DNA of 63,981 nucleotides, filler included, from Jimgerdemannia flammicorona (GCA_003990765.1; 3 parts of 3 records of this genome joined end to end with filler, not necessarily neighbours in it); one strand, 5' to 3'. Counted from the first letter of the whole stretch, positions 1 through 63,981 are shown. Notes: generated by a model not told the origin, from the letters alone. Program-made: numbers and translations.

Positions 1-1683
1 TTTTTTTCTTTTATTTGCACTTTGCTTCACAAAAAAAAAAAAAAAAGTGGAAGGGCGAGAGGCCCGGCGTGAGAATATATAACCCCTTGATATGTAATTC
101 TAGGCGTTACTCCTGCCACGTTGCACCGAACTCAATGGTACCTCATCTTCCCTTTCAGAGATTCCCGTCCGCCGTCGTAAATATTCCTAACGCACCACAA
201 CGTACCGCAAGGCTTCTGGGCCAATACTATCATCTCACAGCTTATCGAAATTTTAGGACAGCGTCCGAGTTGTCGTCGTAGATGATAGGAAGGACTGACG
301 TGAGCGAGATTTGGGGATGGAAGGATATGGGCGATATGCAGAGGCGCGCGAGCGGGAAATTATATACGGTAAGTCGATGAAGGTGACTTGGCCAGAAGGA
401 TGGGTTAGTCCGGTGTGTTTGTTTGGTGTGTGCGACGGACTAGGGGAATATCTAACGGTAAGGGAGATGACCGTGATAGGATGGTATTGAGGGGTTTCTG
501 CGGGGTTGGTCGATTCGTTGCACTTGGTGATCGAAAGGAGACCAGTGGTCTGTAATGTAATCTACTAGGTGAGGAGGTAGTCATCATGGTGAGGAAGTGA
601 GAAAGTTTGAAACTATGATGGGATTGGGATTAATGTCTATTTCAGTTGTAGTCGAGCTTTGATCTCTGGGTGTGGATTACGGAGTGGTTAGACGGGGTTC
701 AAAGCAAGTGGTGAAATCGGGATTTGAGGGAAGGGAAAGGGAGCGGAAGATGGGAGGGGAAAGAACGGAAAAAAAAAAAAATGCATCGTTGGCGTCTGCG
801 TAAAAGCGTGATTGCAACGTTTATAATTGGAATTCGAAATATATATATATATATATGTTTGGGGGATGAGATGGTATAAGAATGCGAGATCTCTTTACGC
901 TAAGGCTACCGACAAGCAGTTTTTTTTTTTTTTTTTTTCCCTGTTCTGAGAGGGTGCGCGGACGAGAGGTGACGAAGTGTCCGTGTCGTAGACATGTGAA
1001 GTTAACGCCTTTTACCGTAGGGCTAGTGATCGGCGGCCCTGCTTCTAATATTGACGTTCAGTTGCTACCTAGCCGTGAGCGTTTCGTTATTATGTTTCCT
1101 GTTGCCTACCAGAGAAATACATTTGTGTTTCGTGCGAACAGCCGCCGGTGATCCAGTCGATGTTTTGGTTTAGTCATCCCACAATGGGGATACGACCTGG
1201 GATGGGCTGCTGCACTCACCTCAGAGGTGCCCCTGTTTGCCCTCAAAGACATAAAGCTAAGTGTACGCTTTTGATGTCCAAAGAAAAGCTGAGCAATATA
1301 AATAGGCGTTACCTTTTCGGTAGTTGTCAGCAATACCAATAAATAATAATGGTCCCTCTGGCCTTGGCGACCAGCAGATTGTAAAACTTGGTACCTTTTT
1401 TTTTTTTTTTTTTTTGGTCGAGTTCTACACAGTGAACACCAAATGGCTCCTTGACGAGCAGTGGGCCATTCAATCTTCCACAAAACGTGCCATCTGGGAA
1501 GATGCCGGATCAGATGACATCACTTCTATATATGTATTTAATGTGTGTGGAATAATTCTTACAAGATCTATCTGTATAAAGTGAAATCACTGAAGAAAAT
1601 AAATACATAGATAAAAACAAAACATAACTCTTGTTAAATAACGAGGAATATATAACCATGACGGCCATCAACATTAACATTAG

Positions 1684-3066
1684 CTATTGTCTGAGTTGTC
1701 TAAGTGAAATTCTTCGGCGGAACCACGGCAGCTGCTGAGTCGGTTGCAGGCAGTTAACGTGGTTATCCACTGCTATCGCCACATCCGGTTGCCACCCTTC
1801 CATCTTCAGCCATGTGTTCGCCCGCCGGCAAAACCCGTTTCGCTTCATAAAATCCCGGACACCACTATCCAAATGTTCCGGAAGGACGATCTCGTGAATT
1901 TTCGGATATGCGATCACCACCTTTTCCACGAACGACTGCCGAAGCGCGGTGCAACCCGCCAGTCGCAATGACCGCAGTTTGGGCCAACCCCCGTCCCATA
2001 CCTGGACGCCCTCTCCCGTGAGTTTGGTGGACCCTTCGAGGTCGATGTGCTCGAGCAACCACCCCTGGCGGAACAACACGAAGTTGAGTAGGTTATCGTC
2101 GACCGAGTTATCGCCTGCTAGACAGAGTTGTCTCAGTTTCCGACACCGCCCTAGGAGGATATACGCTCGGTCGATATTAAGCATCCACTCGGAATTGCCC
2201 AAGGTCACGAACACCAAGGACTCGAGTAACGGGCAACAACCCGCCAGGGCCGCGATCGTCTTGTTCATGAAGATCTTGTTCAGGTGCGAACATTTGAGCT
2301 TGCCTGCGAGGGAGTAATGGAAGCGACGCAAAGAAGGCCACGACAGCACAGGTGTCTCGCCGTCGCGTTCGTGGTAGATATCATGGAACTCTACCTCTTG
2401 CAGGGCCGTGCAGCGGCGCAGGGCGACAATCGTCCGGTGGCAAAGGACATAGCGGAAGAGTTTGAGCGACTTGATGCGCGGGGATACGGTGTCAATAAGC
2501 ATCTGGATGCCGCGGTGGTATTTCGCGCCGCCGCCTTCGCCAACAATGGTCAAGCGCGTTAGAGTGGAGCAATAAGGGTGGATTCGGGTAATGATGTCAT
2601 TCATGCGTTGAAGGCGCAAGACAGGTATGTTGTCGATGTTGAGGAGGAGTTCGTTGAGTTTTGGCAGTGGAAGTTTGAGGATTTTCTCGAAAGGGTTCAC
2701 GTTGCTGTCGGAATGTAGTAGGTGGCGACTGATGTTAATTGTCATCCTCTCTATCAGGTTGGCGGGATAAGAAACACCGTTGTGAAAAGATTCGACGAGA
2801 AGGTTGGCGATATGTTCCGACTCGTCTTCCGTGCAACTATAACCATAGAAAAGCGATCGAAAGGTGCCATCGATGATATTTTCGAGCAGCGGACGCGCTT
2901 CCTGGTGCCAGCACCGGCAGACCAACGAACTGTGGAATAAATCAAACGGGATTGCGGGCGGCACGAGGTGCTCCAGCGGCGTAAGGTAACGGAACACCTC
3001 ATGTAGAATGTCGGGGACCAGGAGGGGCGAAGTAGGATTGAGAGTTGATGATATTAGAGTAGCCAT
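1684..3066 (-). CDS. F-box / leucine-rich-repeat (FBXL-like) protein, 460 aa, single exon
   Basis: Uninterrupted 460-aa ORF. N-terminal F-box motif PLLVPDILHEVFRYL...SLVCRCWHQEARPLL. C-terminal LRR-like units (CCPLLESL, CRKLRQLCL, LEHIDLEGSTKLT, WPKLRSLRLAGC). Confidence 0.85.
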   Translation of the reverse strand: MATLISSTLNPTSPLLVPDILHEVFRYLTPLEHLVPPAIPFDLFHSSLVCRCWHQEARPLLENIIDGTFRSLFYGYSCTEDESEHIANLLVESFHNGVSYPANLIERMTINISRHLLHSDSNVNPFEKILKLPLPKLNELLLNIDNIPVLRLQRMNDIITRIHPYCSTLTRLTIVGEGGGAKYHRGIQMLIDTVSPRIKSLKLFRYVLCHRTIVALRRCTALQEVEFHDIYHERDGETPVLSWPSLRRFHYSLAGKLKCSHLNKIFMNKTIAALAGCCPLLESLVFVTLGNSEWMLNIDRAYILLGRCRKLRQLCLAGDNSVDDNLLNFVLFRQGWLLEHIDLEGSTKLTGEGVQVWDGGWPKLRSLRLAGCTALRQSFVEKVVIAYPKIHEIVLPEHLDSGVRDFMKRNGFCRRANTWLKMEGWQPDVAIAVDNHVNCLQPTQQLPWFRRRISLRQLRQ

Positions 3067-5967
3067 TGATTTAAGAATTGGTCACAAGAGTGAAGTACGA
3101 GGAAGCTGCGCCTCGGCTTTGACAGTTTCGGTTTTGCATAAATTTGACGATCCTTATGAGGACGACCAATTAAAATACTCTTAGTCTCCCTTTGTGTTCT
3201 CGGTGACCGATGGATGGAAGGGTACCTGTGGTTAACGAAATCCCGAAATTCCACCACCGGACCAGCAACAATTCCCGTCTCCAGAGTGAAGATTTCTACA
3301 GGTTATGCTCCTGCTTAACAATGGTATTTCACGAGAAATCGTCAACTCCCATAGTCTCTGTCATTTGAATCTTTGACAAGACCAAAAGGCAGAACGAGCA
3401 TGGTGGAAATAATTAGTTAATATTCAATTAAGTCATATCCCGACAAATATGCCTGCATGACGTAAATGACGTAAGGGACGGTGTCAATCCCTGCTCTATT
3501 GGGACGTAAAAGAGTTTGTGGCTTAGTTGATCTTGAGTCTAAACATGGACCTTCCGAAACCCACAACCTATCACTTCACTGACCAGAGGATTATAGCAAC
3601 AATGAATTGAAAACTCTATGGCTGGAAAAATACGGCAACAGGTGTAACTGTCATGCATCATTCTGTGGTGGGTCGCGAAATTCACATTCCGAGGGGCTAA
3701 CTCGTTCTTTATAGTTTGCGCATGATGGTTTCGGAGAGTTTTTTTTTTAAAAAAACTTGTTTAGTTGCTCGCCTTCAACCTCTCTCCCCCCTTTTCGCCA
3801 TTCCGTGCTATAGTCACTCCTGTGCGGGTATCGCTGACATGGGCATAAGGTGGATATGGTTGAAGTGTTCTTGGTGAGTAGGGATAGGGTGTGGGAAGGG
3901 AATGAGCAAGTGTAGGGAGATGGACAGGTGGAATAGAATGATGTGTAGACGAACCGGAAATCTGTTGATGGTGGAATTCTAATCATTTGCTATCTATTAT
4001 TCACACCCTTAAGAACAGCAAAGAATCACCGTCTGGAACCCTATGTAACAGCTTTATCGCCTCAAATAATATATTCGTGTATTCACGGATCCCATGACTC
4101 ACACACCCATTCCGCATATGCGTTGGTGGCACGGTTTTCCACCCCTCCTGGGTTCTAAAAATCGCAAGCTTGACGCCGGGCCGTCCGCGTTCACGCCGCT
4201 CTCCAGGCCGCACCCTCTTCCAACAGCGGCCGCGGAACCTCGGGTCGTCCACGAACCCAAGGAGGTTTCGGCACCCGTTGAAGATGAGGATGGGAACTCG
4301 GGAGGAGGAAGAGATGGGGAGGGTGAAGAAGGTTGTTAGGGGGGAGGGTGAGAATCTGGATCCTAATTGGAGGAATGGGATGGTGAGTATTGAGAGAAGA
4401 TTTTTGTGTGAGAAGAATGGTGGTGCGTATATTATATCGTGAGCGGTAGATAATAGCAAACCGATTCACTTCCGCATGCGTTCGACTCTCCCACCTTCAG
4501 GTCGCGGGAGAGATCGAGGAGAAATTCCGTGGCGCTTTTAGGGGATCTGTGGGTTCGTGGGTCTGTGGATGGTGATTTAGAATGGTTTTACTTAGCCATC
4601 AGCGACCCATAATAATCAACTGGTTTCATGCCATTCCTACACAATGCATGCGACCACCAAATTGGACGAATCAAGCCTATCTGCTCCAATTGTCCGTACA
4701 TTATGTTGGTTGCGTGTGACGTTATCGAATGACGCGTGAGCTCGGTAAAGCCGCCACATGGCTGACTACGATGTTATGTACACTGGCATTCTGCTAGATA
4801 TTGCTATGATACTTGTCACAGATAGCCCTTGACATCATCATTATTCACATATTACGACTTTGTATGTTCTTATTCTTGCACTTCCCGCTTTCGTTGAAGA
4901 CATCTGTTTATTTTTATATATAGATCAATAGCCTTCTAGCGCCACCCTCTGCATTGCCATCAATTGCTGGTTCATTTTTTCCGTTTCTGATTTGTTTCTA
5001 CCGTCCGCTCCTCTTTTACTTTGCACACATCCATAAGCTCTTAACTCAACGTCCTAAATGCTTGGATTTATCATCGCTTGCGCAAAGTTGTGCTTTCTCA
5101 TAACGGGAGACCGGTTTTTATTACAATATATTTGAATTGAATTCTTTGGAAACGTGTTGATACTGAACATTCCCTATGCGTTTCAAACGTTTTTGTAACA
5201 TGCTTCCCAAGCGCTTTTGGAGAAGGTACATTGCACCGAACAATGATGGGAACCCATCATAACCTCTCTTCGCACCGACCTTGACACCGGAGGCCTTGAA
5301 CCCATCCCACAAAATGCCGCCACCGGGCATCATCACCTCTGTAGGGTTACCTCCTATCCGCAGGATACTAACGGGAATTGTATCGTTTGAATATATGTTG
5401 TCAAATGTGCAGAGAGAAACATTGGAGGTGGTAATAAACATAGGCCAGAAATGAACGCTGTCCAAGTCAAACCTGTAGACTCCAAACCAACCTCACAAGC
5501 ATTACCTAAAATCCTGCGGGCGGAGACTAATTGAGCACACCAAGTCGTGAGCGCAGAGCGTTGAAGATGAGACCAGGAAAAGCAAGTCCACTCCTCTGTA
5601 CGATTTGCACTTTGTCCACCCTGAGCTCACTGTAATACACAAACAGCGTGATCTGTTCAATTCTGGAATGCAGGCTATCAACTCATTCCGGCATACCCGA
5701 TTCTTCACTGTGGGACAAATTGAGATATTCTTTATCGATTGGCAATCCGTTTTCCAAATCTACCGGGTCCTAAGCCCACCGCGAATATGTATACATTTGT
5801 CGTTTAAATGAATACTAGATCCCACTCTGCATACATTAGTTTGATTCCAGCTGCATCGCAACATACGACCATGGGCTGATTTAAAAAGAAAGAAAAGAAA
5901 AAATCGCCCCGATAATTCCTGCACGGGCGGATGAAAATGCTCTCCTAGATTTCAAGGTTAGTAAGAG

Positions 5968-6145
5968 TTTTTTTTTTTTTTTAAAAAAAAAATATTTATT
6001 CAGCCTAACTAAATCTATCTACACGAGAATGTTCTCATGCCACAACAGCAGCTAGCAGCTCAGAAGGAGAGTCCTAGGATCCCCCAACCCACTCTCCCCT
6101 TTCACCTCATCCCCAACCCCAGCCCTCCACCTCACATACCCAAAT
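5968..6145 (-). mobile_element. Possible short 5'-truncated LINE 3'-end remnant
   Basis: Poly(T) followed by TTTATTCAGC..., resembling the 3' end of LINE B (28336 onward), then C-rich sequence like the LINE array. No TSD confirmed. Confidence 0.35.
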
Positions 6146-8021
6146 TTGAAGTGTTTATCCCACGTCTACATGTCCGCCATGAATCGATGCTAACGAATAA
6201 TGTCGACCATCGCCCCAAATTTCAAACTAAACCCTAGCAGACCTGTTCGTCCCTTACAAGTCGGCTTTGAGGGTCCGAGTTGGTCACACCGAATATAAAT
6301 ACGAATACGGACAGCACTTGATGGTCGCACAGTTATGATGCCAAGAATAATAATTCTGGGCACTGAGACCAGTTTCTTTAAAATATCTTGTTTTTAATTT
6401 TGTAGGGTGTAACTTCTTACCGTTGGCTGATCCTAATACTTCCAAACGACATTATACAACCGGATGGAGTCGCTCAAGAATTCAATGTTCTGAATATCTC
6501 GACCACTCTCAGGAGCATCCCACCAGCGGTGAGTATTACAATTGGGCTGCTTTTGCATAAACATGGACCATGCAACGGAATTCTACAGTGTAGATATGTT
6601 GTGATGTCATAGTCTGAAGCTTTACTTTCGCTGCCCAAAACATGACGCCTAATATGGTGGGATATAAACTTCAAATCCTTGGATCAAATAATACCATGGA
6701 TCAAGTGAGTAGTAGAAAGATGACTTGTAGATGCATTTGTATTGTATTGATATTAAAAGGTATGTTTTCTGGTTATGCCATGTTTGTGTACTGTTCAAGT
6801 AGTTTTTGTGGGATTGGCAGCGACGGCAATGTTATGAATTCTAAGAGATAATCAGAAATTCGCAATTATCCATCGCACAAATGTATGAACTGCCGAACCT
6901 GATCGGTTGCGATTCTGGTTCTTCTCCGACCCCCATTTCTTCGCTGTTCCCATTATCGCCAGCGGCTTGCCGCGGGACTCGTGCGTTATGATACTTTTAG
7001 CGTTATATATTGTGGCCCTATGAGTAAGTTTGTTGCTTCGAGATCACATGTGGTATTTAACGACTTCTTGGCTGGTATGACGTAAATAGTTTGCTTGATA
7101 TATATTCCGATGGCCGGGAGACAGATTCCAAAAGTTCAATAGAGATTGGTGCTTTTCGTCATGGGTCTGGCCATGGGCATGGGGCACTTCCGCAGCAATC
7201 TAAGGGACAATCGTGTGAATGTTATTGTAAAGAGACTGTGCAGGTCAGATGGTGGTTGTGTTCGTCTTGCCTTTGGTGAGTTGGGAGAATTCTATAGGGA
7301 TGTGGGGCCTGTGACAAGGATTGGTAAGTTGCAATCGGTTAACAAATGGCAATGGGGAGGTATCATCGGAGTTGGACAGTTGGCGGCACACTAAAACATT
7401 CGGTAATGTGATTGGACAGTTTAGCCAATAGGTCCATTGTAGGATCCGCCTCCAACAACGTAGCTCGTGACCAAAATGCGGCGGGCTTAGCGATGTTTTT
7501 GGTTAACATGGGCTATAGCAAGATTAGTACAAGATCCTGTCGATACAAGTGGAAGAAGAAAGGGAAGAAAGGGACCAAAAACGTCAAAGGTATGACTCGC
7601 TAAAATTAACGAGAAAAAAAAGAAAAAAAAAAAATGGCCTAGTGATCGTTCATCGACCCGTCTTGTGAGCGCCAAGACATGGGCATCAGGGCCGATCCCT
7701 CCCACCGGCTCCTCGACCATCGTGATAAACACAAGGAATTAAAAATAATTGAAGCTGACGTGACTGCATGAGTGGCGGGTGGCGAGCGTAATGGGTGTGT
7801 TTTAATAACTTTATGCGGTTCCCCCGTCCAGCGGTCTTGAAGCGGCAGGTAATACACAGTGAACGGGCTGGGTTGGGAAAATGAGAGCGTAGAATCCGGC
7901 ATGAGCTGGTGGAAACAAAACTTGTAATTGTAAAACTGTGTTAAGATGGGGGAGTGGGGGGGATCAGAACCAGTAAGTCCCAATTTGTCCTACATACGTT
8001 GTATGTAATTGTAGGTCTAAA

Positions 8022-8053
<32 letters not shown>

Positions 8054-8481
8054 GCAATTCACCACCAACGTTTTCGGCCAATCCGGAAAAAGCAGGCTTG
8101 TCCTTAATTTGTCACTAATTGGCGGTGAGCTGCCAAGCATGATGGGGCCAGCCAAAATAACTGTTCGGCGGCATCGTCGGTTATCTTCAACCGCTGCCCA
8201 GAACGAACCCCAAGATAACGCATATTCACAGAGTGAGCGCTCCGGATCGATCAGACCGCTCACAAAGAGAGAATTGCACCTAAACCCGTACCACCTTTAC
8301 ACAAGAACCGGCAGCATGCACGGCACCGGAAATCTTTCGGAAGACATTTAAGGGCACCATCTCCATAACCGAACTGGCATGACCATATATGATGTCACCC
8401 ACGTGGAAGAAAGGGGTCAACTTGCTCTGGTCAAGTGGGATAAATACCTCGATGGACCCCACATTCCTCATAATAACCACA

Positions 8482-9564
8482 ATGGCAGAAACCAGCAGCT
8501 CCAATGAGTTTAGGATTATTCAGAACCGCAAGTTCACGAGCGGCAATACTCGATACGTTTTGCCTTGCGATGAGGCCGAACAAAATCGATTGGACATTCA
8601 ACATAAAATAGTTCAGTGAGTTCATCAACGATGTTGCCGTCATTTCAGCGGACCCGCATAATTCTATCCAATCAAATTCTCCCTCCGCCCGTACTCACAC
8701 CTCCCCACCCTCCCCTTCCCTCACAGCCAATGTTTGCAAGGCAACTTCCTCGCCCCCCTTGACGCCCTGCTCAAACGCGGCATCAACGTCCTAGACGTGG
8801 GTTGTGGTACGGGACGCTGGAGCCTCGACATGGCCAACCAGTATCCAAATTCCACATTCACGGGCATCGACGTGGCCGAGGTTTTCCAGACAAAGAATAT
8901 TCCTCCGAATCTGACTTTGCTCCGGGGTAACACGCTGAAGGGCTTGCCATTCCCCGATGGTTCGTTCGACTACGTGTTTCAGAGGTTCCTCTACCTAGCC
9001 TTCTCGCCCAACGATTGGGACGTTGCCATGCGCGAGCTCGCGCGTATCACAAAGCCGGGCGGTTGTCTGGAATTGATCGAGGGAAGCTTGAACTATCAGG
9101 ACGCGCCGCCGGATTTCGAGCGGGTCTATAGCGCACGTATGTACCACTTCACTACTGCTCACGTTTTGCATCACACCGTCAATCCATTCTACCAAAGCAA
9201 AAGACTTAATCTCCATACTTCCTGTTCCCTAAAATCCACCCCAGTCCGAAAGGCGACGCAAGCACGTGGCGTGGACATCGAGCACGTTGAGAAGCTGGAG
9301 AGCTTCTTCACGGATCAGGGCTTCACAAACGTCGTCTGCCGGCACGTCAGCTGTCCGATTGGTTGGAACGGCCTTGAGGGCGACATGCTTTTAAAGAATA
9401 TCCCACGAGTCATGGAGGCGATGCGGCCGTTCATCATGCCCGTCATGGGCGTGGGACAGGAGGAGTGGGCGGAGATTATGAACAGGCTGCAGCAGCAGTA
9501 TGGCGTGTACAGAACGTATAACATTGTGCCAGTCGGGTATGGGTTTAAGCCGTTGCAAAATTGA
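8482..9564 (+). CDS. Class I SAM-dependent methyltransferase (fungal LaeA-like type), 3 exons: 8482-8615, 8727-9136, 9245-9564; 287 aa
   Basis: Motifs YVLPCDEAEQNRLDIQH, VLDVGCGTGRW, GLPFPDGSFDYVFQR, ELARITKPGGCLELIE and CPIGW. Introns GTGAGT..CAG (8616-8726) and GTATGT..CAG (9137-9244) both splice in frame, giving an 864-nt CDS. Confidence 0.9.
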
Positions 9565-10364
9565 GAAAATAAATTGTAATTTATTCACTATCATTTTGGT
9601 GCAGTGGTTTGAAGGAGCTAGGTCCTTCTATATTGTGGCGTGCGGTTTGTTTCTCTAGTTGCTTCAAGCACGGCTCAATGTGCCACTTGGTGGAGCGCAT
9701 GGTATATGACCGAGTGCGTTTGCGACGGTTGCGGGTCGATGGTCACGTGATCGGTTTGTCCGATTCATACGGTGGAGGCTCAGTTGTTGTTTAGTGGTCG
9801 GTGAATTTTCCTAGCGTGGCGAATTACTTCTTGAATGTATACGGTTCGTGGTGCAGTGGGTAAAAGGGGAACTCGTCTGTCTGACTTGTTAGGTGAATGA
9901 CGACGGTGCTGGCTTTCCTAAGCTAAGTATCCTTGGGTTCCTTGGCTGGGTTTCTGGGCCTTGAATCTCGAATGGTGGTCCGAATGGCGGTTGGTTCCGA
10001 ATGCACGATGGTTGGGTCGAATGCACGACAGTTGGGTTGGTGGGATCTCAGTGGCAGTTGGCAGTTTTCGTGCGGCTTTCCTTAGCAGCAAATCTTGAAT
10101 ATTTTCCATGGCAAGAGAAAATTCTTTAACTCAAACCTCGAGCGATCATTGCTCTAGTTATCTTGTTCTCAGAATTTATCTGGTCTCTTGGAGGCAGTGA
10201 GGTTTCTCTGTAATCCTTTTTACTTTTAAACACAAACTGACTGAGGTTTATTCACTCCAAGATATAGGGTTATTTATATAATTTTGCTAGCTATGGAGGG
10301 GACTAAGGTATACTATGTTGTGGTGGTTTAATTGCTGAATATGGGTGCAACAGTTGTTTGCACC

Positions 10365-10746
10365 GAATTGGGATAAGATGAGTGCTAGTGCTGGATATAG
10401 ATGTTGTGGGTGGTATCACTGAAAACGGATGTTACTGACTCGCTGACAAATGTTGACTGACCAGACTGAGGAAACAGACATTGGATTACTGAATTGAGAT
10501 AAGGTGAGTGCTAGTGCTGGATTCAGTTGTTGGGGGTGATATCACTGGAAATGGATGTTACTGACTCGCTGACAAATGTTGGCTGACCAGACTGAGGAAA
10601 CGGATGTCGGATCACTGAATTGAGATAAGGCGAGTGCCAGTGCCGGATTTGGTTGTTGGGGGTGATATTACTGGAAACGGATGTTACTGACTCACTGACA
10701 AATGTTGGCTGACCAGACTGAGGAAATAGATGTTGGATCACTGAAT
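10365..10746. repeat. Tandem repeat, three ~126-bp units
   Basis: GTTACTGACTC recurs at 10431, 10557 and 10683 (period 126). Confidence 0.9.
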
Positions 10747-11664
10747 GGTAAAGTACCCTTCATCAGTGAACCAATCATCTTGCTGGGTTGTGACTTCTTC
10801 ATTCTGTTCTTCAAAGGGTGGGAGCGCCAGCCAGGAGGTGAGGGGGTAGAATTGTGACCAATCATCTTCGATGACATTCTCCAACCCTTGGACTACTTGA
10901 AGGCAGACAGAGGATTGGTAGATTCTTTGTTCCTCCTCTTCTTCTTCCTCAGATCCTCCAGTTTCCATATTGGTAGGGACTTTTGGGACTTCTTGATTTG
11001 GTTTCCAAACGATGAGGTGCAAATTGTAGCTGACAGGGTAGTGAGTAGTTGGGGTTGCTCCAACAGGTATTGTAATGGTAATGAGTGGTCCTTCAAAGAT
11101 TTCCATGAGACTTATTAGGTGACCTTGATGGTTGTCTCGGAGTGGAGTAATGTGAAAGTCTGGTTAAGTGGGCTTGGTTTGTTGGCTTTCTATAGCAACC
11201 CGGTTACTACCAATAGAGTCAGCTACTTCTGATTCTATCCAGTCTGCATCTTCAGTTGAGAGGTGGGCAAGACTTCCAGTAGTCACTCCTTGTAAGTATG
11301 CTATAGCCCAGGGAATATGGCGGAAGATTTGGTGGACATGGAGGGCTCTCTTGATTAGCTAGCTGGTGGTTAACATTTTGGCAATAAGGTCTTCCTGGTC
11401 GCCTTCTTGGGTTTCATTACAAAGGTGGTGTCCAATTTCGTAATCATATCAGAGGGTCATTTGTTCAGTGGTATCTTTGAGCTGTTGGGTCATTATGTAC
11501 TAGTAATTGATGAAGTGTCCAAGATCCTCAGTATAGAAGTTCAGATGTTCAGAGGTGTCTGGACACCAAATAGTCTTCTTGATAGCTTCAAGGATTAGAG
11601 TCTTTAGGCCAGGCAAGAGGGAAGAGTGGCAGGAGGTCTGGTTGGGGCAGTGGATAGGAGGCAT
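10738..11664 (-). pseudogene. Disrupted copy of the family-X ORF (ORF3 homolog)
   Basis: The ORF fragment MEIFEGPLITITIPVGATPTTHYPVSYN...GLENVIEDDWSQFYPLTSW closely matches 43188-44174. Upstream part has stops. Confidence 0.8.
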
Positions 11665-13478
11665 TGTGTGGTGGGTACTTGTTCTTTGGTGCTGATTTCT
11701 GAGGCAGAGTATGGCTCTTTAAATAACGTAGTCTTCCTTTTGGCTTAGATTATCATTGCTCTTTTTGGGGTGATCACCTAATAGGTCAGGCTGTCTACAT
11801 ATTCGATTGTCATGCCATTATGTCATCTGATCTTAGCAGTTACCAGTACTCCATTATTAATTGCATATGTCACAATATGTCAAAGCACATTTGCAACACA
11901 CCATTCAAAGTTGAATTATCCATCAGTTCATCACATGCACATAACAACATCAGGTACATACTGCCTTGAAAAGCATACGCAGGCATTCTCTGATTGAATT
12001 TGGAACATCACTCTCAGTTTCCATATTTTTATTATATTTGTTGTGTTGTAACTTCAACCCCATATAAAAGATCTTGCCCATAGATGCATATGAATATCTT
12101 TATTAAAACAATGAAAGATAAAAGAATATTAGGGGTCGCACCACAGTGGCCATGGATTTTAGAAGAGTAAGTTCTTCATTAATGTTATTATTTACTCTCA
12201 TGTTGCCAGGATATAGTAGCTGATATCTAGTTATAACTCTTGAACAAGAGATATTTGCAAAATTTCTTTATAATTTTTTTAACTAGTTCTTTTTTTTTTA
12301 CAAAGTTATAATTTTTTTTATTATTTTTTTATTTGAATAATAGAATATAGAGTTTATTTCTTTTAAAGTTAGTCACTTTTATATATAAGAGAAAATTGAG
12401 ACAGTTACTAGAAAATTGATCATTTCTATATTAATAATAGTAATTAGTAATTTCTATTAATTGATAAGTATAATAAACATACAATCCTTTCTCTGCTACC
12501 ATACCAGTTACAAAGTTTTGGTAGACAACCTTCTGAGTCTCTTTTTTACAACTTATATACTCTCTATCTCAGGTTAGTTTACTGTATCTATTGCAGAGTA
12601 GTAGAAGAGAGGCAATAGTAATGTGTTGTCTCTTTATTAGTATCAGATTGGTACTTTCTCTACTTTCTTATAGTTTCTAGTATCTCTGGCTATATCTGGG
12701 GTATATTTATTTTTGATATAGTACTTTCTTCCTTTTGTTGTCACCAATAAAATATTATCTTGATATATTATAGACTATATAGAAAGTTGGCTGACTTTGA
12801 GCATCAAGTGTTAGTATATATTACCTATAAGTCTCCAGTATCTGTAGTAGAGCCTCTGAGCTTTGATAAACTTTCTAATAAATATAGTTTTGATATAGAT
12901 AATTGTTTTTTAGATGAAGTCAAAATAAGAGAGGAGATAGTCATTACAGATAAGAGAAAGAGTAATTACAGTAGATCAGTAGAGTACTAGACTAGTGATA
13001 GTTATTAGGACTATTATAGATACTACTTTAGTAAAGTCTTCTGATTTGTATAGAGTAATTAAGTGATAGATATTATTCTCAATAACCCTTAACAATATAT
13101 ATGTAAGATTAGGCTTTAGTTATTAGAAGTTATTGAGAGATCTAAGACTACTTAGATTAGATATCTTAGTTATACTCAACTAAAACTAGAAGCTGATATA
13201 TATATATAGTAATATGATTGAGACTTACAGGCTTGAGTAGTGAGGTATTGAGGGTCTCTTTTTACCTTATGTATAAGTTCTCTACTCATCTCATTAGAGA
13301 GAACTAGGCTCTATCTACTGTTCTATATTTTTGGAAAAAATTTTCTTTATCTATTACTCTATTTAAAATAGTGAGGACTTTATAAATTAGCTTAGACATA
13401 GACTTATATATATATTGAGATTTCAGATATATACCTTCAGTTATAGATATATAGTTACTTTCTCTCTAGTAGTAGAAA

Positions 13479-13768
13479 TAGTACTCCTAATAAATTAAAT
13501 CAAAGGTAAATTTGATTTGAAATTTAATTTGAACTCTATTTTTCAAAATATAATAACTTGACAAAAACATATCCAAATTTAATAATCTTTAGCTTATTAG
13601 ATTTTTCTATATAAGAGGAATCTAACAAGCTAGAGATTATTAAATTTAGACATATTTTCATTATTATTATATTTTAAAAAATAGTGTTCAAATTAGACCC
13701 TTAATTTAATTTAAATTTAATTTAATTTGAATTAAAAAATCTCCAATTTGATTCATTTGAGAGTACTA
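13479..13768. mobile_element. Degraded copy of the hAT-type MITE seen at 48251
   Basis: Termini TAGTACTCCTAA / TTGAGAGTACTA and the same internal inverted repeat as 48251-48669, in opposite orientation. No clean TSD. Confidence 0.7.
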
Positions 13769-14395
13769 TAGTATACAGAATAAGATATATATATATGTAG
13801 GCTACTATAAGCCTTACTATATCTAGTATATTCAAGCTACTGAATAATAACTAGCCTAGATTAATAGGGGAGCAGTGTTTAGAGTAGAAGTAGAGGAAAG
13901 TTTTGACTTATATAGTCTAGGTTTTCTTTTAATAAAAATCTATAAAACTTGAGTCTATTAAATAATAATAATAATAATAATAATAAGTATAATAAAAATT
14001 ATATATCTTATTTTTTTATTCTTTTATTTTTTTTTTATATAAAATTTTGATTCTAAAAAAAAATATAATTTTTATTAATTTATTATTAATTTATAAATAA
14101 AACTTTAAAAGTTAAATTTTTCTATATTATAGATTAATAAATATATTAAAAATATCTAATTAGTTTTTACTTAATCTAATAAGTAGTAATTTATAATATT
14201 TTATTTTTAATTATAAAGAAATAATAGTTATTTTAAACTTTAGTATAAATATAAGATTTTAAATATAAATTCTATATATTAAAAATTTATAAATAAAAAT
14301 TTAGTTTAAATAATATATCTAATTAGTTTAGATTATTATAATAATAAATAGTTAAAAGGATCTATTGATTTTTTTTTAATATAAACTATATTTAA

Positions 14396-14875
14396 TATAA
14401 TATAGTGGATATATAACTATATAAGTACATTGGATTTCTATATCTTGAAAACTTGATCTTCTTTGACTTTACAGAGTTCTCAGATATAAAGATGGGTAAG
14501 TTTGAAGTATTTCTGTCTACAGGCTTATTAGTTTCTTTACTTTCTCTTTACTTTGAACTATCTTGATCTGAGGTTTATTTACTCTAGATACTAGAGATAT
14601 TTATACAAGTTTACTAGCTATAAGATGGCTAAGTTATGATTATATTTCCTATAAGTTACTTTTCAAAATCTGCTAAATCTTTGATAATTACCAAAACTTT
14701 AATATCTGTGAAGTTTTTAACATTTGTGAATACTTTAATATTTGCTAAAACTTTAATATTTATGAAATATAACTACTATTTATAAGGCTATACTATATTT
14801 GAGAATTGGATTCAGGTACTATGATCAAATATCTATTCTCCTAATTCATATTCCTAATTTAGATCAACTATCACA
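14396..14875 (-). repeat. 3' LTR of Gypsy A
   Basis: Direct repeat of 20591-21071; reads TATAA(<TGTAA)...TCACA on the + strand. Confidence 0.88.
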
Positions 14876-14926
14876 ACTTTCTCTTGAATGGATGATTTGT
14901 CTCTGAAATATTCTATTTACTCAAAC

Positions 14927-15350
14927 TCTCAAGCTTCTATAATTTGTATCTCCTTGTACTATGTGATTTATACTATTATATTTTTCTAATAGTATCTCTT
15001 GATATATCTAAAGTCTCCTGGAGCTACTTCTTAAAAATAAGTTAGGGTTTATTTATCTTCTTTGAATAACTTGTGCATTTTTTTAATAATAGTGATCTGA
15101 GTATAAGAGAGCTAGCACTCTCTAATCTAGTCTTCTTTTTCCATCTCTGATCATAAGTTTAGTAGCTATCCCAACTTGAAGTATTCTTGAAACTCAGTCT
15201 AGTTCTGGTAGGCCTTAAAGTATGAGATTTATAATAAGTATGTCTGGACTTTACTCTGGATACTGTCAAAGGATTTTTCTAGAATCAGTAGCTCAGTAGT
15301 GCACCATTGTCTTTCTATAGCTTATTGTATAGTATTGATAATCTTGAGGA
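14927..15350 (-). pseudogene. Decayed ORF3 of Gypsy A
   Basis: Nucleotide similarity to 49216-49641 at the same position between integrase and 3' LTR. Boundaries approximate. Confidence 0.7.
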
Positions 15351-18300
15351 CTATAATAGTACTTTATTAGTTAGCTATAATATTTTTTAAGTCTGTTTTG
15401 GTAAATAGTAGTAAAGATAATTATACCTAAGAGTTTTTGTAACCAAAAGGTGGTTCTTTTTATATCTTGTATAAAATAAGGTCCTTCTTACTTAGACTCT
15501 AGTTTTTATAACTATAAAGCTTCTACCATATTCTAATATACTAGAACTTTGTCACCTATCTTGATAATCTCTAGAGGCTTGTATATTTTTTCTGCATTAT
15601 TCTACTATAGTGTCTGCACCTTGATTATATAATCCTCAGTCTTTTTTCTGATTTGATATAGTTTCTGTATTTCTATATTCATATATTTCCATATAGTATC
15701 TCTATTAGATAATAAGATTTCTTAAGAACTTTCTTCTCTAAACATCATCTCTTAAGAGGTGAAATAGGTACTTTGTGATCAAATATCCTGAAGAGCAAAT
15801 AATGCTATTAGTAGATAATGATTTCAGTTTTTGTAGTTATTATAGATTTTGGTAATAATATTTTTGAGGGTCTTATTTGTCCTTTCTACTTATCTATTTT
15901 CCTGAGAGTGATAGGCTATAGTCTGAATATGCTGGATCTTATACTTCTTATAGAGAATCTCAAAGAACTAGTTTATGAATTCTGTTTCTCTATCTGTAGT
16001 TACTTATGCTGGGGTCTTGAATTGGCAGATGATTTCTTTGTTGAAGAAATCAGCAATTGACTGTGTGTTGGCTTCTTTGAGGTATCCTACCTCTATTTAT
16101 TTTATAAAAAGTCTACAATGATAATGATATATCAGTTACTATTCAAAGTCAATAGTAGAGGGTTGATTACATCTATTACAATGTACATATGTGAAGGATA
16201 CTGGTTTTATGTGTATTGATTTTGGGATCTGATTTCATTGGTCTTATTTCTGTTTCTAGTATTTATTATAAGTCTTAACAAATCATCTGATGTCTTTCTC
16301 TATTCCTGGTCACTACATTGTTCTTTTTACTTTATTGTAGATATTTGTTCCTCCTAGATAGCCAAGTTTATATACTTATTTTATTGCTTACTCCTTCTTG
16401 TATTTGGGTATAACTAGTAGCTTTCCTTTCTTTAGTATTTCTTCATCAGTCTTAAATTATTTCTATATATTATTAATAATCATTTGTATCCATTCTTTCA
16501 GATATTGGAACATCTTTTACTGTTCCAGATAGGTGATAATTCTATAGTAAAGTTCTTTATTTATGGTTGATTTACTAGTTGGGGGTCTTTAGAGTATCTA
16601 TGAGAGAGTATCTGCATTGGCATTAGTTCTTCCAGAGCAGTATACAATAATTACATCATAAGCTTGCAACTTTATAATTTATCTAGTATAGATTTCTTTG
16701 GGTTATCCAGTGGTCAGCAGCTAGGTGAGAGCAGAGTAGTCCATCTGAATGGTGAAGTGTCTCTCTGTTAGGTAGTAGTGGAACTTCTTTATAGCCCAGA
16801 TAACTATGAGATATTCCAACTTATAGGATTCATATTTCTTTTCTGCTCCTCAGGTTCCTTAGCTTAGATATGCAATAATATACTCTACTTTGTCTTTCTT
16901 CTGTATCAGAACTGCTCTTAGTCCTTGTATACTTATATCTACAAGATGAATTCTTAGATCCAATCAGGTCTTCTGAGGATGAGTGCTTGGGTCAGCCTAA
17001 TCTTAAGTTTATTGAATACTTTTTGTTATCTGCTAGTTTATTGGAACTTGACATTCTTCTTATTGAGTTTGTAAATTGGGCCTGCAATATTGGAGAATCC
17101 TCTAATAAATCTATAGTAGTATGAGACAAGTCCCATGAAGGCTTAGGCTTCAGTAATAGTAGTGGACCTTAGATATGCTACTATTACTTGAATCTTGAGA
17201 AAGTCTGTATATATTTCATCTCAGTTGATGATATAACCAAGATAGGAGATCTTGATTTCTGCAAACTTGTACTTCTTGGACTTGATGTAAAGGCTATGTT
17301 TTCTTAGCTTTTCCATCATCTGCTAGATATACTGCAGATGTTCTTTGGCTGTCTTGCTGTAGATGATAATACATATCATCTATATAAACTATCATCTATC
17401 TTCCCATATTATAGCAAAAGATTTTATTTATCATTTGCTAAAAGCTTGCTGATATATTATATATTCCAAATGATATTTACAGATAGATATAGGTTCTATC
17501 TAGAGTAATGAAGGCTGATTTTTCACTTACTGCTTTGGTGAGACTAATCTGATAGAATTCTGAGTATAAATCCAAGATACTGTAGTACTATACTTCATCT
17601 TCCAGAGTTACAAGGATATCACTAATGAGGGGTAGTGGTTGATAATCCTTCTCTATAGTCAGGTTGAGCTTCTTGTAATTGGTACAGAGTCTTGAGGCAA
17701 ATTCTTCTGATTTGCTTCCTTTTTTAAAGACTAATATGACTAGTGAAGCCCAGGGACTACTGGCTTTTTTAATAATACTGGCTTCTTCCATCTGCTTGAT
17801 TTCTTCTCTGAGCCATTCACAATAGGCTGGTGGAATTGGCCTTGCTTTTTGGTAGATTGGTTCAGTGTCTCCTGTATCTATATTATAATAGTAGTATAGA
17901 GTCTTTTCTTGATATTATTGAAGTCTGTGGCTAGGATATCCTTAAATTTATACAATATCTTCTTGAGTTCCTTCTTGAGCAGAAATTTATCTCTAATGAT
18001 ATAGTTATGCTTATTTGTAGTTTCCTTCTTCTTGTGATCTAGTTTAGTAATCTTGGTGCTAATAAATACTCCTCTTCATAGATCTGAATCCCTTCCTTCC
18101 TCTTTCCATTTCTTCTAACTTCTTGACTTCTATGATCTTTAGCTGAAGAACTGGAAAGATCAATATCTGTACTAATCAGTCTTTCTTTTTGATTAGAAAT
18201 GGAATTATAGGATTATAGTTTCTAGCAATGAGTAGTATTTCTCCAATATAATCCAAATTGATGACTTCTCCTTCAATAGTAATCTCACTTTTGACCAGAC

Positions 18301-20590
18301 TGCTTCTTATCTTGAGGATTCTGATATGGTCTTTTAGAATAGTCATCTCCAGACTAGTTATAAGTAGGGTAGTTATCTGGGGCTCTAGTACAGTTTCCTC
18401 TATTATGATGATATCCATTCTGACTGCATTCTCTGACTTGTATTCTGGTAGAACTATATCAGAGTGGATTTTCCAAATCTTGACCTTGATTTCTTCTTTA
18501 TCATCACTGTTCTCTAGGAGGGCTGATGGTTCATCATCCTCTTTCTCTTTCTTTTCTTATCTTTCTTATTTCTTGAGAACCTTCTGTCTTCTTTTATAGT
18601 AAATTTTCTTGATTCTACTGATATATTGGTAGCAATTATCAATATGTTTTATATAGTATATCTTAATTCTATAAGGGCAGACTCTTTGTAGTATATATCT
18701 TTTAATAATCCTTTTGTATCATTCTTCTTCACTGATTTATCTAACTTTCTTCTTCTTTTCTAAATAGTCACTATATAGGCTTCTTCTTACTTACTTTCTT
18801 TTTCCTCCATTTCAGGCAGTACTTCTTTGTTGATATTAATGGGAATTTACATCTTCTGGATATTGAGATCAATTATTACTCTGGCTTTATGAAGCCACTG
18901 GTTGCCAATAAGAATGTCATAGTTGGTAGCATTAGTTATAATTACATTCACTGAGATAGTTGCTTCTCCAAACTTAATGGAAACATTTTAGATCTTTTCC
19001 AGAAGTATGGCTCTTGTGCTATCTGCTGTGATAAATACCAATTTGATTGTTTTTTCAATCTCTCAACCTAGGTGGTCTGCTGCTTTCTTGCTAAAAAGAT
19101 ATTCTTCTACTCTAGTATCAATGATAGCCTCAAAGATTCTATTTTTGATTTAATAGATTACATAAGCAGATGTCTTAAAATTATCTTTACTCTTTTCTCC
19201 AAAGTCTTCTTGAATATTATTGGCCTCAGTTATCTTCCAACCTTGCTTCTTGGTCATCTTGGTAAGTCCATATCTCATTTTTTATCTGAATGTAGATATT
19301 TCTGCTAGCTGACCAAAGGTTACATTGACTTTTTATTGACTGAGGTCCTTGAAGATATTATACTTGAAAGTTTTAGTCTTGTGAAGCTTCTTCTTCTTTT
19401 CTTCTTCACTGGTTGAGGTAGTTTCTCAAATGATGTCTTGGACAGCCTGTCTCAACTCTATATCTTGATCTATTTCTTTGGCTTGGCTTTCTGTAGTACT
19501 CTACATCTGTTTCTCCATAAGGTTCTTAGGTCTCTCTGGTGGTCTCTTATAGGGTTACTTGTGGACATCTTTCTTAGTAGTCTGTATAGGATAGACCTCT
19601 CATTCTTCTTCATCTGATTCTCCACTCTCTTCAAAGATAATAGTATTGGCCTATTTCTTATTTCTTATAGCATTGCTTGGCTGAGCTTTGTACTTGATCT
19701 TGCTTATACATTTATATAAGTAGTGGTCTTCTTCTTTATAAGTATAGCAGATATCTTTCTTCTTGTCTGAGATGATAGCAAACTTCTGAACTGGGCAGTG
19801 GTCTCTTTCTCTAAATATCTTCAAGATGAGTAGTTATTTCAGCAAACTTCTTGACAAGTTCCTCCATTGGGTTGCTATTTCTTTACTACTCAGTAGCTCT
19901 TAGCTGAGATATGTTTCAATTGATCACTATAGTAGGAATCATACTGGTTGCCTTAGGTGCTTTGATTCTGACTCTAGTAACTCTTTCCATTATTTAGTCT
20001 TGTGGATATCTGGTTATCTAATATCTGGGCATAGGTAACTTTTTGTGCTAGGTCCAGAACTATTAGTGATGAGCAGATAGCCAGAGCTATCTCTGGGTAG
20101 ACTCCTTTTATAAAAGTTATCTCAGCTACTTAATCTTAGATAGTAGTAGCATAATCTGTAAAGATTATCTGATATCAGATTCTGATATAGAATGTGTTTA
20201 GATCCTTACTTATTCCTTAATATATTATATAGAGCTGATCCTTTAGAGCTTATTTGATCTTGTTTATATAGTAGGTAGTTTGGAGCCAAGCCTTCTATAC
20301 TGCTAGTATGGCATTGTCATCATTTTCTATATAGATTATAGTTGTAAATACTACTCTTACTGGTTCTCAGAGACTGAAGTATATGAGGGCTATATACTGT
20401 GCTTGAAATCATCAATGAAGGTGATAATTGATTCATTTGAGATATATCTATGAAATACTGATGATCTCATATCTATCTTATCTAAATGTCTTAGTTTGAT
20501 TTATATAGTTATTTAGGTAATAGTAGTTGTTCATTGTTCAGCTTGAAAGTGAGGAATTTGTCTTGAATTACCAGCCAATAGGTACTAAGT

Positions 20591-21071
20591 TATAATGTAG
20601 TAGATATATAACTGTATAAGTATGTCAAATTTCTATATCTTGAAAACTTGATATTCTTTAACTCTACAGAGTCCTCAGATATAGAGATGGGTGAGTTTGA
20701 AGTATAACCTATCTGTAGGCTTACTAGTTCCTTTACTTTCTCTTTGCTTTGAACTATTTTAATCTAAGGTTTATTTACTCTAGATACTAGAGATATTTAT
20801 ACAAGTTTTCTAGCTATAAGGTGGCTAAGTTATGACTATATTTTCTATAAGTCACTTTTCAACATCTGCCAAATCTTTGATAATTGCCAAAACTTTAACA
20901 TTTGTGAAGTTTTCAATATTTGCAAATACTTTAACATTTACTAAAACTTTAATGTTTATAAAATATGACTACTATTTGTAAGGCTATACTATATTTAGAA
21001 ATTGGATTTAAATACCATAATCAAATATCTATTCTTCTGATTTATATTTCTAATTTGGATCAACTATCACA
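20591..21071 (-). repeat. 5' LTR of Gypsy A
   Basis: Direct repeat of 14396-14875, adjacent to the leader and gag start (~20534). Confidence 0.88.
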
Positions 21072-21332
21072 TTAAATATTAAACTTTATTAACTTACTAA
21101 GACTTAAATAAATAATCTAAAAGTATAAATTATTAAAAAATATATATATTAAGATGACAACTCAATATATTAGTATATAACTTATATCATTTTATCAGTT
21201 TTATATTATTTATTAGTAATGTATGAAATATATGATCTATACAACTTCAATAAAATATCTCTCTTTATAATAAAGATTATGAACCTCACTAGCACTAAGC
21301 TGCTATAGTAAATAAATAAATAAATATATATA

Positions 21333-21447
21333 TTTTTTATTTTTTTTTTATTTTTTTATAGTCTCTTAGACTTTGCTATTTATTACCAATCTATCAATAT
21401 AATTATATAACCCCTCTTACTACCCAATACCCCTAGGCCCCCCCCCT
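21333..21447 (-). mobile_element. 3' terminus of an L1/Tx1-like LINE with poly(A) tail, running into the gap
   Basis: Poly(T) on + followed by ATAGTCTCTTAGACT, identical to the 3' end of LINE B at 28319-28333. AATAAA present in element sense. Confidence 0.75.
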
Positions 21448-21547
21448 NNNNNNNNNNNNNNNNNNNNNNNNNNNNNNNNNNNNNNNNNNNNTTAATTAAT
21501 TAANNNNNNNNNNNNNNNNNNNNNNNNNNNNNNNNNNNNNNNNNNNN
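21448..21547. other. Artificial assembly gap spacer (N44-TTAATTAATTAA-N44)
   Basis: Exactly 100 bp, with an all-frame stop linker at 21492-21503. Identical structure at 42994-43093. Confidence 0.95.
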
Positions 21548-23378
21548 AGACTGCGCGCCACTTCTCCAGTCCCTTCCTTGAGTTCCACAAGACAAGTGCC
21601 CTCTCACTCGCAATCTGTCTAAGCTCCTCCTCATGCTGATCATCAACCTGATATTCAACTGACTCCAAGAGGACTGCCAGGATCTCGTTCCTCATCTTCC
21701 TCGGCACCTCTTCCCCATGTAGAATCTCCTCCCAATGCCTCTCCTCCATCACCCTGAAGTCCTCACCCCCCAGCTCTTCAGCCGCTACCCCTTCCAGGGT
21801 CTTCCACATCCACTTCTCCTCATCGACTGCCTCCACCGCCCCCTGAGCAATTCATCCCCCATCCACCTCAGGGTCCACCAGCGCACTCCTCCTTACTGAC
21901 TCATCCCACTTCTCATCTGGTACATCCATCAGCTCCTCCTCGCCTCCCGCCCCATTCGGCACACTATACTGAGGGCACCCACCATCCCCCATTTCAGCAT
22001 CCACCTCCAGGTTAACCTCCCTCTCCTCCCTACCTCCAATCGGAGCCCCGCCCTGGGCCATCTCTCCTCCTTCCACCCAGGCACTCTCCTGCAACCCTGC
22101 AGCCCCCTCCCTGGAGCTTCCAACAGCCCTACCCCCGTCCAACTTTGCCAACAACTCCTTCTGAATCCTCCTCCCCTGCATCTTCTCCCAGGCCCCTTTC
22201 TCCATCCGAACCCTCTTCCCATCCACCTCCCCCACCACCGTCCTGGCCTCGAACTCCTTCCAGGCTAATCTCCTCCTTGCAACAGCCCCTTCCAGGTCCT
22301 CCAGAGCTTCCAGTAGGTCCTCCTCCTCCTCCTGAGTCCCCTTCACCCTAGCAACCTTACACTCCACCGATCCCCACCTCAGCACTGCTGGCCAGTCCCT
22401 CGACTTCCCCGTATTCTCCTTTCCAGCCAGTCTCACCCTGACATCGATGTCTCCAGTTCTAAGCTCTGTGCCCTCCCAGACCTTGAACCCCATGTCCACA
22501 ATCTCGCCATACTCCTTTTTCACCTCTACAACCAACTCCCTGGTCCTTTCCTTTGATACCGTAGGGAGGTCCAACACCGTCAACTGCACCACCCGGGGGT
22601 CCCAGCGCATACACCGAGCCATAGGGACCACAACCCCGCCAACCATCACCCCCTTCTCCATGGCTGCCAACAAGGCATCTTCCTCCTTGAACCCCACTTC
22701 AACCCCTTCCTTTCCCCTCAAAAACTTCACCGATGCTGCTCCCCTAGCCTCCTGCGCCACCAGCCCCAAAATCATCCTCACCGTCACTGCCAAGCCCCGG
22801 AAGCACATCGTGACCACGAATTCGGACCTTGACTTCTTGAGTAATGGGGCCGACACCATGCCCGTCACCCCATCTGCCAGGTCCCGGGCCTCGTGCCCAC
22901 TCCAAGTCCCGAATTACCAACTGCCGTCACATCTGGATTTTTTGCCAGATCCCCAGTCACAGCCTCATCAACTGTCACATCTCCAGCCCCTACTCCGGCC
23001 TCTTCCCTACCACCAGAAGCACCCTGGGGTGCACCTCCCTGACCCCCAGCAGTAGCCATTGATGCCTTCCCCAGGCCCAACCAACTATCCAGCCCAGAAG
23101 CCATCTTCCCCATCCTGACCTTGTCAGCAAAGGTCGTCCTCTCCCCTCCTCTCTGCCTCAGACCTCCCCTCCCTCTGCCGCTGGGGCCCCAGCTAGCCAT
23201 CGAGGCCCCTGGCATCCCCAAACCATCTCCCCTCCTCCTCACCTGCTGCCAGCCAAAGGCGCCACCACTCCCCTGGCCAGTACGCTCACCAGATCGATCG
23301 TTGCCGTCCATGTTGTTAGTCATTGGACACAAAAACATTGTAGAAAGTGTTGTCTGAGTCTTGTGTAACCTGAATGTT
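21548..23378 (-). mobile_element. LINE F (subfamily 2): 5' end and ORF1 (ATG 23311), running into the gap
   Basis: 5' terminus AACATTCAGGTTACAC. ORF1 motifs RCMRWDPRVVQL and YGEIVDMGF...GTELRTGD. Confidence 0.85.
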
Positions 23379-24878
23379 GTCATCGGTACATCTTCTGCTG
23401 CCCCTCTCCGCCCCACCAGGCCCCTCCTGAGAAGTGGGGGGGGGGTACCATCTGACTCCTCCTCCCAGACCTCGAAAGTACCATCTGCATAGGAATCCCT
23501 GCCCAGTACCTTCGCAGCCCATTTCTCTGTCACCACTGGCTCCTTGCCGCCTTCGCTAGCCCATACACTGGCTTTGACGCCTCCAGACCCTACAGCCCCA
23601 TCAACCTTCTTCTTCTCCCCTCCAGTCATACTCGCCAAGAGCTCCCTCTGTCTCAAGCACCCCTGAGCCTGCTCCCACTGCCTCTTGTCAATGCAGATAT
23701 GCTTTCTCTCCACAATCTCCAAGTGCGTCAACTCCTCATAAAGTTTCCAAGCCTTTGCCTGCTGCTCCACTGCACCACTCATCTCCTCCAATGCCTCCAA
23801 CAAATCCTCCTCCTCCTCCTCACTCCCCTTCACCCTCGACATCTTACAAATGAAGGCCCCCCACATCAACACTGAAGGCCAGTTACCAGCCTTCCCTGTG
23901 GCCTCCCTCCCTGCCAGCTGAATCCTGACATCAACATCACCAGTCCTGATCGTCATCCCCTCCCACACCTGGAAGCCGATATCCACCACATCTCCATACT
24001 CTGCCATCACCTCCTCTACCCTCCTCCTCATCTCCTCCTTTATCACTGTGGGCACCCCCTTCACCAGCAGCTGCACCACCCTGGGGTCCCACCTCAAACA
24101 GCATACCATAGGGACCACCATCTCACCAACTGCCACTTCTGCCCTCAGTGCCTCTTCCAGGGGGCCCGCCTCCTCAAAGCCCACCTCAACTCCCTCCAGA
24201 CCATTCAGGAATTTCACTGAAGCTGCCCCAGCCACCTGCTTCGAGATAAGCCACAAGACCATCCTCACCGTCACCCCTAGGCCTCAGAAGCACAGAGTCA
24301 CCGCAAACTCCGAGATCAACTTCTTGAGTAATGGTGCCACCGCCAGCCCCATAACACCATTGGCCAGGTCCCCCTTCTGCATCAGGACTCCCTGCCCCAC
24401 CTGGCCATCAACCATCACATCTCTTTTTTTTCTTGATTCCCCGTCACGCCCCCATCAACAGTCACACCCCTAGCCACCGCCTCTCCAGCCCCTACTCCTA
24501 CACTCCCAGCCAGAGCACCACCCCCCCTCTCTAGGCTTACCTTGCCCTTCCCCTCAGCAGCCCCAGCCCTATTACCAGCCAGCCACCCACTCCCCTTGAC
24601 CTTGTTTGTGAAGCTCGGGAACCCGGATCTTCCCCCATTGTCGCTGGCAGACCCTTGCCCTCCAGCCCTGCCTCCTCCTCCACCATGTCCTCCTGCCAGT
24701 AGGCCCCTCATACTTCCCCCCAAGCCAGGCCCTCTCCCCACATGCTGCTATCCAAATGCTCCAGGGCCACCCTGCCCAGTACACACCTCAGGATTCTCGT
24801 CAGTAGCCATGATACTAGTAGCTTGTCTCCAGAAACTGCATCAAAAGTGTTGCCAAAAGATTGTGTAACCTGAATGTT
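23379..24878 (-). mobile_element. LINE E (subfamily 2): 5' end and partial ORF1, interrupted by F
   Basis: Same 5' terminus as F. ORF1 (CLRWDPRVVQL) breaks at EDVPM exactly where F begins; the equivalent in D continues EDVLMKG. Confidence 0.85.
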
Positions 24879-27800
24879 ACTAGAGAAAGATGCCACTGGC
24901 CAACTGTTCACCATGTTGCCATTATCGACCTCAAACTCCTTGCCCTCAGACTGCTCCCTGCCATCCTGCCAAAGAGCCCACCATTGGCCAGATATCTCCC
25001 CTAACATATCAGTAATCCCAGAGACCTCTACTCCATCTTCGCACAAAACCGAAGCCCAGCTATGTCTTACTCTCCTGGCCTTCAAGATACCAGACAGATA
25101 TCTCGTCGGCCTCTCTCCTTCTTCCAACCATCTAGCTTATAGCCTGGCCAGCAGGCCATCCACCACCCTGGTCTCCGACACCTTTAAATCTGCCTGCAAC
25201 TCAGCCACCTCTAATGCCAAACAGTGGCACACCTCCCCAGACAAGTTCCCCTTTTCCAAGAGCTTCAATCGCCATCTCAGCCCCTTCTCCACCCTCCTTT
25301 CTTTGTCCTTCTGTTCTTTTCCAGCCACTTCTTCAACATCATATCAGTAAGTACTAGCCAAATGTTTGAATTTACCCCACCATTCTGCTATCAACTGCCC
25401 TTCATTCTGCCATTGCCTAACTTCCTGTTTCATAACTATTACAAAATTGTCCCTCTCCTTCTTTCTTCTGAGTAAGGCCACATTGAGGCGCCAGTGCCCA
25501 CCACCACTACCTGCTGCTTGGAATCTCCCACAAACCTCCACTCCTCAGTGATCTGACCAAGAGCACCAGTGTACCTCAGTAGTGTCCAGTACATTACCCC
25601 AGCACTCCGCCACTAGCACCCAGTCTATTCATGTTCCAACCAAGGTTGTCCAACTGGGTGCCACCAGGTGAAAGGTCCCACCACATCCCCCTGCTGCTGA
25701 TGAACACCATCCACCAAGCCCATGTCTCACTCCACCTGAAGCCATTGAGAAAGTCCATGTGATACTATGACTTCTGCTCCACCATCAGATCTGTCCAGTG
25801 CTCGATCATGCACAATATTAAAGTCCCCCCCCAAAATGTCCAAAGCAACTACCTCCTGACCATCCCATGCTTGCCATCCCTCAACCTATTGCTTTTGCTC
25901 TCTGCCAAGTGCAGGGAGGTAAACTGATCCAACCATCAAACCATCACCTACCCCTCCTTTTAATCTTCCCCAAATCAGTCTGTCGCTGAAGCTCTCTACC
26001 TCCACCAACTCGCCTTTGCCTATACCAATCAAGATGCCCACCTGTATATTCCAACCTGCTCCACCATACCATTCTTTACTCCAAATCTCATAGTCTGACT
26101 TGCCATAAGCCCAAACATCCTGAAGAAACATAACATCATACCTCCTGACTTTAAGCTATCTGAAAAGCCACTGTCTTTTAACACCATTCCGCAATCTATT
26201 AACATTGATTGATAAAATACATAGATTGTTCACCATCATTAAGGAAGTTGTTTAAAGCTCAGCCAGGACTGCCACTACCTTCTCAGCCCTTCCTCTAACG
26301 ATCTCTTGCTGGTCCTCACAAATCGCTCTCTAGATTCTATCACCATTTTCACTGTTGTAGAACAGGTCCACTCTTTCCATCACTACCTTCCTGATGCCAG
26401 CCATTCTGCTCTCATCAATATCATATCCTTCATCATCTAGAAGGGTGGCTACCATGGCCATCACCAGCTTAGGCCTCTGCATCACTACCTTGAGAAATCC
26501 TTCCCATGCCTCCTGAGATCCATGAAACATGTCCACTTCCTTGATATCCTCCTCAGCCAGCTCCTCCAACACCGCCTGGTACCAACTCTCTGCCATCATC
26601 ACCAGGGGCCCAGGAGTTGAAGGCCTGGGAGTTCTGCTCAACTCTTGCAGTTGTTCTCTGTCTGCCAACACATCAGAAGCCACATCTACTAGCTCGTCCT
26701 CCTCCACCACTTTCTCCAAACGAATTACCTCTCCAGCTTCAGGGTACTCCCAATGCACATTCGCTGCCCCAGCCATATGGGTGTCCTCTACCTGAGTTTC
26801 CAGCACTACCTCAGCATCAACCTCAAAGCCTCCTTCACCAACCTCCTCCTTATCTGCCCACTTTCCTCTCACTGGTGCATGTGCCAAGTCCTCTACACCA
26901 CTCATCTGAGAGAAGGACACCTCTGCCACCTCCACTCCTTCCATCTGGTTCTTGGCTGCCTCTACTCTTGCCTCCTCTTCCACTGCCACCCCCTGAAGGG
27001 CTGCCTGTAGATGCTCCCAGTTCTCTTTCCACCACCTCTTCCGCTTGCCATCTGCCTCAATCCAGACCCAATCCTTTGCGTACTCCTCCCACTTCCTCTT
27101 TTGCAGCTCCTTGGCAGCCTCCCTCTCCTCTAGAGCAATTGCTAACTCTTCCTCCTTCTGTTCCACTCCCTTCCTCCTCCACACCTTGCACTCTTGCCCC
27201 CCAATTCTAATCCCTTCAGGTCAATCACGGCCCAGCCCAGTTGCCTCCTTGCCTTCCAAACACAGCATCACCTCGCAGTTACCATTCCTCAACTTGGTGC
27301 CCTCCCAGAACATGAATCCGAAGTCTACCATCTCACCATATCCACCCAGTGCCTCTACCACCATCTCCTTGGTCTCCTGCCTGCCCAGAGTAGGCAGTCC
27401 TTCTACCATCAGCTGAACAGCACGTGGATCCCACCTCAGACACCTTGCCATCCCAATCCAGACACCCTTGACTGTCATTCCTTTCTCCAGTGCCTTCACC
27501 ATCACCTCCTCCTCCACAAATCCAATCTCCACAGCCTCCGCCGAAGGGATGAACTTCAGAGACTCTGCTCCAGCCACCTCCTCCCCCACCAGTCTCAGAA
27601 CCTCCCTCGCTGATATTACCAATCCCAGGAAGTTCACCGAGATCGCCAATATCGATACCGATTTGTGAAAGAAGAGCCTCACCACCAGCTTGTCAGTCCC
27701 AGCTACCAGAGGCACCTTTCCTTTGGCCCCTGAAACATCTGTAGTCATCCCACCAGATACTGCTGTGCTACCCACAGTCTTCTCCCCAGCCACCTGCTCA

Positions 27801-28290
27801 GTTACAGAAGAACTAGTCCCCAGCATCATGCCACCAGACCCCTGTCTCTTACCAGCCACCTGACCTGTCACCTGACTTGTCACCTGACCTCTCCCCCTGT
27901 CAACACTACATCCCCCCTATCTAACCCCCATGGGCCTAGCTGCAGCCCTCCTATTCCCAACCACTATATGCCAGGCCTCAATCCCTCCAGTCCTCCCCTG
28001 CCCACCTACCCCTCCAGCAGCCACACCAGCCCCTGCAGCAGCTGCAAAGCTCCTGAAAATCCCCAGACCAGGCCTCCTCCTCTCCAGATGCTCAGAGCTA
28101 GAGGAATCTTGACTAGCCATGTCACCAAAACTCAATGGTTTTCCCTAAAATTTATTGTGCCTTATAGATAGACTCCCACCACACGATGTACACCAGTATG
28201 TTTGAAATAAAAACTTCCAAATGTGTTGTCTTTCACTGAAAGATGTCTGTATGGCTTAGCTCTCTCCAAATGATACAAGCAAAAGAAGTT
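24879..28290 (-). mobile_element. LINE A (subfamily 1): 5' end, ORF1 (ATG 28120) and the endonuclease part of ORF2 (from ~26239), interrupted by E
   Basis: 5' terminus ACTTCTTTTGCT. ORF1 RCLRWDPRAVQL. APE motifs FLQD, VGSVYLPA, GGDFN, HWRLN. Confidence 0.85.
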
Positions 28291-28434
28291 CCCTGTCAGC
28301 TTTTTTTTTTTTTTTTTTATAGTCTCTTAGACTCCTTTATTCAGCTATCTAATATAATTACAGAGAACTACAAATCACTACTAATCCTATAACATATACT
28401 GAAGTAGAGTCCATCAGTCCACTCCTTCCTTCCA

Positions 28435-31400
28435 TCACACCCCACTAATATCTAACACCAGAAACCCTCGACTCTGCAGTATAATGTCTTGTACTTTCTT
28501 CGCTGCCCACAACTGCTGACGCCTCCCTTGATACCACCAACCCTGTACTACTTCCTGCACCAACCAACGCCATCGCTCAACCAGGTCCCCAATTCCCATC
28601 CAACATTCTCCTTCAAAGACCCATTGCCAGTGGGCTGCCATTAAGACCCACACTCCTAAGATCTGCCCAACACCTCCCCAAATGTCCCCAACATCTCCCA
28701 CCAGTCTCCTCCAGATGATGACACTAACAGACTCTCCCAGCCTCCTTCGATCAGAATGCCAATATCCCTCCAACATCTGCCAATACCCCTCCACCCCTGG
28801 ATAGGCCCCCAAGACATGCTCTGGGGTCTGAACCACTTCTCCAGAAATCTCCGCACACCATTCACAATCTCTGCATCCATCAGTCACCATCCACCCTATC
28901 CGATAGTTTAACATTACATTCCTTCTCATGAACCTCCACCAAACTATCCAGTACCGAGGAGGTACCACCTTATTCAAGGTGGTGGCCCATCCCCAGATTC
29001 TACTCCATTCCCACATCTCGCCAATACCAGCTGTCTGCCATCCAACTGGCCACCACTCAAGAGGACCTAATCTGGCCCATTCCATTGCCTCAACCAGAGA
29101 ATAATCCTTCAGCTCCTTCCCTCCCACCCTAAGCAATTTGAGTCGTCACCACTGCTGCTCAGGGTCTGCCCCCACCTCTATCACCTCCACCTCTGGCCCC
29201 ATCAGGCCCATTGTAAGCCAAGCCTCAATGATGCCCCATCAGAACCCTTTGAACCGCATCCTCCCCACAGATCCGATCTGAAGTAGTCCTCGCAAATCCT
29301 TCCTCTCTGCACTCCGGGGGCAGAACCTGATCTCCCAATTGTCCATTGCTAATCTGCCCCAGCTCTCTACCCCTAGCTCCACAAGTCGGCGACCCCACCA
29401 GCCCCGCAGTGCCTTCAATCTTCGCCGAAAATCCACCAACCCCAAACCACCATCAACAATCGGCAGCACCAATGCATCCCATCCAATCTGTAGCCGTCTA
29501 CCCTTCCAGAGCCACCCTTCCATAGCCTTCTTGAGACGCCGCACCACCCAACCAGGAAAATTGAGGTGGTAACCCAGGTACCACAGCTTCGGCAGCCAGT
29601 ATACATTCAGAACCACCACTCTTCCTACTAGAGAAAAGTTTCAACCAGCCCAGCCCGTCAACACCCCTTCCCATTTTTGTACTATAGAACTCCACCACTC
29701 CTTTGGCAGAACTGTCCTGAACACAGAAAACCATATCCCTAAGTATCTGACTGCCTCCCCCTTAGGCACCACACATCCAAGCCCTGCTACCCCTAAGCCC
29801 ACACCAAGCTCTAAGGTTTCATACTTCCCCCAATTCAACTTTGCACCTGCCAACCCTTCATACTGTTCGATTCCTTCTCACAAAATATCCATGTCCTCTA
29901 TGCTACCAAGCCCTACTACCATGTCGTCAGCGAAGGCCCCCAGCTTCCAAACCACCTCACCTATATGCAGTCCATTCAGCCTTTCTCTCAGCCATGCCAA
30001 CACCGGTTCTAGCGAGAGGATATAAAGAAGCAGTGAAAGTGGGTCCCCTTGTGGAACCCCTCTTCCTAAAGAAAACTCTGGGCTACTCCAGCCATTCATC
30101 AGTACTGCCCCTCGACAGCCTCGCACTAACCCCATCAACTGTCTAACCTCTTCCTGCTGAAAGCCAACTTTCTGGAGAATTACTTCTAGGTAACACCACT
30201 ATACCCTGTCATAGGCCTTCTCTTGATCCAAAAAGACTATCCTCCCATCAATCTGCCTACTTCTACAGCCTTCCAAAACATTTTGCACCCATGCTGTACT
30301 GTCCCTGATCTGCCGGCCCTTCACAAAGCCCCTCTGTTCCTCCCCTACTAATCTTCCAATCCACTGCTGCAACCTCCCTGCCAAGATTTTCAAGACTAGC
30401 TTCCTGTCGATGTTTAGCAGCATGATCAGCCGCCAGTTGCGCCACTCCCTCCTGTCACCTTTCTCCTTGTACAACAAAGACACCAGACCTAGACTTCCAT
30501 TCCCAATCCACCAGCCTTCCTCTAGTACGAAATTAGCCATTTCAACAAGCCAAGCGCCAAATTCCACCTTAAACTCCTTCCAAAATTCCCAAGAGAGGCC
30601 ATCCTCCCCTGGTGAGGAACCACTCGGTGTCTTCTGCAGAACCTCCAACACTTCTTCCAAAGACACTCTGCCAAACACTGATGCTCCAATCTCCGGTTGT
30701 GATACCACTGACCAGTTATGTACTAGAGGAGCCTCGGCAACCTCCTCTACTCCAACACCTCCACCCATATCATCATCACTCCAAAGGTTCTGCCATCACT
30801 CTGAGATCTCCTCCAACATATCTGCTACACTGGTGACCTTGACACTATCTTCTCGCAAAACTGAAGACCAGCTATGTCTAACATTCCACACTTTCAAGAC
30901 ACCAGATAAGTACTTAGTCAGTCTTTCACCCTCTTCCAGTCGTCTAGCCCTTAGGCACGCAAGGAGCCCATCTACAACTCAATCCTCGACCTCTCTCAAG
31001 GTTGCCTGTAGGTCGAATACCTCTCTAGCAAGTTGTTCCTTCCTCTCTTCGGCTAGTGAACCATCCTCCAATAGCTTCAGCCACCTCTGCAATCCCCTTT
31101 CAACTCTCCTCTCCCTGTCCTTTTGCTCCTTTCCAGCCACTTCCCCAGTGTCTCTCTAATATGTGCTAGCAAGGTGTTTGAATCTGCCCCACCAATCCGC
31201 AATAGATAGACCCCCAGCCACCCAGCACTCTACTTCCTGTCAGGCCACATATACAAATTGCTCCCATTCTGCCAGACGCCGGAGCAATGCCACATTGAGA
31301 CGCCAGCGCCCACCTCCACCATTAACAGCCTAGAATCTCCCACTCACCTCCACTCTCCAATGGTCTGACCATGGGCACCACTATACATTGACCCTATCAA

Positions 31401-32052
31401 AAACATTACCCCAATGCTCAGCTACCAACATCCAGTCAATCTGCATACTGACCATTCCATTGTCTATGGAATGCCACCTGGTAAAGGGGCCTAACCCGTT
31501 TCCCACCCTCGAATGTACCCCATCCACCAATCCCATGCCCCTCTCCACCTGAAGCCACTGAGACAGCCCAGGAGAAACCGCTACCCCAGCCCCGCCATCA
31601 GACCGATCCAGTGCACGGTCCCTAACCATGTTAAAGTCACCCCCCAAAATGTCTAACCCTAGAGCCGCCCAATTCTCCCAAGCCAGCCACTCCTCCACCC
31701 ATTGCTTTTGCTCTCTGCCAACAGCTGGCAGATATACCGAGCCCACTAAAAGTCCATCACCTTTCCCTCCCTTCAGCCTTCCCCACACCAGTCGATCACC
31801 AAAGCATTCTACATCTACTAACTCCCCCTTCCTAACTCCAGCCAGAATACCAACTTACTTACTCCAGCCTGTGTTCCCAAACCATTCCTGACTCCACAAC
31901 TCATAGTCCTCCTCCCCATATGCCCGAATATCTTGAAGAAATACCACATCATATCTCCGGACCTTCAACCACTGAAAGAGATGCCGCCGCTTCACACCAT
32001 CTCGCAAACCATTGACATTAATGGACAGAATATGTAGGTTGTACTTCATCAT
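28435..32052 (-). pseudogene. LINE B ORF2: APE endonuclease, reverse transcriptase and C-terminal Cys/His domain
   Basis: ILSINVNGLRD..VVFLQD, GGDFN, SPGEDGL, QRGFVKGRQI, FLDQEKAYDRV, GVPQGDPLS, AFADD, VRYLGI, GGLGLVD, CEWC..PEH. Multiple stops and frameshifts. Confidence 0.9.
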
Positions 32053-32068
32053 GAAAAAATTTTGGAGT

Positions 32069-33937
32069 TTAGATATTGGCCGCCACTGCTGCCACCTTCT
32101 CAGCTCGGCCCTTAATGATGTCTCGATACTCCTCACAGACTGCTCGCCAAATTCTTTCACCATTGACACTGCCACAGAAGAAGTCCACTCGCTCTGACGC
32201 AACCTTATGGATATCTGCCATTCAGTCATCATCCACCTCGTACCCTTCATCCTCCAGCAGGGCCGCCACCATCGCAGTCACCAGCTTCGGTCCCTGCATC
32301 GCCACCTTGAGAAATCCTTCCCATGCCTCCGGAGAGCCCTGAAACACATCCACTTCCTTAATGTCATCCTCTGCCAGTTCCACCAGAACTGCCTGGAACC
32401 AATCATCTGCCACCATTGCCATTGGCCCCGGAGTCGCAGGCCTGGGAGTCCAGCAAAGCTCCTGAAGCAGCTCTCTGTCCGCAGAAACATCTGAAGTGAC
32501 ATCCACCAGCTCATCCTCTTCAGAGACCTTATCCAATCTCACCACCTCCCCTGCTTCTGGACATTCCCAGTGTACATTTGCCAACCTAGCCATCACTGTG
32601 TCTTCCATCAGAGTTTCGGGGACCACCTCCACAATTTCTTCAAAGCCTTCTCCTTGCTCTTCCTCACTATCTGCCCACTTCCCTGTCACAGGTGCATGCA
32701 CAGATTCCTCCACTCCCCCCAACTGTGAGAAGGACACCTCTGCCACCTCCACCCCTTCCATTCGATTCCTGTCTGATGCTACCCTTTCCACCTCCTCCTC
32801 CTCAGACACTTTCAGCATGGCCTGCAGCCACTCCCAGTTTGCTCTATGCCAATGCTTCCTCTTGCCATCTGTTTCGATCCAGATCCAATCCTTAGCAAAT
32901 TCCTCCCATTTCCTTTTCCACATAGCCTTTGCCTCATCACGCTCCTTGAGGGCTATCAGCAGCTCCTCCTCTTCCTGCTCAGAGCCTTTCCTCCTCCAAA
33001 CCCGGCAGTCCTGCTCCCCAACACGAATGACCTCTGGTCAGTCTCGCCCCAAGCCTGTCGCCTCCTTTCCTTCCAGCTGCACCATCGCCTCACAGTTGCC
33101 ATTTCTCAACTTAGTGCCCTCCCAAAACATAAATCCGAAATCCACCATCTCGCCAAAGCCTTCCAGAGCCTTCACGACCACCATCTTAGTCTCCTGCCTG
33201 CTCAGCGTTGGCAGATACTCCACCACCAACCTCACCGCATGTGGGTCCCACCTCAAGCACCTCGCCATCCCAACCTTAACATTCTTGACCATCAACCCTT
33301 TCTCCAAGGCCTTCACCATAGCCTCCTCCTCAACGAATCCGACATCCACTGCCTCGGCCGAGGGGATAAACCTCAGCAACTCAGCCCCCGCAACCTCCTC
33401 ACCCACCAGTCATAGAACTTCCTTGGCTGACAGACCAAGGCCTAAAAAGTTGGCAGAGACTGCCCACAATGACACAGACTTATGGAAAAAAGATTGTACC
33501 ACCAGCTCCCCTGTTCCTGCAGCCAGGGTTGCCTTGTTCTTACTACTTGAAATGCCCGCTACTGTCTCACCAGGGGCTACTGCGCCACCAGCAGTCCTGC
33601 CCCCAGCCACCAGCCCAGCCCCAGGAAAACCAGTCCCCGTCGTCATGCCCCGTGACCCCTGACCCCTGCTGGGTCCCTGGCCAGTCAGCTGACCAGTCAC
33701 CTGACATCCCCCCCTGTCAACACTATGCCCCTGCTGCCCCACAACTGAAGGCCTAGAGGCCGCCCGCTTATTTCCCATCACTGTGTGCCAACCATCCAGT
33801 CCTGCCGCTGGTCCTTGACCTCCAGCCTGCCCTCCAGCTCCACCTTGACCAGCTGCTGCCGCAAAACTCTTGGGGAGGCCCAAGCCAGGCCTCCTCCTCT
33901 CTAAGCGCTCTGAGCTCAATGGGTCTTGGGTCACCAT
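32069..33937 (-). pseudogene. LINE B ORF1 (Gly-rich N-terminus, RRM-like core, acidic C-terminus)
   Basis: ORF fragments 33410-33982, 33038-33406 and 32222-32923 are homologous to ORF1 of the other copies and directly precede ORF2. Confidence 0.8.
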
Positions 33938-34122
33938 ACTACGAAAACTTGATGGATTTTGATGAAACTTGTTGTGAACCATTGCCAGACTTCTGCCACA
34001 CCTTGCACACCAGTATAAACAAAGCGAAAACTTGAAAACGTGTTACTTTTCATGAAAAGATGCCCATGTGGCTTAGCTCACTCCTAATGGTTTGAGCAAA
34101 AGAAGTGCCCTCAGGGTCATTG

Positions 34123-37100
34123 AGTTCTCTGTCAGCACATCTTCCCATTTTTGTACTATGGAATTCCACAACTCCTTCAGCAAAACAGTCCCAAACACTG
34201 AAAACCATATCCCTAAGTACTGGACTGCCTCTCCCTTAGACACTACTCATCCAAGCCCTGCTACCCCTAAGCCTGCACCAAGCTCTAAGGTTTCACACTT
34301 CCCCCAGTTCAACTTTGCACCTACCAACCCCTCATACTGTTCTATTCCTTCCCTTAAAATGTCCACATCCTCCACACTGCCAAGCCCTACCACCATATCA
34401 TCTGCAAAGGCCCCCAGCTTCCAAACTACCTCACCCATATGCAGTCCATTCAGCTGTCCTCTCAGCCAGGCCAGCACCGGTTCTAGCAAGAAGATATAAA
34501 GAAGCAGAGAAAGAGGGTCCCCTTGTAGAACCCCTCTTTCTAGGACAAACTCTGGACTGCTCCAGCCAATCATCAGTACTGCCCCTCGACAGCCTCGCAC
34601 CAGCCCCATTAACCATCCAACCTCCCCCAGCTTAAATCCAACTTTCTGGAGTACCATTTCTAGGTAACACTACCATACTCTACCATAGGTCTTCTCTTGA
34701 TCCAAAAAGACCATCCTCCCATTAATCTGTCTACTCCTACAGCCTTCCAAAATATTTTGTACCCAGGCAATACTGTCCCTAATCTGCCAACCCTTTACAA
34801 AGCCCCTCTACTCCTCCCCTACCAATTTTCCAACCCACTGCTGCAATCTCTCTGCTAAGATTTTGGAGACTAGCTTCCTGTCGACATTTAGCAGCATGAT
34901 CAGCTGCCAATTACACCACTCCCTCCTGTCACCTTTCTCCTTATACAGCAAAGACACCAGACTCAAACTTTCATTCCCAATCCACCATCCTTCTTCCAGT
35001 ATAAAATTAACCATTTCAACAAGCCAAGCTCCAAATTCCACCCAAAACTCCTTCCAAAATTCCCAAGAGAGACCATCCTACCCTGGCAAAGAACCACTCG
35101 GTGCCTTCTGCAAAACCTCCAACACCTCCTCTAAAGATACTCTGCCGAATACTGAAGCTCCAATCTCCGGTAGTGACACCACTGGCCAGTCACATACTAG
35201 AGGTGCCTCTGCAACATCCCCTACTCCAACACCCTCTCCTATGTCATCATCACTCCAAAGGGTCTGCCATTGTCCTGAGATCTCCTCCAATATATCTGCT
35301 ACACTAGTGACCTCAACACCATCTTCTCACAAAACTGAAGACCAGCTGTATTAAACATTCCTTGCCATCAAGACACCAGATAAGTACTTAGTCAGTCATT
35401 CACCTTCTTCCAGTCACCTAGCCCTTAGGCGCACCAGGAGTCCATCCACCACTCTATTCTTGGCCTCCCTCAAAGTTGCCTGCAAGTTGATTACTTCTCT
35501 AGTGAGTTGACCCTTCCTTTCTTCTGTCAGTGCACCATCCTCCAACAGCTTCAGCCACCACTGCAAACCCCTTTAAACTCTCCTTTCCTTGTCCTTCTGC
35601 TCCTTTCCTACCACTTCTCCAGTATCTCTCCAATATGTGCCAGCAAGGTGTTTGAATCTGTCCCACCAATCTGCAATAGATAGACCACCAGCCACCCATC
35701 ACTCTACTTCTTGTCAGGCCACATGTATGAATCGCTCTTGTTCTGCTAGACACTGGAGCAAGGCTATGTTGAGATGCCAGTGCCCGCCTCCCCCATTAAT
35801 AGCCTGGAATCTCCCACTCACCTCCACTCCCCAATGGTCTGACCATGGGCACCACCATACCCCAACCACATTGAAAACATTACCCCAATGTTCAGCTACC
35901 AGCACCCAGTCAATCCACATACCAACCATCCCATTGTCTATGAAATGCCACCTAGTAAAGGGGCCTGACCCATCTCCCGCCCTCAATCATACACCATCCA
36001 CCAACCCCATGCCCTTCTCTACCTGAAGCCACTGAGACAGCCCTGGAGAGACCACTACCCCAGCCCTGCCATCAGACCGATCTAGTGCATGGTCCCTAAC
36101 CATGTTAAAGTCACCCCCCAAAATGTCCAACCCTAGAGTTGCCCAATCCTCCCAAGCCAGCCACTCTGCCACCCATTGCTTTCACTCTCTGCCAACTGCT
36201 GGCAGATATATAGAGCCCACCAAGAGTCCATCTCCTTTCCCTCTCTTCAGCCTTCCCCACACCAAATGATCACCAAAACATTCTATATCAACTAACTCCC
36301 TCTTCCCAACTCCAACCAGAATACTAACTTGCTTACTCTATCCTGTATTCCCAAACCATTCCTGACTCCACAACTCATAGTCCTCCTCCACATAAGCTTG
36401 AATATCTTGAAGAAATACCACATCATACCTCCGGACCTTCAACCATCGAAAGAGACGTCGCCACTTCACACCATCTCATAAGTCATTGATATTGATAGAC
36501 AGAATTCATAGGTCATATTTCATCATGGAAAATTTAGAGTTTAGATATCAGCCACCACTACTGCCACCTTCTCAGCTCGGCCCTTAATGATGTCTCGACG
36601 TTCCTCACAGACTACTCACCAAATTCTTTTGCCATTGACACTGCTGCAGAAGAAGTCCACTCGCTCAGATGCCACCTTATGAATATCTGCCATTCGGTCA
36701 TCATCCACCTCATACCCTTCATCCTCCAGAAGGGCTGCCACCATTGTAGTTACAAGCTTTGGTCTCTGCAGTGCCACCTTGAGAAATCTGTCCCACACCT
36801 CTGGAGAATCCTGAAACACATCTACTTCCTTAATGTTATCCTCTGCCAGCTCCTCCAGAACTGCCTGGAACCAACCATCTGCCACCATTGCCATCGGCCC
36901 CAGAGTCACAGGCCTGGGAGTCTGGCAAAGCTCCTGAAGCAGCTCTCTGTCAACTGAAACATCTGAAGCGACATCCACCAGCTCATCCTCTTCAGAGACC
37001 TTATCCAACCTCACCACCTCTTCGGCTTCTGGACATTCCCAGTACACATTCACTGACCTAGCCATCACCATGTCTTCCATCAGAGTTTTGGGAATCACCT

Positions 37101-38448
37101 CCACATTTTCTTCGAATCCTTCTCCTTGCTCTTCTTCACTACCTGCTCACTTCTCTATCACAGGTGCATGTGCAGATTCCTCCACTCCCCCCAACTGCAA
37201 GAAGGACACCTCCACCACCTCCACCCCTTCCATATGATTCCTGTCAGACACTATCCTTTCAACCTCCTCCTCCTCAGACACTTGCAGCACTGCCTGCAGC
37301 CGCTCCCAGTTCACTCTACGCCAATGCTTCCTCTTGCTATCTGTCTCAATCCAGATCCAATCCTTAGCAAATTCCTCTCATTTCCTTTTCTGCAAAGCCT
37401 TTGCCTCATCATGCTCCTCAAGGGCTATCAGCAGCTCCTCCTCTTCCTGCTCAGAGCCTTTCCTCCTCCAGACCCAGCAATCCTGCTCCCCAACATGAAT
37501 GACCTCTGGCCAGTCTTGTCCCAGGCCTGTTGTCTCCTTCCCCTCCAGCTGCACCATTGCCTCACAATTACCATTCCTCAACTTGGTGCCCTCCCAAAAC
37601 ATAAATCCGAAATCCACCATCTCGCCAAAGCCTTCCAGAGCCTTAGTGATCACTATCTTAGTCTCCTGCCTGCTCAGCATTGGTAGTCCTTCCACCACCA
37701 ACCTCACTTCATGTGGGTCCCATCTCAGGTACCTCACCATCCCCACCTTAACATTCTTGACCATTAACCCCTTCTCCAAAGCCTTCACCATGGCCTCCTC
37801 CTCAATGAATCCGACCTCAACTGCCTCTGCTGAGGGAATAAACCTCAGTGACTCAGCCCCAGCAACCTCCTCACCCACCAGCTGTAGAACTTTCTTGGCT
37901 GACAGACCAAGGCCCAAGAAGTTGGTGGAGACTGTCCACAATGACACTGACTTATGGAAGAATGGTCGTATCACCAGCTCTCCAGTTCCTAGTCACCTTG
38001 TTCTTGCTACCAGATATACCAGCTACCATCTCGTTAGGAGCTACTGCACCACCAGCAGTCCCACCTCCAGCCACTGGCCCAGCCCCAAGAAAGCCAGTCC
38101 CAGCCATCACACCCCCAGACCCCTGACCCCTGCTGGGTCCCTGGCCAGTCAGCTGACCAGTTACCTGATGTCCACCCCTGTCAACACTATGCCCCTGTTG
38201 CCACAAAACTCTTGGAGAGGCCTAGGCCAGGCCTCCTCCTCTCTAGGTGCTCCGAGCTTGATGAGCCTTGGGTTACCATACTACTGAAATTTGATGGATT
38301 TGGATGAAACTTGCTGTAAATTGTTGCCAGACTTCTGCCACACCTTGCACACCAGTATGAATGAAGTGAAAACTTGAAAACATGTTGCTTTTCACAAAAG
38401 GTTGTCCATGTGGCTTAGCTTGCTCCAAATGGTTTGAGCAAAAGAAGT
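34123..38448 (-). mobile_element. LINE C (subfamily 1): 5' end, ORF1 and ORF2 up to the end of RT, interrupted by A/B
   Basis: Close paralog of B with the ACTTCTTTTGCT 5' terminus. RT motifs GVLQGDPLS and AFADD. Breaks at KWEDVLT. Confidence 0.88.
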
Positions 38449-41400
38449 CTCTCTCCTTAAGTACCTCGACATCTGTCACAGACCCAAGGCCAACCACCAT
38501 ATCATCTGCAAAGGCCCCCACCTTCCACACTATGCCATAGATAGAGAGCCCCACTACCTTCTGGCGAATCCTATCCATTAATGGTTTCAATGAGAGAGCA
38601 TAAAGAATAGGGGACAAGGGATCCCCCTGAGGAACCCCTCTTCTCAAAGTAAATGCCTGACCATGGTGACCATTATACATTAGTGCTGCCTGACTGCCCT
38701 CAAGCAGATTCACCATAGAAGCCTGAAATCCAGGAGGAACACCAATACTTTCCAATACCTTGCTCAGCCAAACCCTCCGGACCTGGTCATAGGTCTTCTC
38801 TTGATCCAAAAAGACCAGCCTGCCATCCAGGCCACAAGCCCGGGCCCCTTCAATGATACCATACACCTAAGCAGTCCCATCTCAAATAAGCCTGCCTCCA
38901 ACAAAGCCCCACTGCTCCTCCCCAAGCACTTGTTGGGCAACCTTCTGCAGCCTTGCGACAACCACCTTAGTTACCATCTTCCTGTCTATGTCCAAAAGCA
39001 TGATTGGTCACTAGTTCTTCCAGTCTTCTCTCCTCCCCTTGTCTTTGTACAATAAAGCCACCAGCCCAAGGTCCTGCCCTCCAACCCACTCACCGCTCTG
39101 AAGAATATGGTCACAGAGAGCAGTCATCTCCCCCAGAATGCCAGAGACCTTGACCATCTTCTTCCAGAAGTCTCATGGTAGTCCATCCTCCCCTGGCGCT
39201 GTTCCAGTTTTAGTTGCCACAAGGACACTCTGGACCTCCTCACCTCGCACCGGCAAGGCCAAGTCCTCCAGCCCAGCCACTAGTGGCGGCCTCCATTCCT
39301 CTAATGCATCTTCAATAGCTGCCTCATCAGCACCCCCTTTATCCTCACTCTATAAACCCTGCCATCTCTCTTTCAAAACCCCTAGGATTTGTTGTGTTCC
39401 ATGTACTATGTCCCCATTGGCATTGAGGACTCCATCCCACCGATGTCTCACCCTCCTAGCATTGAGCAGATGGGATAAATACCTAGTAGGCCACTCACCC
39501 TCCTCAAGCCCCTGCCACCATAGCCTAGCAGCCATACCTCACATATGCACCTCCTTCTCTTCTCTCAGTATCTGTTGCAGTTCCAATATCTCCAATTTAA
39601 TCTACACTAACCTCCAATCCTCCACCCCATCAGATGTAAGTAAACCTGTCCAATCCATCTGCAATCTCCTCAGCCTGCTGGAAGTATACCATGTGTGCTT
39701 CCTCCTCCATCTCCCAGCTTCTCTCCCTGCTTCTCTCCAATAGACCCTTACAGCCTCTTTTAATCTCATCCACCAGACACCCACTGATAAACCCTCACAT
39801 CTCTATTGAGAAACTTTTGCCTGAATATCCTCTACCCATGAATCCCACAATCCCTTCTCAGCCAGCAGGGAGGAGTTGAGGCACTAATGTCCAGGTCCAT
39901 CTCTACTCCCCCCAAACTGCCCCTGTCCCAACAGTCCCCAGTGATCAGACCATGGGCACTATTCCACCTCCAATATCTTCCAGACATCCGATCCCCAGCA
40001 TTCCACCATCAGAATACAGTCAATCCTAGTACCCAAGCCATTCACCCAATGCATGTAGACCCTGGAGTCACCCCATCATGTTCTACCCACATCCCCTAAG
40101 GAGCTCAGCCTCTCCACCTCCTTCCATACATTCAGGCCCACACTTCTCCCTCCTGCACTCCTCCCACCATCAGTGCAGTCCAGACGCTGATCTCGAATCA
40201 TATTAAAGTCCCTCCCAATCATATCAACCCCTTCTGCCAAGAGAACACCCTCCTCCAGCAGCTCCTCAATCCATGCAATCTTCTCACCCCTAATTGCAGG
40301 GCAGTAGCAAGAGCCAACCCTCACCGACTCTCACCCTGGCCGCAGCCAACCTCCCCAGACCAAACAGTCACCCAAGCTCCTGATTCCATCTAAGTCCCCT
40401 CTATCCTTCCTCACCAGAATCACCACTTTTCCAAACCAAGCAGTAGCCCTGCCCCATTCCTTAGTCCATTTCACCCAATCATCCTCATCCTCACACCGAA
40501 CATCCTGTAGTAAAAAGAGATCAGCCTCCAATCCCTTGAGCCAAGTAAAAATGTTCTTACACCATCTAGAATCCCTCAGAGAAAATGTTAGTTGTACTGT
40601 TCATAAGGAATAATGTTAAAAAAGAAGTGATCTCATCCTCTACAAGTCCACATTCAGCTCCTCCTATACCAAGTCCAATTCACATTCAGCAGCTAGTTCC
40701 CTTTCCCCAGCTTCCTGTGCCTCCAACCCTCTCAGAAGTTCCACCATCACCTCCTCAAATTCCTCTCGATACTCCAAACAGGCCTTCCTCCAGAGCTGCA
40801 AACCATGCTGCTCAGCCCAGCAGTATGTTGCCTACTCACCTGCAGCCACCACCAGCTCAGCCTTCTGCACCTCATCGACCTCATATCCCTCCTCCTTTAA
40901 GAGGATTACAAGAATCTCCCCCCTCAGTGCCTTCACCACTCCCTCACCATGCAGAATCCGCTTCCAGTACTCCTCAGGCATAACCCACAGGTCCACTTCC
41001 CCCAATGCATCAGCTGCTAGGTTATCCATCACCTTGCTCATCCACAGCAAGTTTCCTACCTCCTTCCCTCCTGGAGTCCCTGGCCATCCTGCATCCAACA
41101 TTGTGGTGTCAGTACCCACACTGGCAGCCTCATCCCACTCCTCCTCAGGGACATCCACCAGCTCATCCTTGCTAGCCACCACCACCTGGCCCCCTCTTGC
41201 CACATCAGGGACCCCAAAATGTACTCACTGGGCCCCCTTCATCAGCACATCCTCTGATGTCCATCTCTTTGTAGCCAGGCCCCTCCTGATCAGAGGGGGG
41301 GGGGTGGAGTCCAATTCTGGCTCCCAGACCTCGAAGATACCATCAGCAAAAGGGTCCTTGCTCAGCACCTTCCCATCTCCTTCCTTGCCTACCTCCACCT

Positions 41401-42723
41401 CCTCTACTCCTTTACTAGCCCAGACACTGGCTTCGACACCCCCAGATACCTCAGCCCCAACTGCCTTCTTCTTTGCCTCAACTATCCTACTTGCCAGTAG
41501 CTCCCTCTGCCTCCTGCACCCCTGCACCCACTCCCACTGCCCCTTGTCCATGTGGATATGCTTCCCCTCCACTACCTCCAGATGCTTTGACTCCTCATAC
41601 ATCTTCCAGGCCCTTGCCCTCCTCTCCACAGCTTCACTCATCTCCTCCAGTACCTCCAACAAGTCCTCCTCCTCCTCCTCACTCCCCTTCACCCTTGACA
41701 CCTTACAGATGAACACCCCCCACATCAGCACAGAAGGCCAGTCACTTGCCTTCTCCATGGCCTCCTTTCCTGCCAGCCGAATCCTGACATCAACATCACC
41801 TGTCCTGATCATCATCCCCTCCCACACCTGAAAGCTGATGTCCATCATGACACCATACTCAATCATCACCTCCTCCACCTGCTTCCTAGTTTCCACCTTA
41901 GTCACCATGGGCACCCCCTTCACCAGAAGCTGCACCACCCTGGGGTCCCACCTCAAGCACTGCACCATGGGGACCACCATCTCCCCAACCATGACTCTAG
42001 TCTTCAGTGCCTCATTCAGTGGACCGGCCTCCTCAAAGCCCACCTTGACTCCCTCCAGACCCTTCAAGAACTTCACTGAGGCCACCCCAGCCACCTGTTT
42101 CAAAACAAGCCCCAGAACCATCCTTGCCATCACCACCAAGCCCCAGAAACACAAGGTCACCACAAACTCCAAGATCAAATTCTTGAGCAACAGGGTCACT
42201 GCCAGCCCCATTACACCATCTGCCAGGTCCCCCTTCCACATTGGGAACCCCTGCCCCACCTGGCCATCAGCCATCACATCTTCTTTTTTTTCCTGATTCC
42301 CTATCACACTCCTATCAACAGTTATACCCCCAGCCACAGCACTGCCAGCCCCTACACCTGTACTCCCAGCTGGAGCACTGCTCTCCCTCTCAAGGCTCGC
42401 CTTGCCCTTCCCCTCAGCAGCACCAGCCCTATTACCAGCCGGCCACCCACTCTCCTTAACCTTGTCTGTAAAGCTTGGGAGACCAGATCTTCCCCCATTG
42501 CCACTGGACACTGGTCCCCCTCCATAGTCTTCTCCATTCTTCAGTCCACTGAAGGCCCCCATCCCCAGAACATAACCCCTTCCTACCTGCTGCTAGTCGA
42601 AAGCCCTAGATCTACCTGACCTAGTATGCGCACCTGTATGGTCATTGCTCTCCATGTTGCTAGTCACCTTTCACCAAAAACATTGTCAAAAGTATTGCCT
42701 GAGTCTTGTGTCACCTGAATGTT
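38449..42723 (-). mobile_element. LINE D (subfamily 2): 5' end, ORF1 and ORF2 to just past FADD, interrupted by C
   Basis: 5' terminus AACATTCAGGTGACAC. ORF1 at 41225-42562. APE motif LFLLQD. RT motifs FLDQEK, GVPQGDPLSP, AFADD. Confidence 0.88.
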
Positions 42724-42759
42724 ACCAGTGGAAGGTGAAGTTACCAGTGAAAGGTAAAG

Positions 42760-42977
42760 CTCCATCACTATATGCCAACTTTCAATATCAGCCTGCCTTC
42801 CTTGACCACCCACTCCTCCTGCTCCAGCATCCATCCCAGCTACTACTACAAAACTCTTTGAAAGGCCCAGGCCAGGCCTCCTTCTCTCCAAGTGCTCTAA
42901 GCTTGATGAACCCTGGGTCACCATTTGATGAAGACTCTGCAGAATTTGACAAAACTTGATGTAGACTGTTACTAGAC
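42760..42977 (-). mobile_element. LINE G (subfamily 1): start of ORF1, interrupted by D; poly(A) tail of a further element at 42978-42993
   Basis: MVTQGSSSLEHLERRRPGLGL matches the ORF1 N-termini of A and B. A poly(T) run on + abuts its 5' UTR. Confidence 0.75.
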
Positions 42978-42993
42978 TTTTTTTTTTTTTTTT

Positions 42994-43093
42994 NNNNNNN
43001 NNNNNNNNNNNNNNNNNNNNNNNNNNNNNNNNNNNNNTTAATTAATTAANNNNNNNNNNNNNNNNNNNNNNNNNNNNNNNNNNNNNNNNNNNN
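42994..43093. other. Artificial assembly gap spacer (N44-TTAATTAATTAA-N44)
   Basis: Exactly 100 bp, linker at 43038-43049. Confidence 0.95.
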
Positions 43094-43187
43094 CAAGATG
43101 ACCCAAGCCAAAATGAAGACCACGTTATTTAAGGAACCCTACTCCGCCTCTAGGATCGGCACCAAAGAACCAAGTACCCACCACACA

Positions 43188-44174
43188 ATGCCTCCTATTC
43201 GCCGAACCAACCAGACCTCCTGCCACTCTACCCCTTTGCCTGGCCCAAAGACCCTGATCTTTGAAGCTATCAAGAAGGCCATCTGGCGCCCAGATACTTC
43301 CGAACACTTGAACTTCTACACTGAGGACCTTGGACACTTCATCAACTACTGGTATATAATGACCCAACAGCTCAAAGACACTACCAAACAAATGACCCTC
43401 TGGCATGACTATGAAATTGGACACCGCCTTCGCAATGAGACTCAAGAAGGTGACCAGGAAGACCTCATTGCCGAAATGTTAACCACCAGCTGGCTAATCA
43501 AGAGAGCCCTCCGCGTCCATCAAATCTTCTGCCATATTCCCTGGGCTATAGCACACTTGCAAGGAGTAACAGCTGGTAGCCTCTCCCATCTATCAACTGA
43601 AGATGCTGACTGGATAGAATCCGAAGTAGCCAATGCTATTGGCAGCAACTGCATTACCGTAGGAAGCCAACAAACTGAACCTACTCAACCAGGTTTCCAC
43701 ACCACCCCACTCCGAGACAACCATCAAGGTCACCTAATGAGTCTTATGGAGATATTTGAAGGACTGCCCATCACTATAGAGACACCCGTTGGAGCTACCC
43801 CAACCACCCACCACCCTGTCAGCTACAATTCACACCTCATCATTTGGGAACCAAATCAAGAAGAAGCCCAAGAAGTTCCTGTCTTTGAAGAGGAGACCCA
43901 AGAATTCCAAGACCCTGCCCCTGAGGAAACCCCCTCTGACACTGAAACTGACGAGCCTTCAGAAGAAGAAGAGGAGCAACAAAGAGTCTACCAGTCCTCT
44001 GTCCGCATTCAAGCTGTTCAAGGGTTGGAAAATGTTGTTGAAGATGACTGGCCACTTTTCTACCCCCTCACCTCTTGGCCAGCGCTTCCCCCTTTTGAGG
44101 AGAGATATGATGAAGAAGAAATCGCAACTCAGCAAGATTTGCCCACCGTGGACGAATGGTACTATTCCCTCTAG
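43188..44174 (+). CDS. Intact TE-encoded protein of unknown function (long ORF3 homolog, acidic/Pro-rich C-terminus); frame open from 43098
   Basis: Stop-free ORF. ALRVHQIF...IAHLQGVT aligns with Gypsy ORF3 AKRIYKLF...IDHLRGVT. The MPP start codon is conserved in copy 1. Confidence 0.7.
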   Translation: MPPIRRTNQTSCHSTPLPGPKTLIFEAIKKAIWRPDTSEHLNFYTEDLGHFINYWYIMTQQLKDTTKQMTLWHDYEIGHRLRNETQEGDQEDLIAEMLTTSWLIKRALRVHQIFCHIPWAIAHLQGVTAGSLSHLSTEDADWIESEVANAIGSNCITVGSQQTEPTQPGFHTTPLRDNHQGHLMSLMEIFEGLPITIETPVGATPTTHHPVSYNSHLIIWEPNQEEAQEVPVFEEETQEFQDPAPEETPSDTETDEPSEEEEEQQRVYQSSVRIQAVQGLENVVEDDWPLFYPLTSWPALPPFEERYDEEEIATQQDLPTVDEWYYSL

Positions 44175-44580
44175 AGTACCGCCTATCAGCTGTGAGAACC
44201 AAGCTTTTAGTCAGCATCCGTTTTCAGCATTGCCACCCCCCCACAACCGTTTCTGGCAACAATCAGCAATCATGTCAGCTCATCTGAATTCAGCGTTGCT
44301 ACCCAGTACCACCGTTTTCAGCATTTTGTCAGCAAGTCCGTTTTCAGCGTTGCTACCCTCCACAACCGCTTCTGGCAACAATCGCCGCATCCATATCCGT
44401 CCGTATCAGCAAGTCAGCAAGTCCGAATCCAGCATTGCTACCCAGCACAACCGAATCCAGCATTGCTATCCAGTGCAACCATTTTCAGCATCTTGTCAGC
44501 AAGTCAGTCCTTCACATCATGCAAGCCAATAGCATAGCGAAGTTTGCCACAACGTAGTATACCTTAGCCTTAGTCGCGCC

Positions 44581-44639
44581 CCCTCATAGCTAGCAAACTT
44601 GTATAAATAACCCATATTCTTAGAGTGAATAAACCTCAG
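44581..44639 (+). promoter_or_regulatory. LTR core with TATA box (TATAAATA) and poly(A) signal (AATAAA)
   Basis: Near-identical block in all five Gypsy LTRs (e.g. 62985-63041) and at ~10241-10295. Confidence 0.65.
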
Positions 44640-44994
44640 CCAGATAGTTTTACAGAGAAAACACACTGCCTCCAAGAGACCGGATAAATTCTGAGAACAA
44701 GATAACCTAGAGCAACGGATTGCTCGGAAGTTTGAGTTAAAGAATTTTCTCTTGCCACGGAAAGAAAGAAAACATTCAAGACCCGCCGCTAAGGAAAGCC
44801 GCACTAGACCACCATTTCGACTGCCATTCAAGACCACGGACCACCCGCAAGCCAGATAGTTTTACAGAGAAAACACACTGCCTCCAAGAGACCGGATAAA
44901 TTCTGAGAACAAGATAACCTAGAGCAACGAATCGCTTGGAAGTTTGAGTTAAAGAATTTTCTCTTGCCACGGAAAGAAAGAAAACATTCAAGAC
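44639..44994. repeat. Direct duplication of ~145 bp (44639-44782 / 44851-44994)
   Basis: GCCAGATAGTTTTACAGAGAAAACACACTGCC...AAAACATTCAAGACC occurs twice here and only once in copy 1. Confidence 0.9.
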
Positions 44995-45896
44995 CAGACC
45001 GCCATTCGAGACCCGAGACCCAGACGAGGTTTCAAGACCATGACCGCCGCCATTCGGACCGCTATCCAGACCGCGCAATTCGACCGCCATTCGAGATTCA
45101 AGACCCGGAAACCCAAGGATACCCAGCCAAAGGATACAAGACAGCTGCCAAAGACCCGAACGACCGCCAGGAACCTAACAAGTTAAGACGGATGGGCGAG
45201 CCATCAACCTCCATTTTTTCCGAGCTACTGCGCCACGAACCGCTTAAAGTCAAGACTGTCAAGACTGTCGCCATATAAATTCAAGTTTGCCGTCAAGTTA
45301 ATCGCTGCCAGGAAACTTAGCCAGCATAATCGCCGCCCTTATCCACTAAACAATTGAGCCATCGACGTCCTGAGCCATCGTTGAAAGATCTCCCGCTATT
45401 ATCAGTTATCACACGAATCGAACGAGCCGATCACGTGACCAACGACCCGTAACCGTCGCGAACGTCACCAACGCACTCAGTTATACATCGCGCGCTTCAC
45501 CAAGTAGCATACATTGAGCTGTGCAGTCAAAGTTCATTATACATAACCAACATCACAATAGATATCTCAATAAGTATATCTATATAGAACTTCTGATCTC
45601 TTTTTTCTCTGAACTATATATTATATGAAATGACTATATGCTGCTTATATAGATCTCATAGTCTATATATCTTACTAATGCTGGAATACTTAAGAAATAT
45701 GCTTGCTGGCTTTTAGCTTGAATTTATACCAATTGATATTACTTTCATCAAGGACATATATATGATATCCAAATATATATAGATGAGATATATCAGACTT
45801 AGTTTTACTCTACAATTCTTCAAGAGTAAGATTGTCATCCTTAAACTTATTGTTGTCAGCTTCCTTACTTAGTGCTCAAGATACATATTAATTATG

Positions 45897-46147
45897 CATA
45901 TATCCCTTATGTCATAATTAGATACAGACAAATACATCTATAAAAAAATTATTATTTTTATATAAAATTTTGATATAATATTTAATTTAAATTTTTTAAA
46001 TTTTTTTTTTTTGATAAAACTCAAAAATTATATTTTGAAATTTTTTTTGGACATAAAATTTGATGTAAAATTTTTAATAAAAAAATTTTTTAATTTAATT
46101 TTTTTTTGCAGACAAATTTATCTGCAAATTGATATAAGAGATATATG
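45897..46147. mobile_element. Small AT-rich MITE-like insertion
   Basis: Inverted ends CATATATCCCTTATGTCA / TGATATAAGAGATATATG interrupt the Copia integrase remnant. ATATTAAT is repeated nearby on both sides. Confidence 0.55.
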
Positions 46148-48250
46148 TTACTATATTAATAACTTTGGCCCAATAATAATATCCTAATTCTGCTGTATTC
46201 ATTATTATTCAAGCCATTTCAACAATTGAATGATTAAATCACTTAGCCATACTATTCTGCTGAGGTATATAAGGAGCTATCATTTGATAGTATATACTAT
46301 ATTTCTTCAAGAACTGCTTAAATACATTATTGACATATTTACATCAGTTATCTGATTACATAGTACCTAATCTATATCTTGTTTCATTCTTAGTAATTAT
46401 TTTGAATTTTTTAAATTTCTTCAAGACTTTACTCTTTACTGATAGAAAATATACATATACTTTATATATACATATAATTATTGATAAATATGATGGAATA
46501 CTCTTTCTAAAGTATAATGATACATGCATTAGCCTGCAAATATCCATATATATAAGGTTAAGAATTCTGGATACATACTTTAATTATTCTTTAAATAGTC
46601 ACTGAGATGTTTTATTTTCCATACATACTTTGTAGAAGTTATCTTCCAGATGTATATTTTTCAGTAATTCATTTATCAAGCCACTTTAGATCATCCTTTC
46701 AATGCTTAATTTACTGATATGTTCAAAGTATTGATGCTATGTATTGATATATTAGATATAGTTATTATATATACAGAGGCTTCTACATTATTTTTATTCA
46801 GCATACTATTGATTGTATAAAGATTCCCATATTTCAGAGCTGTTATTACTTCATTATTATATAAATCATATATATATAGTAGTATTCTTTATATGTATGT
46901 ATATTTCTTTATTACTATAGAATATCATCTTTTCTATCTAAAAGAGATTCTTATCAATCTTTAGAGTATATAATATATCTAGGAATATGTTGGTGAGTTC
47001 TATGATATTACTATAGAGATGTATCCTCATATTTTCTTTCCTTAAGTGTAGATGATATTGTTATCTTTTAATTTAATAGATATAAAGTATTTGAAAAACT
47101 CATATATAAAGAACTATTCTCTGTGTGGCATTATATATTATATAGCTCCAGAATCTATGAGTTAGATATTATTGTTATTAGCTTTATTGATATTTATACT
47201 AGTATTACTGGTGTCATTATTTTACTTTGGGTGAAAAATATTTTACTGACTAGTTATGGATAATGAATTGATAGTAGAGAAACTGCTCATATGTAGATGT
47301 AGATTTCATGCTGACTTTCATGCTGATACAACTGATAGTAGGGTCATCTATATATTGCATAAAGAATATATCACTATTATTATCTGCTTTTGAATTTTAT
47401 ATATTGCTATACTTCTATTTATCTCAATAGTTCTCATGATGACTGTTATTGCACTTATTCTTACTACTCTCCTTGTCATTTTCTCAATGATAACAGTGGT
47501 GCTTCTTATATCCATACTTGCTATAGTATTTACAGTATCTATCATACTTGATTGATTGACTGGATTGGTTATTATCATATTGATTTTGGATTTTGGTTTA
47601 TTGCTCATATAGTCTGCACTTTTGACCTTATTTGACACTACATCCACAGGACCCATAGAAGGGATTTTCATTATTATTGGTGGTACTCTTTCCTTGGTAC
47701 ATTTTCTCATTCATGAGACTCATTATTATATAGGTATACTCTATGAGCTTGCTGCTCTTATATATGGTTATTATTATGATATGATATATCTTAAAGAGGT
47801 TTCTAATAAGAGCCAAGACCTTGTCTTATCACTTATATCTTATACTGATATGCTTAGGAAATTCATCTGATTTACCAGATTGTTGATATGACTGACATAT
47901 TCATGGATTATTTCATTTGAATTTATTTATAGATTAAATAGCTGAGTTATTGGGTGGAATTGATTTGATACAGATACTTACATATGATGATTGCATAGAG
48001 TCTTCCATATCTTGTGAGCTATTCCAGCATATATTATAAGCTTTATTTGTAAATTTAACAGTATGAATATAATCTCATATAAAGCTTAATAATTATTTAC
48101 AATATTGTAATCTTGAATTAGCACTTATAGCTTTATATTCTCTACCAAACTGCATTCATCAAGATGATTTATCATATAAAACACCCAAATTACATAGTCT
48201 CTCCCATCAAAGATTGATATAGATCTCTTAGCTATATTTATACTTATAAC

Positions 48251-48669
48251 TAGTGCTCCCAAATGAGTTGAATCAATTCGAATCGAATCGAATTGAGGGG
48301 TAAATGAATTGAATTGGGGATTTTTCAATTTGAATCAATTTGAATCAAATCAAAAGTTGAATCGAATTAAGGGTCTGATTTGAACCCTAATTTTCAAAAT
48401 GCAATAACTCAGCATAAACTCATCCAAATTTAATATACTTTAGCTTGTTAGAATCACATTAATATGGTGAATCTAATAAGCTAAAATATGTTAAATCTGG
48501 ATGAGTGTTCGTCGAGTTATTACATTTTGAAAATTAAGGTTTGAATCAAACTTTGAATTGAATTGGACCTTTGATTCGATTCAAATCGAATCGAATTGGA
48601 CCCTTGATTCGATCGAATCAAATCAAGTTTGGGCCAAATTCGATTTGATTTGATTCGTTGGAAGCACTA
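48251..48669. mobile_element. hAT-superfamily MITE, 419 bp
   Basis: TIRs TAGTGCTCCCAA / TTGGAAGCACTA, perfect 8-bp TSD CTTATAAC (48243-48250, 48670-48677), subterminal GAATC/GATTC repeats. Confidence 0.9.
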
Positions 48670-48701
48670 CTTATAACTAGGACTGTGTTTTATATACCTA
48701 T

Positions 48702-49166
48702 TGTAATGTGGTGGATGCTAAGATGGGCAAGTACATCAGATCTCTTTATCTTGAATTCTTGTCTTCTTGACTCCCAGAGTCGGTAGTTCCTTGAGGCCAA
48801 ATGTGTTTAAAGAGGTAATCCCGAAGGTTCTTTTATTGGTATACTTGTTCTTTTTCTAATACTTTCGATCTGAGGTTTATTCACTCTAAGATACTGGGTT
48901 ATTTATACAAGTTTGCTAGCTATGAGAGGGTGGCTAAGTAATAAATGAGTCATTTGGACTTTGTCGAAATATTTGGACAATGTCTAAATGCTATACTAAA
49001 TTGGGATGTTCGATTTGGATAATGTCTAAAGATTTGGACAATGTCTAAGAATTTAGACAATGTTGAAATCGAGAACTGCTTTTATAAGACTATACTACTT
49101 TGGGACTGGGTGTGATCAAGTGTTTATTCCCTATTTCCTTCTTCCAAATTTGGCTGTACCATCACA
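48702..49166 (-). repeat. 3' LTR of Gypsy B
   Basis: Direct repeat of 59986-60451. Confidence 0.95.
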
Positions 49167-49215
49167 ACTTCCTCCTGAATAGATGGTCTCATCCCTGAGG
49201 TATCTATTCAAACTC

Positions 49216-49641
49216 CTAGGCTTCAACCATCTGTATGGTCTTGTACTGTACAATTTGCTGCATGACTGTTTCCCAATGATGTCTTCTTACTTTCTTGAAG
49301 TCAGTGGGAGTTACTCCTCTCAGGTGGTCTATTGTTGATTCATCTTCTTGGAATAACTTGTAGATTCTTTTGGCAATAGTGATCTGTAAGTGGGAGAGTT
49401 GACACTCGGCAATCCAGGCCTCTTTGGTCTTTGCAGGATCCTGATTGAGCACCTGTCTAAGCTTGAAGTACTCTTGGAATTCTGCCCAATATTGATAGGC
49501 TCTAAAGTACGAGATCTGAGAGAGATGAGTCTGCATGATACTCTGAATATCCTCATAGTATGCCTGTATGGTTGGAGGCTCAGTAGTGTGCCATTGTCTT
49601 TCGATGGCTCTTTGGACAGCACTAGTGATCTTGAGTGCCAT
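49216..49641 (-). CDS. Gypsy ORF3, intact 141-aa protein of unknown function between pol and the PPT
   Basis: Stop-free ORF whose ATG overlaps the last ~20 nt of pol (pol stop at 49622-49624). Homologs in Gypsy A and family X. Confidence 0.75.
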   Translation of the reverse strand: MALKITSAVQRAIERQWHTTEPPTIQAYYEDIQSIMQTHLSQISYFRAYQYWAEFQEYFKLRQVLNQDPAKTKEAWIAECQLSHLQITIAKRIYKLFQEDESTIDHLRGVTPTDFKKVRRHHWETVMQQIVQYKTIQMVEA

Positions 49642-52624
49642 TGCAGTACTTTGGTTGGTACTTCTTGAGTCAGTTTCGATGAATGGTGGTGGGGATTATT
49701 GTGCCTGAGGGCTTTCATAGCCAGAAAGTAGTCTCTTTTATATCTTGTACCAGATAAGGTCCTTCCCACTTAGGCTCCAGTTTTCATGATCAAGAAGCTT
49801 CTACCATATTCCAATATACTAGGACTTCATCTCCTATCTTGATAATCTCCAGGGGTTGTGGGTTTTTTCTACATTGTTCTGTTGTAGTGTCTGCACCTTG
49901 ATTATGTAATCCTCTGCCTTTTTCCTTATTTGATGTAATCTCCATATCTCTGTATCCATATGCTTCCAGACTGCATCATTAGTTGCTGACAAACTTCCAC
50001 CAGAACCTTCTTTACCAAATAGCATTTCTCGTAGTGTAAAATGGGTGCTTTGTGATTGTATATCCTGCAGAGCAGATAATGCTATTGGTAGATAGTGGTC
50101 CCAGTTTCCATATTTGTCACAGATCTTGGCAATGATGTTCTTGAGGGTCTTGTTGATTCTTTCTGCTTGTCCATTTCCTTGTGGGTGATAGGCTGTAGTC
50201 TTGATGTGTTGGATCTTGTACTTCTTGTAAAGAACCTCATGGAACTGGTTGACAAATTCTGTTCCTCTGTCTGTAGTAACTTGTTTTGGGGTCTTGAATT
50301 GGCAGATGATATCTCTGTGAAAGAAATCGACAATTGACTGTGCATTGGCTTTCTTGAGGGGTCCAGCCTCTACCTATTTTGTAAATAGATCCAATATTAC
50401 AATGACATATCAGTTGCCAGTCAATGTCAGGGGTAGAGGGCCAATTACATCCATTGCAATGTGGGTAAATGGTATTGGTTCGATGTCTGCTAATCCAGGG
50501 GCTTGATCCCATCAGTCTTGTTTCTGTTTCTAGCATTTGTCATAGGTTCTAACAAATTGTCTGATATCTTCTTCCATTCCAGGCCACCACATGGTTCTTT
50601 TTGCTTTGTCATATGTATTTGTTCCTCCTACATGACTCTGTTCATATACTTCTTTCATTACTTGATTCTTCTAGTACTCGGGGATGACTAATTGTTGTCC
50701 TTTCTTGAGTGTTTCTCCATCAGTTTCGAATTGTTTCCATGTCCAATTAATAATTGTTTTTGTCCATTCTTCTAGATGCGGGGGCATCTTTCGCTGCCCC
50801 AGGTAGCTGATGATTCCATAGTACAGCTCCCTATTCATGGTGATTTTGTGGGGGTGGGGTCCTTCAGGGTGTCTATGAGAGGGCATCAGCATTGGCATTG
50901 GTTCTTCCAGGGTGGTGAGTGATCATGGCATCATATGCTTGCAGCTTTATGATCCATCAGGCATAGATTCCTTTGGGCTCACTGGTAGTGAGCAACCAGG
51001 TGAGTGCTGAATGATCTGTCTGGATGGTGAAGTGTCTGCCAGCCAGATAGTAGTGGAACTTCTCCATAGCCCAGATGACTGCAAGGCATTCCAACTTGTA
51101 TGATTCATAGGACTGCTTGGCTCCTCGGGTACCTTGGCTGAGATAAGCTACCATATATTCAGCACCATTCTTCTTTTGTGCAAGGACAGCTCCAAGTCTC
51201 ATTGCACTGGCATCCATCTGCAGAATAAACTCTTGAGTCCAGTCAGGTCTTCTCAGGATTGGGGCCTGGGTCAATCTGGTCTTGAGCTCATCAAAGGCTA
51301 GTTGCTGCTGCTGAGTCCACTAGAACTTAACCTCTTTTCTGAACAGATTATAGATAGGGCTGGCGATGTGGGAAAATCTTCTAATAAATCTTCTGTAGTA
51401 GGATGCAAGTCCCATGAAGGCTTGGGCTTCCATGATACTAGTAGGTACTGGGTATCCTGCTACTGCTTTGATTTTTGTGGGGTCTGTGTGTATTCCTTCA
51501 TGGTTGATAATGTGTCCGAGGTATGCAATCTCTTCTTCTCTGTACTTGCATTTCTTGGGCTTGATGTAGAGGCCATGTTTGTGAAGTCTTCTGAGGATTT
51601 CCTCAACATATTCCAAGTGCTCCTTGGCTGTTCAGCTGAAGATGATCACATCATCTACATATACCATCATCCATTTTTCCATAACATCCCTGAAGATGCT
51701 GTTCATCATTTGCTGGAAGCTTGCTGGTGCATTGCACATTCCAAAAGGCATGCAAAGATAGACATAGGTTCCATCAGGAGTGATGAAGGCTGATCTTTTG
51801 CTGGCTTCAGGTGTAAGGCCAATTTGGTAAAATCCTGAGAACAGATCCAGAGTGGTGTAGAATTGTGATTCATTTCCCAGCATGATAAGAATATTGCCAA
51901 TGTTTGGCAATGGTTGTCTGTCCTTCTCTGTGACCTCGTTGAGTCTTCTATAGTCTGTGCAGAGTCTTGGTGTAAATTCTCCTGGTTGGCTTCCTTTTTT
52001 TGGTACAAGGATGATGGGGGAGGACTAAGGGCTGCTGGCTTCTTCAATGATACTGGATTCCTCCATTTCCTTGATCTCTGCCTTGAGCCATTCTCTGTAT
52101 GCTGGTGGAATGGGGCGGGCCTTCTGATAGATTGGCTTTGCATCTCCAGTATTGATGTCATGATAATACAAGAGTTTCTTGGTCTTGATGTCCTTGAAAT
52201 CTGTGGCCAGTACATCTTTGAATGTATGCAAGAGGCTCTGCAATTCTTCCCTTAGGGGAAAGTTCCTTCCAATTGTATAGGTGTGTTTGTCTTGGCTTTC
52301 CTCCTTCTTGTGCTCCAACTCAGTGATCTTAGTTACTGTGAGGACTCCTCTTTCTGTAGAGCCGAATCCAGCTCTCCCTCGCTGAGTTTGTCTGATGTTT
52401 GTGACCTCCTTGATTCTTGGATTAAGGACAGATAGGATGAGCATTTGTGCCAGCTGATCCTTCTTCCTTACTTCAAATGGGATTGTTGGGATGTGGTTCC
52501 CGGCAAGGAGAAGGATTTCTCCAGTATAATCCGAATTGATGACTCCTCCTTCTATAGATATTTTGCTTTTCACCAGGCAACTCCTTGTCTTGAGGATTCT
52601 GAAATGGTTTGGTGGGATGGTTAC

Positions 52625-55600
52625 TATTGAAATATATAGGTTACAACTCGATATATGGTGGTGCAGCCTTTCTTGACTACATCATCATGTAAACATCACT
52701 AATTGCGACGTGTAAAAGCACGTAAGAATTAGCAATAAACAGTTTGCTTCTCCCTCTATTCCAAGTATTCCACAACAAAAGGTTATGAGCCTCGGTTAGT
52801 GGCTATACACCCCTCTTACACATACACTACACTACACTATATAATGGCTACTAGTTCAAGCAGTGCTAGCAGCGCACTGCCAAGTTCTAGTAACATGAAC
52901 ACAAACACAGCCGGAACAGGTTTTGCTTCCATGACGATGAATATTCTGGCAGTGGCGCCAACATCAAAGGTAAAGAGGATGATTCCTGTCTTTGATGGTA
53001 AGGACTATGCCATATGGGCATACCATATAAAGAATCTCCTAGAAGAATGTGGTTTGGAGGACTACTGGAAGCCATAGGCACAAGTAACGACATACGACGC
53101 CACGAAAGATTACAAAGTGCTAAGCGAGATTACGTTCACCCTTTCAAATGCACAAATGAAACTGATAATCAATGCTATGACAGCGAATGAAGCCTGGGAG
53201 ATTTTACACAATTACCATCAACAGGCATCTGCATCAAACAGATTCCCCTTAAAGGTGCAACTATTCAATCTTCGAATTAAGTTCAAGGAGAGCATCTGGG
53301 ACTATGCTAATCAAGTCGACGAGCTGGCGAATCAAGTGAATTCCCTTACATCTATGCTGGCGGACACCATCAAGGATGAAGACAAGGTCCTGGCTCTTAT
53401 ATGAGGCCTTCCCGAAGCGTACAACATGGTTGTCACTGCTATGAGGGAATCCGGCAGATTATCAGATTATAAGCATGTCGTCACAAGCCTTTTAAATGAG
53501 GAAACAAGGCTAGGCAGCAACAATGCCAACATGGAATACAACGAGAAAGCATTCTATGGTAGAGCACATGGATGAGGCAAAGGCAAGCCAAACAAAGGTC
53601 AAGGCCAGCAATGTGAGAAATTTGATGGTAAATGCTTTTACTGTAATAAGCATGGACATTGTGAGCAGGACTGCAACCATAAGAAGAAGGAAAAGGGTGG
53701 CCAACAGCAAGGACAATGGCAGGCAAACATGGTGGATGCCAACAACGAAAACAGCGGTGGCAGAGGTCTATTCTTCACAGAAGCGGCAACCTATCCATAT
53801 GCAGAAACCATTGAAATAGGAGGAAATTTGGAACCAACTTCCAGTTCCACCAATGCTAGTTGCAGATGCAATTCCACCAGTTCAACATCTATAAATCCTG
53901 GTCAACAAAATACTTTTCAGATAGTGAAAAATGGTGATGTCAACATCGGTGCCAGTGCAAATGTAAGCTATATGCTGAACAGTGCTTATACATGCAGTGA
54001 AGAGGTCTGGCTCATGGATTCGGGCACAACACAGCATATGACGGCTCACCAGGAGTGGTTCTCTACATATGAGAAGTTTGAGCATCCCATACCTATCAAG
54101 CTAGGTGACAATAACGTCATTTATGCTCAAGGGAAACGCAATGTAGGCATACATCTACATGGAAATGTTGATGAACCTTCAGGCACCTTCGTGGACATAC
54201 TATATGCTCCAGATATAGGCAAGAACCTCTTCTCGATAGGCAGGATGATGGCTCGCAGGGACAGAGGAGTAAATATATGCCTGAATGGTGTAATGGTAAT
54301 CAATCTGAAGAACAATAAGGAGTTAATGTATGCATCAAAAAAGGGAAATCTATATGCAATCAATGGCACGCCGAGTGATGCATCATTCGCATATTCTGCA
54401 ACTACAACTGGAGAGGATCTCTGGCATATATGGCATGAATGCTTAGGACATATCGGCAAGACGAGCCTGGAATGGATGATAAGGAGCAAGTCCATGTATG
54501 GTTTACTGGACTATATGCCACTGGATTTCTTTTGTGATGGATGCGTGGCAAACAAGGCTTCCCAGCAACCTTTTCAGGAATGAACAAAGCAAGCAGCTGG
54601 CATTCTCAATTTGATTCATATGGATATTTGTGGCCCTATGCGAATGGTATCACACTCTGGAAAGAAGTATTTTATTACATTCATTGATGATTATACATGC
54701 AAAGTCCATGTATATTTCATTGCGGGGAAAAATGAGACATTCGACAAATTCTGGGAATTCAAGGCAGCCATGGAGAATGAGACGGGACATAGAATACGAA
54801 CCCTATGCTCAGATAATGGCAAAGAATACGTCAACAAAGGTTTCAGACACTTCTTGAAGAAGAACGGTATACAGCACTCTATGACAGCCCCTTATACACC
54901 TCAGCAAAACGGTGTGGCAGAATGATTCAATTGAATGGTAGTGGAAATGGCTAGAACGATGATGAATATGGCCAGCTTACCAAAGTCCTTTTGGGTGGAA
55001 GCGGTGAATATGGCAGCATATATTCGAAATCGTTGTTTCTCTCGAGCTCTAAGAAAGGATCCTGGCAAGCAATCCAGGAATGACAGCAATCTTACTCCTG
55101 AGGAATTATGGAATGGTTCCAAGCCTGACATTTCACACTTACGCATATTCAGAAGTGAGGCATATGTTCTGGACAAAGGTGACAACTGAGGCAAGTTTGA
55201 ACCTAAGGCAGATAAGCATATATTTCTTGGATACGATGGAGCAGGATACAGACTTTGGAACCTGCAGAAACGACGTATGATCATTTCACGTGACATATAG
55301 TTCAAAGAGACTAAGCAGGAAATTTATGTGGAAATTCCTATCTCAAATCTAATGTTGAATTCGACAGTACAGCCAGCAACATCTACGCCAACTGCAAAGG
55401 CTAGCGGAACAACATCTATACCCAGAATGACACTGAAGACTACACCAAAGACATCCTTGTGACCTATGCCAGCAAAAATGCAACCCATTCAAATGGAAAT
55501 GAAGTTGCAAGAACCAAGATAATGGAAATTACAGATGAGGATGATGAAGAGGATACCTTTCTGAAGGGTAAGAAGAAGCGCAAATCTGGGATGGATAATG

Positions 55601-57694
55601 AAGTCCAAGTGGATCTGGGAAATTACTGGAACCCACCCAAGTCATCTCATCGCAAACAATATCACATGAACTATGCCTGTGAATGTGCTTATATAGCAAT
55701 GATCAGTGAGCCAGCACACTACGACGAAGCCATTCATTCGAACGATAAAAAGGAGTGGAAAAAGGCTATGGATGAGGAGTATAACTCACTCATCGAGAAT
55801 GACACATAGGACTTGGTCTCTCTTCCGGCAAATCAACAAGCCATAGGATCCCGATGGGTGTATAAAATTAAACGCAATAGCAACGGCGGCATAGAATGAT
55901 ATAAGGCCTGATTCATAGCAAAGGGGTATTCACAAGACTTTGGAGTTAACTACGATGAAACATTTTCCCTGGTATTTAAGCTTACTTCACTTAGAATACT
56001 TCTTGCGATCGGAGCCAAGTATGACTATGAGATACATCAAATGGACATTAAGACAGCCTTCCTAAATGGAGATGTGAATACTGAACTATACGTTCTTCAA
56101 CCACAAGGATACAAACTATAAGAAAATGATGGAAATGAGCTTGTATGTAAATTACGCAAAGGGCTCTACAGAATCAAGCAAGCAGCAAGGTTGTGGAATT
56201 GAAAGATCGATGGATATCTTCTAGACAATGGATTCAAGTATTGTGAAGCCGATCCATGCATATACACTCAACATACATCCTCAGGAATGGTTTACCTGGG
56301 AATTTGGGTTGACAATATTATTTTAGTCAGAATGGCAAGTGAAATCAATGACGTAAAGGCTACACTATGCCAGGAATTCAAAATGATGGACTTAGGTGAA
56401 GCGTCCTATCTCCTTGGAATATCGATTACACGTAACAGGTGCAAGCATGCTATATATCTAATGTAAGCCACATATATTCGAAATATTCTTGAGCGATTCA
56501 GGATGAGTGAATGTAAACCAGTTGGGACACTTATGGAAACATTTGTGAAACTAAAGACGTCTGACACTATGCCTGAGGGAAATGACATCCCCTATCAACA
56601 AGCCGTGAGATCCCTCATGTATCTTATGCAAGAGATGAGACCTGATATCTCTTTTACAGTAAACAAAGCGGTACAGTATTCTTCATGCTACGACAATAGC
56701 CATTGGATGGCAATCAAGCGAATTTTCAGGTACATCAAAGGAACTGCAGACTATATGCTCAGTTTGGGTGGTGATAATGGGCAAAGCAGGAGTACTATAC
56801 ACCTACTTGGTTCTTGTGACACCGATTGGACCAGCGACTTAGATGACAGAAGGTCTACGACTGGATACATCTTTAAAGTAAACAACAGAGCCATTTCATA
56901 GCAAATGTGTAAGCAACCTTCAGTGGCAACATCCTCTATGCAAGCAGAATATCAAGTGTTATCAATGGCAACAAAGGAGGCTATCTGGCTTTGAGAACTG
57001 TTAAAGGAGCTGGGATACCAGCAACGGCACTCTACGCTACTCCAGCAAGATAACCAATCAATGAATGCTTTGGCGAAGAACCCTATACATCATGCCAGAA
57101 CGAAACACATTGACATACAGCATCATTTCATATGTGAATGCGTGGAAAATGGCACTATACACCTTGAATACACCCCAACAGAATATATGACAGCAGATTC
57201 ATTGACTAAAGCCCTTCCAAAGGCAAAGTTTGACTTATGTATGAAAGGAATGGGTATTACAGGACTCTACACTGGTAATTAAGGACAATTTGGGATGAGA
57301 TAGGATAATAGATTGACAGCAAGCTTCTTTAACATTGATTCCTGTATTGGTGATTTCTACCAACATTGCTCATCTACGAATGTTCACATCTCTACTTTTC
57401 AACCTATTTTTTCGAGCTTTAAGCAGGCAATTCAGGTGTTTTTTCAGTTTCTCGATAGTGGTCTGAACATTACAGCAAGATTTGCAGTGGTTATAGCTTA
57501 GTATTGCAGTTTGGGAATTTGCATATCTCGTTGAGCGGGAGTATTGAAATATGTAGGTTACACCTTGATATATGGTGGCACAGCCTTCCTTGACTACATT
57601 ATCATATAAATATCACTAATTGTGATGCATAAAAGTGCATAAGAATTAGCAATAAACAGTTTGCTTCTCTCTCCATTCCAAGTATTCCACAACA
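52625..57694 (+). mobile_element. Ty1/Copia LTR retrotransposon, full length, pseudogenised
   Basis: 153-bp LTRs at 52625-52777 and 57542-57694, 5-bp TSD GTTAC, PBS GGTTATGAGCC (internal tRNA-iMet type), PPT GAGCGGGAG. Confidence 0.95.
52844..57282 (+). pseudogene. Copia gag-pol (gag, PR, INT, RT, RNase H)
   Basis: FDGKDYAIW, CFYCNKHGH knuckle, WLMDSGTTQHM, IHMDICGP, APYTPQQNGVAE, QMDIKTAFLNG, RRSTTGY, RTKHIDI, ADSLTKAL. Numerous in-frame stops. Confidence 0.93.
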
Positions 57695-59985
57695 GTTACT
57701 TCAATTCCTGTTCCTAGAATGGTAGTGGTCTATGGTTCGAGTATTGTGTGTGTTGTGGTGGATAGGTCCATTCCTGCTGCACTCTCCGATTTGTATTGTG
57801 GCATGACTGCATCAGGGTGGATTCTTTGTATCTTGACTGTGATGTCTTCTTCATCATTGCTGTCATCCAATAGTTCTGGTAGTCCATCTTCTGGTTCCTC
57901 CTGGTTCTTCTTTGGCTTGTTGGTGATCTTCTTCACCTCAATGATATAAGAGTAGCAGCAATCCAAGTACTGGGCACAGTACATTCTTTCACCATGGGGG
58001 CACCTTCCTAGTGGGGCATATCTGTCTGCAATTCTTGTATACCATTCTTCCTCTGTCAATTGCTTGCCTTTTCCTTTCTTCATAGTAACCATATAGGCTT
58101 CTTCTTCTTGGTCTTCCTCCATCTCGGGGTGGACTCCTTTGTGGACATTGATGGAAATTCTGATCTTCTTTCCCCAGTAGACGATCTGCATCTTCTGTGC
58201 ACTGAGGTTGATCATGGCCTTGGCTTTGTGAAGCCACTGGTTGCCAATGAGGATATCATAGTTAGTTGCATTGGTGACAATGACATCCACAGAGATAGTG
58301 GCTTCGCCAAACTTGATTGGTATATCCTGAATTTTTCCCAAGGGTGTTGCTCATGTCCCATCAGCTGTGACAAACACCAATTTGGTGGCTTCTTCTATCT
58401 CCCAACCTAGGCAGTCTACTGCTTTCTTGATAATGAGACATCCTCCTGCTCCTATATCAATAATGGCTTCAATGACCCAGTCTTCAATCTGGCAGGTAGC
58501 ATAGGCTGATGTTTTCTGGTTATCTTCACTCTCTTCATCTGAATCTTCTTGTGCATTGTTGGCTTTGATTATTCTGTAACCTTGGTCTTTGCTGATATCT
58601 GAGATTCCTGTCCTCATTTGTTGTCTGAAGGTTGGGATTTCTGCTAGTTGACCAAAGGTTGCAATGACCTTTTGGTCCTTGAGGTCCTTAAAGATATCAT
58701 ACTTGAAGGTCTTGCTCTTGCACAATTTCTGCTCCTTCTTCCCTTCACTTGATGGGGTGGTGTTTCTGATGATATCTTCTATCACTCATTCAAGTTCAGC
58801 ATCTTGTTCTAGCTCCATGTCTTGATCAGCTTTGCTCTGCTGGTTCTCTTTTTCGATGACTGTTTCTGGTTATCTTGTTTATGTCTGGGCCTTCTTAGGA
58901 GGTCTGCCTGGAGGTCTTTTGTAGGGACTGGATCGGACATCCTTCTTGCTTGAGATGGCAGGGTAAGCTTCCTATTCCTCCCTCTTTTTCTCAGATTCTC
59001 CAATCTCCTCGAAGGTGATAGTGTTTGCTTGTTCATGGTTCCTAGTTGCATTACTTGGATTGGCCTTTCGCTTGGTTTCTGTCATGCATTCAGAGGCATA
59101 GTGGCCTTCTTCTCCACAGTTATAGCATGTTATTGATTGTCTTGCATTTGTAGTGGCAAACTTCTGTACTGGCTTCTTCTTGAACTCTTTAACTACATCA
59201 CTGAGGTATGCAGTTATTTCTGTAAACTGTTTGGCCAGTTCCTCCATTGGGTCGACCCTTCTTTGGTCTTGTGGTTGCGGTTGTATATTCTGGTTGACTA
59301 TGGTAGCTGGGATTGTATTGTTGACTCTTGGTGCTTGTTCGATTTTTACTCCAGTTATCCTTTCCATTGTATGACCTTGAGGGTGTCTGGCAGTCCAGTA
59401 TCTTTGGGCATAGGTAACCTTCTGTCCCAGGTCCAGTAGTATTGGGGTAGATCAAATAGCTAAAGCGATTTCTTGGTGAATGCCTTTCATAAAGGTATTC
59501 TCAGCCACTTGGTCTTGAACTGCATTGGGGTAGTCAGCAAGGACTATTTAATGTCAGATTCTTGTATAGAATGTGTTTGGGTCTTCAGACATTCCTTGGC
59601 AGATAGTATTCAGTTGATCTTTGAGTACCTGTTTGATTTTATCTGTATAGTAGGTTGTTCAGAACCAGGTCTTGAAAGCTATGATTCTTGCTAGATCATT
59701 GGCTGCTTGTACATTGGCTGCAGTAAATGTGGTTCTTGCTGGGCCTCGGAGGCTTACAGAGAGTAGGGCTACTTGTTGTACTATACTTAAGGTCCTTACA
59801 GCGGCATACTGCTCAAAATCATCAATGAAGGTGATGATTGATTCATCAGATATATATCTATGGAATACAGGGGGTCTCATATCCATTCTGTCTGATTGTA
59901 TTGTGTACATTCTGGTTGTGGTTGTTCATTGTTCAGCTTGAAAGTGAGGGATTCATCTTGAATCACCAGCCAATGGGCACTAAGT

Positions 59986-60451
59986 TGTAATGTGGCAGAC
60001 ACTAAGATGGGCAAGTATATCAGATTTCTTTATCTTGAATTCTTGTCTTCTTGACTCCCAGAGTCAGTAGTTCCTTGAGGCCAAATGTGTTTAAAGAGGT
60101 AATCCTGAAGGTCCTTTTATTGGTATACTTGTTCTTTTTCTAACACTTTCGATCTGAGGTTTATTCACTCTAAGATACTGGGTTATTTATACAAGTTTGC
60201 TAGCTATGAGAGGGTGGCTAAGTAATAAATGAGTCATTTGGACTTTGTCGAAATATTTGGACAATGTCTAAATGCTATACTAAATCAGGACATTCAATTT
60301 GGATAATATCTAAAGATTTAGACAATGTCAAAGAATTTAGATAATGTTGAAATCGAGGACTGCTACCTATAAGGCTATACTACTTTGGGACTGGGTGTGA
60401 TCAAGTATCTATTCCCTATTTCCTTCTTCCAAATTTGGCTATACCATCACA
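59986..60451 (-). repeat. 5' LTR of Gypsy B
   Basis: Direct repeat of 48702-49166, followed in element sense by the leader and gag ATG. Confidence 0.95.
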
Positions 60452-60842
60452 CTATTGAGGTAGTTATATCTATAGTTGACAGAACACTCATAATTAGTAT
60501 ATTTATTTCCACACTCACATTACTAGAGTGATCATCAGACATTTCTAGTATAGTGTATTTTAATGAGGTGTTTTTGCTATAGTTGCTTAGAGTGAGTAGG
60601 TCTTATATCTTTGTTATAAAGGGGGAATATTTTATTAAAGTTGTATAGATCACATATTTCATACTTTACTAATGAATAATATAAATCTGATAGAATGGTA
60701 TAATAACAAATTGATTCATCAAGTTATCATCCTAATAATTTAGCCAAAGTATAAGTTAGCTATTTAATATATTATATAAATAACTTATTAAATTTATTTA
60801 GTTTTTCACCAAGTTTTTCTTCAGACCTGGTAAATTTCAAAG

Positions 60843-62722
60843 TATTTATTAAAGGCTAAAATTATAACTATTCTTTTACTGAGCTAATTTCATTTCTCTC
60901 AGTTCTTTTTTAGAAAGCTTAATCTTTATCCAGTCTAATAAATTTATTTAGTAAAAGGTCAGCCACAACTTTGGCCTTAAACTCATATTTTCTTAAAGCC
61001 AGACTACTTTTAGAGATTAGTAAAGAGAAACTTAGTAAGAGTAAGATTTATAAATATATTAAAGAAGAAACCTGATAAAAGAGAAAATTAATCTAATTCT
61101 TTAAATCCAGAGAACATAATTTTAAAGATTAGAGATTTGGCTTACAGTATGTTTCAAAACTGAACCAATATTTTATTAAATTTTATATTATAATATATTA
61201 TAGTTTTATATTAGAGATATTTAAAATATTAAATTTATTATTTTTAAATTTTATTTTATCTTTATAAAAAAATCCTAAAAAAAATAATTATTGGTTCAGT
61301 TTTGGAACCAAATTATTTATAAATATTCTTTATTTAATAGATAGACAATAAATTGAAATATATATTATAATTATTCTTTTAATATTTCTCTATAATCTCA
61401 TATAATTTATTTTTTAAAATCTTATTTATTTTATCTTTTACAAAAATAATAAAAAAACTCTTTTTAAATATATATAAATATATAATATATTATTAATAAA
61501 CTGAATTCAAACATTAAAGCAATTATATTTTGTCTAAAGAAGGTTATTTAAGTATACTTTCTACTCATAATAAATTATAATTTATTTATTAAATAGATTA
61601 GTTATAGTTTGAAATTATATAAATTACTAGAGTATTAAATATATATATAAGAATAATAGAAGAATAAATAAATACTGTACAGAAAAGATTGATATTTGGT
61701 AACTAGAAGTATATAGTATCCTCTAAAAAAACAAAAATCAATTATTTTGGATTCTGGTCAACTTCGAATTTTATGTCAATTGATGTTATGTGACTTTTCC
61801 ACATTGAAAATGCTGCGAAACTGACTGTAAAACTACTTGAAATTGACTGTAAATACTCAAAATATCTAAGATACTATAAATTTGAATTAAAGATATGAAA
61901 TATCACTTAATGCAAGTCACGTGACATCAATTGAAGTAAAATTCAAAAATGACCAAAAAAGGCAGATGTTATATGCAAAATCCAAAATAATTGATTTTTG
62001 TTTTATTAGAGGATACTATATATTCTAGTTACCTAATATCAGTCTTTCCTATACAATATTTATTATTCTCCTATTATTCTTATATATATTTAATACTCTA
62101 GTAATTTATATAATTTCAAACTATAACTAATCTATTTAATAAATAAATTATAATTTATTATAAGTAGAAAGAATACTTAAATAGCCTTCTTTAGACAAAA
62201 TATCATTGCATTAATATTTGAATCAGTATATTATATATATTTATATATATTTAAAAAGTGCTTTTTTTATTATTTTTTTAAAAGATAAAATAAATAAGAT
62301 TTTAAAAAATAATTTTTATGAGATTATAGAGAAATATTAAGAATAATTATAATAAGGTTTAAATATATATCTCAATTTATTATCTATCAATTAAATAAAG
62401 AATATTTATAGATAATTTGGTTTCAAAACTAAACCAATAAATTTTTTTTTTAGATTTTTTTTTAAAGATAAAATAAAAATTTAAAAGCAATAAATTTAAT
62501 ATTTTTAAATATCTCTAATATAAAACTGTAATATATTATAATATAAAATATATTTATATTAACTATTTTTATTTTAATATTTAAAATATAAAATTTAATA
62601 AAACATTGGTTTAGTTTTGGAATATACTATATAAAAGTACTTAGTTTAAGACAAAAATTGTGACTGAGAGAATAAATTCTAGCTCAGCAAAAGATAGTTA
62701 CAATTTTGGCCTTTAACTAAAT
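60843..62722. repeat. Outer inverted repeat pair (~60843-60905 / ~62662-62722), probably an older MITE hosting the foldback
   Basis: AAAGGCTAAAATTATAACTATTCTTTTACTGAGCTA is a reverse-complement match to TAGCTCAGCAAAAGATAGTTACAATTTTGGCCTTT. Confidence 0.55.
61145..62629. mobile_element. Non-autonomous Tc1/mariner-type foldback element with ~650-700-bp inverted arms
   Basis: TA|CAGTATGTTTCAAAACTGAACC ... GGTTTAGTTTTGGAATATACTA|TA. Arms ~61145-61796 and ~61915-62629 around a ~120-bp spacer. No ORF. Confidence 0.8.
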
Positions 62723-62745
62723 ATAATATAAGAGAATAAATCTAT

Positions 62746-63627
62746 TGTGATGGTACAGCCAGATTTGGAAGAAGAAATAGGGAATAGACACTTGATTGCA
62801 CCCATTCCCAAAGTAGTGTAGCATTATAGTTAGCAGTCCTTGATTTCGACATTGTCTAATTTCTTAGATATTGTCTAAATTTTAGACATTATCCAAATCG
62901 AATACCCCGATTTAGTATAGCATTTAGACATTGTCCAAATGTTTCGACAAAGTCCAAATGACTCATTTATTACTTAGCCACCCTCTCATAGCTAGCAAAC
63001 TTGTATAAATAACCAAGTATCTTCGAGTGAATAAACCTCAGATTGAAATAGTTCAAAAGCAAAGAGATAGCAAAGGAACTAGTAAGCCTGCAGGCAGATA
63101 CACTTCAAACTCACCCACCCTCCCCTGCAACTTCAAGAGACTCTGCAAGAGTCAGAACAGTCAAGTTTTCAAGATACAGAAATCCGACGTACTTTCAAGA
63201 GTAAGTGTCTGCTACGTTACAACTTAGTGCCCATTGGCTGGTGATTCAAGATGAATCCCTCACTTTCAAGCTGAATAATGAACAACTGCCACTACCCAAA
63301 CCAAGCCCCAATACCCAGACAAGATAGATATGAGACTACCAGTATTTCATGGATATACCTCAGATGAATAAATCATCACCTTCATTGATGATTTCGAGTA
63401 GTATGCTGCTGTAAGGACTCTGACAGTAGCACAGCAAGTAGCCCTTATGCCCTTCAGCCTACAAGGCCCTGCCAGAGCAGCATTCACAGCCGCAACCCAT
63501 GCAGGAAATGATGCCGATGCTGTACTGACAGCACAGAAGACCTGGCTCCGAAACACATATTACACAGACGAGATCAAGCAAGCCCTGAAGGATCAGCTCA
63601 ACACAATATGCCAAGGAATGAGCGAGG
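62746..63627 (+). mobile_element. Ty3/Gypsy copy C: 5' LTR (62746-63221), leader and start of gag (ATG 63278), interrupted by a LINE
   Basis: TGTGATGG...GTTACA LTR, the same leader as A and B, and gag fragment SLQGPARAAFTAA...ALKDQL. Confidence 0.9.
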
Positions 63628-63629
63628 AC

Positions 63630-63981
63630 GGTCGCATCTCTCTCCACTATAATTCACGTTACACACACTTTTCAACACACTTTCGAAGCATTTATTGGCG
63701 AGAGATACTAGGGCAATGTCAACTAGCAAGCAAGCCGACACGCGTACTGGGTCGGGTGGACCTGGGGCCTTCGACTGGCAGACTGTCGGGAGAGGGTATG
63801 GATTGGGGATGGGATCTTTCGGTGGCTCGAGTGGGCAGGGCGGCTCAGGCAGTGGAGGTAGCACTGGTGGGGGGGCTGGAGGGAAGCAGGGGAGGAGCTT
63901 TGCGGACACGCTGAGGGGTGGAGGCTGGCCGATGGGCACTCGTGGTGGACCGGCAGGAGGGAAGGGGAAGCAGAAGGATGG
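63630..63981 (+). mobile_element. 5' end of a subfamily-2-like LINE (ORF1 ATG ~63716), continuing beyond the window
   Basis: ATTCACGTTACAC leader. MSTSKQADTRTGSGGPGAFDWQTVGRG resembles LINE F ORF1 RTGQGSGGAFGWQQVRRRG. CpGs retained. Confidence 0.8.

Follow-up and report, generated by a model that had tools for sequence, protein, structure and literature searches.

Behind its integrase and ahead of its 3′ LTR, a Ty3/Gypsy element from Jimgerdemannia flammicorona carries a third open reading frame (ORF3), which is very probably a genuine protein-coding gene of this Ty3/Gypsy lineage. Substitutions among DNA copies of ORF3 point to constraint on one reading frame, predicted relatives of the protein share the same length, and a second, longer protein found in the same DNA carries a divergent form of the domain. 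The copy in the element itself is, to judge from its sequence, a dead copy of this gene. A preliminary description of the DNA was largely right in what it observed, but the argument that it gave, an intact frame next to a pol gene full of stops, is wrong.

The window and its elements

The window, i.e., the whole stretch of DNA that was analyzed, is 63,981 nt long (from GCA_003990765.1). Two linkers within it show that it is made up of three contigs. Features that seem to abut the linkers are truncated by the end of a contig; an example is the family-X ORF, with its first base at 43098. Coordinates of the features are in Table 1.

Table 1. Coordinates of ORF3, family X and associated elements in the window
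Feature	Position	Strand	Remarks
ORF3 locus of Gypsy B, full family extent	49204..49665	−	open 141-aa part at 49216-49641
3′ LTR of Gypsy B	48701..49166	−	purine run AGGAGGAAG before LTR
5′ LTR of Gypsy B	59985..60451	−	94.2% identity to 3′ LTR
gag (CCHC knuckle) and protease of Gypsy B	57695..59676	−	split off from remaining pol by Copia insertion
dUTPase of Gypsy B	52028-52681	−	domain match
RT of Gypsy B	51323-52024	−	domain match
RNase H of Gypsy B	50960-51319	−	domain match
Integrase pieces of Gypsy B	49625..50934	−	zinc-binding region, rve core 49837-50373, GPY/F-type C-terminus
Copia insertion, gag	53078-53401	+	
Copia insertion, Pol beta-barrel and pre-integrase	53576-54580	+	
Copia insertion, rve	54584-54922	+	
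Copia insertion, RVT_2	56203-56463	+	
Decayed ORF3 of Gypsy A	14944..15378	−	between integrase 15338-15748 and 3′ LTR 14396-14875
Family-X ORF, copy X1	43098..44174	+	358 aa; first bases of contig, after linker
Decayed second family-X copy, X2	10744..11744	−	72% aa identity to X1
LTR-core-like piece downstream of X1 ORF	44579..44663	+	85% identity to 48846-48930 of Gypsy B LTR
Linkers, N44-TTAATTAATTAA-N44	21448-21547 and 42994-43093		join three contigs

Gypsy B lies on the minus strand of the third contig and has the layout gag-PR-dUTPase-RT-RNaseH-IN, with a GPY/F-type integrase end that reads KLEPKWEGPYLV...IHRN*LKKY. The pol frame terminates within the start of ORF3. The 141-aa open frame at 49216-49641 (minus strand) thus overlaps the end of pol, and it is followed by the purine run, ~30 nt past the family-level ORF3 stop, and then by the 3′ LTR. 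The overlap with the pol stop and the place just before the polypurine tract had been correctly described. The chromodomain that had been reported as missing after the GPY/F motif is indeed absent: Pfam searches with stop-to-stop frames from Gypsy B gave no Chromo match (E<=0.01), and there was none in the integrase C-terminus or the ORF3 of a related element, L001 (E<=0.1).

L001 is a metagenome contig of 6479 bp that represents a whole element, assembled through a collapsed LTR. Its gag, PR, dUTPase, RT and RNase H share one frame of 1258 codons, and there are three lesions, a premature stop early in gag, a pol frameshift, which falls in the integrase, and an integrase stop, with ORF3 whole. 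The ORF3 of L001 is an intact reading frame of 153 codons at 5795-6256 with the start context ACCATGG; its frame is +1 to that of pol, it overlaps the end of pol by 44 nt, and its stop lies ~45 nt before the LTR. It may be added that the ATG listed for gag of L001, at 843, is preceded by ~190 nt in which the gag frame is already open, and that at ~770-790 a TGA interrupts this frame where Gypsy B reads CGA.

In a codon-by-codon comparison with the near-intact L001, gag-pol of Gypsy B has 24 stops in ~1649 codons (gag 8, PR-dUTPase 2, RT-RNase H 4, integrase 10) and seven frameshifting indels. The statement that pol is broken is therefore correct.

Other elements surround or interrupt Gypsy B. 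A Copia-type element on the plus strand, ~52625-57695, is inserted between the protease and the dUTPase of Gypsy B, and short matching stretches (88%) flank it at 52625-52777 and 57542-57694. At 62743-63981 (plus strand) Gypsy B's family has a third copy, of which the window edge leaves the 5′ portion, with ORF3 out of view; its LTR is 91.5% identical to that of Gypsy B, and its gag starts at ~63537. The second contig, ~22000-43000, is taken up by three tandem or nested LINE-like copies on the minus strand with RVT_1 and Exo_endo_phos matches and with repeat spacings of 5817 and 4472 nt; its two strands are very strongly asymmetric, the GC skew being -0.33 to -0.50 along 20 kb. The first contig has two genes that look like ordinary genes of the host, a 465-aa ORF with a weak F-box-like match at 1687-3081 (minus strand) and a 300-aa class-I methyltransferase (Methyltransf_25, E 1.5e-18) at 8662-9561 (plus strand).

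Damage to the ORF3 copies of the window

The ORF3 of Gypsy B had been called intact, but it has been damaged at both ends. The start found in relatives (MAN[NQ]RST) would lie eight codons upstream of the present ATG; a 9-nt gap relative to these sequences has removed the ancestral ATG, and because of this loss the frame now begins at an internal Met, itself an Ile-to-Met change. At the other end, relatives have a Trp codon in place of the stop at 49216-49218 and continue for four further codons (EAWEFE). The sequencing runs listed with this stretch include none recorded as RNA. Short contigs of DNA type from three runs, each with a small share of the stretch and 80-99% alike to the window, were aligned to it, and at position 49217 all 12 of the aligned contigs have C, giving TGG on the coding strand. 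At least nine variant places are inside ORF3 among the places listed. One run contig (depth 5.6) has a joint that jumps 78 nt, 49484-49563, within ORF3.

It should be noted that the openness of this frame next to a broken pol is unremarkable. At the stop density of Gypsy B gag-pol, a frame of 153 codons would be expected to have ~2.2 stops, and one is observed (Poisson P ~0.35). Since so few stops are expected and the copy is itself damaged, the contrast between the two frames has no weight as evidence, although it had been offered as such.

A decayed copy had been reported from the same slot of Gypsy A (14380-21075), and this is confirmed by an alignment over 14944-15354 at 47% identity (E 8.5e-33). 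The Gypsy A copy has 13-15 stops, and its ATG has turned into ATA. Gypsy A is much more decayed than Gypsy B, and its LTRs (14396-14875 and 20591-21071) are 87.7% identical. C>T or G>A accounts for 749 of its 1391 derived changes, with a preference for CpA/TpG, and this transition-biased decay resembles the effect of repeat-induced point mutation. Throughout the Gypsy family there is a deficit of CpG, which stands at 0.32-0.56 of expectation in L001. AT-rich blocks, with GC down to 24-33%, are found at 12000-16000, 46000-48000 and 60000-62000 of the window.

The preliminary description mentions "four copies"; the window has two copies of ORF3, in Gypsy B and Gypsy A, and two of family X, which is treated below. 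In Gypsy B, Gypsy A and L001 alike, ORF3 is on the gag-pol strand and fills the slot between integrase and 3′ LTR.

The ORF3 protein family

A word-indexed search with the window ORF3 found seven proteins of 60-74% identity. A phmmer search of 1.84 billion cluster representatives gave three matches, all of them close relatives of ORF3, and a cluster look-up added further members; none of all these proteins has a name or a Pfam domain. A large family of such proteins in Glomeromycota, which had been suggested, found no support in any of these sequence searches, none of which was a profile search. Full-length ORF3 is 153 aa in L001, P0001, P0017 and P0021. The pairwise identity of these four is 69-85%, and they share the start MAN[NQ]RST and the end EAWEFE. 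The MAN[NQ] start is present in 12 of the 14 predicted relatives listed, and the other two start at an internal Met. As the database relatives are predicted ORFs, broken copies are under-sampled among them.

A metagenome scan with the ORF3 alignment gave 105 pattern matches, and none was confirmed. A scan with P0001 yielded L001 and L002, and the latter was dropped as a high-GC bacterial contig with a short chance motif in common. Among 76 candidates for longer or fused ORF3 homologs there were none at E<=0.01, a result that weighs little.

Selection on ORF3

Nei-Gojobori counts were made for the DNA copies in L001, Gypsy B and Gypsy A over 414 nt outside the pol overlap. In the ORF3 frame, pN/pS is 0.27 for L001 and Gypsy B (pN 0.219, pS 0.801, Fisher p 4e-22), 0.34 for L001 and Gypsy A, and 0.34 for Gypsy B and Gypsy A, values that come from three copies in three pairs, with two of the copies dead and pS saturated in one pair (0.80). 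The two other sense frames of the region give 0.68-1.48. The antisense frame that shares wobble positions with ORF3 gives 0.36-0.55; however, it has 7-11 stops per copy and is thus not coding. The remaining antisense frames give 0.57-0.92 and 1.12-1.59. For reference, pN/pS is 0.22-0.36 in gag and 0.10-0.29 in RT-RNase H. Purifying selection on ORF3 is therefore about as strong as that on gag, and the neutral ratio that had been named as refuting the idea is not what was found.

ORF3 is the fastest-evolving coding part of the element, with a pN of 0.22 versus 0.05 in integrase. Its GC content, 0.455, is that of the element (0.457-0.479 in the rest), and ORF3 is thus not a recent capture.

Mosaic structure of the elements

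Between L001 and Gypsy B the nucleotide identity is 0.80-0.90 in gag, pol and 5′ LTR, and 0.67 in ORF3. The identity falls right after the pol stop (L001 5840-6253 versus window 49204-49620). The ORF3 of Gypsy B is of the P0001 type (74%), and those of L001 and Gypsy A are of the P0021 type (85% and 71%, respectively), whereas it is the pol of Gypsy A that is the distant one, with an identity of 0.62-0.72 to L001. Fast evolution of ORF3 is not sufficient to explain how pS can reach 0.80 there when the adjoining integrase has a pS of 0.27. As ORF3 subtypes do not track the pol backbones, recombination is the simplest reading, and the pattern suggests that the ORF3 segment has been exchanged between element lineages with a breakpoint at or near the pol stop.

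Family X

A second protein family in the window, family X, had been proposed as a divergent homolog of ORF3, and the comparison of profiles bears this out. Its relatives show 75-80% identity, and most start at the Met at 43188; the X1 frame is open for 30 codons upstream of this Met, up to the contig start. ORF3 aligns over its full length, collinearly, with the N-terminal ~165 aa of family X, and the identity is 24-28% (MAFFT). The ORF3 and family-X profiles align with an hhalign E of 2.8e-5 and a probability of 74% over a 56-column core that includes the motif noticed originally, so that profile similarity is significant. In Smith-Waterman comparisons of three ORF3s with two family-X proteins, z was 5.7-8.9, and in all six pairs none of 1000 shuffles reached the observed score. 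The common block is A-x-R-[IV]-[HY]-x-[LI]-F ... A-H-[LF]-[RQ]-G-V, in a collinear domain of ~150 aa. On these alignments the family-X protein is a true divergent homolog of ORF3. It differs in having a C-terminal tail of ~160 aa that is acidic and proline-rich (pI 4.18) and ends in [W/Y]-x-x-L.

For a position of family X between integrase and LTR, the LTR side is supported but the integrase side is not. The LTR-core-like piece downstream of the X1 ORF contains TATAAATA and AATAAA, and X2 has a corresponding piece within 10070-10323; the two pieces are 85-88% identical to the Gypsy B LTR. On the upstream side, X1 starts where its contig does, and the sequence next to X2 is AT-rich and decayed. 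An in-frame integrase::ORF3 fusion was considered for family X, as by eye the upstream residues looked somewhat like the integrase end, but neither such a fusion nor an integrase remnant upstream of family X is supported: tblastn E values were above 0.3, and in local DNA alignments 68-127 of 300 shuffles equalled the score.

Tandem repeats separate the family-X ORF from the LTR-core-like piece, at 10361-10746 for X2 (three 126-nt units) and at 44200-44540 for X1 (related shorter units). They may be part of U3, and the ORF may be either ahead of the LTR or within it.

Properties of the ORF3 protein

The five family members assayed show no membrane-like hydrophobic segment, with a maximum Kyte-Doolittle 19-residue mean of 0.17-0.47 and a GRAVY of -0.57 to -0.65. 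The pI is near neutral, and the N-terminus, MANNRSTA, is polar. The protein is thus not env-like, in agreement with the preliminary description. No arginine-rich, zinc-binding or other recognizable nucleic-acid-binding motif was seen in ORF3.

Two AlphaFold models of ORF3 consist of helices only, with pLDDT values of 49.7 and 54.6, and because this confidence is low the models do not settle the fold. The whole ORF3 product is predicted to be a soluble, all-helical protein of 153 aa. Pfam has no family for ORF3, family X, the ORF3 of L001 or P0009. Profile searches for relatives of known structure in PDB (profiles A4 and A6) gave best E values of 0.26 and 0.76, which were taken as noise. None of the 447 rows from Foldseek with the ORF3 models reached E<=0.001, and VIA-align against 48,161 chains gave a best Z of 6.0 with none at Z>=8, which is under the tool's background for helical models. 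The ESM Atlas returned for ORF3 only unrelated prokaryotic and viral clusters (0.91-0.94, 136-163 shared features), which were discarded as noise, and for P0009 no usable match. The designation as an uncharacterized accessory retroelement protein thus stands. A full-text literature search found no description of the family; the search did not extend to the Figure 3 image and the supplements of PMC2864245, which may bear on the matter.

Possible roles of ORF3

That ORF3 is a genuine gene and has a role as a nuclear regulator, taken as one statement and weighted to the reality of the gene, is judged somewhat more probable than the contrary. The role considered separately, as a nuclear regulator of element expression by way of LTR activation or of genomic RNA handling or export, is proposed tentatively, by analogy, and is open to considerable doubt. 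ORF3 would most likely be translated from a subgenomic RNA, either spliced or internally started, like other retroelement third genes; such an RNA is invoked because ~1,500 gag-pol codons precede the gene. The protein would most likely act in trans within the element's own cycle, and might activate the LTR, or handle or export the genomic RNA, as do CERV of Cer1 and the regulatory genes of complex retroviruses. In its family-X form, the ORF3 domain joined to a long acidic, aromatic tail would fit an activator-like build. The regulator role is favored on the analogy with CERV and on the acidic family-X tail.

CERV is a protein of 517 aa from the Gypsy-type element Cer1 of C. elegans. It is described as encoded by five exons that include gag-frame sequence and is shown to act in genomic RNA export (PMC10309623). 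Like ORF3, it is without homologs beyond a narrow host group and is fast-evolving, as gag is (PMC10309623). The two are likened by description only, and they differ in that ORF3 has 153 aa and its own ATG, whereas CERV is spliced from five exons. As possible splice signals, a GTAAGC is present in gag and a CAG before ORF3; joining them yields no sensible product, and the three sequences compared are too few to reveal conservation. With a possible origin of ORF3 from gag in view, the ORF3 and family-X profile was compared with the gag of L001 (residues from 843 on), which gave an hhalign probability of 0.14% and an E of 0.43, with shallow profiles.

A wider and more speculative form of the regulator reading, to which only low confidence is attached, is that ORF3 and family X represent a new regulator family that makes fungal-type Gypsy elements "complex" retrotransposons. 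A helical domain, with an acidic activation-like tail in family X, would switch on the LTR or escort the genomic RNA, and the cassette would be traded between lineages.

ORF3 may instead be a cofactor or tether of integrase that binds integrase together with host chromatin or a DNA-bound factor and so steers integration, as a substitute for a chromodomain; this is possible but rather unlikely. ORF3 lies directly behind the integrase C-terminus and overlaps it, in a lineage that has a GPY/F-type end and no chromodomain, and its fast evolution relative to integrase is of the kind that host-contact surfaces often show. A chromodomain at the same position marks the commonest fungal Gypsy lineage, according to the text of the survey by Novikova et al. 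(PMC2864245). However, ORF3 resembles neither chromo, PHD and Myb domains nor any other domain of the reader or DNA-binding kind, and with its own well-placed ATG and separate frame it is not part of integrase. The chromodomain of chromoviral integrases does occupy the same slot after the GPY/F module, but it is in the pol frame, whereas ORF3 has a frame of its own, is predicted to be all-helical and has no Chromo match. The chromodomain fold is of the β-sheet-plus-helix type.

A counter-defense factor directed against host silencing (RNAi, DNA or histone methylation, repeat-induced point mutation) is an improbable role. Host attack is evident in the C>T and G>A changes of Gypsy A and in the CpG depletion, and a fastest-evolving gene with subtypes shuffled among backbones is what host conflict would be expected to produce. 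Yet pN/pS is well below 1, with no positive selection seen at the available resolution, ORF3 is similar to no known suppressor, and both ORF3 copies of the window have been inactivated nonetheless.

More doubtful still is the view that ORF3, instead of being a separate protein, prolongs Pol at its C-terminus. A programmed +1 frameshift in the ~80-nt zone where both frames are open would then yield an integrase-ORF3 fusion. Ty1 and Ty3 join gag to pol by +1 frameshifting, ORF3 is +1 to pol with its frame open for 13 codons ahead of the ATG, and the X1 frame is likewise open ahead of the Met used by relatives. But the ATG is retained in strong context in L001 and is kept in the 12 of 14 predicted relatives mentioned above, no slippery or pause motif is conserved by eye in the overlap of L001, Gypsy B and Gypsy A, and integrase-like sequence upstream of family X is unsupported by the searches described.

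Finally, that ORF3 is a chance open frame in an untranslated tail, conserved as a cis element near the polypurine tract, is very improbable and is largely refuted by sequence comparison, for although the openness of the window copy is by itself not significant, the low pN/pS is confined to the ORF3 frame, four relatives have exactly 153 codons, the domain is shared with a second family, and the ORF3 region is the least conserved in nucleotides, which is the opposite of what a cis element would show.

Comparison with other elements

ORF3 can be set beside extra genes described from other Gypsy elements. In fungi, the survey of Novikova et al. (2010) has an "add. ORF", of unknown function, in the legend of its Figure 3 (PMC2864245). 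The elements are surveyed there as chromodomain-bearing, whereas the Gypsy B lineage has no chromodomain, and the "add. ORF" is compared here by its legend alone. As described in the same text, the basidiomycete PosPlaTy3 elements have a dUTPase between PR and RT, the layout also seen in the Gypsy B lineage (PMC2864245). Another extra fungal Gypsy gene of unknown function is brtn, from the Boty-like elements of Botrytis (Zhao et al. 2011, cited in PMC8365987); going by the cited title it is antisense, in contrast to the sense-strand ORF3.

The Juno, Vesta and TelKA elements of bdelloid rotifers are similar in several respects. They are described with a dUTPase between PR and RT, a GPY/F end without a chromodomain and a variable ORF3 after pol, and their ORF3 types are exchanged between element lineages (PMC5408684), a modularity also suggested here. 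However, the rotifer ORF3s are given there as an env-like fusion protein or a transmembrane protein, a GDSL esterase or a DEDDy exonuclease (PMC5408684), and the present ORF3 is none of these.

Significance

It is with their third genes that LTR retrotransposons experiment. The capture of env by LTR retrotransposons made retroviruses. For the third genes of fungal-type elements the record hardly goes further than mentions of an extra ORF without known function. The ORF3 family belongs to elements without the usual chromodomain, and with three matches among 1.84 billion representatives it all but escapes notice in protein databases, which is a warning for annotation. At 153 aa, ORF3 is small enough to be tested directly for an influence on the activity of the LTR, the export of RNA, the choice of integration site or silencing. 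Extra ORFs after pol are already known as a kind, and to these ORF3 would add a protein family that is supported by selection and has two architectures.
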